From a virus (taxonomy: Duplodnaviria > Heunggongvirae > Uroviricota > Caudoviricetes): a DNA stretch of 21,490 nt. This document shows positions 1-21,490 of this stretch, piece by piece. Where the stretch lies: IMG/VR virus record IMGVR_UViG_2711768030_000006. The stretch is one strand, 5' to 3'. The notes under the pieces were generated by a model. The model saw only the letters and a list, made by a program, of their open reading frames with translations, was not told the origin of the DNA and made no database searches. Position numbers and translations under genes: made by a program. How positions within the stretch are numbered: position 1 is the stretch's first letter; each line of letters opens with the position of its first letter.

Positions 1-1284
1 TTACTTCTTCGCCTCTGCAACCACTTTGCTACCCACGCCGCGGTTATTGTATTCCCACATGCGGTTGTAGTTAGTGTCATTCAGATTGCGCTGTATTTCG
101 TCGCTATCGTCAACGCTGCCGGTGTTACCCGCAAACGGACGATTAGAGATCACCGCATCGCCCCACGGTTTAGCCGTGTTAAAACCTTCGTTGATGGCGC
201 TATCACGGATCACCACCTGACCGTTGGTATTGGCATCAACATCCAGCGAGCGGCCCAGTTGTGCCACGCCATCACCGGAAGCATTGAAACGGCTGTTTAC
301 GGCGAGGAAACCGTAGTAAATGTTGGACAGCGTAGCCGGTGCAAACACATACGCTTCTTGCTGAGTACGTGAGTTCACCACGCGGAATTCGGTGTTATCG
401 AACACCACTGCGCCGCGACCAGAAACGATATCCACATCCCCTTCAATGTAGCTGTTGGTCACCAGCGTACGCGGCTGACGATTCGTTTCCAGACGGTTCT
501 GCACACCGCTGTTGGTGACAAAGAAGGTGTTCTGACGACCGAGAATGTTAACGTTGTTAATCTGTACCTGGTCACCGTCAGTACGCAGTGCCACCGCCGG
601 ATGGTTACCTGCATCTACGCTATCGCCCAGCGTGTTTTCGATGGTCAGGTTTTGCAGTTGCAGGCCATTGTTTTGTGACCAGAAGACCGCAGAACAGAGA
701 ACACCGATACTGTCGCTGCGTTTGCTCTGGCAGCTATCGTACATATACCACGCTGGTTTACCTGGCATATATTTGCCGCGCGGGTTGACGTCGTGACGCC
801 AGTCGGCAGGGCTCATGCCCCCATCAAGGGAAAGCCCAATCTTCACATCAATCGGTTTTTCACCTGTACCGTACAGAGTAATTCCACCTGGAGCAGCAGG
901 GACATACACCGTTCCCTGATACTCACCAGGCATCACGGCAATATACTGGCGCTTGTTGGTGCGCTTGATAATTGCCGCATCTACCGCCGCCTGAATCGTG
1001 GTATGCGTTACACCTTGAGTACCCGCCGGGCCGACAACAAAGTCAGGTTGCGCAGGCAGGGTTATCGGGGACGGATTCCACGCTGCAGCACCTGGTGTCA
1101 GGGATGCAAAATAGTGTTGAGCATCGAAATTCTGCGCTTCTTTTGCCGACAGAATCGGGCGAGAAGAGGTACCAGGCGCAGTTTGATCAGAAGGACGTTG
1201 ATCGGGTGGTGTTGAGCTACAGGCGGTCAGCGTCACGCCAAAAGCCAATGCCAGCGCCAGACGGGAAACTGAAAATGTGTTCAC
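1..1284 (-). CDS. ybhC: YbhC-family outer-membrane lipoprotein (pectinesterase-like, putative acyl-CoA thioesterase); host gene flanking the lambda attachment site
   Basis: Complete 427-aa minus-strand ORF (GTG start at 1284, stop at 1-3); N-terminal lipoprotein signal with LTAC lipobox; recognised as the E. coli gene adjacent to attB(lambda). Confidence 0.85.
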   Translation of the reverse strand: MNTFSVSRLALALAFGVTLTACSSTPPDQRPSDQTAPGTSSRPILSAKEAQNFDAQHYFASLTPGAAAWNPSPITLPAQPDFVVGPAGTQGVTHTTIQAAVDAAIIKRTNKRQYIAVMPGEYQGTVYVPAAPGGITLYGTGEKPIDVKIGLSLDGGMSPADWRHDVNPRGKYMPGKPAWYMYDSCQSKRSDSIGVLCSAVFWSQNNGLQLQNLTIENTLGDSVDAGNHPAVALRTDGDQVQINNVNILGRQNTFFVTNSGVQNRLETNRQPRTLVTNSYIEGDVDIVSGRGAVVFDNTEFRVVNSRTQQEAYVFAPATLSNIYYGFLAVNSRFNASGDGVAQLGRSLDVDANTNGQVVIRDSAINEGFNTAKPWGDAVISNRPFAGNTGSVDDSDEIQRNLNDTNYNRMWEYNNRGVGSKVVAEAKK

Positions 1285-1330
1285 AGGTTGCTCCGGGCTA
1301 TGAAATAGAAAAATGAATCCGTTGAAGCCT

Positions 1331-1418
1331 GCTTTTTTATACTAAGTTGGCATTATAAAAAAGCATTGCTTATCAATTTGTTGCAACGAACAGGTCACTA
1401 TCAGTCAAAATAAAATCA
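1331..1418. other. attL: lambda-type 15-bp core GCTTTTTTATACTAA (1331-1345) followed by phage P' arm
   Basis: Exact lambda att core sequence at 1331-1345, followed by the remembered P' arm sequence (CATTATAAAAAAGCATTGCTTATCAATTTGTTGCAACGAACAGGTCACTATCAGTCAAAATAAAATCATTATTTG) running into the int stop. Confidence 0.9.
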
Positions 1419-2423
1419 TTATTTGATTTCAATTTTGTCCCACTCCCTGCCTCTGTCATCACGATACTGTGATGCCATGGTGTCCGACTTATGCCCGAGA
1501 AGATGTTGAGCAAACTTATCGCTTATCTGCTTCTCATAGAGTCTTGCAGACAAACTGCGCAACTCGTGAAAGGTAGGCGGATCCCCTTCGAAGGAAAGAC
1601 CTGATGCTTTTCGTGCGCGCATAAAATACATCTCTTTGCATTTATCAAGTGTTTCCTTCATTGATATCCCGAGAGCATCAACATGCAATGCTGTTGGGAT
1701 GGCAATTTTTACGCCTGTTTTGCGTTGCTCGACATAAAGATATCCATCTACGATATCAGACCACTTCATTTCGCATAAATCACCAACTCGCTGCCCGGTA
1801 ACAACAGCCAGTTCCATTGCAAGTCTAAGCCAACATGGTGATGATTCTGCTGCTTGATAAATTTTCAGGTATTCGTCAGCCGTAAGTCTTGATCTCCTTA
1901 CCTCTGATTTTGCAGCGCGAGTGGCTGCGACCGGGTTTGTTGTTATATGGCCTTCAGCTATAGCCTCTCGGAATGCATCGCTCAGTGTTGATCTGATTAA
2001 CTTGGCTGATGCCGCCTTGCCCTCGTCTATGTATCCATTGAGCATTGCCGCAATTTCTTTTGTGGTGATGTCTTCAAGTGGAGCATCAGGCAGACCCCTC
2101 CTTATTGCTTTAATTTTGCTCATGTAATTTATGAGTGTCTTCTGCTTGATTCCTCTGCTGGCCAGGATTTTTTCGTAGCGATCAAGCCATGAATGTAACG
2201 TAACGGAATTATCACTGTTGATTCTCGCTGTCAGAGGCTTGTGTTTGTGTCCTGAAAATAACTCAATGTTGGCCTGTATAGCTTCAGTGATTGCGATTCG
2301 CCTGTCTCGGCCTAATCCAAACTCTTTACCCGTCCTTGGGTCCCTGTAGCAGTAATATCCATTGTTTCTTATATAAAGGTTAGGGGGTAAATCCCGGCGC
2401 TCATGACTTCGCCTTCTTCCCAT
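1419..2423 (-). CDS. int: Lambda-type tyrosine integrase, 334 aa (apparent 22-aa internal deletion versus 356-aa lambda Int)
   Basis: N-terminus MGRRRSHERRDLPPNLYIRNNGYYCYRDPRTGKEF and C-terminus LLGHKSDTMASQYRDDRGREWDKIEIK match lambda Int; junction KCKE-M-YFMRARK where lambda is remembered to have KCKE-ILGGETIIASTRREPLSSGTVSR-YFMRARK. Confidence 0.9.
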   Translation of the reverse strand: MGRRRSHERRDLPPNLYIRNNGYYCYRDPRTGKEFGLGRDRRIAITEAIQANIELFSGHKHKPLTARINSDNSVTLHSWLDRYEKILASRGIKQKTLINYMSKIKAIRRGLPDAPLEDITTKEIAAMLNGYIDEGKAASAKLIRSTLSDAFREAIAEGHITTNPVAATRAAKSEVRRSRLTADEYLKIYQAAESSPCWLRLAMELAVVTGQRVGDLCEMKWSDIVDGYLYVEQRKTGVKIAIPTALHVDALGISMKETLDKCKEMYFMRARKASGLSFEGDPPTFHELRSLSARLYEKQISDKFAQHLLGHKSDTMASQYRDDRGREWDKIEIK

Positions 2424-2619
2424 TTCTGATCCTCTTCAAAAGGCTACCTGTTACTGGTCGATTTAAGTCAACCTTTACCGCTGATTCGTGGAACAGATAC
2501 TCTCTTCCATCCTTAACCGGAGGAGGGAATATCCTGCACTCGCGTACCCATCGACGAACTGTTTCAAGGCTTCTTGGGCGTCGCTGGCGTGCGTTCCACT
2601 CCTGAAGTGTCAAGTACAT
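2401..2619 (-). CDS. xis: Excisionase Xis (72 aa)
   Basis: MYLTLQEWNARQRRPRSLETVRRWVRECRIFPPPVKDGREYLFHESAVKVDLNRP matches lambda Xis; overlaps int start by 23 nt as in lambda; GGAG Shine-Dalgarno upstream. Confidence 0.93.
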   Translation of the reverse strand: MYLTLQEWNARQRRPRSLETVRRWVRECRIFPPPVKDGREYLFHESAVKVDLNRPVTGSLLKRIRNGKKAKS

Positions 2620-2640
2620 CGCAAAGTCTCCGCAATTACA

Positions 2641-2666
2641 CGCAAGAAAAAACCGCCATCAGGCGG
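2641..2666 (-). terminator. Intrinsic terminator-like hairpin on minus strand between orf55 and xis
   Basis: Stem ccgcc (2653-2657) / ggcgg (2662-2666), 4-nt loop, followed on the minus strand by UUUUUUCUU (plus-strand A-run 2644-2652). Confidence 0.5.
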
Positions 2667-2826
2667 CTTGGTGTTCTTTCAGTTCTTCAATTCGAATATT
2701 GGTTACGTCTGCATGTGCTATCTGCGCCCACAGCATCCAGTGGTCATAGCAGTCGCTGATGTTCTCGGCTTCGATAACTCTGTTGAATGGTTCTCCATTC
2801 CATTCACCTGTGACTCGGAAGTGCAT
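2659..2826 (-). CDS. Lambda 55-aa hypothetical protein (orf55-like)
   Basis: 55-codon ORF (MHFRVTGEWNGEPFNRVIEAENISDCYDHWMLWAQIAHADVTNIRIEELKEHQAA) found by hand translation, not in the 60-aa-threshold ORF track; same spacing from xis as the 55-aa lambda ORF. Confidence 0.7.
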   Translation of the reverse strand: MHFRVTGEWNGEPFNRVIEAENISDCYDHWMLWAQIAHADVTNIRIEELKEHQAA

Positions 2827-2865
2827 TTATCATCTCCATAAAACAAAACCCGCCGTAGCGAGTTC

Positions 2866-2896
2866 AGATAAAAGAAATCCTCGTCAGTGCGAGGAT
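2866..2896 (-). terminator. Terminator-like hairpin on minus strand at left edge of the AT-rich island
   Basis: 7-bp stem atcctcg (2877-2883) / cgaggat (2890-2896), 6-nt loop, followed on the minus strand by UUUCUUUUAUCU. Confidence 0.35.
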
Positions 2897-3068
2897 GCTG
2901 TTCATTGCTGCTATACACTTTTTTGCTCTCAACGTAAGCGGTAGCCCATTCTGTTGGGTTGGTGCAGTTGCTTTTAGGAAATGCTATTTACCCCTTAAAT
3001 GTCGGCTGAAAGAGCTAAAATCCATGCAAAAAATTTACGCAATTTTGTGTATTATTGTGCAGTAAGTA

Positions 3069-3671
3069 ATGAGCTATTTTCTGCGCAAAAAATGGATGGT
3101 AAATTTGTCCGGGTCAGGAAAAATTTTATGGGCGCTAAACATGAAAAAAGATTCGTATCCTTATTTGATTTGCATGACAGTTTCAGGGCTGATCTTTATT
3201 TTCCTTTTCTTCTGGTGGCGGGCAGATATCTACAGGGTCACGTTTCTTAATCAGAGTATATCCCACTATTACATTCTGTTTAGCATGGGAATAGCTTTTC
3301 TGTTATCTCTGTTTTGGGTTAAGAAGGGGATAGTAAAACAAAGCGGCTGGAAGAGTCTGTCAGCATACCTTAAGGTTTATGCAGGGATGTGCATATTTGC
3401 TGGATTTTTTCTGATTATACCCCTTACGACACTAACTTATTTTTTGCCTGGAGAGACATCGTCTTATGTTGCACCGTATCGGTATACTTCCGGTAGTTCA
3501 AAAAGTTGTTCTGGAGCTGAGGTGGATGACCCCGATCTACATGAGAATATTCGCATTTGCTATCCGTATGGCAATTATGAGTACGATAATATTATCTATG
3601 TTGAAAAGAAAATTAATATATTAGGTGCGGTAGTGACATATGCACAGACCGCGCGTGATGATACTGAATGA
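3069..3671 (+). CDS. Hypothetical integral membrane protein (3 predicted TM helices plus about 70-aa Cys/Tyr-rich C-terminal domain); start uncertain (ATG at 3069, 3096 or 3141)
   Basis: 200-codon ORF in strongly AT-rich DNA (about 35% GC in sampled lines); hydrophobic segments LICMTVSGLIFIFLFFWW, YYILFSMGIAFLLSLFWV, VYAGMCIFAGFFLIIPLTTLTYFL; opposite strand to the surrounding pL operon; no recognisable lambda counterpart. Confidence 0.6.
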   Translation: MSYFLRKKWMVNLSGSGKILWALNMKKDSYPYLICMTVSGLIFIFLFFWWRADIYRVTFLNQSISHYYILFSMGIAFLLSLFWVKKGIVKQSGWKSLSAYLKVYAGMCIFAGFFLIIPLTTLTYFLPGETSSYVAPYRYTSGSSKSCSGAEVDDPDLHENIRICYPYGNYEYDNIIYVEKKINILGAVVTYAQTARDDTE

Positions 3672-3705
3672 TATAGTATATAGCGGGCAAGTTTTAGTTA
3701 ATTTA

Positions 3706-3729
3706 TCGAGGTAATATAATTTACCTCGA
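3706..3729 (+). terminator. Hairpin downstream of the membrane-protein gene (candidate terminator)
   Basis: Perfect 9-bp inverted repeat tcgaggtaa / ttacctcga with 6-nt loop, 35 nt after the stop, followed by moderately T-rich sequence. Confidence 0.35.
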
Positions 3730-3881
3730 CTCGTTTGTTCTGGTATTAATATTTCGCTTTACGACCGATTTTTATCTGATGATATCATGCGGTTTTCATA
3801 TACTGACTTACTGTCTTTTCTCCGTTAGCGATTTTCTCCTGCTCAGCGATGATTTTATCTTTGGCTTCTAGTTAATTTCGC

Positions 3882-4103
3882 TCACTTCGAACCTCTCTGT
3901 TTACTGATAAGCTCCAGATCTTGCTGGCAACTGGCACAAGTCCGACAACCCTGAACGGCCAGTCGTCTTCGTTCATCTATCGGATCGCCACACTCACAAC
4001 AATGAGTGGCAGATATAGCCTGGTGGTTCAGGCGGCGCATTTTTATTGCTGTGTTGCGCTGTAATTCTTCAATTTCTGATGCTGAATCAATTATGTCTGC
4101 CAT
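3882..4103 (-). CDS. TraR/DksA-family C4-type zinc-finger protein (73 aa; lambda Orf73-like)
   Basis: CxxC...CxxC motif (CCECGDPIDERRRLAVQGCRTCASC) and 73-aa length typical of the TraR family; sits in the pL operon. Confidence 0.75.
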   Translation of the reverse strand: MADIIDSASEIEELQRNTAIKMRRLNHQAISATHCCECGDPIDERRRLAVQGCRTCASCQQDLELISKQRGSK

Positions 4104-4163
4104 CTTTCATTAATCCCTGAATTGTTGGTTAATACGCTTGAGGGTGAATGCGAATAATAAAAA

Positions 4164-4178
4164 AGGAGCCTGTAGCTC
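4164..4178 (-). terminator. Weak terminator-like hairpin on minus strand
   Basis: 5-bp GC stem ggagc / gctcc with 5-nt loop followed on the minus strand by UUUUUUAUU. Confidence 0.25.
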
Positions 4179-4201
4179 CCTGATGATTTTACTTTTCATG
4201 T

Positions 4202-4417
4202 TCACCGTTCCTTAAAGACGCCGTTCAACATGCCGATCGCCAGGCTTAAATGAGTCGGTGTGAATCCCATCAGCGTTACCGTTTCGCGGTGCTTCTTTAG
4301 TACGCTACGGCAAATGTCATCGACGTTTTTATCCGGAAACTGCTGTCTGGCTTTTTTGATTTCAGAATTAGCCTGACGGGCAATGCTGCGAAGGGCGTTT
4401 TCTTGCTGAGGTGTCAT
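4202..4417 (-). CDS. Hypothetical small protein (71 aa from ATG 4417; in-frame ATG at 4483 would give 93 aa)
   Basis: ORF MTPQQENALRSIARQANSEIKKARQQFPDKNVDDICRSVLKK...; ATG at 4415-4417 overlaps the stop of the upstream micro-ORF (ATGA). Confidence 0.5.
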   Translation of the reverse strand: MTPQQENALRSIARQANSEIKKARQQFPDKNVDDICRSVLKKHRETVTLMGFTPTHLSLAIGMLNGVFKER

Positions 4418-4497
4418 TGAACAAGCCCCATGTCGGCAAGCATAAGCACACAGAATATGAAGCCCGCTGCCAGAAAAATGCATTCAGTGGTTGTCAT
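4414..4497 (-). CDS. Candidate 27-aa hydrophobic micro-ORF (MTTTECIFLAAGFIFCVLMLADMGLVQ)
   Basis: Start overlaps orf63 stop (ATGA at 4494-4497) and stop overlaps the next ATG (ATGA at 4414-4417); a single TM-like hydrophobic stretch. Confidence 0.3.
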   Translation of the reverse strand: MTTTECIFLAAGFIFCVLMLADMGLVQ

Positions 4498-4685
4498 ACC
4501 TGGTCTCTCTCATCTGCTTCTGCTTTCGCCACCATCATTTCCAGCTTTTGTGAAAGGGATGCGGCTAACGTATGAAATTCTTCGTCTGTTTCTACTGGTA
4601 TTGGCACAAACCTGACTCCAATTTGAGCGAGGCTATGTGCCATCTCGATACTCGTTCTTAACTCAACGGGAGATGCTTTGTGCAT
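4494..4685 (-). CDS. Lambda Orf63-like protein (63 aa)
   Basis: 63-aa ORF at the lambda-equivalent position, overlapping orf60a by 28 nt as in lambda. Confidence 0.8.
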   Translation of the reverse strand: MHKASPVELRTSIEMAHSLAQIGVRFVPIPVETDEEFHTLAASLSQKLEMMVAKAEADERDQV

Positions 4686-4840
4686 ACAGCTCCCCGTTTA
4701 TTATTTATCTCCTCAGCCAGCCGCTGTGCTTTCAGGGGATTTCTGATAACAGAAAGGCCGGGAAATACCCAGCCTCGCTTTGTAATGGAGTAGACGAAAG
4801 TGATCGCGCCTACCCGGATATTATCGTGAGGATGCGTCAT
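4658..4840 (-). CDS. Lambda Orf60a-like protein (60 aa)
   Basis: 60-aa ORF from an ATG that overlaps the exo stop (ATGA at 4837-4840). Confidence 0.75.
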
Positions 4841-5517
4841 CGCCATTGCTCCCCAAATACAAAACCAATTTCAGCCAGTGCCTCGTCCATTTTTTCGATG
4901 AACTCCGGCACCATCTCGTCAAAACTCGCCATGTAATTTTCATCCCGCTCAACCACGACATAATGCAGGCCTTCACGCTTCATTCGTGGGTCATAGTTGG
5001 CAAAGTACCAGGCATCTTTTCGCGTCACCCACATGCTGTACTGCACCTGGGCCATGTAAGCCGACTTTATGGCCTCGAAACCACCGAGCCGGAATTTCAT
5101 GAAATCCCGGGAGGTAAACGGGCATTTCAGTTCAAGGCCGTTACCGTCACTGCATAAACCATCGGGAGAGCAGGCGGTGCGCATACTTTCGTCGCGATAG
5201 ATGATCGGGGATTCAGTAACATTCACGCCGGAAGTAAACTCAAACAGGGCTCTGGCGTCGTTCTCGTACTGTTTTCCCCAGGCCAGCGCCTTAGCATTAA
5301 CTTCCGGAGCCACACCGGTGCAAACCTCAGCCAGCAGGGTGTGGAAGTAGGACATTTTCATGTCAGGCCACTTCTTTCCTGAGCGGGGCTTTGCTATCAC
5401 GTTGTGAACTTCTGAAGCGGTGATGACGCCGAGCCGTAATTTGTGCCATGCATCATCCCCCTGTTCGACAGCTCTCACGTCGATCCCGGTATGCTGCAGG
5501 ATAATGTCCGGTGTCAT
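4837..5517 (-). CDS. exo: Lambda exonuclease (Red-alpha), 226 aa
   Basis: Full-length match to lambda Exo ([50 protein letters not shown]...); ATGA overlap with bet. Confidence 0.95.
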
Positions 5518-6299
5518 GCTGCCACCTTCTGCTCAGTGGCTTTCTGTTTCAGGAATCCAAGAGCTTTCACTGCTTCGGCCTGTGTCAGTTCTGACGATGC
5601 GCGAATGTCGCGGCGAAATATCTGGGAACAGAGCGGCAATAAGTCGTCATCCCATGTTTTATCCAGGGCGATCAGCAGAGTGTTAATCTCCTGCATGGTT
5701 TCATCGTTAACCGGAGTGATGTCGCGTTCTGGCTGACGTTCTGCAGTGTATGCAGTATTTTCGACAATGCGCTCGGCTTCATCCTTGTCATAGATACCAG
5801 CAAATCCGAAGGCCAGACGGGCACACTGAATCATGGCTTTATGCCGTAACATCCGTTTGGGATGCGACTGCCACGGCCCCGTGATTTCTCTGCCTTCGCG
5901 GGTTTTGAATGGTTCGCGGCGGCATTCATCCATCCATTCGGTAACGCAGATCGGATGATTACGGTCCTTGCGGTAAATCCGGCATGTACAGGATTCATTG
6001 TCCTGCTCAAAGTCCATGCCATCAAACTGCTGGTTTTCATTGATGATGCGGGACCAGCCATCAACGCCCACCACCGGAACGATGCCATTCTGCTTATCAG
6101 GAAAGGCGTAAATTTCTTTCGTCCATGGATTAAGGCCGTACTGGTTGGCAACGATCAGTAATGCGATGAACTGCGCATCGCTGGCATCACCTTTAAATGC
6201 CGTCTGGCGAAGAGTGGTGATCAGTTCCTGTGGGTCGACAGAATCCATGCCGACACGTTCAGCCAGCTTCCCAGCCAGCGTTGCGAGTGCTGTACTCAT
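5514..6299 (-). CDS. bet: Bet (Red-beta) single-strand annealing protein, 261 aa
   Basis: Full-length match to lambda Bet ([48 protein letters not shown]...). Confidence 0.95.
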
Positions 6300-6304
6300 C
6301 CGTT

Positions 6305-6721
6305 TTATACCTCTGAATCAATATCAACCTGGTGGTGAGCAATGGTTTCAACCATGTACCGGATGTGTTCTGCCATGCGCTCCTGAAACCCAACATCGTC
6401 ATCAAACGCACGGGTAATGGCTTTTTTGCTGGCCCCGCAGCGTTGTAAATGATCGATGCAGAGCGATTCAAACAAATGCTGGGGCAGGCCTTTTTCCATG
6501 TCGTCTGCCAGTTCTGCCTCTTTCTCTTCACGGGCGATCTGCTGGTAGTGACGTGCCCAGCTCTGAGCCTCAAGACGATCCTGAATGTAATAAGCGTTCA
6601 TGGCTGAACTCCTGAAATAGCTATGAAAATATCGCCCGCGAAATGCCGGGCTGATTAGGAAAACAGGAAAGAGGGTTAGTGAATGCTTTTGCTTGATCTC
6701 AGTTTCAGTATTAATATCCAT
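6305..6721 (-). CDS. gam: Gam, RecBCD inhibitor, 138 aa
   Basis: Matches lambda Gam ([61 protein letters not shown]...). Confidence 0.93.
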
Positions 6722-6819
6722 TTTTTATAAGCGTCGACGGCCTCACGAAACATCTTTTCATCGCCAATAAAAGTGGCGATAGTGAATTTAGTCTGGATAG
6801 CCATAAGTGTTTGATCCAT
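6676..6819 (-). CDS. kil: Kil host-killing / FtsZ-inhibitor peptide, 47 aa
   Basis: [47 protein letters not shown]; overlaps the gam start as in lambda. Confidence 0.85.
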
Positions 6820-6952
6820 TTTTTGGGACTCCTGGCTGATTAAGTATGTCGATAAGGCGTTTCCATCCGTCACGTAATTTACGGGTGATTCGTTCAAGTA
6901 AAGATTCGGAAGGGCAGCCAGCAACAGGCCACCCTGCAATGGCATATTGCAT
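6788..6952 (-). CDS. cIII: cIII, FtsH inhibitor that stabilises cII, 54 aa
   Basis: [54 protein letters not shown]. Confidence 0.9.
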   Translation of the reverse strand: MQYAIAGWPVAGCPSESLLERITRKLRDGWKRLIDILNQPGVPKNGSNTYGYPD

Positions 6953-7024
6953 GGTGTGCTCCTTATTTATACATAACGAAAAACGCCTCGAGTGAAGCGT
7001 TATTGGTATGCGGTAAAACCGCAC

Positions 7025-7393
7025 TCAGGCGGCCTTGATAGTCATATCATCTGAATCAAATATTCCTGATGTATCGATATCGGTAATTCTTATTCCTTCG
7101 CTACCATCCATTGGAGGCCATCCTTCCTGACCATTTCCATCATTCCAGTCGAACTCGCACACAACACCATATGCATTTAAGTCGCTTGAAATTGCTATAA
7201 GCAGAGCATGTTGCGCCAGCATGATTAATACAGCATTTAATACAGAGCCGTGTTTATTGAGTCGGTATTCAGAGTCTGACCAGAAATTATTAATCTGGTG
7301 AAGTTTTTCCTCTGTCATTACGTCATGATCGATTTCAATTTCTATTGATGCTTTCCAGTCGTAATCAATGATGTATTTTTTGATGTTTGACAT
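7025..7393 (-). CDS. ea10: Ea10 protein, 122 aa
   Basis: 122-aa ORF at the lambda-equivalent position downstream of cIII. Confidence 0.8.
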   Translation of the reverse strand: MSNIKKYIIDYDWKASIEIEIDHDVMTEEKLHQINNFWSDSEYRLNKHGSVLNAVLIMLAQHALLIAISSDLNAYGVVCEFDWNDGNGQEGWPPMDGSEGIRITDIDTSGIFDSDDMTIKAA

Positions 7394-7412
7394 CTATTCA
7401 TATCCTCATAGA

Positions 7413-7439
7413 TAAAAAATCGCCCTCACACTGGAGGGC
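7413..7439 (-). terminator. Terminator-like hairpin on minus strand between ral and ea10
   Basis: Stem gccctc (7422-7427) / gagggc (7434-7439), 6-nt loop, followed on the minus strand by GAUUUUUUAUC. Confidence 0.4.
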
Positions 7440-7575
7440 AAAGAAGATTTCCAATAATCAGAACAAGTCGGCTCCTGTTTAGTTACGAGCGACATTGCTC
7501 CGTGTATTCACTCGTTGGAATGAATACACAGTGCAGTGTTTATTCTGTTATTTATGCAAAAAATAAAGGCCACTA

Positions 7576-7776
7576 TCAGGCAGCTTTGTTGTTCTGTTTA
7601 CCAAGTTCTCTGGCAATCATTGCCGTCGTTCGTATTGCCCATTTATCGACATATTTCCCATCTTCCATTACAGGAAACATTTCTTCAGGCTTAACCATGC
7701 ATTCCGATTGCAGCTTGCATCCATTGCATCGCTTGAATTGTCCACACCATTGATTTTTATCAATAGTCGTAGTCAT
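7576..7776 (-). CDS. ral: Ral restriction-alleviation protein, 66 aa
   Basis: MTTTIDKNQWCGQFKRCNGCKLQSECMVKPEEMFPVMEDGKYVDKWAIRTTAMIARELGKQNNKAA. Confidence 0.9.
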   Translation of the reverse strand: MTTTIDKNQWCGQFKRCNGCKLQSECMVKPEEMFPVMEDGKYVDKWAIRTTAMIARELGKQNNKAA

Positions 7777-7846
7777 ACGGATAGTCCTGGTATTGTTCCA
7801 TCACATCCTGAGGATGCTCTTCGAACTCTTCAAATTCTTCTTCCAT
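7760..7846 (-). CDS. Lambda orf28-like 28-aa acidic peptide
   Basis: Hand-translated MEEEFEEFEEHPQDVMEQYQDYPYDYDY; overlaps the ral start as in lambda; below the ORF-track length threshold. Confidence 0.6.
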   Translation of the reverse strand: MEEEFEEFEEHPQDVMEQYQDYPYDYDY

Positions 7847-7973
7847 GTATCACCTTAAATAGTGGATTGCGGTAGTAAAGATTGTGCCTGTCTTTTAACC
7901 ACATCAGGCTCGGTGGTTCTCGTGTACCCCTACAGCGAGAAATCGGATAAACTATTACAACCCCTACAGTTTG

Positions 7974-8525
7974 ATGAGTATAGAAATGGATCCACTCGTT
8001 ATTCTCGGACGAGTGTTCAGTAATGAACCTCTGGAGAGAACCATGTATATGATCGTTATCTGGGTTGGACTTCTGCTTTTAAGCCCAGATAACTGGCCTG
8101 AATATGTTAATGAGAGAATCGGTATTCCTCATGTGTGGCATGTTTTCGTCTTTGCTCTTGCATTTTCGCTAGCAATTAATGTGCATCGATTATCAGCTAT
8201 TGCCAGCGCCAGATATAAGCGATTTAAGCTAAGAAAACGCATTAAGATGCAAAACGATAAAGTGCGATCAGTAATTCAAAACCTTACAGAAGAGCAATCT
8301 ATGGTTTTGTGCGCAGCCCTTAATGAAGGCAGGAAGTATGTGGTTACATCAAAACAATTCCCATACATTAGTGAGTTGATTGAGCTTGGTGTGTTGAACA
8401 AAACTTTTTCCCGATGGAACGGGAAGCATATATTATTCCCTATTGAGGATATTTACTGGACTGAATTAGTTGCCAGCTATGATCCATATAATATTGAGAT
8501 AAAGCCAAGGCCAATATCTAAGTAA
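7974..8525 (+). CDS. sieB: SieB superinfection-exclusion protein B (membrane protein); ATG at 7974, possible TTG at 7971
   Basis: ORF with hydrophobic N-terminal half (MYMIVIWVGLLLLS..., HVFVFALAFSLAI) at the lambda sieB position, converging on N. Confidence 0.8.
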   Translation: MSIEMDPLVILGRVFSNEPLERTMYMIVIWVGLLLLSPDNWPEYVNERIGIPHVWHVFVFALAFSLAINVHRLSAIASARYKRFKLRKRIKMQNDKVRSVIQNLTEEQSMVLCAALNEGRKYVVTSKQFPYISELIELGVLNKTFSRWNGKHILFPIEDIYWTELVASYDPYNIEIKPRPISK

Positions 8526-8849
8526 CTAGGTAAGAGGAATCGATTTTCCCTTAATTTTCTGGCGTCCACTGCATGTTATGCCGCGTTCGCCAGGCTTGCT
8601 GTACCATGTGCGCTGATTCTTGCGCTCAATACGTTGCAGGTTGCTTTCAATCTGTTCGTGGTATTCAGCCAGCACCGTAAGGTCTATCGGATTCAGTGCG
8701 CTTTCTACTCGTGATTTCGGTTTGCGATTCAGCGAGAGAATAGGGCGGTTAACTGGTTTTGCGCTTACCCCAACCAACAGGGGATTTGCTGCTTTCCATT
8801 GAGCCTGTTTCTCTGCGCGACGTTCGCGGCGGCGTGTTTGTGCATCCAT
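8526..8849 (-). CDS. N: N antitermination protein, 107 aa
   Basis: MDAQTRRRERRAEKQAQWKAANPLLVGVSAKPVNRPILSLNRKPKSRVESALNPIDLTVLAEYHEQIESNLQRIERKNQRTWYSKPGERGITCSGRQKIKGKSIPL matches lambda N; arginine-rich N-terminal motif. Confidence 0.93.
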   Translation of the reverse strand: MDAQTRRRERRAEKQAQWKAANPLLVGVSAKPVNRPILSLNRKPKSRVESALNPIDLTVLAEYHEQIESNLQRIERKNQRTWYSKPGERGITCSGRQKIKGKSIPLT

Positions 8850-8995
8850 CTGGATTCTCTTGTCAGTTAGCTTTGGTGGTGTGTGTGAGTCGTAGTCCTG
8901 AACGAAAACACCCCACGATTGGCTCATTTGCAGCTAATCCGGATTCGCACTTCCGGCCAATGCTTCGTTTCGTATCACACACCCCAAAGCCTTCT

Positions 8996-9040
8996 GCTTT
9001 GAATGCTGCCCTTCTTCAGGGCTTAATTTTTAAGAGCATC
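8996..9040 (-). promoter_or_regulatory. nutL (boxA plus boxB GCCCTGAAGAAGGGC on minus strand)
   Basis: Reverse complement of 9008-9022 is GCCCTGAAGAAGGGC, the lambda nutL boxB hairpin; boxA-like TGCTCTTA on minus strand just upstream. Confidence 0.8.
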
Positions 9041-9083
9041 ACCTTCAATGGTGGTCAGTGCGTCCTGCTGATGGCTTAAAATT

Positions 9084-9151
9084 ACAAGAAAGATTGTATG
9101 TTGTAAACAAGAAATATTGTAAAAAGGGACATGAAAAACAAACTCCATTGT
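9084..9151 (-). promoter_or_regulatory. OL operators and pL of phage-434 type
   Basis: Three 14-bp ACAA-N6-TTGT operator-like sites: acaagaaagattgt (9084-9097), acaagaaatattgt (9107-9120), acaaactccattgt (9138-9151). Confidence 0.7.
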
Positions 9152-9201
9152 TTTTAAACGGAAAATAGTTTGTTTTTTGGTTATCGAGATTGAGGTGGGG
9201 A

Positions 9202-10556
<1,355 letters not shown>

Positions 10557-10564
10557 GACATTCC

Positions 10565-10596
10565 CGCTCTTACACATCCCAGCCCTGAAAAAGGGC
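10565..10596 (+). promoter_or_regulatory. nutR (boxA CGCTCTTAC, boxB GCCCTGAAAAAGGGC)
   Basis: boxA at 10565-10573 and boxB hairpin at 10582-10596, identical to the lambda nutR motifs. Confidence 0.85.
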
Positions 10597-10620
10597 ATCA
10601 AATTAAACCACACCTATGGT

Positions 10621-10640
10621 GTATGCATTTATTTGCATAC
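10621..10640 (+). promoter_or_regulatory. tR1 region hairpin (gtatgca / tgcatac)
   Basis: 7-bp inverted repeat between nutR and cII, as in the lambda cro-cII interval. Confidence 0.4.
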
Positions 10641-10675
10641 ATTCAATCAATTGTTATCTAAGGAAATACTTACAT

Positions 10676-10969
10676 ATGGTTCGTGCAAACAAACGCAACG
10701 AGGCTCTACGAATCGAGAGTGCGTTGCTTAACAAAATCGCAATGCTTGGAACTGAGAAGACAGCGGAAGCTGTGGGCGTTGATAAGTCGCAGATCAGCAG
10801 GTGGAAGAGGGACTGGATTCCAAAGTTCTCAATGCTGCTTGCTGTTCTTGAATGGGGTGTCGTTGACGACGACATGGCTCGATTGGCACGACAAGTTGCT
10901 TCGATTCTCACCAATAAAAAACGCCCGGCGGCAACCGAGCGTTCTGAACAAATCCAGATGGAATTCTGA
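10676..10969 (+). CDS. cII: CII transcriptional activator, 97 aa
   Basis: MVRANKRNEALRIESALLNKIAMLGTEKTAEAVGVDKSQISRWKRDWIPKFSMLLAVLEWGVVDDDMARLARQVA matches lambda CII; AAGGAAAT Shine-Dalgarno. Confidence 0.93.
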   Translation: MVRANKRNEALRIESALLNKIAMLGTEKTAEAVGVDKSQISRWKRDWIPKFSMLLAVLEWGVVDDDMARLARQVASILTNKKRPAATERSEQIQMEF

Positions 10970-11001
10970 GGTCATTACTGGATCTATCAACAGGAGTCAT
11001 T

Positions 11002-11901
11002 ATGACAAATACAGCAAAAATACTCAACTTCGGCCGAGGTAACTTTGCCGGACAGGAGCGTAATGTGGCAGATCTCGATGATGGTTACGCCAGACTATCA
11101 AATATGCTGCTTGAGGCTTATTCAGGCGCAGATCTGACCAAGCGACAGTTTAAAGTGCTGCTTGCCATTCTGCGTAAAACCTATGGGTGGAATAAACCAA
11201 TGGACAGAATCACCGATTCTCAACTTAGCGAGATTACAAAGTTACCTGTCAAACGGTGCAATGAAGCCAAGTTAGAACTCGTCAGAATGAATATTATCAA
11301 GCAGCAAGGCGGCATGTTTGGACCAAATAAAAACATCTCAGAATGGTGTATCCCTCAAAACGAGGGAAAATCCCCTAAAACGAGGGATAAAACATCCCTC
11401 AAATTGGGGGATTGCTATCCCTCAAAACAGGGGGACACAAAAGACACTATTACAAAAGAAAAAAGAAAAGATTATTCGTTCGAGAATTCTGGCGAATCCT
11501 CTGACCAGCCAGAAAATGATCTTTCTGTGGTTAAACCGGATGCTGCAATTCAGAGCGGCAGCAAGTGGGGGACAGCAGAAGACCTGACCGCCGCAGAGTG
11601 GATGTTTGACATGGTGAAGACTATCGCACCATCAGCCAGAAAACCGAATTTTGCTGGGTGGGCTAACGATATCCGTCTGATGCGTGAACGTGACGGACGT
11701 AACCATCGCGACATGTGTGTACTGTTCCGCTGGGCATGCCAGGACAACTTCTGGTCCGGTAACGTGCTTAGCCCGGCCAAACTCCGCGACAAGTGGACCC
11801 AGCTCGAAATCAACCGTAACAAGCAACAGGCAGTCGTGACAGCCAGCAAACCAAAACTGGACCTGACAAACACAGACTGGATTTACGGGGTGGATCTATG
11901 A
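11002..11901 (+). CDS. O: O replication initiator, 299 aa
   Basis: Full-length match to lambda O (MTNTAKILNFGRGNFAGQERNVADLDDGYARLSNMLLEAYSGADLTKRQFKVLLAILRKTYGWNKPMDRITDSQL...). Confidence 0.95.
   Translation: MTNTAKILNFGRGNFAGQERNVADLDDGYARLSNMLLEAYSGADLTKRQFKVLLAILRKTYGWNKPMDRITDSQLSEITKLPVKRCNEAKLELVRMNIIKQQGGMFGPNKNISEWCIPQNEGKSPKTRDKTSLKLGDCYPSKQGDTKDTITKEKRKDYSFENSGESSDQPENDLSVVKPDAAIQSGSKWGTAEDLTAAEWMFDMVKTIAPSARKPNFAGWANDIRLMRERDGRNHRDMCVLFRWACQDNFWSGNVLSPAKLRDKWTQLEINRNKQQAVVTASKPKLDLTNTDWIYGVDL
11350..11475 (+). repeat. ori-lambda: four 18-19-bp iterons plus adjacent AT-rich unwinding region inside O
   Basis: Iterons tatccctcaaaacgaggga (11350-11368), tcccctaaaacgagggat (11371-11388), atccctcaaattggggga (11394-11411), tatccctcaaaacaggggga (11416-11435), then A-rich tract aagacactattacaaaagaaaaaagaaaag. 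Confidence 0.9.
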
Positions 11902-12599
11902 AAAACATCGCCGCACAGATGGTTAACTTTGACCGTGAGCAGATGCGTCGGATCGCCAACAACATGCCGGAACAGTACGACGAAAAGCCGCAGGTACAGC
12001 AGGTAGCGCAGATCATCAACGGTGTGTTCAGCCAGTTACTGGCAACTTTCCCGGCGAGCCTGGCTAACCGTGACCAGAACGAAGTGAACGAAATCCGTCG
12101 CCAGTGGGTTCTGGCTTTTCGGGAAAACGGGATCACCACGATGGAACAGGTTAACGCAGGAATGCGCGTAGCCCGTCGGCAGAATCGACCATTTCTGCCA
12201 TCACCCGGGCAGTTTGTTGCATGGTGCCGGGAAGAAGCATCCGTTACCGCCGGACTGCCAAACGTCAGCGAGCTGGTTGATATGGTTTACGAGTATTGCC
12301 GGAAGCGAGGCCTGTATCCGGATGCGGAGTCTTATCCGTGGAAATCAAACGCGCACTACTGGCTGGTTACCAACCTGTATCAGAACATGCGGGCCAATGC
12401 GCTTACTGATGCGGAATTACGCCGTAAGGCCGCAGATGAGCTTGTCCATATGACTGCGAGAATTAACCGTGGTGAGGCGATCCCTGAACCAGTAAAACAA
12501 CTTCCTGTCATGGGCGGTAGACCTCTAAATCGTGCACAGGCTCTGGCGAAGATCGCAGAAATCAAAGCTAAGTTCGGACTGAAAGGAGCAAGTGTATGA
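11898..12599 (+). CDS. P: P replication protein (DnaB helicase loader), 233 aa
   Basis: Full-length match to lambda P; ATGA overlap with O stop. Confidence 0.95.
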   Translation: MKNIAAQMVNFDREQMRRIANNMPEQYDEKPQVQQVAQIINGVFSQLLATFPASLANRDQNEVNEIRRQWVLAFRENGITTMEQVNAGMRVARRQNRPFLPSPGQFVAWCREEASVTAGLPNVSELVDMVYEYCRKRGLYPDAESYPWKSNAHYWLVTNLYQNMRANALTDAELRRKAADELVHMTARINRGEAIPEPVKQLPVMGGRPLNRAQALAKIAEIKAKFGLKGASV

Positions 12600-12886
12600 C
12601 GGGCAAAGAGGCAATTATTCATTACCTGGGGACGCATAATAGCTTCTGTGCGCCGGACGTTGCCGCGCTAACAGGCGCAACAGTAACCAGCATAAATCAG
12701 GCCGCGGCTAAAATGGCACGGGCAGGTCTTCTGGTTATCGAAGGTAAGGTCTGGCGAACGGTGTATTACCGGTTTGCTACCAGGGAAGAACGGGAAGGAA
12801 AGATGAGCACGAACCTGGTTTTTAAGGAGTGTCGCCAGAGTGCCGCGATGAAACGGGTATTGGCGGTATATGGAGTTAAAAGATGA
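12596..12886 (+). CDS. ren: Ren (confers resistance to Rex exclusion), 96 aa
   Basis: MTGKEAIIHYLGTHNSFCAPDVAALTGATVTSINQAAAKMARAGLLVIEGKVWRTVYYRFATREEREGKMSTNLVFKE matches lambda Ren. Confidence 0.9.
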   Translation: MTGKEAIIHYLGTHNSFCAPDVAALTGATVTSINQAAAKMARAGLLVIEGKVWRTVYYRFATREEREGKMSTNLVFKECRQSAAMKRVLAVYGVKR

Positions 12887-12911
12887 CCATCTACATTACT
12901 GAGCTAATAAC

Positions 12912-12943
12912 AGGCCTGCTGGTAATCGCAGGCCTTTTTATTT
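12912..12943 (+). terminator. tR2 intrinsic terminator
   Basis: 8-bp stem aggcctgc (12912-12919) / gcaggcct (12928-12935), then TTTTTATTT. Confidence 0.75.
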
Positions 12944-12959
12944 GGGGGAGAGGGAAGTC

Positions 12960-13400
12960 ATGAAAAAACTAACCTTTGAAATTCGATCTCCAGCACATCA
13001 GCAAAACGCTATTCACGCAGTACAGCAAATCCTTCCAGACCCAACCAAACCAATCGTAGTAACCATTCAGGAACGCAACCGCAGCTTAGACCAAAACAGG
13101 AAGCTATGGGCCTGCTTAGGTGACGTCTCTCGTCAGGTTGAATGGCATGGTCGCTGGCTGGATGCAGAAAGCTGGAAGTGTGTGTTTACCGCAGCATTAA
13201 AGCAGCAGGACGTTGTTCCTAACCTTGCCGGGAATGGCTTTGTGGTAATAGGCCAGTCAACCAGCAGGATGCGTGTAAGCGAATTTGCGGAGTTATTAGA
13301 GCTTATACAGGCATTCGGTACAGAGCGTGGCGTTAAGTGGTCAGACGAAGCGCGACTGGCTCTGGAGTGGAAAGCAAGATGGGGAGACAGGGCGGCATGA
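12960..13400 (+). CDS. ninB: NinB (Orf recombination-mediator family), 146 aa
   Basis: [84 protein letters not shown] matches lambda NinB. Confidence 0.9.
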
Positions 13401-13573
13401 GGCGACAGCGACGAAGTTTCACCGACATCATCTGCGAAAACTGCAAATACCTTCCAACGAAGCGCTCCAGAAATAAACGCAAGCCAATCCCAAAAGAATC
13501 TGACGTAAAAACCTTCAATTACACAGCTCACCTGTGGGATATCCGGTGGCTAAGATATCGTGCGAGGAAATGA
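13397..13573 (+). CDS. NinD-like small basic protein, 58 aa
   Basis: ATG at 13397 overlaps the ninB stop (ATGA); [58 protein letters not shown]; no NinC-sized ORF present. Confidence 0.55.
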
Positions 13574-13917
13574 CAATGGATTATTCACAGTTAAGTGATT
13601 TTGAAATTAACAGAATGGTAGGAGACATAATTTTTAAAGGCCTTTGGGCAAGTAAACCGGAAACATCAGGGAATAACACCAACAAATGGTATTACGGAAA
13701 TGCTGATACAACTTTTGAGCCATTAAATCATTTGCCTGACTACTGCAATGATCCGAGCGCTTCATGGCCGATTATTGAGAAATACAGGATTTCTATCTTA
13801 GACCAGTTAACTGAATGGTGTGTGGATGCAAAAGGCGTAAGCCCAATATTTGATACCAGACCTCTCCGCGCCGCCATGATTGTCTTTCTCCTGATGCAGG
13901 AGGCCAATAATGCTTAG
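13570..13917 (+). CDS. Hypothetical lambdoid nin-region protein (DUF2591 / NinX-like), about 113-115 aa
   Basis: ATG at 13570 overlaps the preceding stop (ATGA); alternative ATG at 13576 has GAGGA at better spacing. Confidence 0.5.
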
Positions 13918-13998
13918 CCCATCTCAATCCCTTCAATACCTGAAAGGAAGCATAGAGCGGGCTTCAATGTGCACAGAGTGGATTCTATCTAGGTTTAG

Positions 13999-14127
13999 CG
14001 CATACAGAAGATTGCCGGTAAAGGGCATGCCAAGCAAGTCGATGCTGCATATGCAAAAGAATGCGCGCTGGAAGGTATGGCGAGAACACAGGTTATCTGG
14101 CTGAAAGAGGGGGTTATTAAGGCGTGA
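13999..14127 (+). pseudogene. Startless ORF fragment (...[37 protein letters not shown]) ending in a GTGA overlap with rusA; possible frameshifted or truncated nin-region gene
   Basis: 43 sense codons with no plausible start codon after the upstream stops at 13990 and 13996; stop TGA 14125-14127 overlaps the rusA GTG; an overlapping 64-aa ORF (13910-14104) in another frame could be its displaced 5' part. Confidence 0.3.
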
Positions 14128-14486
14128 ATACCTACAGCATCACATTACCCTGGCCTCCGAGCAATAATCGCTATTACCGCCATAATCGCGGACGCACGCA
14201 CATCAGCGCAGAGGGGCAGGCATACCGCGATAACGTCGCCCGAATCATTAAAAACGCAATGCTAGATATCGGCCTGGCTATGCCTGTGAAAATCCGCATT
14301 GAGTGCCACATGCCGGATCGCCGTCGCCGTGACCTGGATAATCTGCAAAAAGCCGCTTTTGACGCACTCACTAAAGCAGGTTTCTGGCTGGATGATGCTC
14401 AGGTCGTTGATTACCGCGTTGTGAAGATGCCTGTTACCAAAGGTGGGAGGCTGGAACTGACCATCACCGAAATGGGGAATGAATGA
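14124..14486 (+). CDS. rusA: RusA Holliday-junction resolvase, 120 aa
   Basis: [25 protein letters not shown]...[31 protein letters not shown] matches E. coli/DLP12 RusA; GTG start. Confidence 0.93.
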
Positions 14487-14623
14487 TGTTTGAGTTTAAT
14501 ATGGCAGAACTTCTTCGCCACCGCTGGGGGCGTCTGCGCTTATATCGTTTCCCCGGTTCTGTTTTGACCGATTACCGAATACTGAAGAATTACGCCAAAA
14601 CACTGACAGGAGCAGGAGTATGA
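14483..14623 (+). CDS. ylcG: YlcG-like small protein, 46 aa
   Basis: Hand-translated [46 protein letters not shown]; overlaps the rusA stop; sits between rusA and Q as in DLP12. Confidence 0.6.
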
Positions 14624-14708
14624 AGTCAGAGATAACAATCAACTAATACTGTTTTGTTGATTTTTGCTTGTAATTGGCGTTCTGGTCTGAGTTTTGTGGA
14701 GTAAGTTG

Positions 14709-15086
14709 ATGCGTGATATTCAGATGGTTCTTGAGCGTTGGGGAGCGTGGGCGGCTAATAATCATGAAGATGTGACCTGGTCGTCCATTGCCGCCGGTTT
14801 TAAGGGATTAATTCCTTCAAAAGTAAAATCTCGCCCACAATGTTGTGACGATGACGCGATGATCATTTGCGGGTGCATGGCCCGTCTGAAAAAGAACAAC
14901 AGCGATTTGCATGATTTATTGGTGGACTATTATGTCGGCGGCATGACTTTTATGGCGCTTGCACGTAAGCATGGGCGATCTGATTGTTGGGTTGGCAGGA
15001 TGCTTCAGAAAGCTGAGGGCGTAGTGGAGGGTATGCTGATGGTGTTGGATCTCCGATTGGAGATGGATGCTGATTGTTCGAAATAA
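14709..15086 (+). CDS. Late-gene antiterminator Q, short phage-82/DLP12 QuuD type, 125 aa
   Basis: Cys-rich zinc-binding-like motif ([16 protein letters not shown]); GGAG Shine-Dalgarno 7 nt before ATG; position immediately upstream of a terminator and the late region. Confidence 0.75.
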
Positions 15087-15184
15087 TTAAAGGAAAAGTT
15101 GCTGTCTGATTGTCATTAGTCTAACATTTTAAATGTTGGAATCGCAACGTAGTTATTATCATATAACAGCTTGTTTCCTGATTT
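15087..15184 (+). promoter_or_regulatory. Candidate late promoter pR' and Q-utilisation region
   Basis: AT-rich interval between Q stop and the tR'-like terminator; the hexamers could not be placed reliably. Confidence 0.35.
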
Positions 15185-15213
15185 AGCCAGCCTCCCCAAA
15201 GGCTGGTTTTTTT
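15185..15213 (+). terminator. tR'-like intrinsic terminator
   Basis: Stem ccagcct (15187-15193) / aggctgg (15200-15206) followed by TTTTTTT. Confidence 0.8.
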
Positions 15214-15241
15214 CTAATAAGTATTATTTCGGGTAGGGATT

Positions 15242-15766
15242 TTATTGTTTAACCCATAATAATTCATTGACATTGAATCCCAACTTTTGAGCGGTTCGCA
15301 CATAGTCTGCTTTTACTTTATCTGGAATAGTTGGGGTCCTTGCCAGAATCCATAGGTATTCTCTGTTCGGACCACTGACAAGAGCATACTTATACTCATC
15401 ATCCAGTTTGATTACATTATAGCCACCATAGAAGGGGCCAAAAAACGAAACCTTCAATGCTGCAGTTTTAGTATCTCCAGTAAAGTATGCTTTACCTTCG
15501 CTCTCGCTCCATTTATTTTTCGTTGGATCGTATCCACGGTTAAGTACACGAATCCCTCCGTCGTTCCGTTTTCCATAAGTAGCGCTGACCTGTTCCAGAC
15601 CACGTTCGAACCGGTTCTCGAGGCGAGCTATTTCATACCATTTTCCGAGGTAGCGGTTGGCGTCAAAATTTGTAATCGGCTGCACACCTTTAGGTGGTGT
15701 CGGGGCCTTACATGCTATAAGAGTGAAAGAGAGTGCAATGCCAGTCAACACAGGCCATAACTTCAT
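15242..15766 (-). CDS. Blc-like bacterial lipocalin, outer-membrane lipoprotein, 174 aa
   Basis: Lipoprotein signal with LIAC lipobox; lipocalin motifs NFDANRYLGKWYEIARLENRFERG and FTGDTKTAALKVSFFGPFYGGYNVIKLD closely resemble E. coli Blc; AGGA Shine-Dalgarno. Confidence 0.85.
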   Translation of the reverse strand: MKLWPVLTGIALSFTLIACKAPTPPKGVQPITNFDANRYLGKWYEIARLENRFERGLEQVSATYGKRNDGGIRVLNRGYDPTKNKWSESEGKAYFTGDTKTAALKVSFFGPFYGGYNVIKLDDEYKYALVSGPNREYLWILARTPTIPDKVKADYVRTAQKLGFNVNELLWVKQ

Positions 15767-15958
15767 AATAAATCCTGTACTTTTGATAGTTGAGAGTAAG
15801 TATGAAAGATAGATGATTACGACCGATCACTTAAAGAACTTTCATACTATATTAGGAATAGTCCATAACAGAAAAATTGTCAGTGATGACGCCAGAAAGG
15901 CAATTTATTCCGTGCACTACACAGTTTATGTGTTAATGAATTAGTCAAGGGGGAGAAT

Positions 15959-16918
15959 ATGATAAAAAAACCTGTGATTGGAATCAGCGGTTGTTTGGCC
16001 GGTTCTGCTGTTCGTTTTGATGGTGGTCACAAAAGAGCTGACTTTTTAATGGACAAATTAGTGGAATGGGTAACATTCAGACCAGTATGTCCGGAAATGG
16101 CTATAGGGCTGCCAGTTCCGCGTCCTGCTCTACGTCTTGTGCGCTCGACGCAAGGAAATATACGGATGTGTTTCAGCCACGACCAGAATGAGGATGTGAC
16201 AGAGAGAATGACAGAGTTTAGTCGTTCTTATATGGACAAATTAAAGGATGTATCGGGGTTTGTGGTTTGTGCTAAATCTCCCAGCTGTGGCATGGAGCGC
16301 GTGCGTGTCTATGATGAAAATGGTAATCGAGGTCGTAAAGATGGAGTGGGACTATTTACGAGCACTTTGATGGAAAAGTTTTCCTGGCTACCGGTTGAAG
16401 AGGATGGGCGATTACATGATCCAGTGCTTCGTGAGAATTTTGTTGAAAGAGTTTTTGCTTTGCATGAGCTCAATCACCTTTACAAGGAGAAATTATCAAG
16501 AAGAGAGTTATTAGCTTTTCATAGTCGTTATAAGCTTCAGTTGTTGGCGCATAGTCAGGCAGGCTATAAAGATATGGGACCATTTGTGGCTGCAATACAC
16601 GAGTGGGCGGACCTTGAATCATACTTTGAGGTGTATCGTGATAAGCTGATGGCGATTCTCAGAAAACCTGCATCACGTAAAAATCACACGAATGTGCTGA
16701 TGCATATACAGGGGTATTTTAGTAACTACTTAAGTACACGCCAGCGTAAAGAGTTGAGCGAGGTTATACTTAACTATCGTTCTGGCACATTACCTCTTCT
16801 TGCGCCGTTGACTCTGCTGAAGCATTATCTGGGTGAGTATCCTAATGATTACTTGCTTACACAGAATTACTTCGATCCCTATCCGGACGAACTGGCTCTA
16901 AGACTGATGGTAAATTAA
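15959..16918 (+). CDS. DUF523 (TudS-like, cysteine-rich putative Fe-S) fused to DUF1722 (YbgA-like) protein, 319 aa
   Basis: N-terminal half has Cys spacing GISGCLAG...PVCPE...CAKSPSCG typical of DUF523; C-terminal half resembles YbgA-type DUF1722; GGGGGAG Shine-Dalgarno. Confidence 0.7.
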   Translation: MIKKPVIGISGCLAGSAVRFDGGHKRADFLMDKLVEWVTFRPVCPEMAIGLPVPRPALRLVRSTQGNIRMCFSHDQNEDVTERMTEFSRSYMDKLKDVSGFVVCAKSPSCGMERVRVYDENGNRGRKDGVGLFTSTLMEKFSWLPVEEDGRLHDPVLRENFVERVFALHELNHLYKEKLSRRELLAFHSRYKLQLLAHSQAGYKDMGPFVAAIHEWADLESYFEVYRDKLMAILRKPASRKNHTNVLMHIQGYFSNYLSTRQRKELSEVILNYRSGTLPLLAPLTLLKHYLGEYPNDYLLTQNYFDPYPDELALRLMVN

Positions 16919-17269
16919 TTGTATGCGATATCATCCAAAAGGATGAGTTCCTGCATGCAGGATATTTACAATCGTAAAAACTACACTATGATACCCAGAG
17001 TGTCAGTTTGTATAAAAACTCTGTTTACGCTGAAGAAACAATTGAGATGCAACTTAAAGTTGGTAAACATGCCAGTCAAAATATATAATATTATGATTCC
17101 ACGCAGCTATATATAATATAACGGATTGGTTTAATAATTTGTCTTTGTGAGTTAAATACATAATTTTATACTTGTGATGCAATGAAATTTTCCTTATTGT
17201 TGAACTGGCGAATATTGATTTTCCACCTATACTTACCTGGTGTAACCCCAATGATATCAGGTGGATAAT

Positions 17270-18001
17270 ATGCCATACATATGTTCTATCATTTTGGTGT
17301 TGAACTCGTTTGATGTCCGAATTGGTAAAGAAGATATTTTGTTTAAAAAAGGAAGTGCTGTTCTCATTGATTACAATTTAAAAGATTTTTTTTCATCAAA
17401 TATAGATCATGTAATGATCGTAGATGTTGAAGAGAAAACAGTTAATGATTTCTTTAAAAGCAACACACTCTCACCTTTTTCTGTAAGAAGGTTTTATCCG
17501 GCATACTTGATGGTGGAATGTGAAGATTTTTCATTGTTAAAGAACTTGATTGCATGCTTGAATTGTGATGGCAGAACTGTGGATTTTGTTAGAAATCAAA
17601 TATCACTTGCATGTCTTGCTATCTTATCTTCAGAGAAAATAGTGCAAAGTTTTTTATTTGGATGTCTTAATAGTTTAGGAAGTAAAGTTAAGGCTATTAT
17701 TCACACGGATATATCTGCAGCATGGAGACTTTGTGATATATCTTCAAGACTGTATCTGAGTGAAAGTCTGTTAAAAAGAAAATTAAAGCACGAAGGCTTA
17801 TCATTTAGTAAGTTAATTCTTGAAGAGCGAATGGTGATGGCGGAAAGGTTATTAAGCTACAATTTATATTCTGTTGGAAAAGTTGCTGAGATATGCGGTT
17901 ATGAAAACACGTCATATTTTGTAAGTGTTTTCAGAAGGTATTTTGGTGTTCCTCCCCATCAATATTCATCAAGATTTTTTTTAGAAAAAGACATGATGTA
18001 A
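17270..18001 (+). CDS. AraC/XylS-family transcriptional regulator (AppY/GadX/Rns-like), 243 aa from ATG 17270 (GTG at 17261 also possible)
   Basis: C-terminal double HTH (WRLCDISSRLYLSESLLKRKLKHEGLSFSKLILEERMVMAERLL...VGKVAEICGYENTSYFVSVFRRYFGVPP); AGGTGG Shine-Dalgarno 5 nt upstream; very AT-rich gene and leader. Confidence 0.85.
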   Translation: MPYICSIILVLNSFDVRIGKEDILFKKGSAVLIDYNLKDFFSSNIDHVMIVDVEEKTVNDFFKSNTLSPFSVRRFYPAYLMVECEDFSLLKNLIACLNCDGRTVDFVRNQISLACLAILSSEKIVQSFLFGCLNSLGSKVKAIIHTDISAAWRLCDISSRLYLSESLLKRKLKHEGLSFSKLILEERMVMAERLLSYNLYSVGKVAEICGYENTSYFVSVFRRYFGVPPHQYSSRFFLEKDMM

Positions 18002-18062
18002 CGTGATGCGTTTTAATGATTTTGTAATTTTCGTATTTGATAATTGTATGATGCTTTCAGCT

Positions 18063-18095
18063 ACGCCAGAATAATCGCGGCGTTTTTCTTTTTGA
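18063..18095 (+). terminator. Weak terminator-like hairpin after the AraC-family gene
   Basis: Short stem acgcc / ggcgt followed by TTTTTCTTTTT. Confidence 0.25.
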
Positions 18096-18188
18096 ATAGA
18101 TGTTCAAGCCTTACGCTAATGTAACTTCTATACCTTTCCTCTTCGTTCCGAACCGTGTACACCATCCGTTATTTGCGGAGGTGAGGCT

Positions 18189-18404
18189 ATGAAATCCATG
18201 GATAAGTTAACAACGGGCATTGCCTACGGCACCTCCGCAGGCAGTGCTGGCTACTGGTTTTTACAGCTGCTCGATAAAGTCACGCCCTCACAGTGGGCAG
18301 CAATAGGTGTGCTGGGTAGCTTGGTATTTGGCCTGCTGACGTACCTGACAAACCTTTATTTCAAGATTAAAGAAGATAAGCGCAAGGCTGCGAGAGGTGA
18401 ATAA
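18189..18404 (+). CDS. S: Class II holin of phage-21 type (pinholin S21) with dual start (71-aa antiholin from 18189, 68-aa holin from 18198)
   Basis: [71 protein letters not shown] matches S21; two TM segments; MKSM dual-start motif. Confidence 0.92.
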
Positions 18405-18901
18405 TGCCTCCATCATTACGAAAAGCCGTTGCTGCTGCTATTGGTGGCGGAGCAATTGCTATAGCATCAGTGTTAATCACTGGCCCAAGTGGTAACGATG
18501 GTCTGGAAGGTGTCAGCTACATACCATACAAAGATATCGTTGGCGTATGGACTGTATGTCACGGGCATACAGGAAAAGACATCATTCCCGGTAAAACGTA
18601 TACCGAAGCAGAATGCAAAGCCCTCCTGAATAAAGACCTTGCCACGGTAGCCAGACAAATTAACCCGTACATCAAAGTCGATATACCGGAAACAACGCGC
18701 GGCGCTCTTTACTCGTTCGTCTATAACGTGGGCGCAGGCAATTTCAGAACATCTACTCTTCTTCGCAAAATAAACCAGGGCGATATCAAGGGCGCATGTG
18801 ACCAGCTACGTCGCTGGGCATACGCTGGCGGTAAGCAATGGAAAGGCCTGATGACTCGTCGTGAGATTGAGCGTGAGGTCTGTTTGTGGGGGCAACAATG
18901 A
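18404..18901 (+). CDS. R: SAR endolysin (phage-21 R-type lysozyme with N-terminal signal-anchor-release domain), 165 aa
   Basis: Gly/Ala-rich N-terminal segment [23 protein letters not shown] followed by a lysozyme domain; matches R21. Confidence 0.92.
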
Positions 18902-19365
18902 GCAGGGTAACCGCGATTATCTCCGCTCTGGTTATCTGCATCATCGTCTGCCTGTCATGGGCTGTTAATCATTACCGTGATAATGCAATCGCCTACAAAG
19001 AACAGCGCGATAACAAGGCCAGTGAACTGGAGAAGGCGAACGCCACCATTACTGACATGCAGCAGCGCCAGCGTGATGCTGATGCACTCGATGATAAATA
19101 CACGAAGGAGTTAGCTGATGCGAAAGCTGAAAATGATGCTCTTCGGCGCAAGCTTGATAATGGTGGTCGGGTGCTCGTCAAAGGAAAATGCCCTGTGCCA
19201 TCCTCAGCCGAAACCTCCAGCGCCTCCGGCATGGGCAATGATGCCACCGTCGAACTCTCTCCAGTTGCTGGACGAAACGTTCTCGGTATCCGGGACGGAA
19301 TTATCCGCGACCAAACAGCACTGAGAACGCTTCAGGAATACATCAGGACGCAATGCCTTCGATGA
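18898..19365 (+). CDS. Rz: Rz i-spanin
   Basis: [31 protein letters not shown]... N-terminal TM then coiled-coil; ATGA overlap with R stop. Confidence 0.9.
19118..19324 (+). CDS. Rz1: Rz1 o-spanin lipoprotein, embedded in the +1 frame of Rz
   Basis: [22 protein letters not shown] lipobox followed by proline-rich [11 protein letters not shown]; entirely inside Rz. Confidence 0.8.
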
Positions 19366-19539
19366 TAGCGATAATTTTACTCATCATCCTTCACATCTGG
19401 CTCTGTAGACAGGGTGGTGCTCACTTCTGGAGTGAATCCAGATTAAACATCTCATTGCTGATGCTTGATATTGAGCATTTTGCGCGCGGTAAGGGGCTGC
19501 GTTGAGATAAGAGCCAGTCATTACACATACCAGGATTTA

Positions 19540-19565
19540 GCCTCGCATTCGCGGGGCTTTTTATT
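19540..19565 (+). terminator. Terminator-like hairpin downstream of the lysis cassette
   Basis: Stem gcctcgc / gcggggc (one G-U pair) with 4-nt loop followed by TTTTTATT. Confidence 0.4.
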
Positions 19566-19574
19566 GCCATTACA

Positions 19575-19600
19575 AAAGCCACTTCCTACAGAGTGGCTTT
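19575..19600. repeat. Perfect 9-bp inverted repeat aaagccact / agtggcttt with 8-nt loop
   Basis: Read directly; U-run follows on the minus strand, so it could terminate the minus-strand operon ending at 19857. Confidence 0.3.
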
Positions 19601-19856
19601 GATAATGGCTTATACCCTACACGGGATAACTTAACTGATATCCCTTTTAAAGGATAAAGGTATTCAAGCCTGACACATCATGCGCTGTATCGTCGCCGTA
19701 TTCCCGTATTAACAGAGACCGTAGCCCGACGGGGAACTCCTTCTGCGCGAGTGTGTGGGAATAATCAAAAACGATGCACACCGGGGTTACCGGGTACACA
19801 TATTTCATCATGCCAGCGAGTCCGGTTCTGGCACGGAAGAAACCGGACGTTATGAT

Positions 19857-20267
19857 TTAGTGCGGAAATATTTGTGTAGTGTTCTGAATGTTCTCAGTAA
19901 AGAGTAATGAATTATCAAAGGTATAGTAATACCTTTTGTTTTCGTGGATATTTGTAATCCATCTGAAAACCCCTGCTGTAGCAAGATTTTTCCTGTATTC
20001 GTAAAATGATAACTCTCCTGATTTGAATCCTTTTAAGGTGGCTTCTATAAGGCATTTATTTTTTGAAAATCTTACATTTACAACCTTACCCTGTCCTTTT
20101 ATTAAAACCGTATTATCGTTTTCAAGAACAAGATGAATATTCTCTGTGGCTAAATAGTAAATGTAATGTGAGACATTGTGACGTTTTAGTTCAGAATAAA
20201 ACCAGTGATAGTTTAAATTATTTCGCACTTTATCGAATATTTGTTTAAAAATGGCAACCTGAGCCAT
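19857..20267 (-). CDS. Hypothetical protein, DUF1398-like (YbcV/YdfO family), 136 aa from the SD-supported ATG at 20267
   Basis: GGAAGG Shine-Dalgarno 7 nt before the ATG at 20267; part of the remembered lambda right-end sequence; family assignment from memory only. Confidence 0.55.
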
Positions 20268-20323
20268 TGTAGTACCTTCCATGTGATATGAGGGGTGTAG
20301 TCTGCACGATTATCTAAATTGCT

Positions 20324-20557
20324 TCAATCTGGTCTGATCTGTTTTCTGAGCAATTCAGTAATGTCACTCTTTTCTTTGTTTGCTTCAGGAGAAACTCTTT
20401 TTTCTGAGCACAGTCTCCGGCGGCAGGCTTCAATGACCCAGGCTGAGAAATTCCCGGACCCTTTTTGATCAAGAGCGATGTTAATTTGTTCAATCATTTG
20501 GTTAGGAAAGCGGATGTTGCGGGTTGTTGTTCTGCGGGTTCTGTTCTTCGTTGACAT
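20324..20557 (-). CDS. Small ribbon-helix-helix-like DNA-binding protein, 77 aa
   Basis: Basic N-terminus then RNIRFPNQMIEQINIAL...GNFSAWVIEACRRRL, consistent with a beta-strand plus two-helix RHH fold; first gene of a two-gene minus-strand unit. Confidence 0.55.
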   Translation of the reverse strand: MSTKNRTRRTTTRNIRFPNQMIEQINIALDQKGSGNFSAWVIEACRRRLCSEKRVSPEANKEKSDITELLRKQIRPD

Positions 20558-20743
20558 GAGGTTGTCCCGTATTCAGTGTCGCTGATTTGTATTGTCTGAA
20601 GTTGTTTTTACGTTAAGTTGATGCAGATCAATTAATACGATACCTGCGTGATAATTGATTATTTGACGTGGTTTGATGGCGTAGATGCACGTTGTGACAT
20701 GTAGATGATAATTATTATCATTTTCGGGTCCTTTCCGGCGATC

Positions 20744-20767
20744 CGACAGGTTACGGGGCGGCGACCT
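20744..20767 (+). other. cosN: cohesive-end site with 12-nt overhang GGGCGGCGACCT (20756-20767)
   Basis: Lambda right-end sequence ...GATCCGACAGGTTACG immediately followed by left-end GGGCGGCGACCTCGCGGG. Confidence 0.9.
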
Positions 20768-20944
20768 CGCGGGTTTTTGCTATTTATGAAAATTTTCCGG
20801 TTTAAGGCATTTCCGTTCTTCTTCGTCGTAACTTAATGTTTTTATTTAAAACACCCCCTGAAAAGAAAGGAAACGACAGGTGCTGAAAACGAGCTTTTGG
20901 GCCTCTGTCGTTTCCTTTCTCTATTTTTGGCCGTGGAATGAACA
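20768..20944 (+). promoter_or_regulatory. cosB region (terminase-binding R elements / IHF site) including a 16-bp perfect inverted repeat at 20863-20921
   Basis: agaaaggaaacgacag (20863-20878) and ctgtcgtttcctttct (20906-20921) flank a 27-nt loop, followed by TATTTTTGG; lies between cosN and Nu1. Confidence 0.7.
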
Positions 20945-21490
20945 ATGGAAGTCAACAAAAAGCAGCTGGCTGACATTTTCGGTGCGAGTATCCGTACCAT
21001 TCAGAACTGGCAGGAACAGGGAATGCCCGTTCTGCGAGGCGGTGGCAAGGGTAATGAGGTGCTTTATGATTCTGCCGCCGTCATAAAATGGTATGCCGAA
21101 AGGGATGCTGAAATTGAGAACGAAAAGCTGCGCCGGGAAGTTGAAGAACTGCGGCAGGCCAGCGAGACAGATCTCCAGCCAGGGACTATTGAGTACGAAC
21201 GCCATCGACTTACGCGTGCGCAGGCCGACGCACAGGAGCTGAAAAATGCCAGAGACTCCGCTGAAGTGGTGGAAACCGCATTCTGTACTTTCGTGCTGTC
21301 GCGGATCGCAGGTGAAATTGCCAGTATTCTCGACGGGATCCCCCTGTCGGTGCAGCGGCGTTTTCCGGAACTGGAAAACCGACATGTTGATTTCCTGAAA
21401 CGGGATATCATCAAAGCCATGAACAAAGCAGCCGCGCTGGATGAACTGATACCGGGGTTGCTGAGTGAATATATCGAACAGTCAGGTTAA
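20945..21490 (+). CDS. nu1: Terminase small subunit Nu1, 181 aa
   Basis: Full-length match to lambda Nu1 (MEVNKKQLADIFGASIRTIQNWQEQGMPVLRGGGKGNEVLYDSAAVIKWYAERDAEIENEKLRREVEELRQASE...); stop at window end. Confidence 0.95.
   Translation: MEVNKKQLADIFGASIRTIQNWQEQGMPVLRGGGKGNEVLYDSAAVIKWYAERDAEIENEKLRREVEELRQASETDLQPGTIEYERHRLTRAQADAQELKNARDSAEVVETAFCTFVLSRIAGEIASILDGIPLSVQRRFPELENRHVDFLKRDIIKAMNKAAALDELIPGLLSEYIEQSG

Follow-up and report, generated by a model that had tools for sequence, protein, structure and literature searches.

Gene organization at the attachment site

The stretch of DNA analyzed here (the window, 21,490 nucleotides) begins with the host gene ybhC, the chromosomal sequence that borders lambda attB toward gal, and continues through attL into phage DNA (Table 1). 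The attL core carried the bacterial B-arm on its left and the phage P' arm on its right, and in the alignment with lambda attP, identity began at the core and was 100% through the P' arm. A lambda-type int gene and an intact xis gene, which overlaps the start of int, followed. Beyond xis, the window contained the lambdoid early, replication, nin, Q, and lysis regions, with Nu1 at its end. The lambda attL core and P' arm, together with the bacterial left flank and the lambda-like Xis, establish that the prophage is lambda-like and that it is integrated at the canonical lambda attachment site adjoining ybhC. The overlapping xis gene, the attL core with its P' arm, and the position next to ybhC are all features shared with lambda.

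Table 1. Features of the attL end of the prophage, its host flank, and the accessory genes
Feature	Position in window	Strand	Basis
ybhC, host gene, 427-aa pectinesterase-like lipoprotein	1..1284	-	ORF; ybhC annotation in the matching region of E. coli 181.1
attL 15-bp common core, GCTTTTTTATACTAA	1331..1345	+	Alignment with lambda attP; same 15 bp as the lambda misc_recomb feature
attL P' arm, overlapping the 3' end of int	1346..1461	+	1346-1425 100% identical to lambda
Arm-type binding region ("int 4")	1421..1461		Coordinate offset only, from lambda feature 27814-27854
int, lambda-type, 334 aa, without Int residues 266-287, I265M	1419..2423	-	ORF, alignments, Pfam
Deletion junction, 66 bp missing	between 1629 and 1630	-	DNA comparison; 66 bp present in all relatives
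xis, excisionase, 72 aa, intact	2401..2619	-	ORF; 71 of 72 residues as in lambda Xis (G59S)
200-aa ORF	3069..3671	+	ORF
Lipocalin-family, YbgA-family, and helix-turn-helix genes	about 15140-17900		Offset from 15407-18166 of the strain 181.1 region

An in-frame deletion of 66 bp in int

A reading of the letters without database searches (the sequence-only reading) had described the 334-aa ORF as collinear with lambda Int save for one in-frame gap of 22 residues, and alignment with lambda Int confirmed this description. When the window protein was aligned with the solved lambda Int chains 5j0n, 1z1g, and 1z1b, its residues 1 to 265 corresponded to Int residues 1 to 265 and its residues 266 to 334 to Int residues 288 to 356. 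In the direct alignment with lambda Int (NC_001416), KCKE-ILGGETIIASTRREPLSSGTVSR-YFMRARK of lambda corresponded to KCKE-M-YFMRARK of the window protein, a net loss of 22 aa that shortens the protein from 356 to 334 residues; the lambda Int sequence that the sequence-only reading had used for its comparison agreed exactly with the NC_001416 translation. At the DNA level, exactly 66 bp were gone. The missing coding-strand sequence was TCTTGGCGGAGAAACCATAATTGCATCTACTCGTCGTGAACCGCTTTCATCCGGCACAGTATCAAG, and the junction falls within a codon, between AT and G, changing I265 to M.

The gap had been placed between K235 and the H308-x-x-R311 motif, and the alignment located it there. All six catalytic residues, which had been read as preserved, were found in the alignment: lambda R212, K235, H308, R311, H333, and Y342 correspond to residues 212, 235, 286, 289, 311, and 320 of the window protein, and all six were invariant in the homologue alignment. 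Outside the deletion, the window protein was 99% identical to lambda Int (UniProt P03700; PDB 1AE9, 1P7D, 1Z1G, and 5J0N) over all aligned residues, and the only remaining differences were H164P, S234R, and I248V, all of which are common to the full-length allele of E. coli strain 181.1. The S234R substitution, an arginine for a serine just before the catalytic K235, was present in the strain 181.1 copy and absent from lambda and from phage ev099; it is probably a tolerated polymorphism.

None of the usual marks of a pseudogene (frameshift, stop, or truncation) was found in int: the reading frame runs uninterrupted between the start and stop codons of lambda int, and the length of the deletion is divisible by three. 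The gene did bear marks of decay, namely, the loss of a segment conserved in the family and an allele without spread.

Distribution of the allele

The window was identical to contig CXWO01000004.1 of a draft E. coli assembly (GCA_001268645.1) over all 12,423 bases compared, and this identity to a deposited contig ruled out an artificially altered window. By coordinates, the contig continues for approximately 147 bp beyond the window and stops at the Nu1/terminase junction. The break in the draft assembly thus falls in the late region of the prophage, and attR and the remaining prophage lie on other contigs. The literature contained no publication found to deal with this assembly or its protein accession.

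The exact protein, RefSeq WP_053273917.1, occurred on one contig only among approximately 15 billion proteins. Junction-spanning queries (a 44-mer and a 32-mer) were run against complete E. coli genomes (5,426), phage records (50,697), GTDB species representatives (185,579), and the collections of metagenome and viral contigs, and none of them gave a match. The extra 66 bp were present in all of the best 60 E. coli matches and all of the best 30 phage matches to the int-xis region. A survey for the same deletion in other strains had been suggested along with the first description of the gap; since it returned zero matches in any collection and the protein is confined to a single contig, the allele is a singleton, private to that contig.

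In RefSeq, the shortened protein bears the name "phage integrase Arm DNA-binding domain-containing protein," and full-length alleles bear the name "tyrosine-type recombinase/integrase." Evidently, WP_053273917.1 no longer passes as a complete recombinase in the annotation pipeline. Automated annotation quietly downgrades such integrases, without a flag for a probably immobile prophage.

Two other genomes each carried a single-contig, in-frame variant of a lambda-type Int. One of these variants (P0019; 295 aa) is without residues 214 to 274, including K235, and the other (P0016; 377 aa) has a 21-aa tandem duplication (EVRRSRLTADEYLKIYQAAES). The window allele resembles both in being a private, single-contig structural variant of int in which the frame stays open, but its end points are different and the three are separate events. 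In-frame lesions thus appear sporadically in int, a gene sequenced thousands of times.

Recent origin of the deletion

The closest complete genome was that of E. coli 181.1 (turkey), in which this prophage occupies the identical site and has an int gene for 356 aa. Positions 1630 to 21490 of the window showed no mismatch to strain 181.1 in 19,861 bp, and positions 1208 to 1629 were identical as well; all 29 mismatches lay in positions 1 to 1207, within ybhC. Across approximately 20.3 kb of phage DNA, the 66-bp gap was the sole difference. The full-length allele of strain 181.1 (WP_064680891.1; NZ_CP059907.1, positions 4185490 to 4186560) and its surroundings were accordingly 100% identical in DNA over int, xis, and 19.9 kb, save for the 66 bp, whereas the host flank ybhC was 2.4% different (29 of 1,207 positions). 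The copies in strain 181.1 and phage ev099 both encode a normal Int of 356 aa, in contrast to the 334 aa of the window copy. Either the same phage lysogenized two lineages recently, or a recombination boundary lies inside ybhC.

Because the prophage is otherwise identical to the strain 181.1 copy with its full-length int, the deletion must, as judged from this comparison, be very recent. Furthermore, Int is needed for integration, and the deletion presumably postdates the integration of this prophage copy for that reason.

The lost segment in the catalytic fold

The segment missing from the window protein was present in all 46 aligned full-length homologues, which had lengths of 347 to 362 aa and identities down to 45%; its presence in every one of them ruled out the 66 bp being an insertion in the relatives. 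In the homologue alignment, the segment showed the conserved pattern of a hydrophobic strand (ETIIAS-like), after which a helix begins. The catalytic domain profile PF00589 matched the full-length allele in one stretch, covering model positions 2 to 168 (136.4 bits), whereas the match of the window protein was broken into two stretches, the first of which ended at model position 86 of 172 (103.5 bits), and a complete, contiguous PF00589 domain was not found in it. The arm-binding domain PF09003 matched residues 1 to 69 with a score (113.1 bits) equal to that of the full-length allele, and the N-terminal arm-binding sequence was identical to that of PDB entries 1kjk and 2wcc. The core-binding profiles PF22022 and PF02899 were above their cut-offs, with scores unchanged relative to the full-length protein. 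Judged as a lambda-type heterobivalent tyrosine integrase, the window protein therefore shares with lambda Int its arm-binding, core-binding, and catalytic domains and the six catalytic residues, and it differs in the absence of residues 266 to 287, in I265M, in the three polymorphisms, and in the interrupted PF00589 match.

The lost segment is part of the catalytic fold that is conserved among tyrosine recombinases. In the AlphaFold2 model of the full-length protein, a helix at residues 255 to 265 was followed by a short strand at residues approximately 270 to 279 and a helix at residues 282 to 295. From this model, the deletion is predicted to remove the connecting region of loop and short beta-strand, along with the initial six residues of the second helix, so that the two helices are joined directly.

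In 1995, Dorgai, Yagil, and Weisberg reportedly showed that five residues (N99, S282, G283, R287, and E319) set the difference in core-site specificity between lambda and HK022. A sequence comparison of the Int proteins of lambda and HK022 showed differences at residues 99, 282, 283, 287, and 319, exactly these five positions. Three of these five residues, S282, G283, and R287, which we take to be specificity determinants, fall in the deleted segment, which would place the segment at the protein-DNA interface. A review likewise attributes the lambda/HK022 specificity difference to five residues, which are left unnamed there; a search for literature naming S282, G283, and R287 as determinants yielded only this five-residue statement and a reference to Dorgai et al. 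1995.

Structure predictions

AlphaFold2 models were built for the full-length protein and the variant from the same homologue set, with the window protein added as the first row for the variant. The pLDDT of the catalytic domain, a confidence not validated as a measure of deletion effects, was 87 to 97 for the full-length protein and fell in the variant to 70, 51, and 64 around the junction and to <50 at residues 276 to 284 and around the tyrosine nucleophile region. Superposed on the lambda Int catalytic core (1AE9), the full-length prediction had a TM-score of 0.96 to 0.99 and an rmsd of 1.3 to 2.6 Å, compared with 0.71 to 0.73 and 6.6 to 7.0 Å for the variant prediction. The core-binding domain superposed at 0.6 to 0.7 Å in both models, with the variant at 0.7 Å on 2oxo. 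The models, which are predictions, agree in direction with the conservation data.

Mechanism of the deletion

Replication slippage was argued against by the end points of the deletion: no direct repeats of at least 6 nt were found near them in the parental sequence, and the junction had zero microhomology. A 7-nt inverted repeat, CTTGATA/TATCAAG, starts at one breakpoint and was rejected as an explanation, given a chance expectation of approximately 0.65 such pairs for 146 nt. The deletion most likely originated from illegitimate end joining. The in-frame outcome, with a prior of one in three, needs no special explanation.

Predicted consequence and alternative explanations

We consider it quite probable that the window contains a recent, private loss-of-function deletion of int in an otherwise lambda-like prophage that has lost the ability to excise. 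The phage would have entered its host with a full-length Int, and after integration, a repeat-free, illegitimate deletion of 66 bp would have removed Int residues 266 to 287. The catalytic domain would then probably fail to fold or to dock on core DNA, so that strand cleavage and exchange would be lost, and the variant would probably still bind arm sites and perhaps, through its core-binding domain, core sites. As judged from the conservation of the segment and the structure models, Int activity is likely lost and the prophage likely excision defective. Lambda excision is carried out by Int with Xis and IHF. In the window, attL and xis are intact, but without an active Int, which is required together with Xis and IHF, no excision of the prophage would be expected after induction. 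It would still derepress, replicate in place, and lyse its host, and little or no viable phage would be expected, since packaging of the lambda type requires a concatemer with two cos sites.

Such a prophage would resemble the classical int-defective prophages of lambda and other decaying or grounded prophages, which are integrated, with att sites and Xis intact and the integrase damaged. Int-defective lambda prophages do not excise efficiently on induction. Unlike the classical examples, which are laboratory amber or missense mutants, the window allele comes from a natural isolate and is an internal deletion that preserves the frame.

It is unlikely that the isolate has a full-length int and that the 66-bp gap was produced during draft assembly, scaffolding, or gap closure. 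The allele does rest on one draft short-read assembly, the contig break just past the window in the late region is typical of such assemblies, and the remainder of the 20.3 kb is the same as in the prophage of strain 181.1. A collapse, however, needs repeats at both end points, which lacked any of at least 6 nt as well as microhomology; the region is a single-copy, high-complexity coding sequence; and the one-off in-frame indels P0019 and P0016, which come from independent data sets, indicate that such mutations do occur. A mobile prophage, in which Int without residues 266 to 287 keeps useful recombinase activity and the lost strand and helix start are dispensable, appears decidedly improbable. 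By its sequence alone, an in-frame variant with all catalytic residues could retain residual activity, and the predicted catalytic domain is still recognizable, although distorted. Against this, the segment occurs in every homologue down to 45% identity within a tight range of lengths, it corresponds to core match positions of PF00589, the crystal fold is reproduced by the full-length control but not by the variant model, which deviates from it strongly, and the variant is a singleton that has not spread.

The preserved DNA-binding domains could also be read as a sign of selected domestication, in which a stable Int without residues 266 to 287 would bind arm and core sites without exchange and would be kept because it stabilizes the prophage to the host's advantage, by dominant-negative action or by anchoring, or because it blocks superinfecting lambda-type phages at attB/attP. 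An integrase would in that case have been turned into a site-occupying regulator. This reading is very improbable: the intact PF09003 and PF22022/PF02899 matches, with scores as in the full-length protein, and the preserved frame fit it, but one-third of random deletions are in frame, the singleton allele shows no sign of spread or fixation, the zero divergence of the surrounding prophage leaves no time for selection, and the window contains no second copy of int with which the variant could interfere.

If int has indeed lost its function, the prophage captures the first step in prophage grounding in a clean and datable form, with a single integrase lesion in an otherwise pristine prophage. 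It is at the same time an ordinary case of early prophage decay in a thoroughly known gene, of little import beyond one isolate, and no general conclusion about prophage biology follows from an allele seen once, in one draft assembly. Were the isolate available, this natural in-frame deletion would offer a probe of how far the catalytic domain of Int tolerates the loss of a strand and of a helix start that carries core-specificity residues.

Accessory genes in the window

Opposite the leftward early operon, between an ea8.5-like ORF and a gene for a TraR/DksA-type zinc-finger protein, the window contains a 200-aa ORF (Table 1) with several hydrophobic stretches. It had no Pfam match, is annotated as hypothetical in strain 181.1, and is a possible moron. 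In addition, the interval from Q to the lysis genes includes lipocalin-family (minus strand), YbgA-family, and helix-turn-helix genes, a cargo that is known only through the strain 181.1 annotation and that occupies a position where morons are frequent in lambdoid phages.

Follow-up and report, generated by a model that had tools for sequence, protein, structure and literature searches.

The lambda-like left operon of this prophage is interrupted by a small mobile cassette carrying a single gene in the opposite orientation, which encodes a 176-aa protein predicted to consist of three transmembrane helices and a periplasmic β-barrel. The conservation of its homologs and the structure models argue that this is a real, constrained gene. 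The reading we favor, to which we assign a probability of roughly 40%, is that the prophage expresses this gene as a single-gene moron, whose product may serve as an envelope-level phage-exclusion factor.

The replaced segment in the pL operon

In the window (the whole stretch of DNA analyzed, 21,490 nucleotides long), orf55 (2659-2826, minus strand) and the TraR/DksA-type zinc-finger gene (3882-4103, minus strand; PF01258, E 5e-9) are separated by 1055 bp. Apart from one alternative-frame ORF overlapping orf55, this gap contains no ORF of more than 34 aa on the minus strand, and its GC content amounts to 0.34-0.41, vs 0.47-0.53 in the flanks; an earlier note on this DNA had accurately described it as about 1 kb of AT-rich sequence devoid of minus-strand ORFs. 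The identity with lambda reaches 96% at positions 2600-2896 and 97% at positions 3870-4500, and nothing in between matches lambda. The homology thus ends at 2896 and restarts at 3870, and the segment 2897-3869 substitutes exactly for lambda ea8.5 and ea22 minus the first 15 nt of the latter, in line with the replacement of the ea8.5/ea22 slot proposed in the earlier note. As is typical of morons, the island replaces the DNA between conserved neighbors and deviates from them in its base composition. The features discussed below are as follows.

2896-2877 and 2865-2846, minus strand: two tandem terminator-like hairpins of the pL operon, belonging to the backbone and not to the cassette
2897..3869 (973 bp), no strand: replaced segment, the island proper; AT-rich, with no lambda match inside
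3004..3761, plus strand: mobile cassette made up of the predicted promoter, the gene, and the terminator region, common to P2-like hotspot cargo
3077..3105, plus strand: predicted sigma-70 promoter, with -35 TTTTCT (3077-3082), 17-nt spacer and extended -10 TGgTAAATT (3097-3105)
3141..3671 including the stop codon, plus strand: coding sequence of the 176-aa membrane protein, starting at the conserved ATG 3141
3159..3446, plus strand: three transmembrane helices predicted by hydropathy and AlphaFold, at residues 7-27 (3159-3221), 42-61 (3264-3323), and 79-102 (3375-3446)
3447..3650, plus strand: C-terminal periplasmic domain, residues 103-170, predicted five-stranded OB-like β-barrel
3706..3739, plus strand: hairpin and T-rich tail CTCGTTTGTT located 3' of the stop codon, with a 9-bp stem and a 6-nt loop; probable cassette terminator

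The island contains one plus-strand gene within the minus-strand pL operon, and the DNA both upstream and downstream of this gene is shared with P2-like phages. The cassette shows 76% nucleotide identity over 761 nt with an E. coli P2-like locus (L022) and about 71% over 603-641 nt with Salmonella P2-like loci, where the similarity begins 96-133 nt upstream of the ATG. A second ORF of 56 aa (2895-3065), recorded as a "putative membrane protein" in phages 434 and mEp332, is unlikely to be real, since it begins within the t-L4 hairpin, lies mostly beyond the P2-shared DNA, and matches no family. No RNA family was detected by an Rfam scan of positions 2600-4200.

The terminator scan yielded eight sites, vs 1.2 expected. 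In terms of the z-scores comparing the folding with that of shuffled sequences, all three hairpins fold better than the shuffled ones: the values obtained were -9.5 kcal/mol (z -2.9) for the minus-strand hairpin at 2877-2896, -11.0 kcal/mol (z -3.4) for that at 2846-2865, and -12.9 kcal/mol (z -3.5) for the plus-strand hairpin at 3706-3729, the T-tract of which is weak. The left hairpins are part of the sequence in common with lambda (the 96%-identical backbone) and many Stx phages, and the left hairpin is annotated t-L4 in the phage 434 record GenBank M60848. The idea that the gene is bracketed by hairpins therefore has to be amended: both hairpins proposed are present, but the left one is the t-L4 of the lambda backbone and does not insulate the cassette.

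Start codon and putative promoter of the cassette

The plus-strand ORF extending from 3069 to 3671 encodes 200 aa, and this is the usual annotation in RefSeq and GenBank. We rejected this start at 3069 in favor of that at 3141. M25 of the 200-aa ORF is invariant and constitutes the first residue of the homologs in other genera. In all 16 of the other loci examined, an in-frame stop codon occurs 1-18 codons upstream (14 of these loci have no upstream start, and the other two have short-range ones only), so that the 24-residue extension cannot be encoded there. The promoter element falls within the stretch that would code for the N-terminal extension. In the window allele, the Shine-Dalgarno sequence is weak, and the annotated start has no good ribosome-binding site. 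The plus-strand ORF of 175-200 aa announced in the earlier note is therefore present, but its length is 176 aa and not 200.

In a 7-locus alignment, the TG, T and A of the -10 motif are invariant and the flanks otherwise diverge, and the motif TGnTAA(A/G/T)TT was found 44-48 nt upstream of the ATG in nine of the 11 loci examined. The generic promoter scan made no call at 3077..3105, because the -35 is weak. Transcription from this predicted promoter would start near position 3112. The conserved promoter-like element and the downstream hairpin make expression from the repressed prophage plausible. The picture of a self-contained cassette set against pL is consistent with its foreign GC content, the lambda replacement, and the location of the ORF on the plus strand.

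Predicted architecture of the protein and family searches

The three strongly hydrophobic segments noticed previously (Kyte-Doolittle 19-residue means 1.6-2.1) agree with the AlphaFold model, in which helices occupy residues 5-29, 38-61, and 70-101 (mean pLDDT 87 in the whole protein and 91 in the C-terminal domain). The predicted topology is N-in/C-out: loop 1, which carries the conserved IYRVTFL, would be periplasmic, and the Lys-rich loop 2, which varies in sequence, would be cytoplasmic. The positive-inside rule is satisfied family-wide, loop 2 containing on average 3.8 K+R vs 0.7 D+E. The C-terminal domain is the most conserved region, and together with loop 1 it outranks the other parts of the protein in conservation, which, along with the variability of the cytoplasmic loop, points to a periplasmic working face. 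The pattern of sequence conservation indicates that strong purifying selection acts on this domain. The C-terminal part is rich in Cys and Tyr, as had been stated (9 Tyr and 2 Cys in 74 residues), and the conserved Cys123 (3507-3509) and Cys140 (3558-3560) flank the β2-β3 hairpin, a placement which suggests that they are likely to form a disulfide.

The Pfam and NCBIfam scans of the protein gave no match, and no family was found at E up to 1 among the 5027 models of PADLOC-DB v2.0.0, which presumably include the PD-T4, PD-lambda, and PD-T7 systems. The profile search of PDB sequences returned nothing below E 0.4, Foldseek gave no match at E ≤0.001 against viral models, and no convincing structural match was obtained; the C-terminal domain may resemble small barrels of the OB-fold or DUF1093-like type. 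The C-terminal 88 residues align with the 90-position profile of PHROG 1416 (function not annotated) with E 7e-51. In contrast with the full window protein, this profile covers the third helix and the barrel only, and its origin evidently lies in gene calls that were truncated or split. The family of the protein is nevertheless catalogued, which corrects the statement that it belongs to no recognizable family: that statement holds for Pfam, NCBIfam, and PADLOC, but Table S5B in Rousset et al. (2022) lists, as system #4 of the P2 hotspot, a "3 TM" entry with no Pfam and 470 occurrences (PMC9122126), the representative of which is 52% identical to the window protein over 168 residues (E 5e-57). 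System #4 is the fourth most frequent cargo listed for this hotspot and, like the window copy, consists of a single gene with three transmembrane helices; it occurs in the P2-like gpA-gpQ locus, whereas the window copy occupies the lambdoid ea8.5/ea22 slot. The family sequence is absent from the tables of tested systems in Rousset et al. (Table S2, validated and additional systems), and no functional study of the family was found in the literature on mEp332, on the 434 exo-xis region, or on P2-hotspot membrane proteins.

The homologs, which show 36-100% identity across the Enterobacterales, group at the 50% identity level into clusters with 57 representatives, every one of which has this architecture. 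Those at 36-78% identity are conserved in length and have in common the three helices, the two cysteines, and a large number of invariant residues. The poor ribosome-binding site at the annotated start and the absence of any Pfam, NCBIfam, or PADLOC match might have suggested a chance, non-functional ORF in an AT-rich spacer; this conservation, along with the confident structure models, refutes that explanation almost completely.

Genomic contexts and possible functions

The island is present in phages 434, mEp332, and 2B8 and in 905 of the 5426 complete E. coli genomes (17%). In P2-like prophages, five independent homologs (P0039, P0043, P0048, P0051, and P0054) are located between the portal gene gpQ and the replication gene gpA, at the old/tin hotspot, unlike the window copy, which belongs to a lambdoid prophage; their identities with the window protein are 78% (E. 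coli), 71% and 59% (Salmonella), 57% (Enterobacter), and 55% (Klebsiella). Experiments have shown that the gpA-gpQ locus, which holds old and tin, serves as a reservoir of antiviral systems (PMC9122126). Non-defense cargo is also carried there, system #1 of this hotspot being a StbA/ParM partition pair. The fact that homologs occur in this validated defense hotspot lends indirect support to the idea of an exclusion or abortive-infection factor.

A further clade (36-47% identity) occurs at a fixed non-phage locus in several Enterobacter species, next to genes encoding GGDEF and AI-2E-transporter proteins, with synteny across species. Copies at non-phage loci were also found in Klebsiella, Cedecea, Pantoea, Erwinia, Serratia, Phytobacter, and Kosakonia, the distant copies being solitary chromosomal genes in the Enterobacterales. 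No conserved partner gene was found in the chromosomal loci, where the neighbors vary from genus to genus (a GNAT acetyltransferase in Serratia, an unrelated 195-aa protein in Pantoea and Erwinia), and none is conserved across all the phage and chromosomal contexts, which suggests that the gene acts singly. Downstream of the Cedecea copy lies an integrase fragment, and this points to a decayed prophage more than to a native gene.

These chromosomal copies, and their synteny across Enterobacter species, mean that defense is not the only possible role. The protein might be a host-type envelope protein with a non-conflict role, such as stress tolerance or the modulation of a membrane complex, carried as ordinary lysogenic-conversion cargo; this is a possibility of some weight, although we consider it the less probable one. 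The fixed locus in Enterobacter, the copies in the seven further genera, and the strong purifying selection on the periplasmic domain are in keeping with it, but the neighbors change with the genus, so that there is no conserved operon or pathway, the Cedecea integrase fragment suggests a decayed prophage, and the phage-borne clade recurs in the accessory hotspots of two unrelated phage types. Two observations also speak against exclusion: the chromosomal clade is compatible with a host envelope function that phages captured subsequently, and a highly conserved periplasmic domain is atypical of an arms-race recognition surface.

The solitary chromosomal copies, which have no phage genes around them and are syntenic in Enterobacter, are also compatible with an orphan immunity protein directed against toxins acting on the periplasm or membrane (colicin M-type toxins, pore-forming bacteriocins, type VI or contact-dependent effectors). 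Periplasmic immunity proteins share a general build comprising an inner-membrane anchor and a periplasmic domain. The window protein has a predicted inner-membrane anchor and, on the periplasmic side, a conserved domain for which a disulfide is probably required, and its carriage by a phage would benefit the lysogen; we nonetheless regard this explanation as improbable.

If the gene is an exclusion factor, as we tentatively propose, a cassette with its own putative extended -10 promoter and terminator-like hairpin would have moved between P2-like and lambdoid prophages, supplanting ea8.5 and ea22 in the present one. The 176-aa protein would sit in the inner membrane via its three helices, N-in/C-out, and its working surface would be the small barrel, which a disulfide probably clamps and which would lie against the membrane on the periplasmic side. 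There it might interfere with the entry of a superinfecting genome across the inner membrane, in a way similar to that of P22 SieA or HK97 gp15, with no need for a partner protein.

HK97 gp15, which reportedly blocks genome entry, is encoded by a moron that has its own terminator and lies among unrelated genes; it is a membrane protein, like the one predicted here. Homology with gp15, a protein of 62 aa encoded in the tail-gene cluster, was rejected (hhalign probability 0.7%). P22 SieA, an inner-membrane protein of 162-164 aa with three transmembrane segments, suffices alone to block DNA injection (PMC10883804). The likeness consists in a single inner-membrane protein of about 160-176 aa with three predicted helices and no partner protein (PMC10883804), and the window gene, like sieA, would be expressed from the prophage by a promoter of its own; in the window protein, the membrane location is a prediction, and the three helices are those indicated by hydropathy and AlphaFold. 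Homology with SieA was rejected as well, the hhalign probability being 0.1% and the motif FxRYPxEAxxFNK missing from the translation. This motif is predicted to be cytoplasmic in SieA, whereas the conserved part of the window protein is the periplasmic barrel, and the SieA genes are flanked by genes 16 and 9 in P22-like phages, unlike the window gene. Hex of phage 434 was rejected as a possible identity, since it is encoded in the immunity region and overlaps the repressor gene (PMC3564112).

The membrane proteins SieB and RexB of lambda are further prophage-expressed exclusion genes to which the cassette bears some likeness, and sieB, like the cassette, lies within the pL operon but runs against it; a sieB homolog with this orientation is present in the same window (7971-8525). 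Both SieB and RexB bring about abortive infection, working from the cytoplasmic side. Homology was rejected with both SieB (no PF14163 match at E up to 1; hhalign probability 0.08%) and RexB (hhalign probability 0.17%). Overall, no sequence or fold link with known exclusion proteins was detected by hhalign (SieA, SieB, RexB, and gp15) or by Foldseek against viral models.

With SieB and RexB as precedents for prophage-expressed membrane proteins, the window protein might itself be an abortive-infection effector, the periplasmic domain of which senses the perturbation of the envelope by the infection, after which the inner membrane is depolarized or permeabilized and the cell is killed. It shares the gpA-gpQ defense-hotspot context, and Rousset et al. 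(PMC9122126) note that the transmembrane proteins of known systems are commonly regarded as suicide effectors. We hold this to be unlikely, since a sensor or partner gene is lacking in every context, no pore is obvious in a protein made of three helices plus a compact barrel, similarity with RexB and SieB is nil (hhalign probability <0.2%), and a likely constitutive promoter together with the presence of the gene in 17% of complete E. coli genomes disfavors toxicity. The family is absent from the Vassallo selection, which is weak evidence against defense, since fully protective clones were excluded from it on the presumption that they were defective in adsorption.

The cassette documents the movement of one accessory element between two unrelated temperate phage types. 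The gene it carries is a very common one that has been in plain sight for decades (in phage 434, in 905 of 5426 E. coli genomes, and as the fourth commonest P2-hotspot cargo), yet it has no family assignment or structural relative; the boundaries of the cassette (3004-3761) and of the 176-aa protein starting at 3141 now define a precise construct. If the protein does exclude phages, this would affect the reading of phage host-range and phage-therapy results obtained with E. coli and Shigella, and a new fold would join the short list of genome-entry blockers. A bolder reading, which we think rather unlikely, is that of a new envelope-level immunity in which a host-derived barrel on the periplasmic face of the membrane blocks or senses membrane penetration by both contractile-tailed and long-tailed phages. 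If so, this breadth would account for the retention of the cassette in P2-like as well as lambdoid prophages and for its persistence as a solitary chromosomal gene after prophage decay, and phage 434 and about one-sixth of complete E. coli genomes would carry an undescribed mechanism of broad exclusion.

The island within the prophage left arm

The window corresponds to the left arm of a lambda-like prophage, organised around the island as follows.

Features flanking and bounding the island
1419-2423, minus strand: int
2401-2619, minus strand: xis
2659-2826, minus strand: orf55 (PHROG 676)
2846-2865, minus strand: second hairpin
2877-2896, minus strand: terminator-like hairpin
3706-3729, plus strand: hairpin
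3882-4103, minus strand: TraR/DksA-type zinc-finger gene (PF01258)
4202-4483, minus strand: 93-aa gene
then, minus strand: orf63 (DUF1382) and orf60a (DUF1317)
4837-5517, minus strand: exo

The 1055 bp from orf55 to the zinc-finger gene contain no credible minus-strand ORF in an ORF scan, and the GC content of the island is 0.34-0.41 versus 0.47-0.53 in both flanks, which bears out the earlier note's description of an AT-rich gap without minus-strand ORFs. The island boundaries were fixed by comparison with lambda: positions 2600-2896 and 3870-4500 are 96 and 97% identical to lambda, respectively, and the 973 bp between them stand in for ea8.5 and for ea22 except its first 15 nt, so that the note's assignment to the "ea8.5/ea22 slot" was exactly right. 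The hairpins said to bracket the gene both exist and, like the second minus-strand hairpin, fold better than shuffled sequence, but the left one belongs to the backbone shared with lambda and not to the cassette; it is annotated as terminator t-L4 in phage 434 record M60848. A 56-aa plus-strand ORF at 2895-3065 ("putative membrane protein" in the 434 record, "hypothetical protein" in that of mEp332) is unlikely to be a gene: its start falls within the t-L4 hairpin, no family matches it, and most of it is outside the DNA that the island shares with P2-like loci.

The region to the right of exo contains the plus-strand sieB, N and a gene for an S24/HTH repressor. The SieB homologue (7971-8525, plus strand; PF14163, E 1e-29) is encoded within the pL operon and runs counter to it, a lambda-like arrangement, so the prophage carries two plus-strand membrane-protein genes directed against pL. 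The integrase (334 aa) is 99% identical to phage 434 Int outside an in-frame loss of 22 residues, ILGGETIIASTRREPLSSGTVSR (residues 265-287 of 434 Int); the missing residues belong to the catalytic domain, so the prophage may have lost the ability to excise. The DNA of the zinc-finger gene is 97% identical to lambda (NC_001416 30392-30613), in the reference record of which no gene is annotated from ea22 to orf61. The genes at 15242-18001, encoding a lipocalin (Blc-like, minus strand), a 2-thiouracil desulfurase/DUF1722 protein and an AraC-family regulator, are unusual cargo within a prophage and look like host-type rather than phage genes. The 427-aa minus-strand ORF at 1-1284, which runs to the window edge, has a host-like GC content (0.52-0.57) with a composition shift near 1300, and is presumably a bacterial gene beside the attachment site.

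Coding sequence, and predicted promoter and topology

The plus-strand ORF at 3069-3671 encodes a product with three hydrophobic segments according to its hydropathy; conservation across the family rules out a chance ORF. In Salmonella, Klebsiella, Enterobacter, Cedecea and other genera the homologues measure 169-180 aa, and their starts all align with M25 of the 200-aa ORF, an invariant residue. An in-frame stop occurs 1-18 codons 5' of the ATG in all 16 other loci examined, none of which can encode the 24-residue extension: 14 have no upstream in-frame start codon, and in the other two it is only 2-7 codons upstream. The upstream DNA is conserved together with the gene: TG-n-T-A---T is invariant in a seven-locus alignment, and 9 of 11 loci, including all the phage-borne ones but that of Klebsiella, have TGnTAA(A/G/T)TT 44-48 nt upstream of the ATG.

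Predicted promoter elements in the window
3077-3082, plus strand: weak -35 (TTTTCT), preceding the extended -10
3097-3105, plus strand: extended -10 (TGgTAAATT), the window version of the conserved motif

Since this -10 element falls within the supposed N-terminal extension, we take the real protein to be 176 aa long (3141-3671), instead of the 200 aa previously proposed, and transcription would start near 3112. The ribosome-binding site is weak in the window allele; GAGG or CAGG is found there in other genera. The sequence TTGTGTATTATTGT (3045-3058) matches the CII-binding consensus TTGY-N6-TTGY and is so annotated in 434 record OL657226; it is retained in one Salmonella P2-like locus (L005), and is probably a chance match because it is deleted in another (L004) and lies too far upstream of the predicted -10.

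Hydropathy and AlphaFold agree on three helices, as in the earlier note, and place them at residues 5-29, 38-61 and 70-101, followed by a beta-rich domain (residues 103-170). Mean pLDDT is 87 overall and reaches 90.7 when the domain is modelled by itself. The C-terminal part is Tyr-rich, with 9 Tyr in 74 residues, and contains two Cys: C123 and C140, invariant or nearly so, flank the beta2-beta3 hairpin and are likely to form a disulfide. In a set of 46 non-redundant members of the family, both the N-terminus and loop 2 carry positive charge (mean of 3.8 K+R vs 0.7 D+E in loop 2) and the C-terminal domain is near-balanced (6.9 K+R vs 6.5 D+E), that of the window copy being net acidic (6 K+R vs 11 D+E). 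This charge distribution predicts an N-in/C-out topology. Since conservation is highest in the C-terminal domain and the IYRVTFL motif of loop 1, the working face would then be periplasmic. That the protein is an orphan immunity protein against periplasm-acting toxins seems to us very doubtful.

No match was obtained in Pfam, NCBIfam or PADLOC scans, in a PDB sequence search or, at significant level, with Foldseek against viral models; the sole PHROG match (1416, of unknown function) covers the C-terminal 88 residues only. The sequence and structure searches that ran thus link the family to nothing characterised. The product would be a moron-encoded membrane protein whose predicted fold, on these searches, is undescribed.

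Distribution and genomic contexts of the family

The family is small (57 of 1.84 billion representatives at 50% identity) and restricted to Enterobacterales. The whole 1051-bp stretch at 2830-3880 recurs at 98.9-99.9% identity in phages mEp332, 2B8 and 434, where the gene is labelled "hypothetical" or "putative membrane protein"; at least 80% of it is covered in 905 of the 5426 complete E. coli genomes. The homologues occur in three kinds of context: the lambdoid exo-xis slot (the form in the window, E. coli and these three phages), P2-like prophages, always between portal gene Q and replication gene A, and solitary chromosomal positions.

Homologues at P2-like Q-A loci (identity to the window protein)
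P0039, E. coli: 78%
P0043, Salmonella: 71%
P0048, Salmonella: 59%
P0051, Enterobacter hormaechei: 57%
P0054, Klebsiella michiganensis: 55%

Nucleotide identity to the P2-like locus of E. coli is 76% from 3004 to 3761 in the window, so that the predicted promoter, the gene and the terminator region have moved as a single module between two unrelated phage types. In the K. michiganensis P2-like hotspot (L013-L015, 2281-5623), a 790-aa AAA_16 (STAND-like) protein adjoins the homologue, along with a 279-aa protein lacking a Pfam match, on the opposite strand; the pair looks like a separate candidate defence system. The gene is also present at 99% identity, with lambda-type exo and TraR genes (97%), in a 3561-bp contig (JARKOR010000073.1) of a "Candidatus Nanosynbacter" metagenome bin, which almost certainly is a piece of an E. 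coli prophage placed in the wrong bin.

Solitary copies without nearby phage genes were found in Enterobacter, Klebsiella sp., Cedecea, Pseudescherichia, Pantoea, Erwinia, Serratia, Citrobacter, Phytobacter and Kosakonia. In Enterobacter, synteny extends over at least six species, with GGDEF and AI-2E-transporter genes next to the copy; between genera, no conserved neighbour was detected. An envelope function outside conflict might have been inherited from this chromosomal clade, a reading that we regard as rather unlikely. The Cedecea neteri copy (L020) is followed by an ORF (6631-7251) resembling the C-terminal part of a lambda-type integrase, which suggests that some "chromosomal" copies are remnants of decayed prophages.

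Candidate function

The gpA-gpQ locus of P2-like phages carries old and tin and is a hotspot of antiviral systems (Rousset et al., 2022; PMC9122126), as later work confirmed (PMC13586616). Table S5B of PMC9122126 includes a one-gene system (#4; "3 TM", no Pfam, 470 occurrences) whose sequence shares 52% identity with the window protein (E 5e-57). The earlier claim that no family is recognised therefore holds for Pfam, NCBIfam and PADLOC but not for the literature. System #4 is absent from the tables of validated and additionally tested systems in that paper, and we found no later functional study: the family is catalogued, with no test found. Nor did Vassallo et al. report the family from their selection of the E. 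coli pangenome, in which clones with complete protection were dropped as presumed adsorption defects, so that a protein giving strong exclusion could have been missed.

The best fit (probability about 0.4) is an exclusion protein that the prophage expresses and that acts on the inner membrane from its periplasmic side, because the gene is single and partnerless, its promoter is probably constitutive, the conserved domain would be periplasmic and close to the membrane, and the gene occupies accessory hotspots of two phage types. An abortive-infection effector, the other role commonly given to such genes in the earlier note, appears improbable. The nearest functional analogue would be P22 SieA, which is not a relative (hhalign probability 0.1%); neither are lambda SieB, lambda RexB or HK97 gp15. 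The observation of the earlier note is confirmed and its interpretation reasonable, except for how long the protein is, which DNA the left hairpin belongs to, and the family being called unrecognised. The family is common and worth testing.

What the first reader, a model, noticed from the sequence alone, without database searches (positions are those of the whole stretch)
15087..18188. Three-gene accessory cluster in the Q-to-lysis slot, the position stx occupies in Stx phages
Between the tR'-like terminator and the holin lie three genes unrelated to phage propagation: a Blc-like lipocalin lipoprotein (minus strand), a DUF523/DUF1722 protein and an AraC-family regulator (both plus strand). 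The plus-strand genes would be read through by Q-antiterminated late transcription on induction, and may also have their own promoters. Base composition drops sharply across the cluster, especially in the AraC gene and its leader, indicating separate horizontal acquisition. This combination could be a lysogenic-conversion module.
Basis: partly seen in the sequence, partly recalled or inferred. Interest (0 to 1): 0.68.

Follow-up and report, generated by a model that had tools for sequence, protein, structure and literature searches.

The report
Known cargo cassette in phage late operon
Between the late-gene switch and the lysis genes, this lambda-like E. coli prophage carries a common, partly described set of three passenger genes (a membrane lipocalin, a tRNA 4-thiouridine-removing enzyme and an AraC-type regulator); the main new point is that a run of eight T's switches the regulator off in about half of the strains that carry this version of it.

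Summary
Three non-phage genes lie between a strong terminator after Q (15185-15214) and the S21-type holin (18189). They are a Blc-like lipoprotein (15242-15766, minus strand), a DUF523+DUF1722 protein (15959-16918) and an AraC-family regulator (17270-18001, GC 0.32).

The cluster is neither rare nor unknown. About one in five complete E. coli genomes carries it, as do plaque-forming phages (1H12, Lambda_2G7a, IdasGreatGrand). blc was already listed as a frequent lambda moron. The middle gene is 93% identical to 'RudS_vir' of phage 1H12, a published tRNA 4-thiouridine desulfidase. The AraC protein is untested. It is 54% and 40% identical to the probable EHEC prophage regulators PatE and PsrB, and the probable PsrB also sits in a Q-to-lysis slot.

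New here:
- blc and rudS were probably captured together from an enterobacterial chromosome, where they are divergent neighbours. araC arrived separately.
- All three genes are under purifying selection.
- A T8 tract in araC is frameshifted in about half of the carriers of this allele (T8 240, T7 225, T6 13 genomes), against about 1% at a control T8 tract.

Verdict: an ordinary composite moron cassette. Interest is modest.

The parts
14709..15086 (+). Late antiterminator Q (82/21/DLP12 QuuD type); left border of the slot
   Evidence: PF06530 E=2.5e-51. 93% nt identity to DLP12 quuD up to position 15068.
15099..15127 (+). Candidate late promoter PR' (TTGCTG, 17 nt, TAACAT); inferred, not mapped
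   Evidence: Read from the sequence. The consensus scan did not list it, and promoter-like sites in the region are not above chance.
15185..15214 (+). tR'-like intrinsic terminator: 9-bp GC-rich stem followed by U7
   Evidence: Terminator scan. RNA fold dG -14.9 kcal/mol, z -3.5, 0 of 200 shuffles as stable. Conserved in phages 1H12 and IdasGreatGrand.
15242..15766 (-). Blc-like outer-membrane lipocalin lipoprotein. Lipobox LIAC with Cys19 and Lys at +2. Antisense to late transcription.
   Evidence: Lipocalin_2 E=7e-44. NCBIfam Blc 316 bits, above the 267 cut-off. 60% identical to K-12 Blc, 97% to 1H12 gp65, 78-82% to chromosomal Blc next to rudS in Enterobacter and Leclercia. The identical protein WP_000780581.1 was detected and rose 2-3 fold on meropenem in a proteome study.
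15767..15958 (.). Divergent blc/rudS control region
   Evidence: 90% identical between the two allele classes, with no gaps. The ~140 nt next to blc are nearly invariant. No promoter was called above chance.
15959..16918 (+). RudS-type tRNA 4-thiouridine desulfidase (TudS/DUF523 fused to DUF1722), with Cys12, Cys44 and Cys110
   Evidence: PF04463 E=3e-40 and PF08349 E=2e-40. 93% identical to 1H12 gp66, the 'RudS_vir' tested in PMC11417400. dN/dS 0.11.
16919..16960 (+). Stable hairpin immediately after the rudS stop codon, without a U-run
   Evidence: RNA fold dG -21.4 kcal/mol, z -3.7.
16919..17269 (+). AT-rich araC leader and promoter region (GC 0.32); the most divergent part of the cassette
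   Evidence: 65% identity plus 39 gap columns against the 1H12 allele. Promoter-like sites at 17060-17089 and 17145-17172, not above chance.
17270..18001 (+). AraC/XylS-family regulator of the YdeO/GadX/PatE/Psr/Rns-like group
   Evidence: PF12833 and PF00165. Best NCBIfam model is YdeO at 127 bits, below the 348 cut-off. 54% identical to the EDL933 CP-933H AraC (probable PatE) and 40% to the CP-933O AraC (probable PsrB). Closest solved structures: GadX DNA-binding domain, CsvR, Rns, ToxT. dN/dS 0.26.
17386..17393 (+). T8 tract in araC codons 39-42; a length-polymorphic frameshift hotspot (in frame in this window)
   Evidence: Complete genomes: T8 240, T7 225, T6 13. Control T8 at 17975: T8 350, T7 4. 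IMG/VR loci: 9 of 51 off-frame against 0 of 37 at the control, p=0.009, on several haplotypes. PGAP marks a T7 copy 'frameshifted'.
18063..18093 (+). Terminator-like hairpin and U-run after araC, weakened in this window by a 1-nt deletion
   Evidence: In 1H12: 7-bp stem, dG -11.3 kcal/mol, z -2.7. In the window: dG -7.3, z -0.2.
18189..19365 (+). Lysis cassette (S21-type holin, lysozyme, Rz with embedded Rz1); right border of the slot
   Evidence: PF04971, PF00959 and PF03245. Homology to DLP12 essD-rrrD-rzpD resumes at 18178.

Best explanation
This is a composite cargo ('moron') cassette in the PR'/tR'-to-S slot of a lambda-like temperate coliphage. It was built from two acquisitions, and its genes work independently of one another.

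(1) blc and rudS came in together as a divergent pair from an enterobacterial chromosome, without the MlrA-like MerR regulator that lies between them in Enterobacter.
- Blc is an outer-membrane lipocalin lipoprotein. It is made from its own promoter in the lysogen, on the strand opposite to late transcription. Its likely role is in the envelope stress and lipid-handling repertoire.
- RudS is a [4Fe-4S] desulfidase that converts s4U8 in host tRNA back to U. K-12 lacks this activity and has only the stand-alone DUF1722 protein YbgA.
- rudS lies in the sense orientation between tR' and S, so it has to be transcribed whenever Q-modified polymerase reads through to the lysis and morphogenesis genes. 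My inference is that RudS strips the UVA-sensitive s4U from tRNA after induction, which is often UV-triggered. That would limit tRNA cross-linking, growth delay and the stringent response while late proteins are made. Any basal expression would give the lysogen the same protection.

(2) araC is a separately acquired, AT-rich regulator that is probably silenced by H-NS. It belongs to the YdeO/GadX/PatE/Psr group. It most likely activates host stress genes, with the GAD/hdeAB acid-resistance genes as the best guess. A slippage-prone T8 tract near its 5' end switches it off in about half of the carriers of this allele.

Shown: gene identities, cassette boundaries, prevalence, presence in viable phages, purifying selection, chromosomal synteny of blc and rudS, Blc protein expression, the RudS_vir activity (published), and the T-tract polymorphism.

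Inferred: Q-dependent co-transcription, the timing and benefit of RudS, the targets of AraC, and H-NS silencing.
For: - Anatomy and families.
- The cassette replaces the DLP12 nmpC segment precisely between Q and S.
- Prevalence in complete E. coli genomes: whole interval in 979 of 5426, blc-rudS in 1151, araC in 1034.
- The order Q, blc, rudS, araC, holin is seen in nearly all of 80 IMG/VR loci.
- The same cassette is in the isolated phages 1H12, Lambda_2G7a and IdasGreatGrand.
- Late transcription must cross it in phages that form plaques (inference from lambda biology).
- dN/dS against the 1H12 allele: blc 0.06, rudS 0.11, araC 0.26. Phage core genes give 0.06-0.10.
- RudS: 93% identical to RudS_vir with Cys12/44/110 kept. 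PMC11417400 reports that all tested RudS proteins, RudS_vir included, lower tRNA s4U, and that RudS_KT shortens the UVA growth delay.
- Co-capture: in about 40 of 64 genome loci a Blc that is 78-82% identical lies divergently upstream of rudS. In Citrobacter sedlakii the two are directly adjacent, 188 nt apart, against 192 nt here.
- Blc protein WP_000780581.1, identical to the window protein, was detected by proteomics.
- AraC relatives: probable PatE at 54% and probable PsrB at 40%. The latter follows a Q-family antiterminator directly. An Stx2k phage has the same arrangement. PatE, PsrA and PsrB act on gadE, hdeA and yhiF according to the review PMC10877973.
- T tract.
Against: - No transcription data were examined, so Q-dependent expression of rudS and araC is architectural inference only.
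- The promoter scans are at chance level.
- RudS_vir showed lower tRNA desulfidation than other RudS proteins despite good expression.
- The published UVA phenotype was obtained with Pseudomonas RudS_KT, not with the phage enzyme.
- No phage phenotype for rudS is known.
- AraC is only 40-54% identical to the characterised regulators and fails the YdeO equivalog cut-off. Target specificity in this family is not predictable at that distance.
- The PatE and PsrB assignments rest on location and annotation, not on verified accessions.
- Half of the carriers of this allele have a frameshifted araC, and IS elements often sit in the cassette. Part of it may therefore be dispensable baggage.
- The AraC structure model is of low confidence (pLDDT 64).
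Confidence: 0.6

Rival explanations
1. The cluster is one co-adapted lysogenic-conversion module. All three genes are expressed in the lysogen as a functional unit, with AraC controlling blc and rudS, and together they raise envelope, UV or acid fitness of the host.
For: The three genes are adjacent and mostly co-occur in about 1000 genomes. All are under purifying selection. The phage copy of blc-rudS has lost the MerR-type regulator found in chromosomes, so a replacement regulator is conceivable. Blc protein is made in a lysogen.
Against: The genes have separate origins and different composition. araC is frameshifted in about half of the carriers of this allele while blc and rudS stay intact. 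One locus has blc-rudS without araC (L142). araC relatives sit in other prophage positions without blc or rudS. blc is on the opposite strand.
Confidence: 0.15
2. The cassette serves superinfection exclusion, anti-phage defence or counter-defence. Blc would mask an outer-membrane receptor, as the Cor and Llp lipoproteins do. RudS would alter tRNAs to evade or trigger tRNA-targeting immunity.
For: Prophage outer-membrane lipoproteins often act in exclusion (general knowledge). The window also encodes SieB. tRNA is a frequent battleground. The same slot in Stx phages holds tRNA genes.
Against: None of the three proteins hits PADLOC. Blc is 60% identical to housekeeping Blc and about 80% identical to chromosomal orthologs, with full-length family membership. 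RudS has a defined housekeeping-type activity and chromosomal orthologs across Enterobacteriaceae.
Confidence: 0.07
3. The cluster is neutral hitch-hiking DNA. It persists because it sits in a permissive slot of a successful prophage lineage and is slowly decaying.
For: IS1, IS2, IS3 and IS5 insertions are found in the cassette in many genomes. araC frameshifts are common. The terminator after araC is degraded in this window.
Against: dN/dS is 0.06-0.26 across about 8-13% nucleotide divergence between the two allele classes. The cassette is retained in packaging-limited, plaque-forming phages. The intergenic control region is conserved. Blc protein is detected. RudS_vir is enzymatically active.
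Confidence: 0.1

Closest known systems
RudS_vir (gp66 of Escherichia phage 1H12) and the RudS tRNA 4-thiouridine desulfidases (Jamontas et al., NAR 2024, PMC11417400)
   Same: Same TudS/DUF523 + DUF1722 fusion, same 319-aa length, the same three cluster-binding cysteines, 93% identity and the same position in the same cassette.
   Different: The window protein has 21 substitutions and was not itself assayed. The paper says nothing about the phage context, the late-operon position, the linked blc or araC, or a role in the phage life cycle. It also states that E. coli lacks RudS, whereas about 20% of complete E. coli genomes carry it on this prophage cassette.
blc moron of infant-gut Lambda-like coliphages (Mathieu et al., Nat Commun 2020, PMC6969025) and chromosomal Blc of E. 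coli
   Same: Same gene family and the same phage group. blc was reported in more than 50% of 19 Lambda-type isolates. It is a full-length member of the Blc subfamily with a lipobox.
   Different: Only 60% identical to K-12 Blc. It is closer (78-82%) to the Blc that neighbours rudS in Enterobacter and Leclercia. No function has been tested for the phage copy.
PatE, PsrA and PsrB, prophage-encoded AraC-like regulators of EHEC O157:H7 (Bender 2012; Tree 2011; Yang 2015, as summarised in PMC10877973)
   Same: Small (237-247 aa), AT-rich, prophage-borne AraC-like proteins that align over their full length: 54% identity to the CP-933H protein and 40% to the CP-933O protein. The CP-933O gene and its Stx2k-phage homolog lie directly downstream of a Q-family antiterminator and upstream of the lysis genes, which is the same slot.
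   Different: A distinct ortholog group (phrog_1450) with no experimental data. It is linked to blc-rudS rather than to tRNA genes, stx or effector genes. It carries a polymorphic T8 tract. My identification of the EDL933 genes as PatE and PsrB is by location and annotation only.
stx, nmpC and lc: cargo in the Q-to-S slot of lambdoid phages (933W, DLP12, PA-2)
   Same: The same slot between the late promoter/terminator and the holin. rudS and araC have the orientation of stx. blc has the reversed orientation of nmpC in DLP12.
   Different: Different gene content. No toxin or porin is present.
YdeO, GadX and AppY of E. coli, and the Rns, CsvR and ToxT virulence regulators
   Same: YdeO is the best NCBIfam model, and the full length aligns to it. 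The DNA-binding domain is 40% identical to that of GadX, with TM 0.86-0.89. The best full-length structural hits are Rns, CsvR and ToxT.
   Different: Below every equivalog cut-off. The N-terminal domain is modelled with low confidence, so a fatty-acid pocket like that of Rns or ToxT cannot be assessed.

Membership tests
Bacterial lipocalin Blc (outer-membrane lipoprotein) | Lipocalin_2 domain over the full length, scoring above the curated Blc subfamily cut-off | tested here: met
   PF08212 E=7e-44. NF007786 316 bits against a cut-off of 267. PDB Blc chains E=3.5e-69.
Bacterial lipocalin Blc (outer-membrane lipoprotein) | Signal peptide with a lipobox cysteine and a non-Asp residue at +2 (outer-membrane sorting) | tested here: met
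   Read from the translation...FTLIAC19K20. No predictor was run. Localisation itself was not tested.
Bacterial lipocalin Blc (outer-membrane lipoprotein) | Binding of lysophospholipid or fatty acid | not testable with these tools
   Needs biochemistry.
RudS (tRNA s4U desulfidase) | TudS/DUF523 domain fused to DUF1722 | tested here: met
   PF04463 at residues 7-149 and PF08349 at residues 192-309.
RudS (tRNA s4U desulfidase) | Three conserved cysteines that ligate the [4Fe-4S] cluster (Cys12, Cys44 and Cys110 in RudS_vir) | tested here: met
   All three are present at the same positions (alignment; table in PMC11417400).
RudS (tRNA s4U desulfidase) | Lowers the s4U content of tRNA in vivo | not testable with these tools
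   Published for the 93%-identical RudS_vir. Not assayed for this allele.
AraC/XylS family | C-terminal double helix-turn-helix DNA-binding domain | tested here: met
   PF12833 E=1e-14 and PF00165 E=2e-11. The GadX DNA-binding domain superposes with TM 0.86-0.89.
YdeO equivalog (acid-resistance activator) | Score above the NCBIfam equivalog cut-off | tested here: not met
   127 bits against a cut-off of 348.
PatE/Psr group of prophage AraC-like regulators | Full-length homology to the EHEC prophage regulators, and a prophage location | tested here: met
   54% over 235 aa and 40% over 240 aa. The identity of the EDL933 genes as PatE and PsrB was inferred from island and prophage location.
PatE/Psr group of prophage AraC-like regulators | Activates gadE, hdeAB or yhiF and so changes acid resistance or type III secretion | not testable with these tools
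   Needs genetics, ChIP or RNA-seq.
Moron (Hendrix/Juhala sense) | Extra DNA between genes that are adjacent in related phages, with deviant base composition | tested here: met
   Breakpoints against DLP12 at 15068 and 18178. GC 0.32-0.44 against 0.48-0.53 in the flanks.
Moron (Hendrix/Juhala sense) | Own promoter and own terminator | tested here: inconclusive
   A terminator after araC is clear in the 1H12 allele but degraded here. Promoter-like sites are not above chance. Blc protein is made in a lysogen, which implies a promoter for blc.
Late-operon (stx-like) cargo | Lies between the Q-dependent promoter/terminator and S, on the late strand | tested here: met
   rudS and araC meet this. 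blc does not, since it is antisense.
Late-operon (stx-like) cargo | Expression rises Q-dependently on induction | not testable with these tools
   No transcript data are available here.
Phase-variable (contingency) gene | Homopolymer in the 5' coding region whose length varies among isolates more than a matched control | tested here: met
   T8 240, T7 225, T6 13, against a control of 350 and 4. p=0.009 in the IMG/VR loci, on several haplotypes.
Phase-variable (contingency) gene | Reversible, high-frequency switching within a clone | not testable with these tools
   Needs fluctuation assays or deep amplicon sequencing. The only hint is one T9 allele with a compensating 1-nt deletion.

The most novel reading that the evidence does not exclude
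The cassette couples two uncharted behaviours.

(a) A temperate phage places a tRNA 'eraser' (RudS) in its Q-dependent late transcript. Prophage induction, typically by UV, would then strip the photosensitive s4U8 from host tRNAs and keep translation running for virion production. This would be a translation-tuning cargo analogous to the tRNA genes that occupy the same slot in Stx phages.

(b) The linked AraC-type regulator is a true contingency gene. Its T8 tract would switch it reversibly between a full-length form and an off or truncated form (Met49 restart 8 nt after the premature stop). Lysogen populations would then be heterogeneous for a host stress regulon.
Probability: 0.2. Interest if true: 0.6.

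Novelty: new member of a known kind. Interest (0 to 1): 0.35.

Why it matters
- It corrects a textbook-style statement. E. coli is said to lack RudS, but about a fifth of complete E. coli genomes have it, always on this prophage cassette. tRNA s4U levels and UVA responses may therefore differ between strains because of a prophage.
- It gives the published 'viral RudS' a genomic context: a late-operon position, and linkage to a Blc that is also its chromosomal neighbour.
- It adds an untested, very common member to the PatE/Psr group of prophage regulators that rewire host acid resistance and virulence. This member exists in on and off states in nature.
- None of this changes how lambdoid cargo slots are understood.

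Tried and rejected
- Rfam scan of 14400-18500: nothing significant. The best hit was E=0.007, lay on the terminator hairpin and was far below gathering score.
- PADLOC on the three cargo proteins and on three other unknown ORFs: no hits. A defence role was set aside.
- PHROGs: each cargo gene has its own family, all labelled 'unknown function'. This only confirms they are catalogued phage genes.
- Promoter consensus scan: 13 sites against 11.8 expected. It cannot be used to assign promoters.
- Search for PsrA (z1789) in the EDL933 CP-933N region of assembly CP008957: no AraC-like gene is annotated and tblastn finds none. This is unresolved, so the OI-57 gene was used instead.
- The primary papers of Bender 2012, Yang 2015 and Tree 2011 are not held. 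Functions were taken from reviews.
- Light-regulon link between lipocalins and RudS: only an anecdotal Chryseobacterium case was found. Dropped.
- PMC12888859 and PMC12987596 matched the keywords but are irrelevant: one concerns lipocalin-2 assays, the other blc next to blaCMY-2.
- DNA alignment of the cassette to chromosomal blc-rudS loci: the coding regions are only 67-75% identical and the intergenic regions do not align. No donor species can be named.
- AlphaFold model of AraC: mean pLDDT 64, with residues 61-133 below 50. Only the DNA-binding domain and the overall Rns/ToxT-like ranking are usable. No ligand pocket could be analysed.

Full report
CONTEXT. The window is the left and central part of a lambda-like prophage inserted next to ybhC, at the lambda attachment site. 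From left to right it encodes integrase, excisionase, exo/bet/gam, SieB, N, a cI-type repressor, cII, O, P, NinB, NinX, RusA and Q. The cluster under study follows, then holin, lysozyme and Rz, and finally Nu1.

OBSERVATION.
- Q (PF06530) ends at 15086.
- A 9-bp GC-rich hairpin followed by U7 lies at 15185-15214. Its dG is -14.9 kcal/mol with z -3.5, and it is the only strong intrinsic terminator in 14400-18500.
- A 174-aa lipoprotein lies on the minus strand (15242-15766). It scores above the curated cut-off of NCBIfam's Blc subfamily and has a LIAC lipobox.
- A 319-aa DUF523+DUF1722 protein (15959-16918) and an AraC-type protein lie on the plus strand. The AraC ORF opens at GTG 17261, and the likely start is ATG 17270.
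- The S21-type holin starts at 18189.
- GC falls from about 0.48-0.53 in the flanking phage genes to 0.44 in blc and rudS, and to 0.32 (GC3 0.27) in araC and its leader.
- Against K-12 DLP12, homology ends at 15068 and resumes at 18178, and DLP12 carries nmpC in the interval. This is therefore the classical replaceable cargo slot in which Stx phages carry stx.

HOW COMMON, AND IS IT IN LIVE PHAGES?
- Megablast against 5426 complete E. coli genomes finds the whole Q-to-S interval (at least 80% covered) in 979 genomes. The blc-rudS segment is in 1151 and the araC segment in 1034.
- In 80 IMG/VR viral contigs the order Q, blc, rudS, araC, holin is almost invariant, while the lysozyme downstream switches type.
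- The same cassette is in phages isolated as virions: 1H12 and Lambda_2G7a (infant-gut temperate phages, 89% nt identity across 14400-19145) and IdasGreatGrand (97%). In such phages late transcription must traverse the cassette to reach S, R, Rz and the structural genes. This is inference from lambda biology.

WHAT IS ALREADY PUBLISHED.
- Mathieu et al. 2020 (PMC6969025) list blc, 'a bacterial lipocalin', among morons present in more than 50% of their 19 Lambda-type phages.
- Jamontas et al. 2024 (PMC11417400) define RudS, a TudS desulfidase fused to DUF1722, as a tRNA 4-thiouridine 'eraser'. They tested 'RudS_vir', which is gp66 of phage 1H12. It lowered tRNA s4U in E. coli, though less than other RudS proteins did. 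Overexpression of RudS_KT shortened the UVA-induced growth delay.
- The window protein is 93% identical to gp66, with Cys12, Cys44 and Cys110 intact. The window Blc is 97% identical to 1H12 gp65.
- That paper states that E. coli lacks RudS and has only the stand-alone DUF1722 protein YbgA. This holds for K-12, but about 20% of complete genomes have RudS on this cassette.
- A 2026 proteome study lists WP_000780581.1 as 'Blc', rising 2-3 fold on meropenem. That accession is the prophage protein and is identical to the window protein. The phage blc is therefore translated in a lysogen.

ORIGIN.
- A scan of one genome per species with RudS finds chromosomal orthologs at 66-77% identity in Citrobacter, Enterobacter, Kluyvera, Leclercia, Klebsiella oxytoca, Pectobacterium and others.
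- In about 40 of 64 loci a Blc that is 78-82% identical to the phage Blc lies divergently upstream of rudS, in the phage's orientation.
- In Enterobacter an MlrA-like MerR regulator and a transthyretin-like gene lie between the two. In Citrobacter sedlakii the two genes are directly adjacent, 188 nt apart, against 192 nt here.
- No AraC homolog accompanies them.
- The phage therefore most likely captured blc and rudS together and lost their native regulator. araC is a second, AT-rich acquisition.
- No donor species can be named. The coding DNA is only 67-75% identical and the intergenic regions do not align.

SELECTION. Between the two allele classes (window type and 1H12 type), dN/dS is 0.06 for blc, 0.11 for rudS and 0.26 for araC. 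For Q, holin and lysozyme it is 0.06-0.10. The blc-rudS intergenic region is 90% conserved and nearly invariant next to blc. The araC leader is only 65% identical, with indels.

THE REGULATOR.
- The best curated model is YdeO, but the score is far below its cut-off.
- The nearest solved structures are the GadX DNA-binding domain and full-length CsvR, Rns and ToxT. The AlphaFold model is weak in the N-terminal domain.
- The protein is 54% identical over its full length to the only AraC gene of EDL933 prophage CP-933H, which is probably PatE (z0321).
- It is 40% identical to an AraC-like gene of CP-933O (OI-57), which is probably PsrB (z2104).
- That gene lies directly after a DUF1133/Q-family antiterminator and before tRNA genes, nanS-p and the holin.
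- An Stx2k phage has the order Q, AraC-like gene (39% identity), three tRNA genes, stx2AB, holin.
- An AraC-like regulator in the Q-to-lysis slot is therefore an established arrangement. Its characterised members act on the GAD and hdeAB acid-resistance regulators (review PMC10877973). That is the best available guess for this protein, but it is a guess.

A NEW DETAIL: THE T8 TRACT.
- The window-type araC has a T8 run at 17386-17393 (codons 39-42).
- In the IMG/VR loci 9 of 51 copies have T7, T6 or T9. A second T8 at the 3' end of the same gene (17975), an A7 in rudS and two A6 runs essentially do not vary. The comparison of 9/51 with 0/37 gives p=0.009.
- The variants sit on several cassette haplotypes, some of which are shared with T8 copies.
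- One T9 copy carries a compensating 1-nt deletion 20 nt upstream.
- In complete genomes the exact 89-nt context occurs with T8 in 240 genomes, T7 in 225 and T6 in 13. The control tract gives T8 in 350 and T7 in 4. This is therefore not an assembly artefact.
- PGAP marks a T7 copy as frameshifted.
- In the T7 form a 44-codon ORF stops at TAG, and 8 nt later an in-frame ATG (Met49) opens a 195-aa ORF. This matches a large cluster of 195-aa gene calls (P0011).
- The 1H12-type allele has the tract interrupted.
- Whether this is reversible phase variation or recurrent selected loss cannot be decided here.
- The frameshifts also argue against the three genes being an obligate unit, because blc and rudS stay intact in T7 genomes.

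MECHANISM (BEST READING). The cluster is a composite moron cassette.
- Blc is made in the lysogen from its own promoter, antisense to the late transcript.
- rudS and araC are sense-oriented and lie downstream of tR'. They are therefore necessarily part of the Q-antiterminated late transcript and may also have weak promoters of their own.
- A hairpin follows rudS (16919-16960).
- A terminator follows araC. It is clear in 1H12 and weakened by a 1-nt deletion here, and it would keep lysogenic transcription out of S.
- The attractive but untested idea is that late-expressed RudS removes the UVA-sensitive s4U8 from host tRNA after UV induction and so protects late translation.

VERDICT. The cluster is common, two of its three genes are already in the literature, and AraC genes in this slot are known. 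What remains of interest is the co-captured blc-rudS pair, the late-operon position of RudS and the polymorphic T8 tract. Interest is 0.35, and the novelty class is a new member of a known kind.

Noticed in passing
window 17386-17393: A T8 tract in araC is length-polymorphic among isolates. Complete genomes: T8 240, T7 225, T6 13. A control T8 at 17975-17982 is stable: T8 350, T7 4. The T7 form gives a 44-aa ORF followed, 8 nt after its stop codon, by an in-frame Met49 restart codon.
   Followed up: yes
window 18063-18093: The terminator after araC has lost one T from its 3' stem arm relative to 1H12 and IdasGreatGrand (CGCTGGCG becomes CGCGGCG). Stability drops from -11.3 to -7.3 kcal/mol. 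Lysogenic araC transcripts might therefore leak into the holin gene in this prophage.
   Followed up: partly
window 16919-16960: A very stable hairpin (dG -21.4 kcal/mol, z -3.7) lies immediately after the rudS stop codon and has no U-run. It could be a transcript-stabilising or processing element. The surrounding rudS-araC spacer is the least conserved part of the cassette.
   Followed up: partly
L035:3021-5960 (Enterobacter cloacae) and about 40 other genome loci: There is a conserved chromosomal neighbourhood: blc (minus strand), then an MlrA-like MerR regulator, a transthyretin/HIUase-like gene and rudS (all plus strand). It suggests that Blc and RudS belong to one MerR-controlled stress module in Enterobacteriaceae.
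   Followed up: partly
L062 and L067 (contigs of a 'Candidatus Nanosynbacter' MAG): Contigs binned into a Saccharibacteria MAG carry this E. coli prophage cassette at 94-100% protein identity. This is almost certainly binning contamination.
   Followed up: no
hits H4-H7, H22-H23, H59, H61, H68; L147: IS1, IS2, IS3 and IS5 elements are inserted in the cassette in many genomes. Some split rudS into separate DUF523 and YbgA calls. One locus has a 1.2-kb insert inside araC.
   Followed up: partly
L005 (EDL933 CP-933N / OI-50 region, assembly CP008957): Reviews place psrA (z1789) in OI-50. In this assembly no AraC-like gene is annotated there, and tblastn with the window AraC finds nothing. The slot after the antiterminator holds only a TerB pseudogene and a DUF3927 gene.
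   Followed up: partly
window 9202-9678 (minus strand): An ORF sits directly downstream of the cI-type repressor, in the position of lambda rexAB. It matches phrog_2651 (unknown function) and has no Pfam or PADLOC hit. It is a candidate immunity-region moron.
   Followed up: partly
window 19800-20600: A second AT-rich island (GC about 0.33) lies after the lysis genes. It holds minus-strand DUF1398 (YbcV-like) and DUF3950 (YlcI-like) genes, another cargo position shared with DLP12.
   Followed up: no
window 3069-3671 (plus strand): A 200-aa ORF lies on the strand opposite to the early-left genes, between xis and exo. Only its C-terminal 88 residues match phrog_1416 (unknown function), and it has no Pfam hit.
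   Followed up: no

Follow-up and report, generated by a model that had tools for sequence, protein, structure and literature searches.

Among the described systems closest to the gene studied here is Blc of Escherichia coli (b4149; solved structures 1QWD, 2ACO, and 3MBT), whose own physiological role is so far loosely defined, and which is thought to face the periplasm and not the cell surface. On phages, blc, described as 'a bacterial lipocalin', has been reported as a moron in more than 50% of 19 infant-gut lambdas, with membrane proteins dominating the lambda morons as a whole, and with the origin and the neighbour of the blc moron lying outside the scope of that analysis (Mathieu et al., 2020; PMC6969025). 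In phage 1H12, the lipocalin gene (gp65, 'Lipocalin Blc') adjoins gp66, whose product is the RudS_vir enzyme tested by Jamontas et al. (2024; PMC11417400). RudS enzymes strip the 4-thiouridine modification from tRNA, with the tRNA desulfidation activity of RudS_vir being below that of the others, and their genes are found in light-responsive operons under MerR/LitR regulators; those of Enterobacter and Salmonella adjoin a MerR gene. According to the same authors, E. coli is without RudS, while the lipocalin beside RudS goes unmentioned in their work (PMC11417400). Up to now, the lipocalin and RudS have been discussed in isolation from each other. Further afield, the ChrR/sigma-E-controlled cfa operon of Stenotrophomonas maltophilia ends in a lipocalin gene, which is up 165-fold in a chrR mutant (PMC11832516).

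Here, we analyzed a window of 21,490 nucleotides, which represents the left and central parts of a lambda-like prophage integrated beside ybhC. The gene order in the window runs int, xis, exo-bet-gam, N, cI-like, cII, O, P, nin region, RusA, YlcG, and Q, to the right of which lie a cargo block, the lysis genes, and nohD. Situated within the cargo block at 15242–15766 on the minus strand is an intact lipocalin lipoprotein gene, and its location in a prophage, as had been proposed in a preliminary description of this DNA, is borne out by this lambdoid setting next to ybhC. The open reading frame begins with ATG, has zero internal stops, and encodes 174 residues (RefSeq WP_000780581.1, 'lipocalin family protein'). 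Membership in the Blc family is established by full-length matches to family models above their curated cutoffs. Specifically, residues 35–174 match Pfam PF08212 (Lipocalin_2; 7e-44, with 149.7 bits where the cutoff is 24), and NCBIfam PRK10477 ('outer membrane lipoprotein Blc') is matched with 316.1 bits (curated cutoff 267) over positions 1–174 of the 176 in the profile. By direct reading of the sequence, codons 1–18 give the signal peptide MKLWPVLTGIALSFT-LIA, which is followed by C19-K20, such that the LIAC lipobox (15710–15721 in plus-strand coordinates) provides Cys19 as the predicted lipidation site and the +2 residue is Lys, a non-Asp residue. The lipobox motif is kept in all relatives of the phage lipocalin, and the G-x-W motif reads GKW at residues 41–43. 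The Blc-like lipoprotein with a LIAC lipobox that was first claimed for this locus is thus confirmed by the model matches and the sequence reading alike.

As for solved structures, the closest to the phage lipocalin are those of E. coli Blc (3mbt, 1qwd, and 2aco; E ~1e-68, identity of at least 60%), with the alignment between the mature region and 3mbt being nearly gap-free (E = 3.5e-69). Over the proteins as a whole, identity to Blc is 60% and the alignment contains no gaps. The two proteins belong to the same Pfam and NCBIfam families, are of near-equal length, and have in common the lipobox cysteine, the PTPP linker, the G-x-W motif, and the FFGPFYGGYNV core. In contrast, the phage lipocalin belongs to another lineage and locus, is phage-borne, and has a gene GC content of 0.44 versus 0.53 for blc, and the promoter regions of the phage gene and the ampC-linked blc show no relationship.

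That the lipocalin is already a known, annotated, and widespread phage cargo gene is plain from its RefSeq annotation ('lipocalin family protein' or 'outer membrane lipoprotein Blc', depending on the copy), its PHROGs family (phrog_2809), and the published blc moron. Plaque-forming phages with the gene include IdasGreatGrand and eleven Lambda_*/1H12 records, the latter being annotated 'Lipocalin Blc'. In effect, the infant-gut lambda moron (1H12 gp65, Lambda_2E9) is the same gene, with the same Q-lipocalin-RudS-AraC-holin order, although the window carries a different allele and does so in a ybhC prophage. This allele differs from that of Lambda_2E9 at 25 nucleotides and 5 amino acids (97% amino-acid identity; dN/dS 0.065). 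Among complete E. coli genomes, counting matches of at least 95% DNA identity over at least 80% of the gene, the lipocalin was present in approximately 1045 of 5426 (~19%). The complete Q-to-AraC block was found in 958 genomes, and the segment at 15069–15241 in 1113, which is about the number that carry the lipocalin. Since 5425 of the 5426 genomes also have a chromosomal blc, the phage gene does supply the cell with a second lipocalin, in keeping with what had been suggested for it.

Selection on the gene is readily apparent. All 80 lipocalin copies in the IMG/VR viral contigs are intact, and together they comprise 21 nucleotide alleles and 12 protein variants. Among the polymorphic codons in these 80 contigs, 28 show synonymous changes only and 15 show replacements, and the median pairwise dN/dS is 0.14. 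With dN/dS values of 0.07–0.14, the lipocalin is under strong purifying selection in its phage setting, and together with the 80 intact copies this rules out a pseudogene or chance open reading frame. Moreover, IS elements disrupt RudS or replace AraC in some genomes, and the lipocalin there is still intact. In one strain, an IS3 element lies in RudS beside an intact lipocalin, which means that the two genes need not work together. Roughly one in five E. coli genomes therefore has a second lipocalin that is strongly conserved by selection, and because of this it is probably useful to lysogens.

To place the phage lipocalin among its relatives, we compared it with chromosomal homologs, and two lineages became apparent. 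Against the expectation in the preliminary description of a protein close to chromosomal Blc, alignment gave just 60% identity with the K-12 protein. The closest non-phage relatives share 74–82% identity and come from Enterobacter, Leclercia, Huaxiibacter, Buttiauxella, Raoultella, Scandinavium, and metagenomes. Where the context could be read, these homologs have MerR and/or RudS next door, with MerR beside nearly all of them. In the typical chromosomal layout, the lipocalin gene is divergent from a gene for a MlrA/CarH/LitR-like MerR regulator, whose operon runs into a TudS-DUF1722 gene (RudS; 70–73% identical to the phage RudS), often with a transthyretin-like gene in between. In Scandinavium, the lipocalin and RudS genes lie at opposite ends of a cluster, between which are genes for SnoaL, SDR, amine oxidase, DUF1365, CFA-synthase, DUF2878, and DUF3833 proteins. 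By comparison, the relatives with 57–61% identity are all in frd-(ampC)-blc-gdx-ecn synteny where the context is readable, with three loci being without marker genes.

In a neighbor-joining tree, the two lineages are separate and the phage copies are nested inside the MerR/RudS-linked clade. Here, 63 positions are invariant across both lineages, and the fixed differences between them number three. Buttiauxella izardii has one lipocalin gene of each lineage. The phage lipocalin showed neither the frd-(ampC)-blc-gdx synteny nor placement in the corresponding clade, and given its 60% identity, other clade, and other synteny, we ruled out that it is a duplicate of the host blc. From these sequence comparisons, the phage gene is assigned to a second enterobacterial lineage and was not copied from E. 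coli blc. The detail that our analysis adds to the known moron is that the lipocalin, probably along with its RudS neighbor, comes from a lineage other than that of E. coli blc. Another mobilized lipocalin gene is the plasmid blc beside blaCMY-2, on an ampC-blc-sugE fragment from Citrobacter freundii, which we found at 364 plasmid places with 67–74% DNA identity. We take this plasmid blc to be of the ampC-linked lineage, often truncated, passively carried with the resistance gene, and not known to be carried on phages.

Immediately to the right of the lipocalin gene is the gene for RudS (15959–16918, plus strand), a TudS desulfidase fused to DUF1722 (319 residues; Pfam 2-thiour_desulf and DUF1722). 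It is 93.4% identical to 1H12 gp66 and keeps Cys12, Cys44, and Cys110. The lipocalin and RudS genes are separated by a 192-bp gap and are divergent, in the order seen on the chromosomes. Within this gap, 15767–15870 (minus strand) represents the native upstream region of the lipocalin gene, as indicated by its homology to the region between merR and the lipocalin gene in chromosomes. In fact, ~100 bp upstream of the lipocalin ATG aligns with five chromosomal loci, with the homology ending at the position of merR. The conserved blocks in the phage are CTAATATAGTATGAA (~15840–15860) and CATACTT (~15798–15804), and the corresponding sequences in the chromosomes versus the phage are CAATATACTACGAA versus TAATATAGTATGAA and CTACACTT versus TCATACTT. 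A −10-like block (CATACT or CTACACT) is conserved; no promoter passed in a sigma-70 scan. The RudS-proximal half of the intergenic region aligned weakly with the upstream regions of chromosomal RudS genes, and we discarded this homology as evidence for being too weak. Beyond the lipocalin stop codon, no sequence shared with the chromosomal loci was found on the 3′ side.

When set against the MerR-TTR-RudS and lipocalin loci of Enterobacter, Leclercia, Buttiauxella, and Scandinavium, the phage locus thus has the divergent order and promoter-proximal blocks in common. However, it is without the MerR and transthyretin-like genes, its lipocalin and RudS genes are just 192 bp apart, it has an added AraC-like regulator, and its GC content is much lower. 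The lipocalin is therefore linked to RudS, as at a MerR/LitR stress locus, but has no adjacent MerR, this gene being found neither in the window nor in any of the 80 viral contigs. The simplest and most likely reading of this arrangement is that lipocalin and RudS were captured together and MerR was then lost. The basis for co-capture is synteny, as the donor has yet to be sampled: comparisons with every chromosomal homolog show saturation at synonymous sites, the GC content is mismatched (0.44 for the phage lipocalin versus 0.51–0.60 for the chromosomal genes), and our search found no donor closer than the non-phage relatives with 82% identity.

Together with RudS and an AraC-like regulator, the lipocalin makes up a three-gene cargo module. 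This module, at 15069–18177, is swapped relative to DLP12 of K-12, where homology to the window is limited to 14038–15068 and 18178–19145, and it takes in the last codons of Q, a hairpin-bearing intergenic region, and the three genes. It moves as one block, always with the 3′ end of Q. As befits a moron, DLP12 has both flanks without 15069–18177, the slot there being filled by nmpC, and the lipocalin gene and its flanks have an atypical base composition. Specifically, GC is 0.32–0.44 in the module versus 0.50 in the lysis genes and 0.48 in Q, and the intergenic regions that flank the lipocalin gene (0.44) have values of 0.32–0.35. The Q-family late antiterminator is encoded at 14694–15086 on the plus strand (Pfam Phage_antitermQ 2.5e-51; PHROG 79; RefSeq WP_001204777.1), with the RefSeq start at 14709 giving 125 residues, and has the phage 21 Q structures 6p18 and 6jnx as distant relatives. 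At 17261–18001, also on the plus strand, is the gene for the AraC-family regulator (RefSeq start 17270), which is YdeO/GadX-like and matches Pfam HTH_18 and HTH_AraC as well as PHROG 1450. Its best NCBIfam match is YdeO, with 127 bits falling under the cutoff of 348, and its GC content of 0.32 is the lowest in the cassette. The module is followed by the lysis cassette (18189–19365, plus strand), in which the EssD holin, RrrD lysozyme, and Rz were assigned from the RefSeq annotation of 99.9–100% identical prophages and from homology to essD-rrrD-rzpD of DLP12.

With respect to function, the reading that we favor, and hold with somewhat better than even confidence, is that this is lysogenic-conversion cargo, a moron that encodes a Blc-family lipocalin for envelope lipid handling. 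By this reading, the signal peptide with its LIAC lipobox should direct lipidation at Cys19, and the Lys at +2 should let the Lol pathway deliver the protein to the outer membrane, at its inner leaflet. Fatty-acyl or lysophospholipid-type ligands would be bound there by the eight-stranded calyx, as they are by that of E. coli Blc, and the protein would thereby aid envelope lipid housekeeping in the lysogen. Lysogen-expressed envelope lipid handling is the most likely role, possibly within a light or oxidative-stress module that the phage has captured. The envelope or stress role and any RpoS dependence, both raised by the preliminary description, are likewise inferences. The link to RudS, through the MerR/RudS lineage, also brings in an experimentally tested tRNA 4-thiouridine desulfidase, and it suggests UVA or blue-light tolerance, oxidized-lipid stress, and outer membrane integrity as phenotypes. 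With MerR gone, the lipocalin-RudS pair would now be expressed independently of that regulator, and it would give E. coli a second lipocalin plus a RudS activity that it otherwise lacks (PMC11417400).

A more far-reaching but distinctly more tentative interpretation is that the lipocalin and RudS form a portable defense module against near-UV, blue-light, and photo-oxidative damage, which after the loss of MerR is either constitutive or AraC-controlled. The lipocalin would scavenge photo-oxidized or lyso-lipids and RudS would remove photosensitive s4U, which would improve the survival of lysogens in sunlight outside the gut. As a secondary hypothesis, such a light or photo-oxidative-stress context is reasonable, drawing only on neighborhood and analogy. 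The chromosomal relatives of the lipocalin adjoin a MlrA/CarH-like MerR, the Scandinavium genes for CFA-synthase, DUF1365, amine oxidase, and SDR sit between the lipocalin and RudS, and MerR is missing from all of the 80 phage copies. Likewise, RudS occurs in LitR-type light-responsive operons and is lacking in E. coli (PMC11417400), and the S. maltophilia lipocalin lies within the ChrR/sigma-E cfa operon (PMC11832516). On the other hand, the enterobacterial MerR would be tied to light only through its gene neighborhood, our literature search found nothing linking the phage lipocalin to light, MerR, or RudS, RudS_vir is less active in tRNA desulfidation than other RudS enzymes (PMC11417400), and the lipocalin persists where RudS is broken. 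Rather unlikely, in our estimate, is the corresponding evolutionary account, namely that lambdoid coliphages took both outer genes of an enterobacterial locus for light or photo-oxidative stress, lipocalin and RudS, and dropped its MerR/LitR-like repressor, leaving a deregulated light-stress module. Were the light-protective interpretation true, about one-fifth of E. coli strains would have gained, by lysogeny, a deregulated protection against sunlight and oxidized lipids that is otherwise missing from E. coli.

We also considered whether the lipoprotein serves the phage, acting in surface exclusion or receptor masking in the manner of Cor, Llp, and Bor/Iss-type lipoproteins, but find this very improbable. 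It is true that the product is a prophage-encoded, predicted outer membrane lipoprotein that would be expressed, if at all, from the prophage state, that sieB is carried in the same prophage genome and bor/iss in relatives, and that membrane proteins prevail among lambda morons (PMC6969025). However, the protein is a lipocalin of the housekeeping type, with 63 positions invariant with chromosomal Blc, and its nearest relatives are chromosomal and outside any prophage. Moreover, a periplasm-facing position, as is thought for Blc, does not suit such a function. A PADLOC search with the lipocalin, RudS, and the AraC-like regulator gave zero matches to defense families, from which we also rejected the lipocalin as an anti-phage defense gene. 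We give similarly little credence to the notion that the lipocalin is a neutral hitch-hiker, linked to the Q-lysis region, RudS, or AraC. The constant movement of the module as a block with the 3′ end of Q would suit such a passenger, as would the fact that a phenotype for this lipocalin is unreported. Yet, the strong purifying selection speaks against it, as does the observation that none of the 80 viral-contig lipocalins is disrupted when IS elements have entered RudS or AraC elsewhere. Thus, a lipocalin that handles envelope lipids for the lysogen continues to be the interpretation that we prefer.

Outer membrane cargo is a known element of lambdoid late regions. In DLP12, the antisense outer membrane gene nmpC fills this very Q-S slot, behind a Q-proximal region that is rich in hairpins, while bor/iss are antisense after Rz, and lc of PA-2 is grouped with nmpC. 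As proteins, however, these are unrelated to the phage lipocalin, NmpC being a porin and Bor a small lipoprotein. In the window, the lipocalin gene is on the opposite strand to Q and the lysis genes, and with nmpC in the DLP12 slot and bor/iss after Rz, this antisense placement is the standard lambdoid arrangement.

Between Q and the lipocalin gene, a terminator scan revealed a terminator-like hairpin at 15185–15215 on the plus strand, comprising a 9-bp stem and then U7. Its RNA fold has an energy of −14.9 kcal/mol (z = −3.94), and none of 200 shuffled sequences folds as well. When read on the minus strand, the hairpin is without a U tract (z = −0.17), and no canonical terminator was found on the strand of the lipocalin gene itself. 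The hairpin ends 27 nt from the lipocalin stop codon. It is kept in Lambda_2E9, but is absent downstream of the chromosomal lipocalin homologs. The preliminary description had the gene directly beyond the late terminator on the opposite strand. Here, the convergent orientation and the position just past a rightward terminator-like hairpin both stand, whereas the late terminator itself is best regarded as a candidate tR′.

As to promoters, nothing sigma-70-like reached the scan threshold upstream of the lipocalin gene on the minus strand. The interval from Q to the hairpin holds a single sigma-70-like match of at least 9/12, TGGAGA-18-AATAAT (15058–15087), which overlaps the Q stop codon, with a by-eye match, TTGCTG-17-TAACAT (15099–15127), being weaker. 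The Q of DLP12 is ~95% identical in DNA until the homology break, beyond which the downstream region is unrelated save for the 9-mer ATATAACAG. The scan of the Q-to-hairpin interval and this comparison with DLP12 gave no assignment of pR′ or of a Q-binding site.

In the lysogen, the rightward hairpin with its U7 tract would shield the lipocalin gene from rightward phage transcription. Upon induction, Q-modified polymerase should read antisense through the gene toward the lysis genes; that it crosses 15242–15766 follows from DLP12 homology resuming only 11 nt ahead of the holin start, too short a stretch to accommodate a conserved late promoter. A collision of Q-dependent late transcription with the lipocalin gene, as had been predicted, is therefore plausible, though as an ordinary lambdoid arrangement it is nothing special. 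In all 80 of the IMG/VR viral contigs, the lipocalin gene runs counter to Q, RudS, AraC, S, and R.

Beside the lipocalin gene (15242-15766, minus strand) in the cargo cassette, RudS (15959-16918, plus strand) is a full TudS+DUF1722 fusion and shares 93.4% identity with gp66 of phage 1H12 (RudS_vir), which carries the same cargo arrangement, though its RefSeq name is only 'YbgA family protein'. For RudS_vir, the de-modification of 4-thiouridine in tRNA has been demonstrated, and E. coli, according to the same study, is without this 4-thiouridine-removing activity (PMC11417400).

Outside prophages, we found that a conserved chromosomal locus consists of a lipocalin gene divergent from a MerR-type regulator (MlrA/CarH-like), which is followed by a transthyretin-like gene and next by RudS (loci L012 2578-5522, L006-L015 and L085-L090). 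This gene order is common to Enterobacter, Leclercia, Buttiauxella, Raoultella, and Scandinavium, with the Scandinavium version having a CFA-synthase/DUF1365/amine-oxidase/SDR cluster as an insert. Upstream of the chromosomal RudS lies a dyad, TTGGACA-N12-TGTGTAA, which, judged by its sequence, resembles the TGTACA boxes of MlrA/LitR. In the cassette, an AraC-family regulator (17261-18001, plus strand) might substitute for MerR in control. Its NCBIfam ranking places YdeO first, far under the cutoff, followed by GadX and HilD, and its putative relation to the O157:H7 prophage regulators PatE, PsrA, and PsrB is one of general class. With a GC content of 0.32, this gene is the cassette minimum, and it is also the fastest-evolving one there, as shown by 82.5% amino-acid identity and a dN/dS of 0.27 against its counterpart in Lambda_2E9, another phage with this arrangement.

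The Q-S slot, between Q and the holin, is a repeatedly used site for antisense outer-membrane cargo. The porin gene nmpC, likewise antisense and lying behind a hairpin-rich region, fills exactly the same position in the K-12 prophage DLP12 (L091 1840-4326, compared with 15069-18177 in the window). Past the Q stop codon and ahead of the rightward terminator-like hairpin, there is a 9-bp inverted repeat, TCTAACATT-TTA-AATGTTGGA (15120-15140, plus strand), that may serve in regulation or be related to Q; a late promoter and a Q-binding site were sought between Q and this hairpin, and neither was assigned.

Maintenance differs among the three cargo genes. Insertion sequences have struck two of them in some E. 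coli genomes, where an IS3-family element splits RudS or IS1 stands in place of the AraC-like gene, with the lipocalin gene being intact in both situations (loci L094 5718-8013 and L095 6337-7034). As for the prophage itself, its lambda-type integrase (1419-2423, minus strand) has a 66-bp (22-aa) in-frame deletion, EILGGETIIASTRREPLSSGTVSR, relative to prophages that are otherwise 99.9% identical. The deletion falls in the C-terminal part, which we take to be the catalytic domain, and this prophage copy may be incapable of excision.

The Q-lipocalin-RudS segment also appears at 99-100% identity in JARKOR010000135.1, a contig of 2.1 kb that was assigned to 'Candidatus Nanosynbacter sp.'; this contig almost certainly stems from an E. 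coli prophage and was placed in the wrong bin. In E. coli plasmids, a lipocalin fragment occurs at 364 places with 67-74% DNA identity to the window gene; this is the Citrobacter-type blc travelling with blaCMY-2, a lipocalin gene that was mobilised independently of the phage-borne one and is unconnected with it in this respect.

Follow-up and report, generated by a model that had tools for sequence, protein, structure and literature searches.

A lambda-type prophage carried on a 21,490-nucleotide stretch of DNA (the window) contains, between its late antiterminator gene Q and its lysis genes, a gene that probably encodes RudS, a desulfidase of 4-thiouridine (s4U) in tRNA; we put the probability of this molecular function, assigned by orthology, at roughly 0.8. 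RudS is the name given to the TudS-DUF1722 fusion protein characterised in 2024 by Jamontas et al. in NAR as a [4Fe-4S] desulfidase that erases s4U from tRNA in vivo and in vitro (PMC11417400). Because the enzyme class and an assayed phage orthologue are already published, the gene itself is of a known kind and is not a discovery. This chemistry and specificity towards tRNA have both been demonstrated in close orthologues; the timing of expression and the benefit of the phage copy we infer, and its biological role is much less certain than its molecular function. The gene and its surroundings comprise the following features:

14694-15086, + strand: late antiterminator Q of the phage 82/21 type (PF06530)
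15185-15217, + strand: intrinsic terminator, a 9-bp stem followed by a T-run
15242-15766, - strand: Blc-like outer-membrane lipocalin lipoprotein (lipobox LIAC; PF08212, E = 7e-44), divergent from rudS
15767-15958, no strand assigned: blc-rudS divergent intergenic region of 192 bp, holding the rudS ribosome-binding site and presumed promoters
15959-16918, + strand: rudS, 319 aa, TudS-DUF1722 fusion, predicted tRNA 4-thiouridine desulfidase (open reading frame, Pfam, 93% identity to RudS_vir)
15977-16405, + strand: catalytic TudS/DUF523 domain of RudS, residues 7-149 (PF04463; sequence match to TudS, PDB 6z92; Foldseek match to 6z96)
16532-16885, + strand: DUF1722 domain of RudS, residues 192-309 (PF08349), all-helical in the AlphaFold model
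17261-18001, + strand: AraC/YdeO-like regulator (PF12833, PF00165; PGAP start 17270), 32% GC
18189-18901, + strand: holin (essD-type) and lysozyme (rrrD-type), with which the late lysis genes begin 3' of the cassette, with coordinates adjusted for a 66-bp difference in int

The rudS reading frame is intact from ATG to stop, and a ribosome-binding site (AAGGGGGAG, 15948-15956) lies just 5' of it. Residues 7-149 of its product match PF04463 (DUF523, since renamed '2-thiouracil desulfurase') with E = 3e-40 and 137.9 bits (Pfam cutoff 34.7), and residues 192-309 match PF08349 (DUF1722) with E = 1.9e-40 and 138.2 bits (cutoff 22.5); both matches are well above chance, and together they place an N-terminal TudS/DUF523 domain and a C-terminal DUF1722 domain in one polypeptide, the arrangement by which RudS is recognised. 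The protein is identical at 298 of 319 positions (93%; 21 substitutions, no gaps) to H3V29_gp66 of phage 1H12 (NC_049947), a phage that surfaced independently in a DNA search with the window; gp66, which has the same 319 aa length and the same Cys12, Cys44 and Cys110, is the RudS_vir assayed by Jamontas et al. (PMC11417400). RudS_ST (ORF319; STM1389 of Salmonella LT2) has these three cysteines as well, according to the listing in that paper rather than an alignment, and the sampled chromosomal RudS proteins of enterobacteria (e.g. Enterobacter cloacae, Citrobacter) are 319 aa long and approximately 66-77% identical to the window protein, with the same catalytic residues.

In RefSeq the product is named 'YbgA family protein' (WP_000592546.1), a label that the whole of RudS bears because its C-terminal residues 160-315 (of 319) match the YbgA model NF007549. 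The score of this match, 190.8 bits, falls below the equivalog cutoff of 237, and the window protein differs from E. coli YbgA (b0707), a DUF1722-only protein of ~169 aa that resembles the C-terminus of RudS, has no catalytic domain and leaves s4U unchanged. PHROGs places the rudS family in PHROG 3275, of unknown function; the annotation in both resources could be upgraded.

The earlier note had recognised in this protein a TudS-like fold fused to a YbgA-type DUF1722, and had suggested comparing an AlphaFold model with TudS structures; Pfam, a PDB sequence match and Foldseek bear the proposal out. TudS is the sole match in a phmmer search of the PDB (6z92, E = 2e-4), with C12 and C44 of RudS aligned to C10 and C43 of TudS. 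The AlphaFold model of the window protein is moderate (mean pLDDT 71; residues 14-30 and 282-319 below 50), and TudS crystal structures are its only confident Foldseek matches, led by 6z96_A and 6zw9_A (probability 1.00; target-normalised TM 0.60 over 143 columns), with no match outside TudS at E < 0.8 and no solved structure in the PDB matching the DUF1722 half. With TudS (6Z92/6Z96/6ZW9) the window protein shares the fold, the three-cysteine [4Fe-4S] site and the glutamate and serine residues, at ~28% identity over 143 residues; however, TudS is a single domain of ~150-166 aa that acts on free thiouracils or 4-thio-UMP, whereas the window protein adds DUF1722.

The predicted [4Fe-4S] ligands are C12, C44 and C110, in the numbering given for RudS_vir and RudS_ST (PMC11417400). 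They lie in the motifs GISGCL (residues 8-13), VCPE (43-46) and CAKSPSCG (104-111), which had been read in the earlier note as a three-cysteine pattern; all three motifs are present, but in the third only C110 is conserved in the family, C104 being K or M in most of 140 relatives. Among these 140 representatives, which are at most 56% identical and were drawn from a library of 1.84 billion proteins, C12, C44 and C110 are kept in 136-138 and the catalytic residues E46, S107, S109 and R55 in 139, 139, 131 and 138, respectively (94-99% conservation for the seven positions); none of the seven varies among 24 enterobacterial homologues. By offset from the conserved cysteines rather than by direct alignment, E46, R55, S107 and S109 are equated with E51, R60, S111 and S113 of RudS_KT, in which mutation of any of these four residues or of C17, C49 or C114 abolishes activity (PMC11417400). 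In the C-terminal half, a PASRKNHT motif (S239, R240, T244), a candidate counterpart of the tRNA-contact loop of RudS_KT, is invariant in the 24 enterobacterial homologues and weaker in the family at large, with S or T in 115 and R in 84 of the 140 at the respective columns. The DUF1722 domain of RudS_KT is proposed to bind the anticodon arm of tRNA, with loop residues S243, R244 and T246 as proposed contacts to the anticodon region, and mutations in this loop reduce activity (PMC11417400).

The protein had also been taken, in the same note, for an enzyme of thiolated uracil derivatives. The TudS-like desulfidase fold stands, but the preferred substrate of RudS is s4U in tRNA rather than free thiouracils or nucleotides (PMC11417400). 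In that study, a [4Fe-4S] cluster and s4U desulfidation in vitro were reported for RudS_KT, and six RudS proteins, including RudS_vir, lowered s4U in E. coli tRNA 4.7- to 26-fold (18-fold for RudS_ST, than which RudS_vir was less active at a comparable protein level), whereas neither stand-alone TudS nor E. coli YbgA lowered it. That the window protein functions instead as TudS does, in salvage or detoxification of free 4-thiouracil, 2-thiouracil or 4-thio-UMP from RNA turnover and not on intact tRNA, we judge very improbable. Its catalytic domain is a genuine TudS homologue, stand-alone TudS prefers 4-thio-UMP according to the literature, and with RudS_vir a uracil auxotroph grew on 4-thiouracil after a lag that was the shortest among the RudS proteins tested, so that RudS_vir does act to some degree on free thiouracil; however, no RudS rescued the auxotroph on 2-thiouracil, none equalled TudS on 4-thiouracil, and the authors' conclusion is that the primary substrates are not thiouracils (PMC11417400). 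The restriction of tRNA s4U removal to the fusion proteins and the reduced activity upon mutation of the proposed anticodon-contact loop likewise argue against salvage. A stand-alone TudS is recognised by its single domain and by rescue on 2- and 4-thiouracil; the window protein has a second domain, and the phenotype published for RudS_vir (PMC11417400) is a different one.

As a tRNA desulfidase, the window protein would hold a [4Fe-4S] cluster on C12, C44 and C110 of its TudS domain, with the fourth iron binding the sulfur of s4U; E46, positioned by R55, S107 and S109, would activate water, and oxygen would replace sulfur. The helical DUF1722 domain would dock the tRNA, which in our proposal would make s4U8 in whole tRNA, and not free thiouracil, the substrate. 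The net effect would be to convert the host s4U mark made by ThiI back to uridine.

The description of the gene as prophage cargo, also made in the earlier note, agrees with its surroundings. The prophage adjoins ybhC (ybhC-side attB) and encodes int, xis, exo, bet, gam, kil, cIII, N, a cI-like (LexA-type) repressor, cII, O, P, ren, a nin region (ninB/E/X), rusA, Q, holin, lysozyme, Rz and nohD/terminase. Between Q (14694-15086) and holin (18189-18404) lies a cassette of 3.1 kb consisting of the blc-like lipocalin gene, rudS and the AraC-like regulator gene; rudS is the middle gene and has the orientation of the late operon. The lipocalin scores 316 bits against the NCBIfam Blc subfamily (cutoff 267), and the best NCBIfam match of the AraC-like regulator, YdeO, reaches 127 bits, far under its cutoff of 348. 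Phage 1H12, like the window prophage a lambdoid temperate coliphage, has the same order of Q, blc (- strand), rudS, AraC-like gene, holin and endolysin; the flanking modules of the two are mosaic, with differing nin, lysis and immunity genes, and the spacer between rudS and the AraC-like gene is 65% identical. The AraC-like protein, a possible regulator of blc or rudS, shares 82% identity with 1H12 gp67 and ~52% with AraC-like genes of mEp332 and ev099, and it resembles the prophage-encoded AppY, PsrA/B and PatE treated in PMC10057817.

The only terminator-like site found in 14600-18500 is that at 15185-15217, directly after Q, a position that suggests a tR'-type terminator read through by Q-modified RNA polymerase. 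Because this sole terminator between Q and holin directly follows Q, and rudS is co-oriented, Q-antiterminated transcription should include rudS. The gene would then be expressed late after induction, and possibly from a promoter of its own in the lysogen. A sigma-70 scan upstream of rudS gave no convincing promoter (13 matches against a shuffled expectation of 11.5), and, since no strong consensus was found, a promoter function of the blc-rudS spacer is something that we only infer. The spacer is 90% identical to that of the 1H12 allele overall and ~96% identical in the blc-proximal 150 nt. A perfect inverted repeat of 10 nt (15799-15808 and 15839-15848) was considered as an operator and rejected, both arms being changed non-compensatorily in 1H12. 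A near-perfect palindrome, TCTAACATTT/AAATGTTGGA (15120-15140, + strand), lies just 3' of Q, ~60 nt before the terminator, and overlaps a possible pR' -10 element (TAACAT, with TTGCTG 17 nt upstream); it is a candidate for the late promoter or Q-utilisation region.

Elsewhere in the prophage, the sole Rfam match in the whole window, with none near rudS, is the cIII thermoregulator RNA Lambda_thermo (6907-6965, - strand; 88.5 bits, full length). The integrase gene (1419-2423, - strand), judged against otherwise 99.8%-identical prophages, has an in-frame deletion of 22 aa after residue 264 of the 356-aa form, within the catalytic domain, and given this deletion the prophage may be unable to excise. 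Two open reading frames have no Pfam or PADLOC match and belong to PHROGs 1416 and 2651, both of unknown function: 3069-3671 (+ strand), in the b-region and opposite to int/xis, and 9202-9678 (- strand), in the position of rex between N and the repressor gene, where exclusion or defence cargo is typically found.

What rudS does for the phage can be stated only tentatively. Less s4U would mean less near-UV cross-linking of s4U8 to C13, with less growth delay and a weaker stringent response, and E. coli would gain a trait that is chromosomal in Enterobacter, Citrobacter and Salmonella. It is possible, though we consider it doubtful, that RudS, expressed late, serves the phage as a tRNA 'eraser' that edits the host epitranscriptome. 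If the phage does use RudS as an eraser, the sunlight or UV that induces prophages through the SOS response would also cross-link s4U8 to C13 and trigger growth delay and the stringent response, while RudS made late or pre-emptively would strip s4U and let translation continue for virion production; ~20% of E. coli strains would then differ from K-12 in s4U dynamics. Gut E. coli meets little near-UV, which we count against a clear selective benefit of rudS. Overexpression of RudS_KT shortened the UVA growth delay of E. coli from ~105 to ~60 min, a phenotype that pertains to an overexpressed P. putida RudS and not to a phage copy at native level (PMC11417400).

A late role of another kind, in phage takeover or counter-defence, would consist of tRNA remodelling that destabilises s4U-dependent tRNAs or evades tRNA-directed defence, rather than of light protection; we regard it as very improbable. 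The placement of rudS within the late operon, in the same orientation as the lysis genes, is consistent with such a role, as are the lowering of tRNA-Tyr and tRNA-Ser levels reported in the literature for E. coli and V. cholerae upon loss of s4U and the lack, in the cassette, of the MerR regulator by which chromosomal rudS is tied to light-responsive control (PMC11417400). However, PADLOC models for defence and anti-defence-associated proteins match none of RudS, the Blc-like lipocalin, the AraC-like regulator or the DUF1398 protein at E <= 0.01, the literature examined describes no s4U-dependent defence system, and the joint arrival of rudS and its blc-like neighbour from a stress locus on a chromosome fits lysogenic conversion better. 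A defence reading of the cassette was dropped on the empty PADLOC scan of RudS and its neighbours, and the part in phage-host conflict on which the earlier note had speculated found no supporting evidence.

That note had further thought such a gene unusual on a prophage, but about one in five complete E. coli genomes carries rudS: it is present, almost always on the chromosome, in 1064 of 5426 (at least 80% coverage and at least 90% identity), and the whole cassette, 3.3 kb in this comparison, is present in 995. This prevalence contradicts the statement that E. coli lacks RudS, made in PMC11417400 and repeated in a 2026 review. Since so many E. coli genomes carry prophage rudS, strain-dependent s4U levels and UVA responses are to be expected in this species and would be easy to test. 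Among 50,697 deposited phage records, full-length rudS occurs only in 12 lambdoid coliphages. The order Q-blc-rudS-araC-lysozyme is found in 74 of 80 IMG/VR loci; the AraC-like gene is linked to rudS in 76 of the 80, and in 79 the match to Q begins ~1265 bp (1160-1266) before rudS does. Among these loci the nin region and the lysis genes differ, some lysozymes being only 33% identical. Near-constant spacing between Q and rudS with variable flanks indicates that the cassette and its Q / pR' module move together among mosaic phages; in cassette-free phages the homology of related Q alleles ends at ~15068, and homology to other lambdoid phages restarts at ~18162. The position between Q and holin and the loss of MerR pose the testable question of why a temperate phage carries an eraser of tRNA modification.

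That rudS is a neutral passenger, a chromosomal fragment that arrived by illegitimate recombination and hitch-hikes with a successful Q / pR' module, is highly unlikely, for although linkage to Q at near-constant spacing could alone explain its spread, and IS1 and IS2 insertions and truncated remnants exist, the catalytic residues are all intact, 1064 genomes hold a full-length reading frame, the 93%-identical allele is enzymatically active (PMC11417400), and dN/dS of 0.11-0.16 between phage alleles, which differ by dS = 0.29, indicates that rudS is under purifying selection and is maintained.

Individual disrupted copies were observed in E. coli MINF_9A, where rudS is split by IS1; in E. coli Z0117EC0098, where IS2 lies within the cassette; and in E. 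coli BL21, the host of the published RudS assays (PMC11417400), where only the first 147 nt remain, annotated '2-thiouracil desulfurase family protein'. Two loci of a metagenome-assembled genome named 'Candidatus Nanosynbacter sp.' (D148_maxbin.008) encode Q, Blc, RudS, AraC and lysozyme at 94-100% protein identity, almost certainly as a result of binning contamination.

Outside E. coli, the phage gene has its nearest relatives (66-77% identity) on the chromosomes of Citrobacter, Enterobacter, Leclercia, Klebsiella, Pectobacterium and others. In 36 of 64 chromosomal loci the order is blc-like (- strand), MlrA-like MerR, transthyretin-like and rudS (all + strand); in a few, such as that of C. 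sedlakii, blc (- strand) directly adjoins rudS (+ strand), which is the phage arrangement; in a further group the genes are DUF1365, CFA-synthase-like (CMAS), DUF3833 and rudS. Many chromosomal copies resemble the phage copy in having a divergent blc-like lipocalin gene upstream, and the phage lipocalin is ~80% identical to those that flank chromosomal rudS in Enterobacter, Leclercia and Citrobacter. Unlike its chromosomal counterparts, the phage rudS lies neither behind the MlrA-like MerR and transthyretin-like genes nor in a DUF1365-CMAS-DUF3833 group, but in a Q-dependent late operon beside an AraC-like gene. A tblastn search of the window with the E. cloacae MlrA-like, transthyretin-like, DUF3833, CMAS and DUF1365 proteins found none of them, the Blc homologue alone being present, and the typical, though not defining, neighbours of rudS (MerR/LitR, photolyase, carotenoid or CFA-type genes) are replaced here by phage Q, AraC-like and lysis genes. 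From the shared arrangement we conclude that the blc-rudS pair was captured as a unit from such a chromosomal locus, without MerR. The AraC-like gene is of probably separate origin, given its low GC content (32%, against 43-44% for blc and rudS). Comparison of the phage spacer with those of C. sedlakii and Citrobacter JGM124 reveals little conservation past the coding ends, and no recombination junction is definable; dS against the chromosomal homologues is saturated, so that donor and date of capture are not estimable. A literature search on YbgA, lipocalin and prophage together returned nothing pertinent, the bioRxiv match concerning mammalian lipocalin-2.

Linkage of the lipocalin with RudS is conserved in many Enterobacter, Leclercia and Citrobacter genomes. 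The pair between blc and rudS, an MlrA-like MerR gene and a gene of the periplasmic-type transthyretin/HIUase family, occurs at 4663-5898 of the E. cloacae locus L034 and in 35 other chromosomal loci; PMC11417400 offers no explanation of how the transthyretin-like gene relates to s4U or light biology. In two loci of Salmonella Derby, a 74%-identical RudS is encoded between ttcA and a DUF1367 phage gene/uspF. The ttcA-uspF position is one that we take to be the Rac-type attachment site of E. coli K-12, which points, for Salmonella Derby, to a prophage remnant separate from the SPI-2-associated STM1389 copy.
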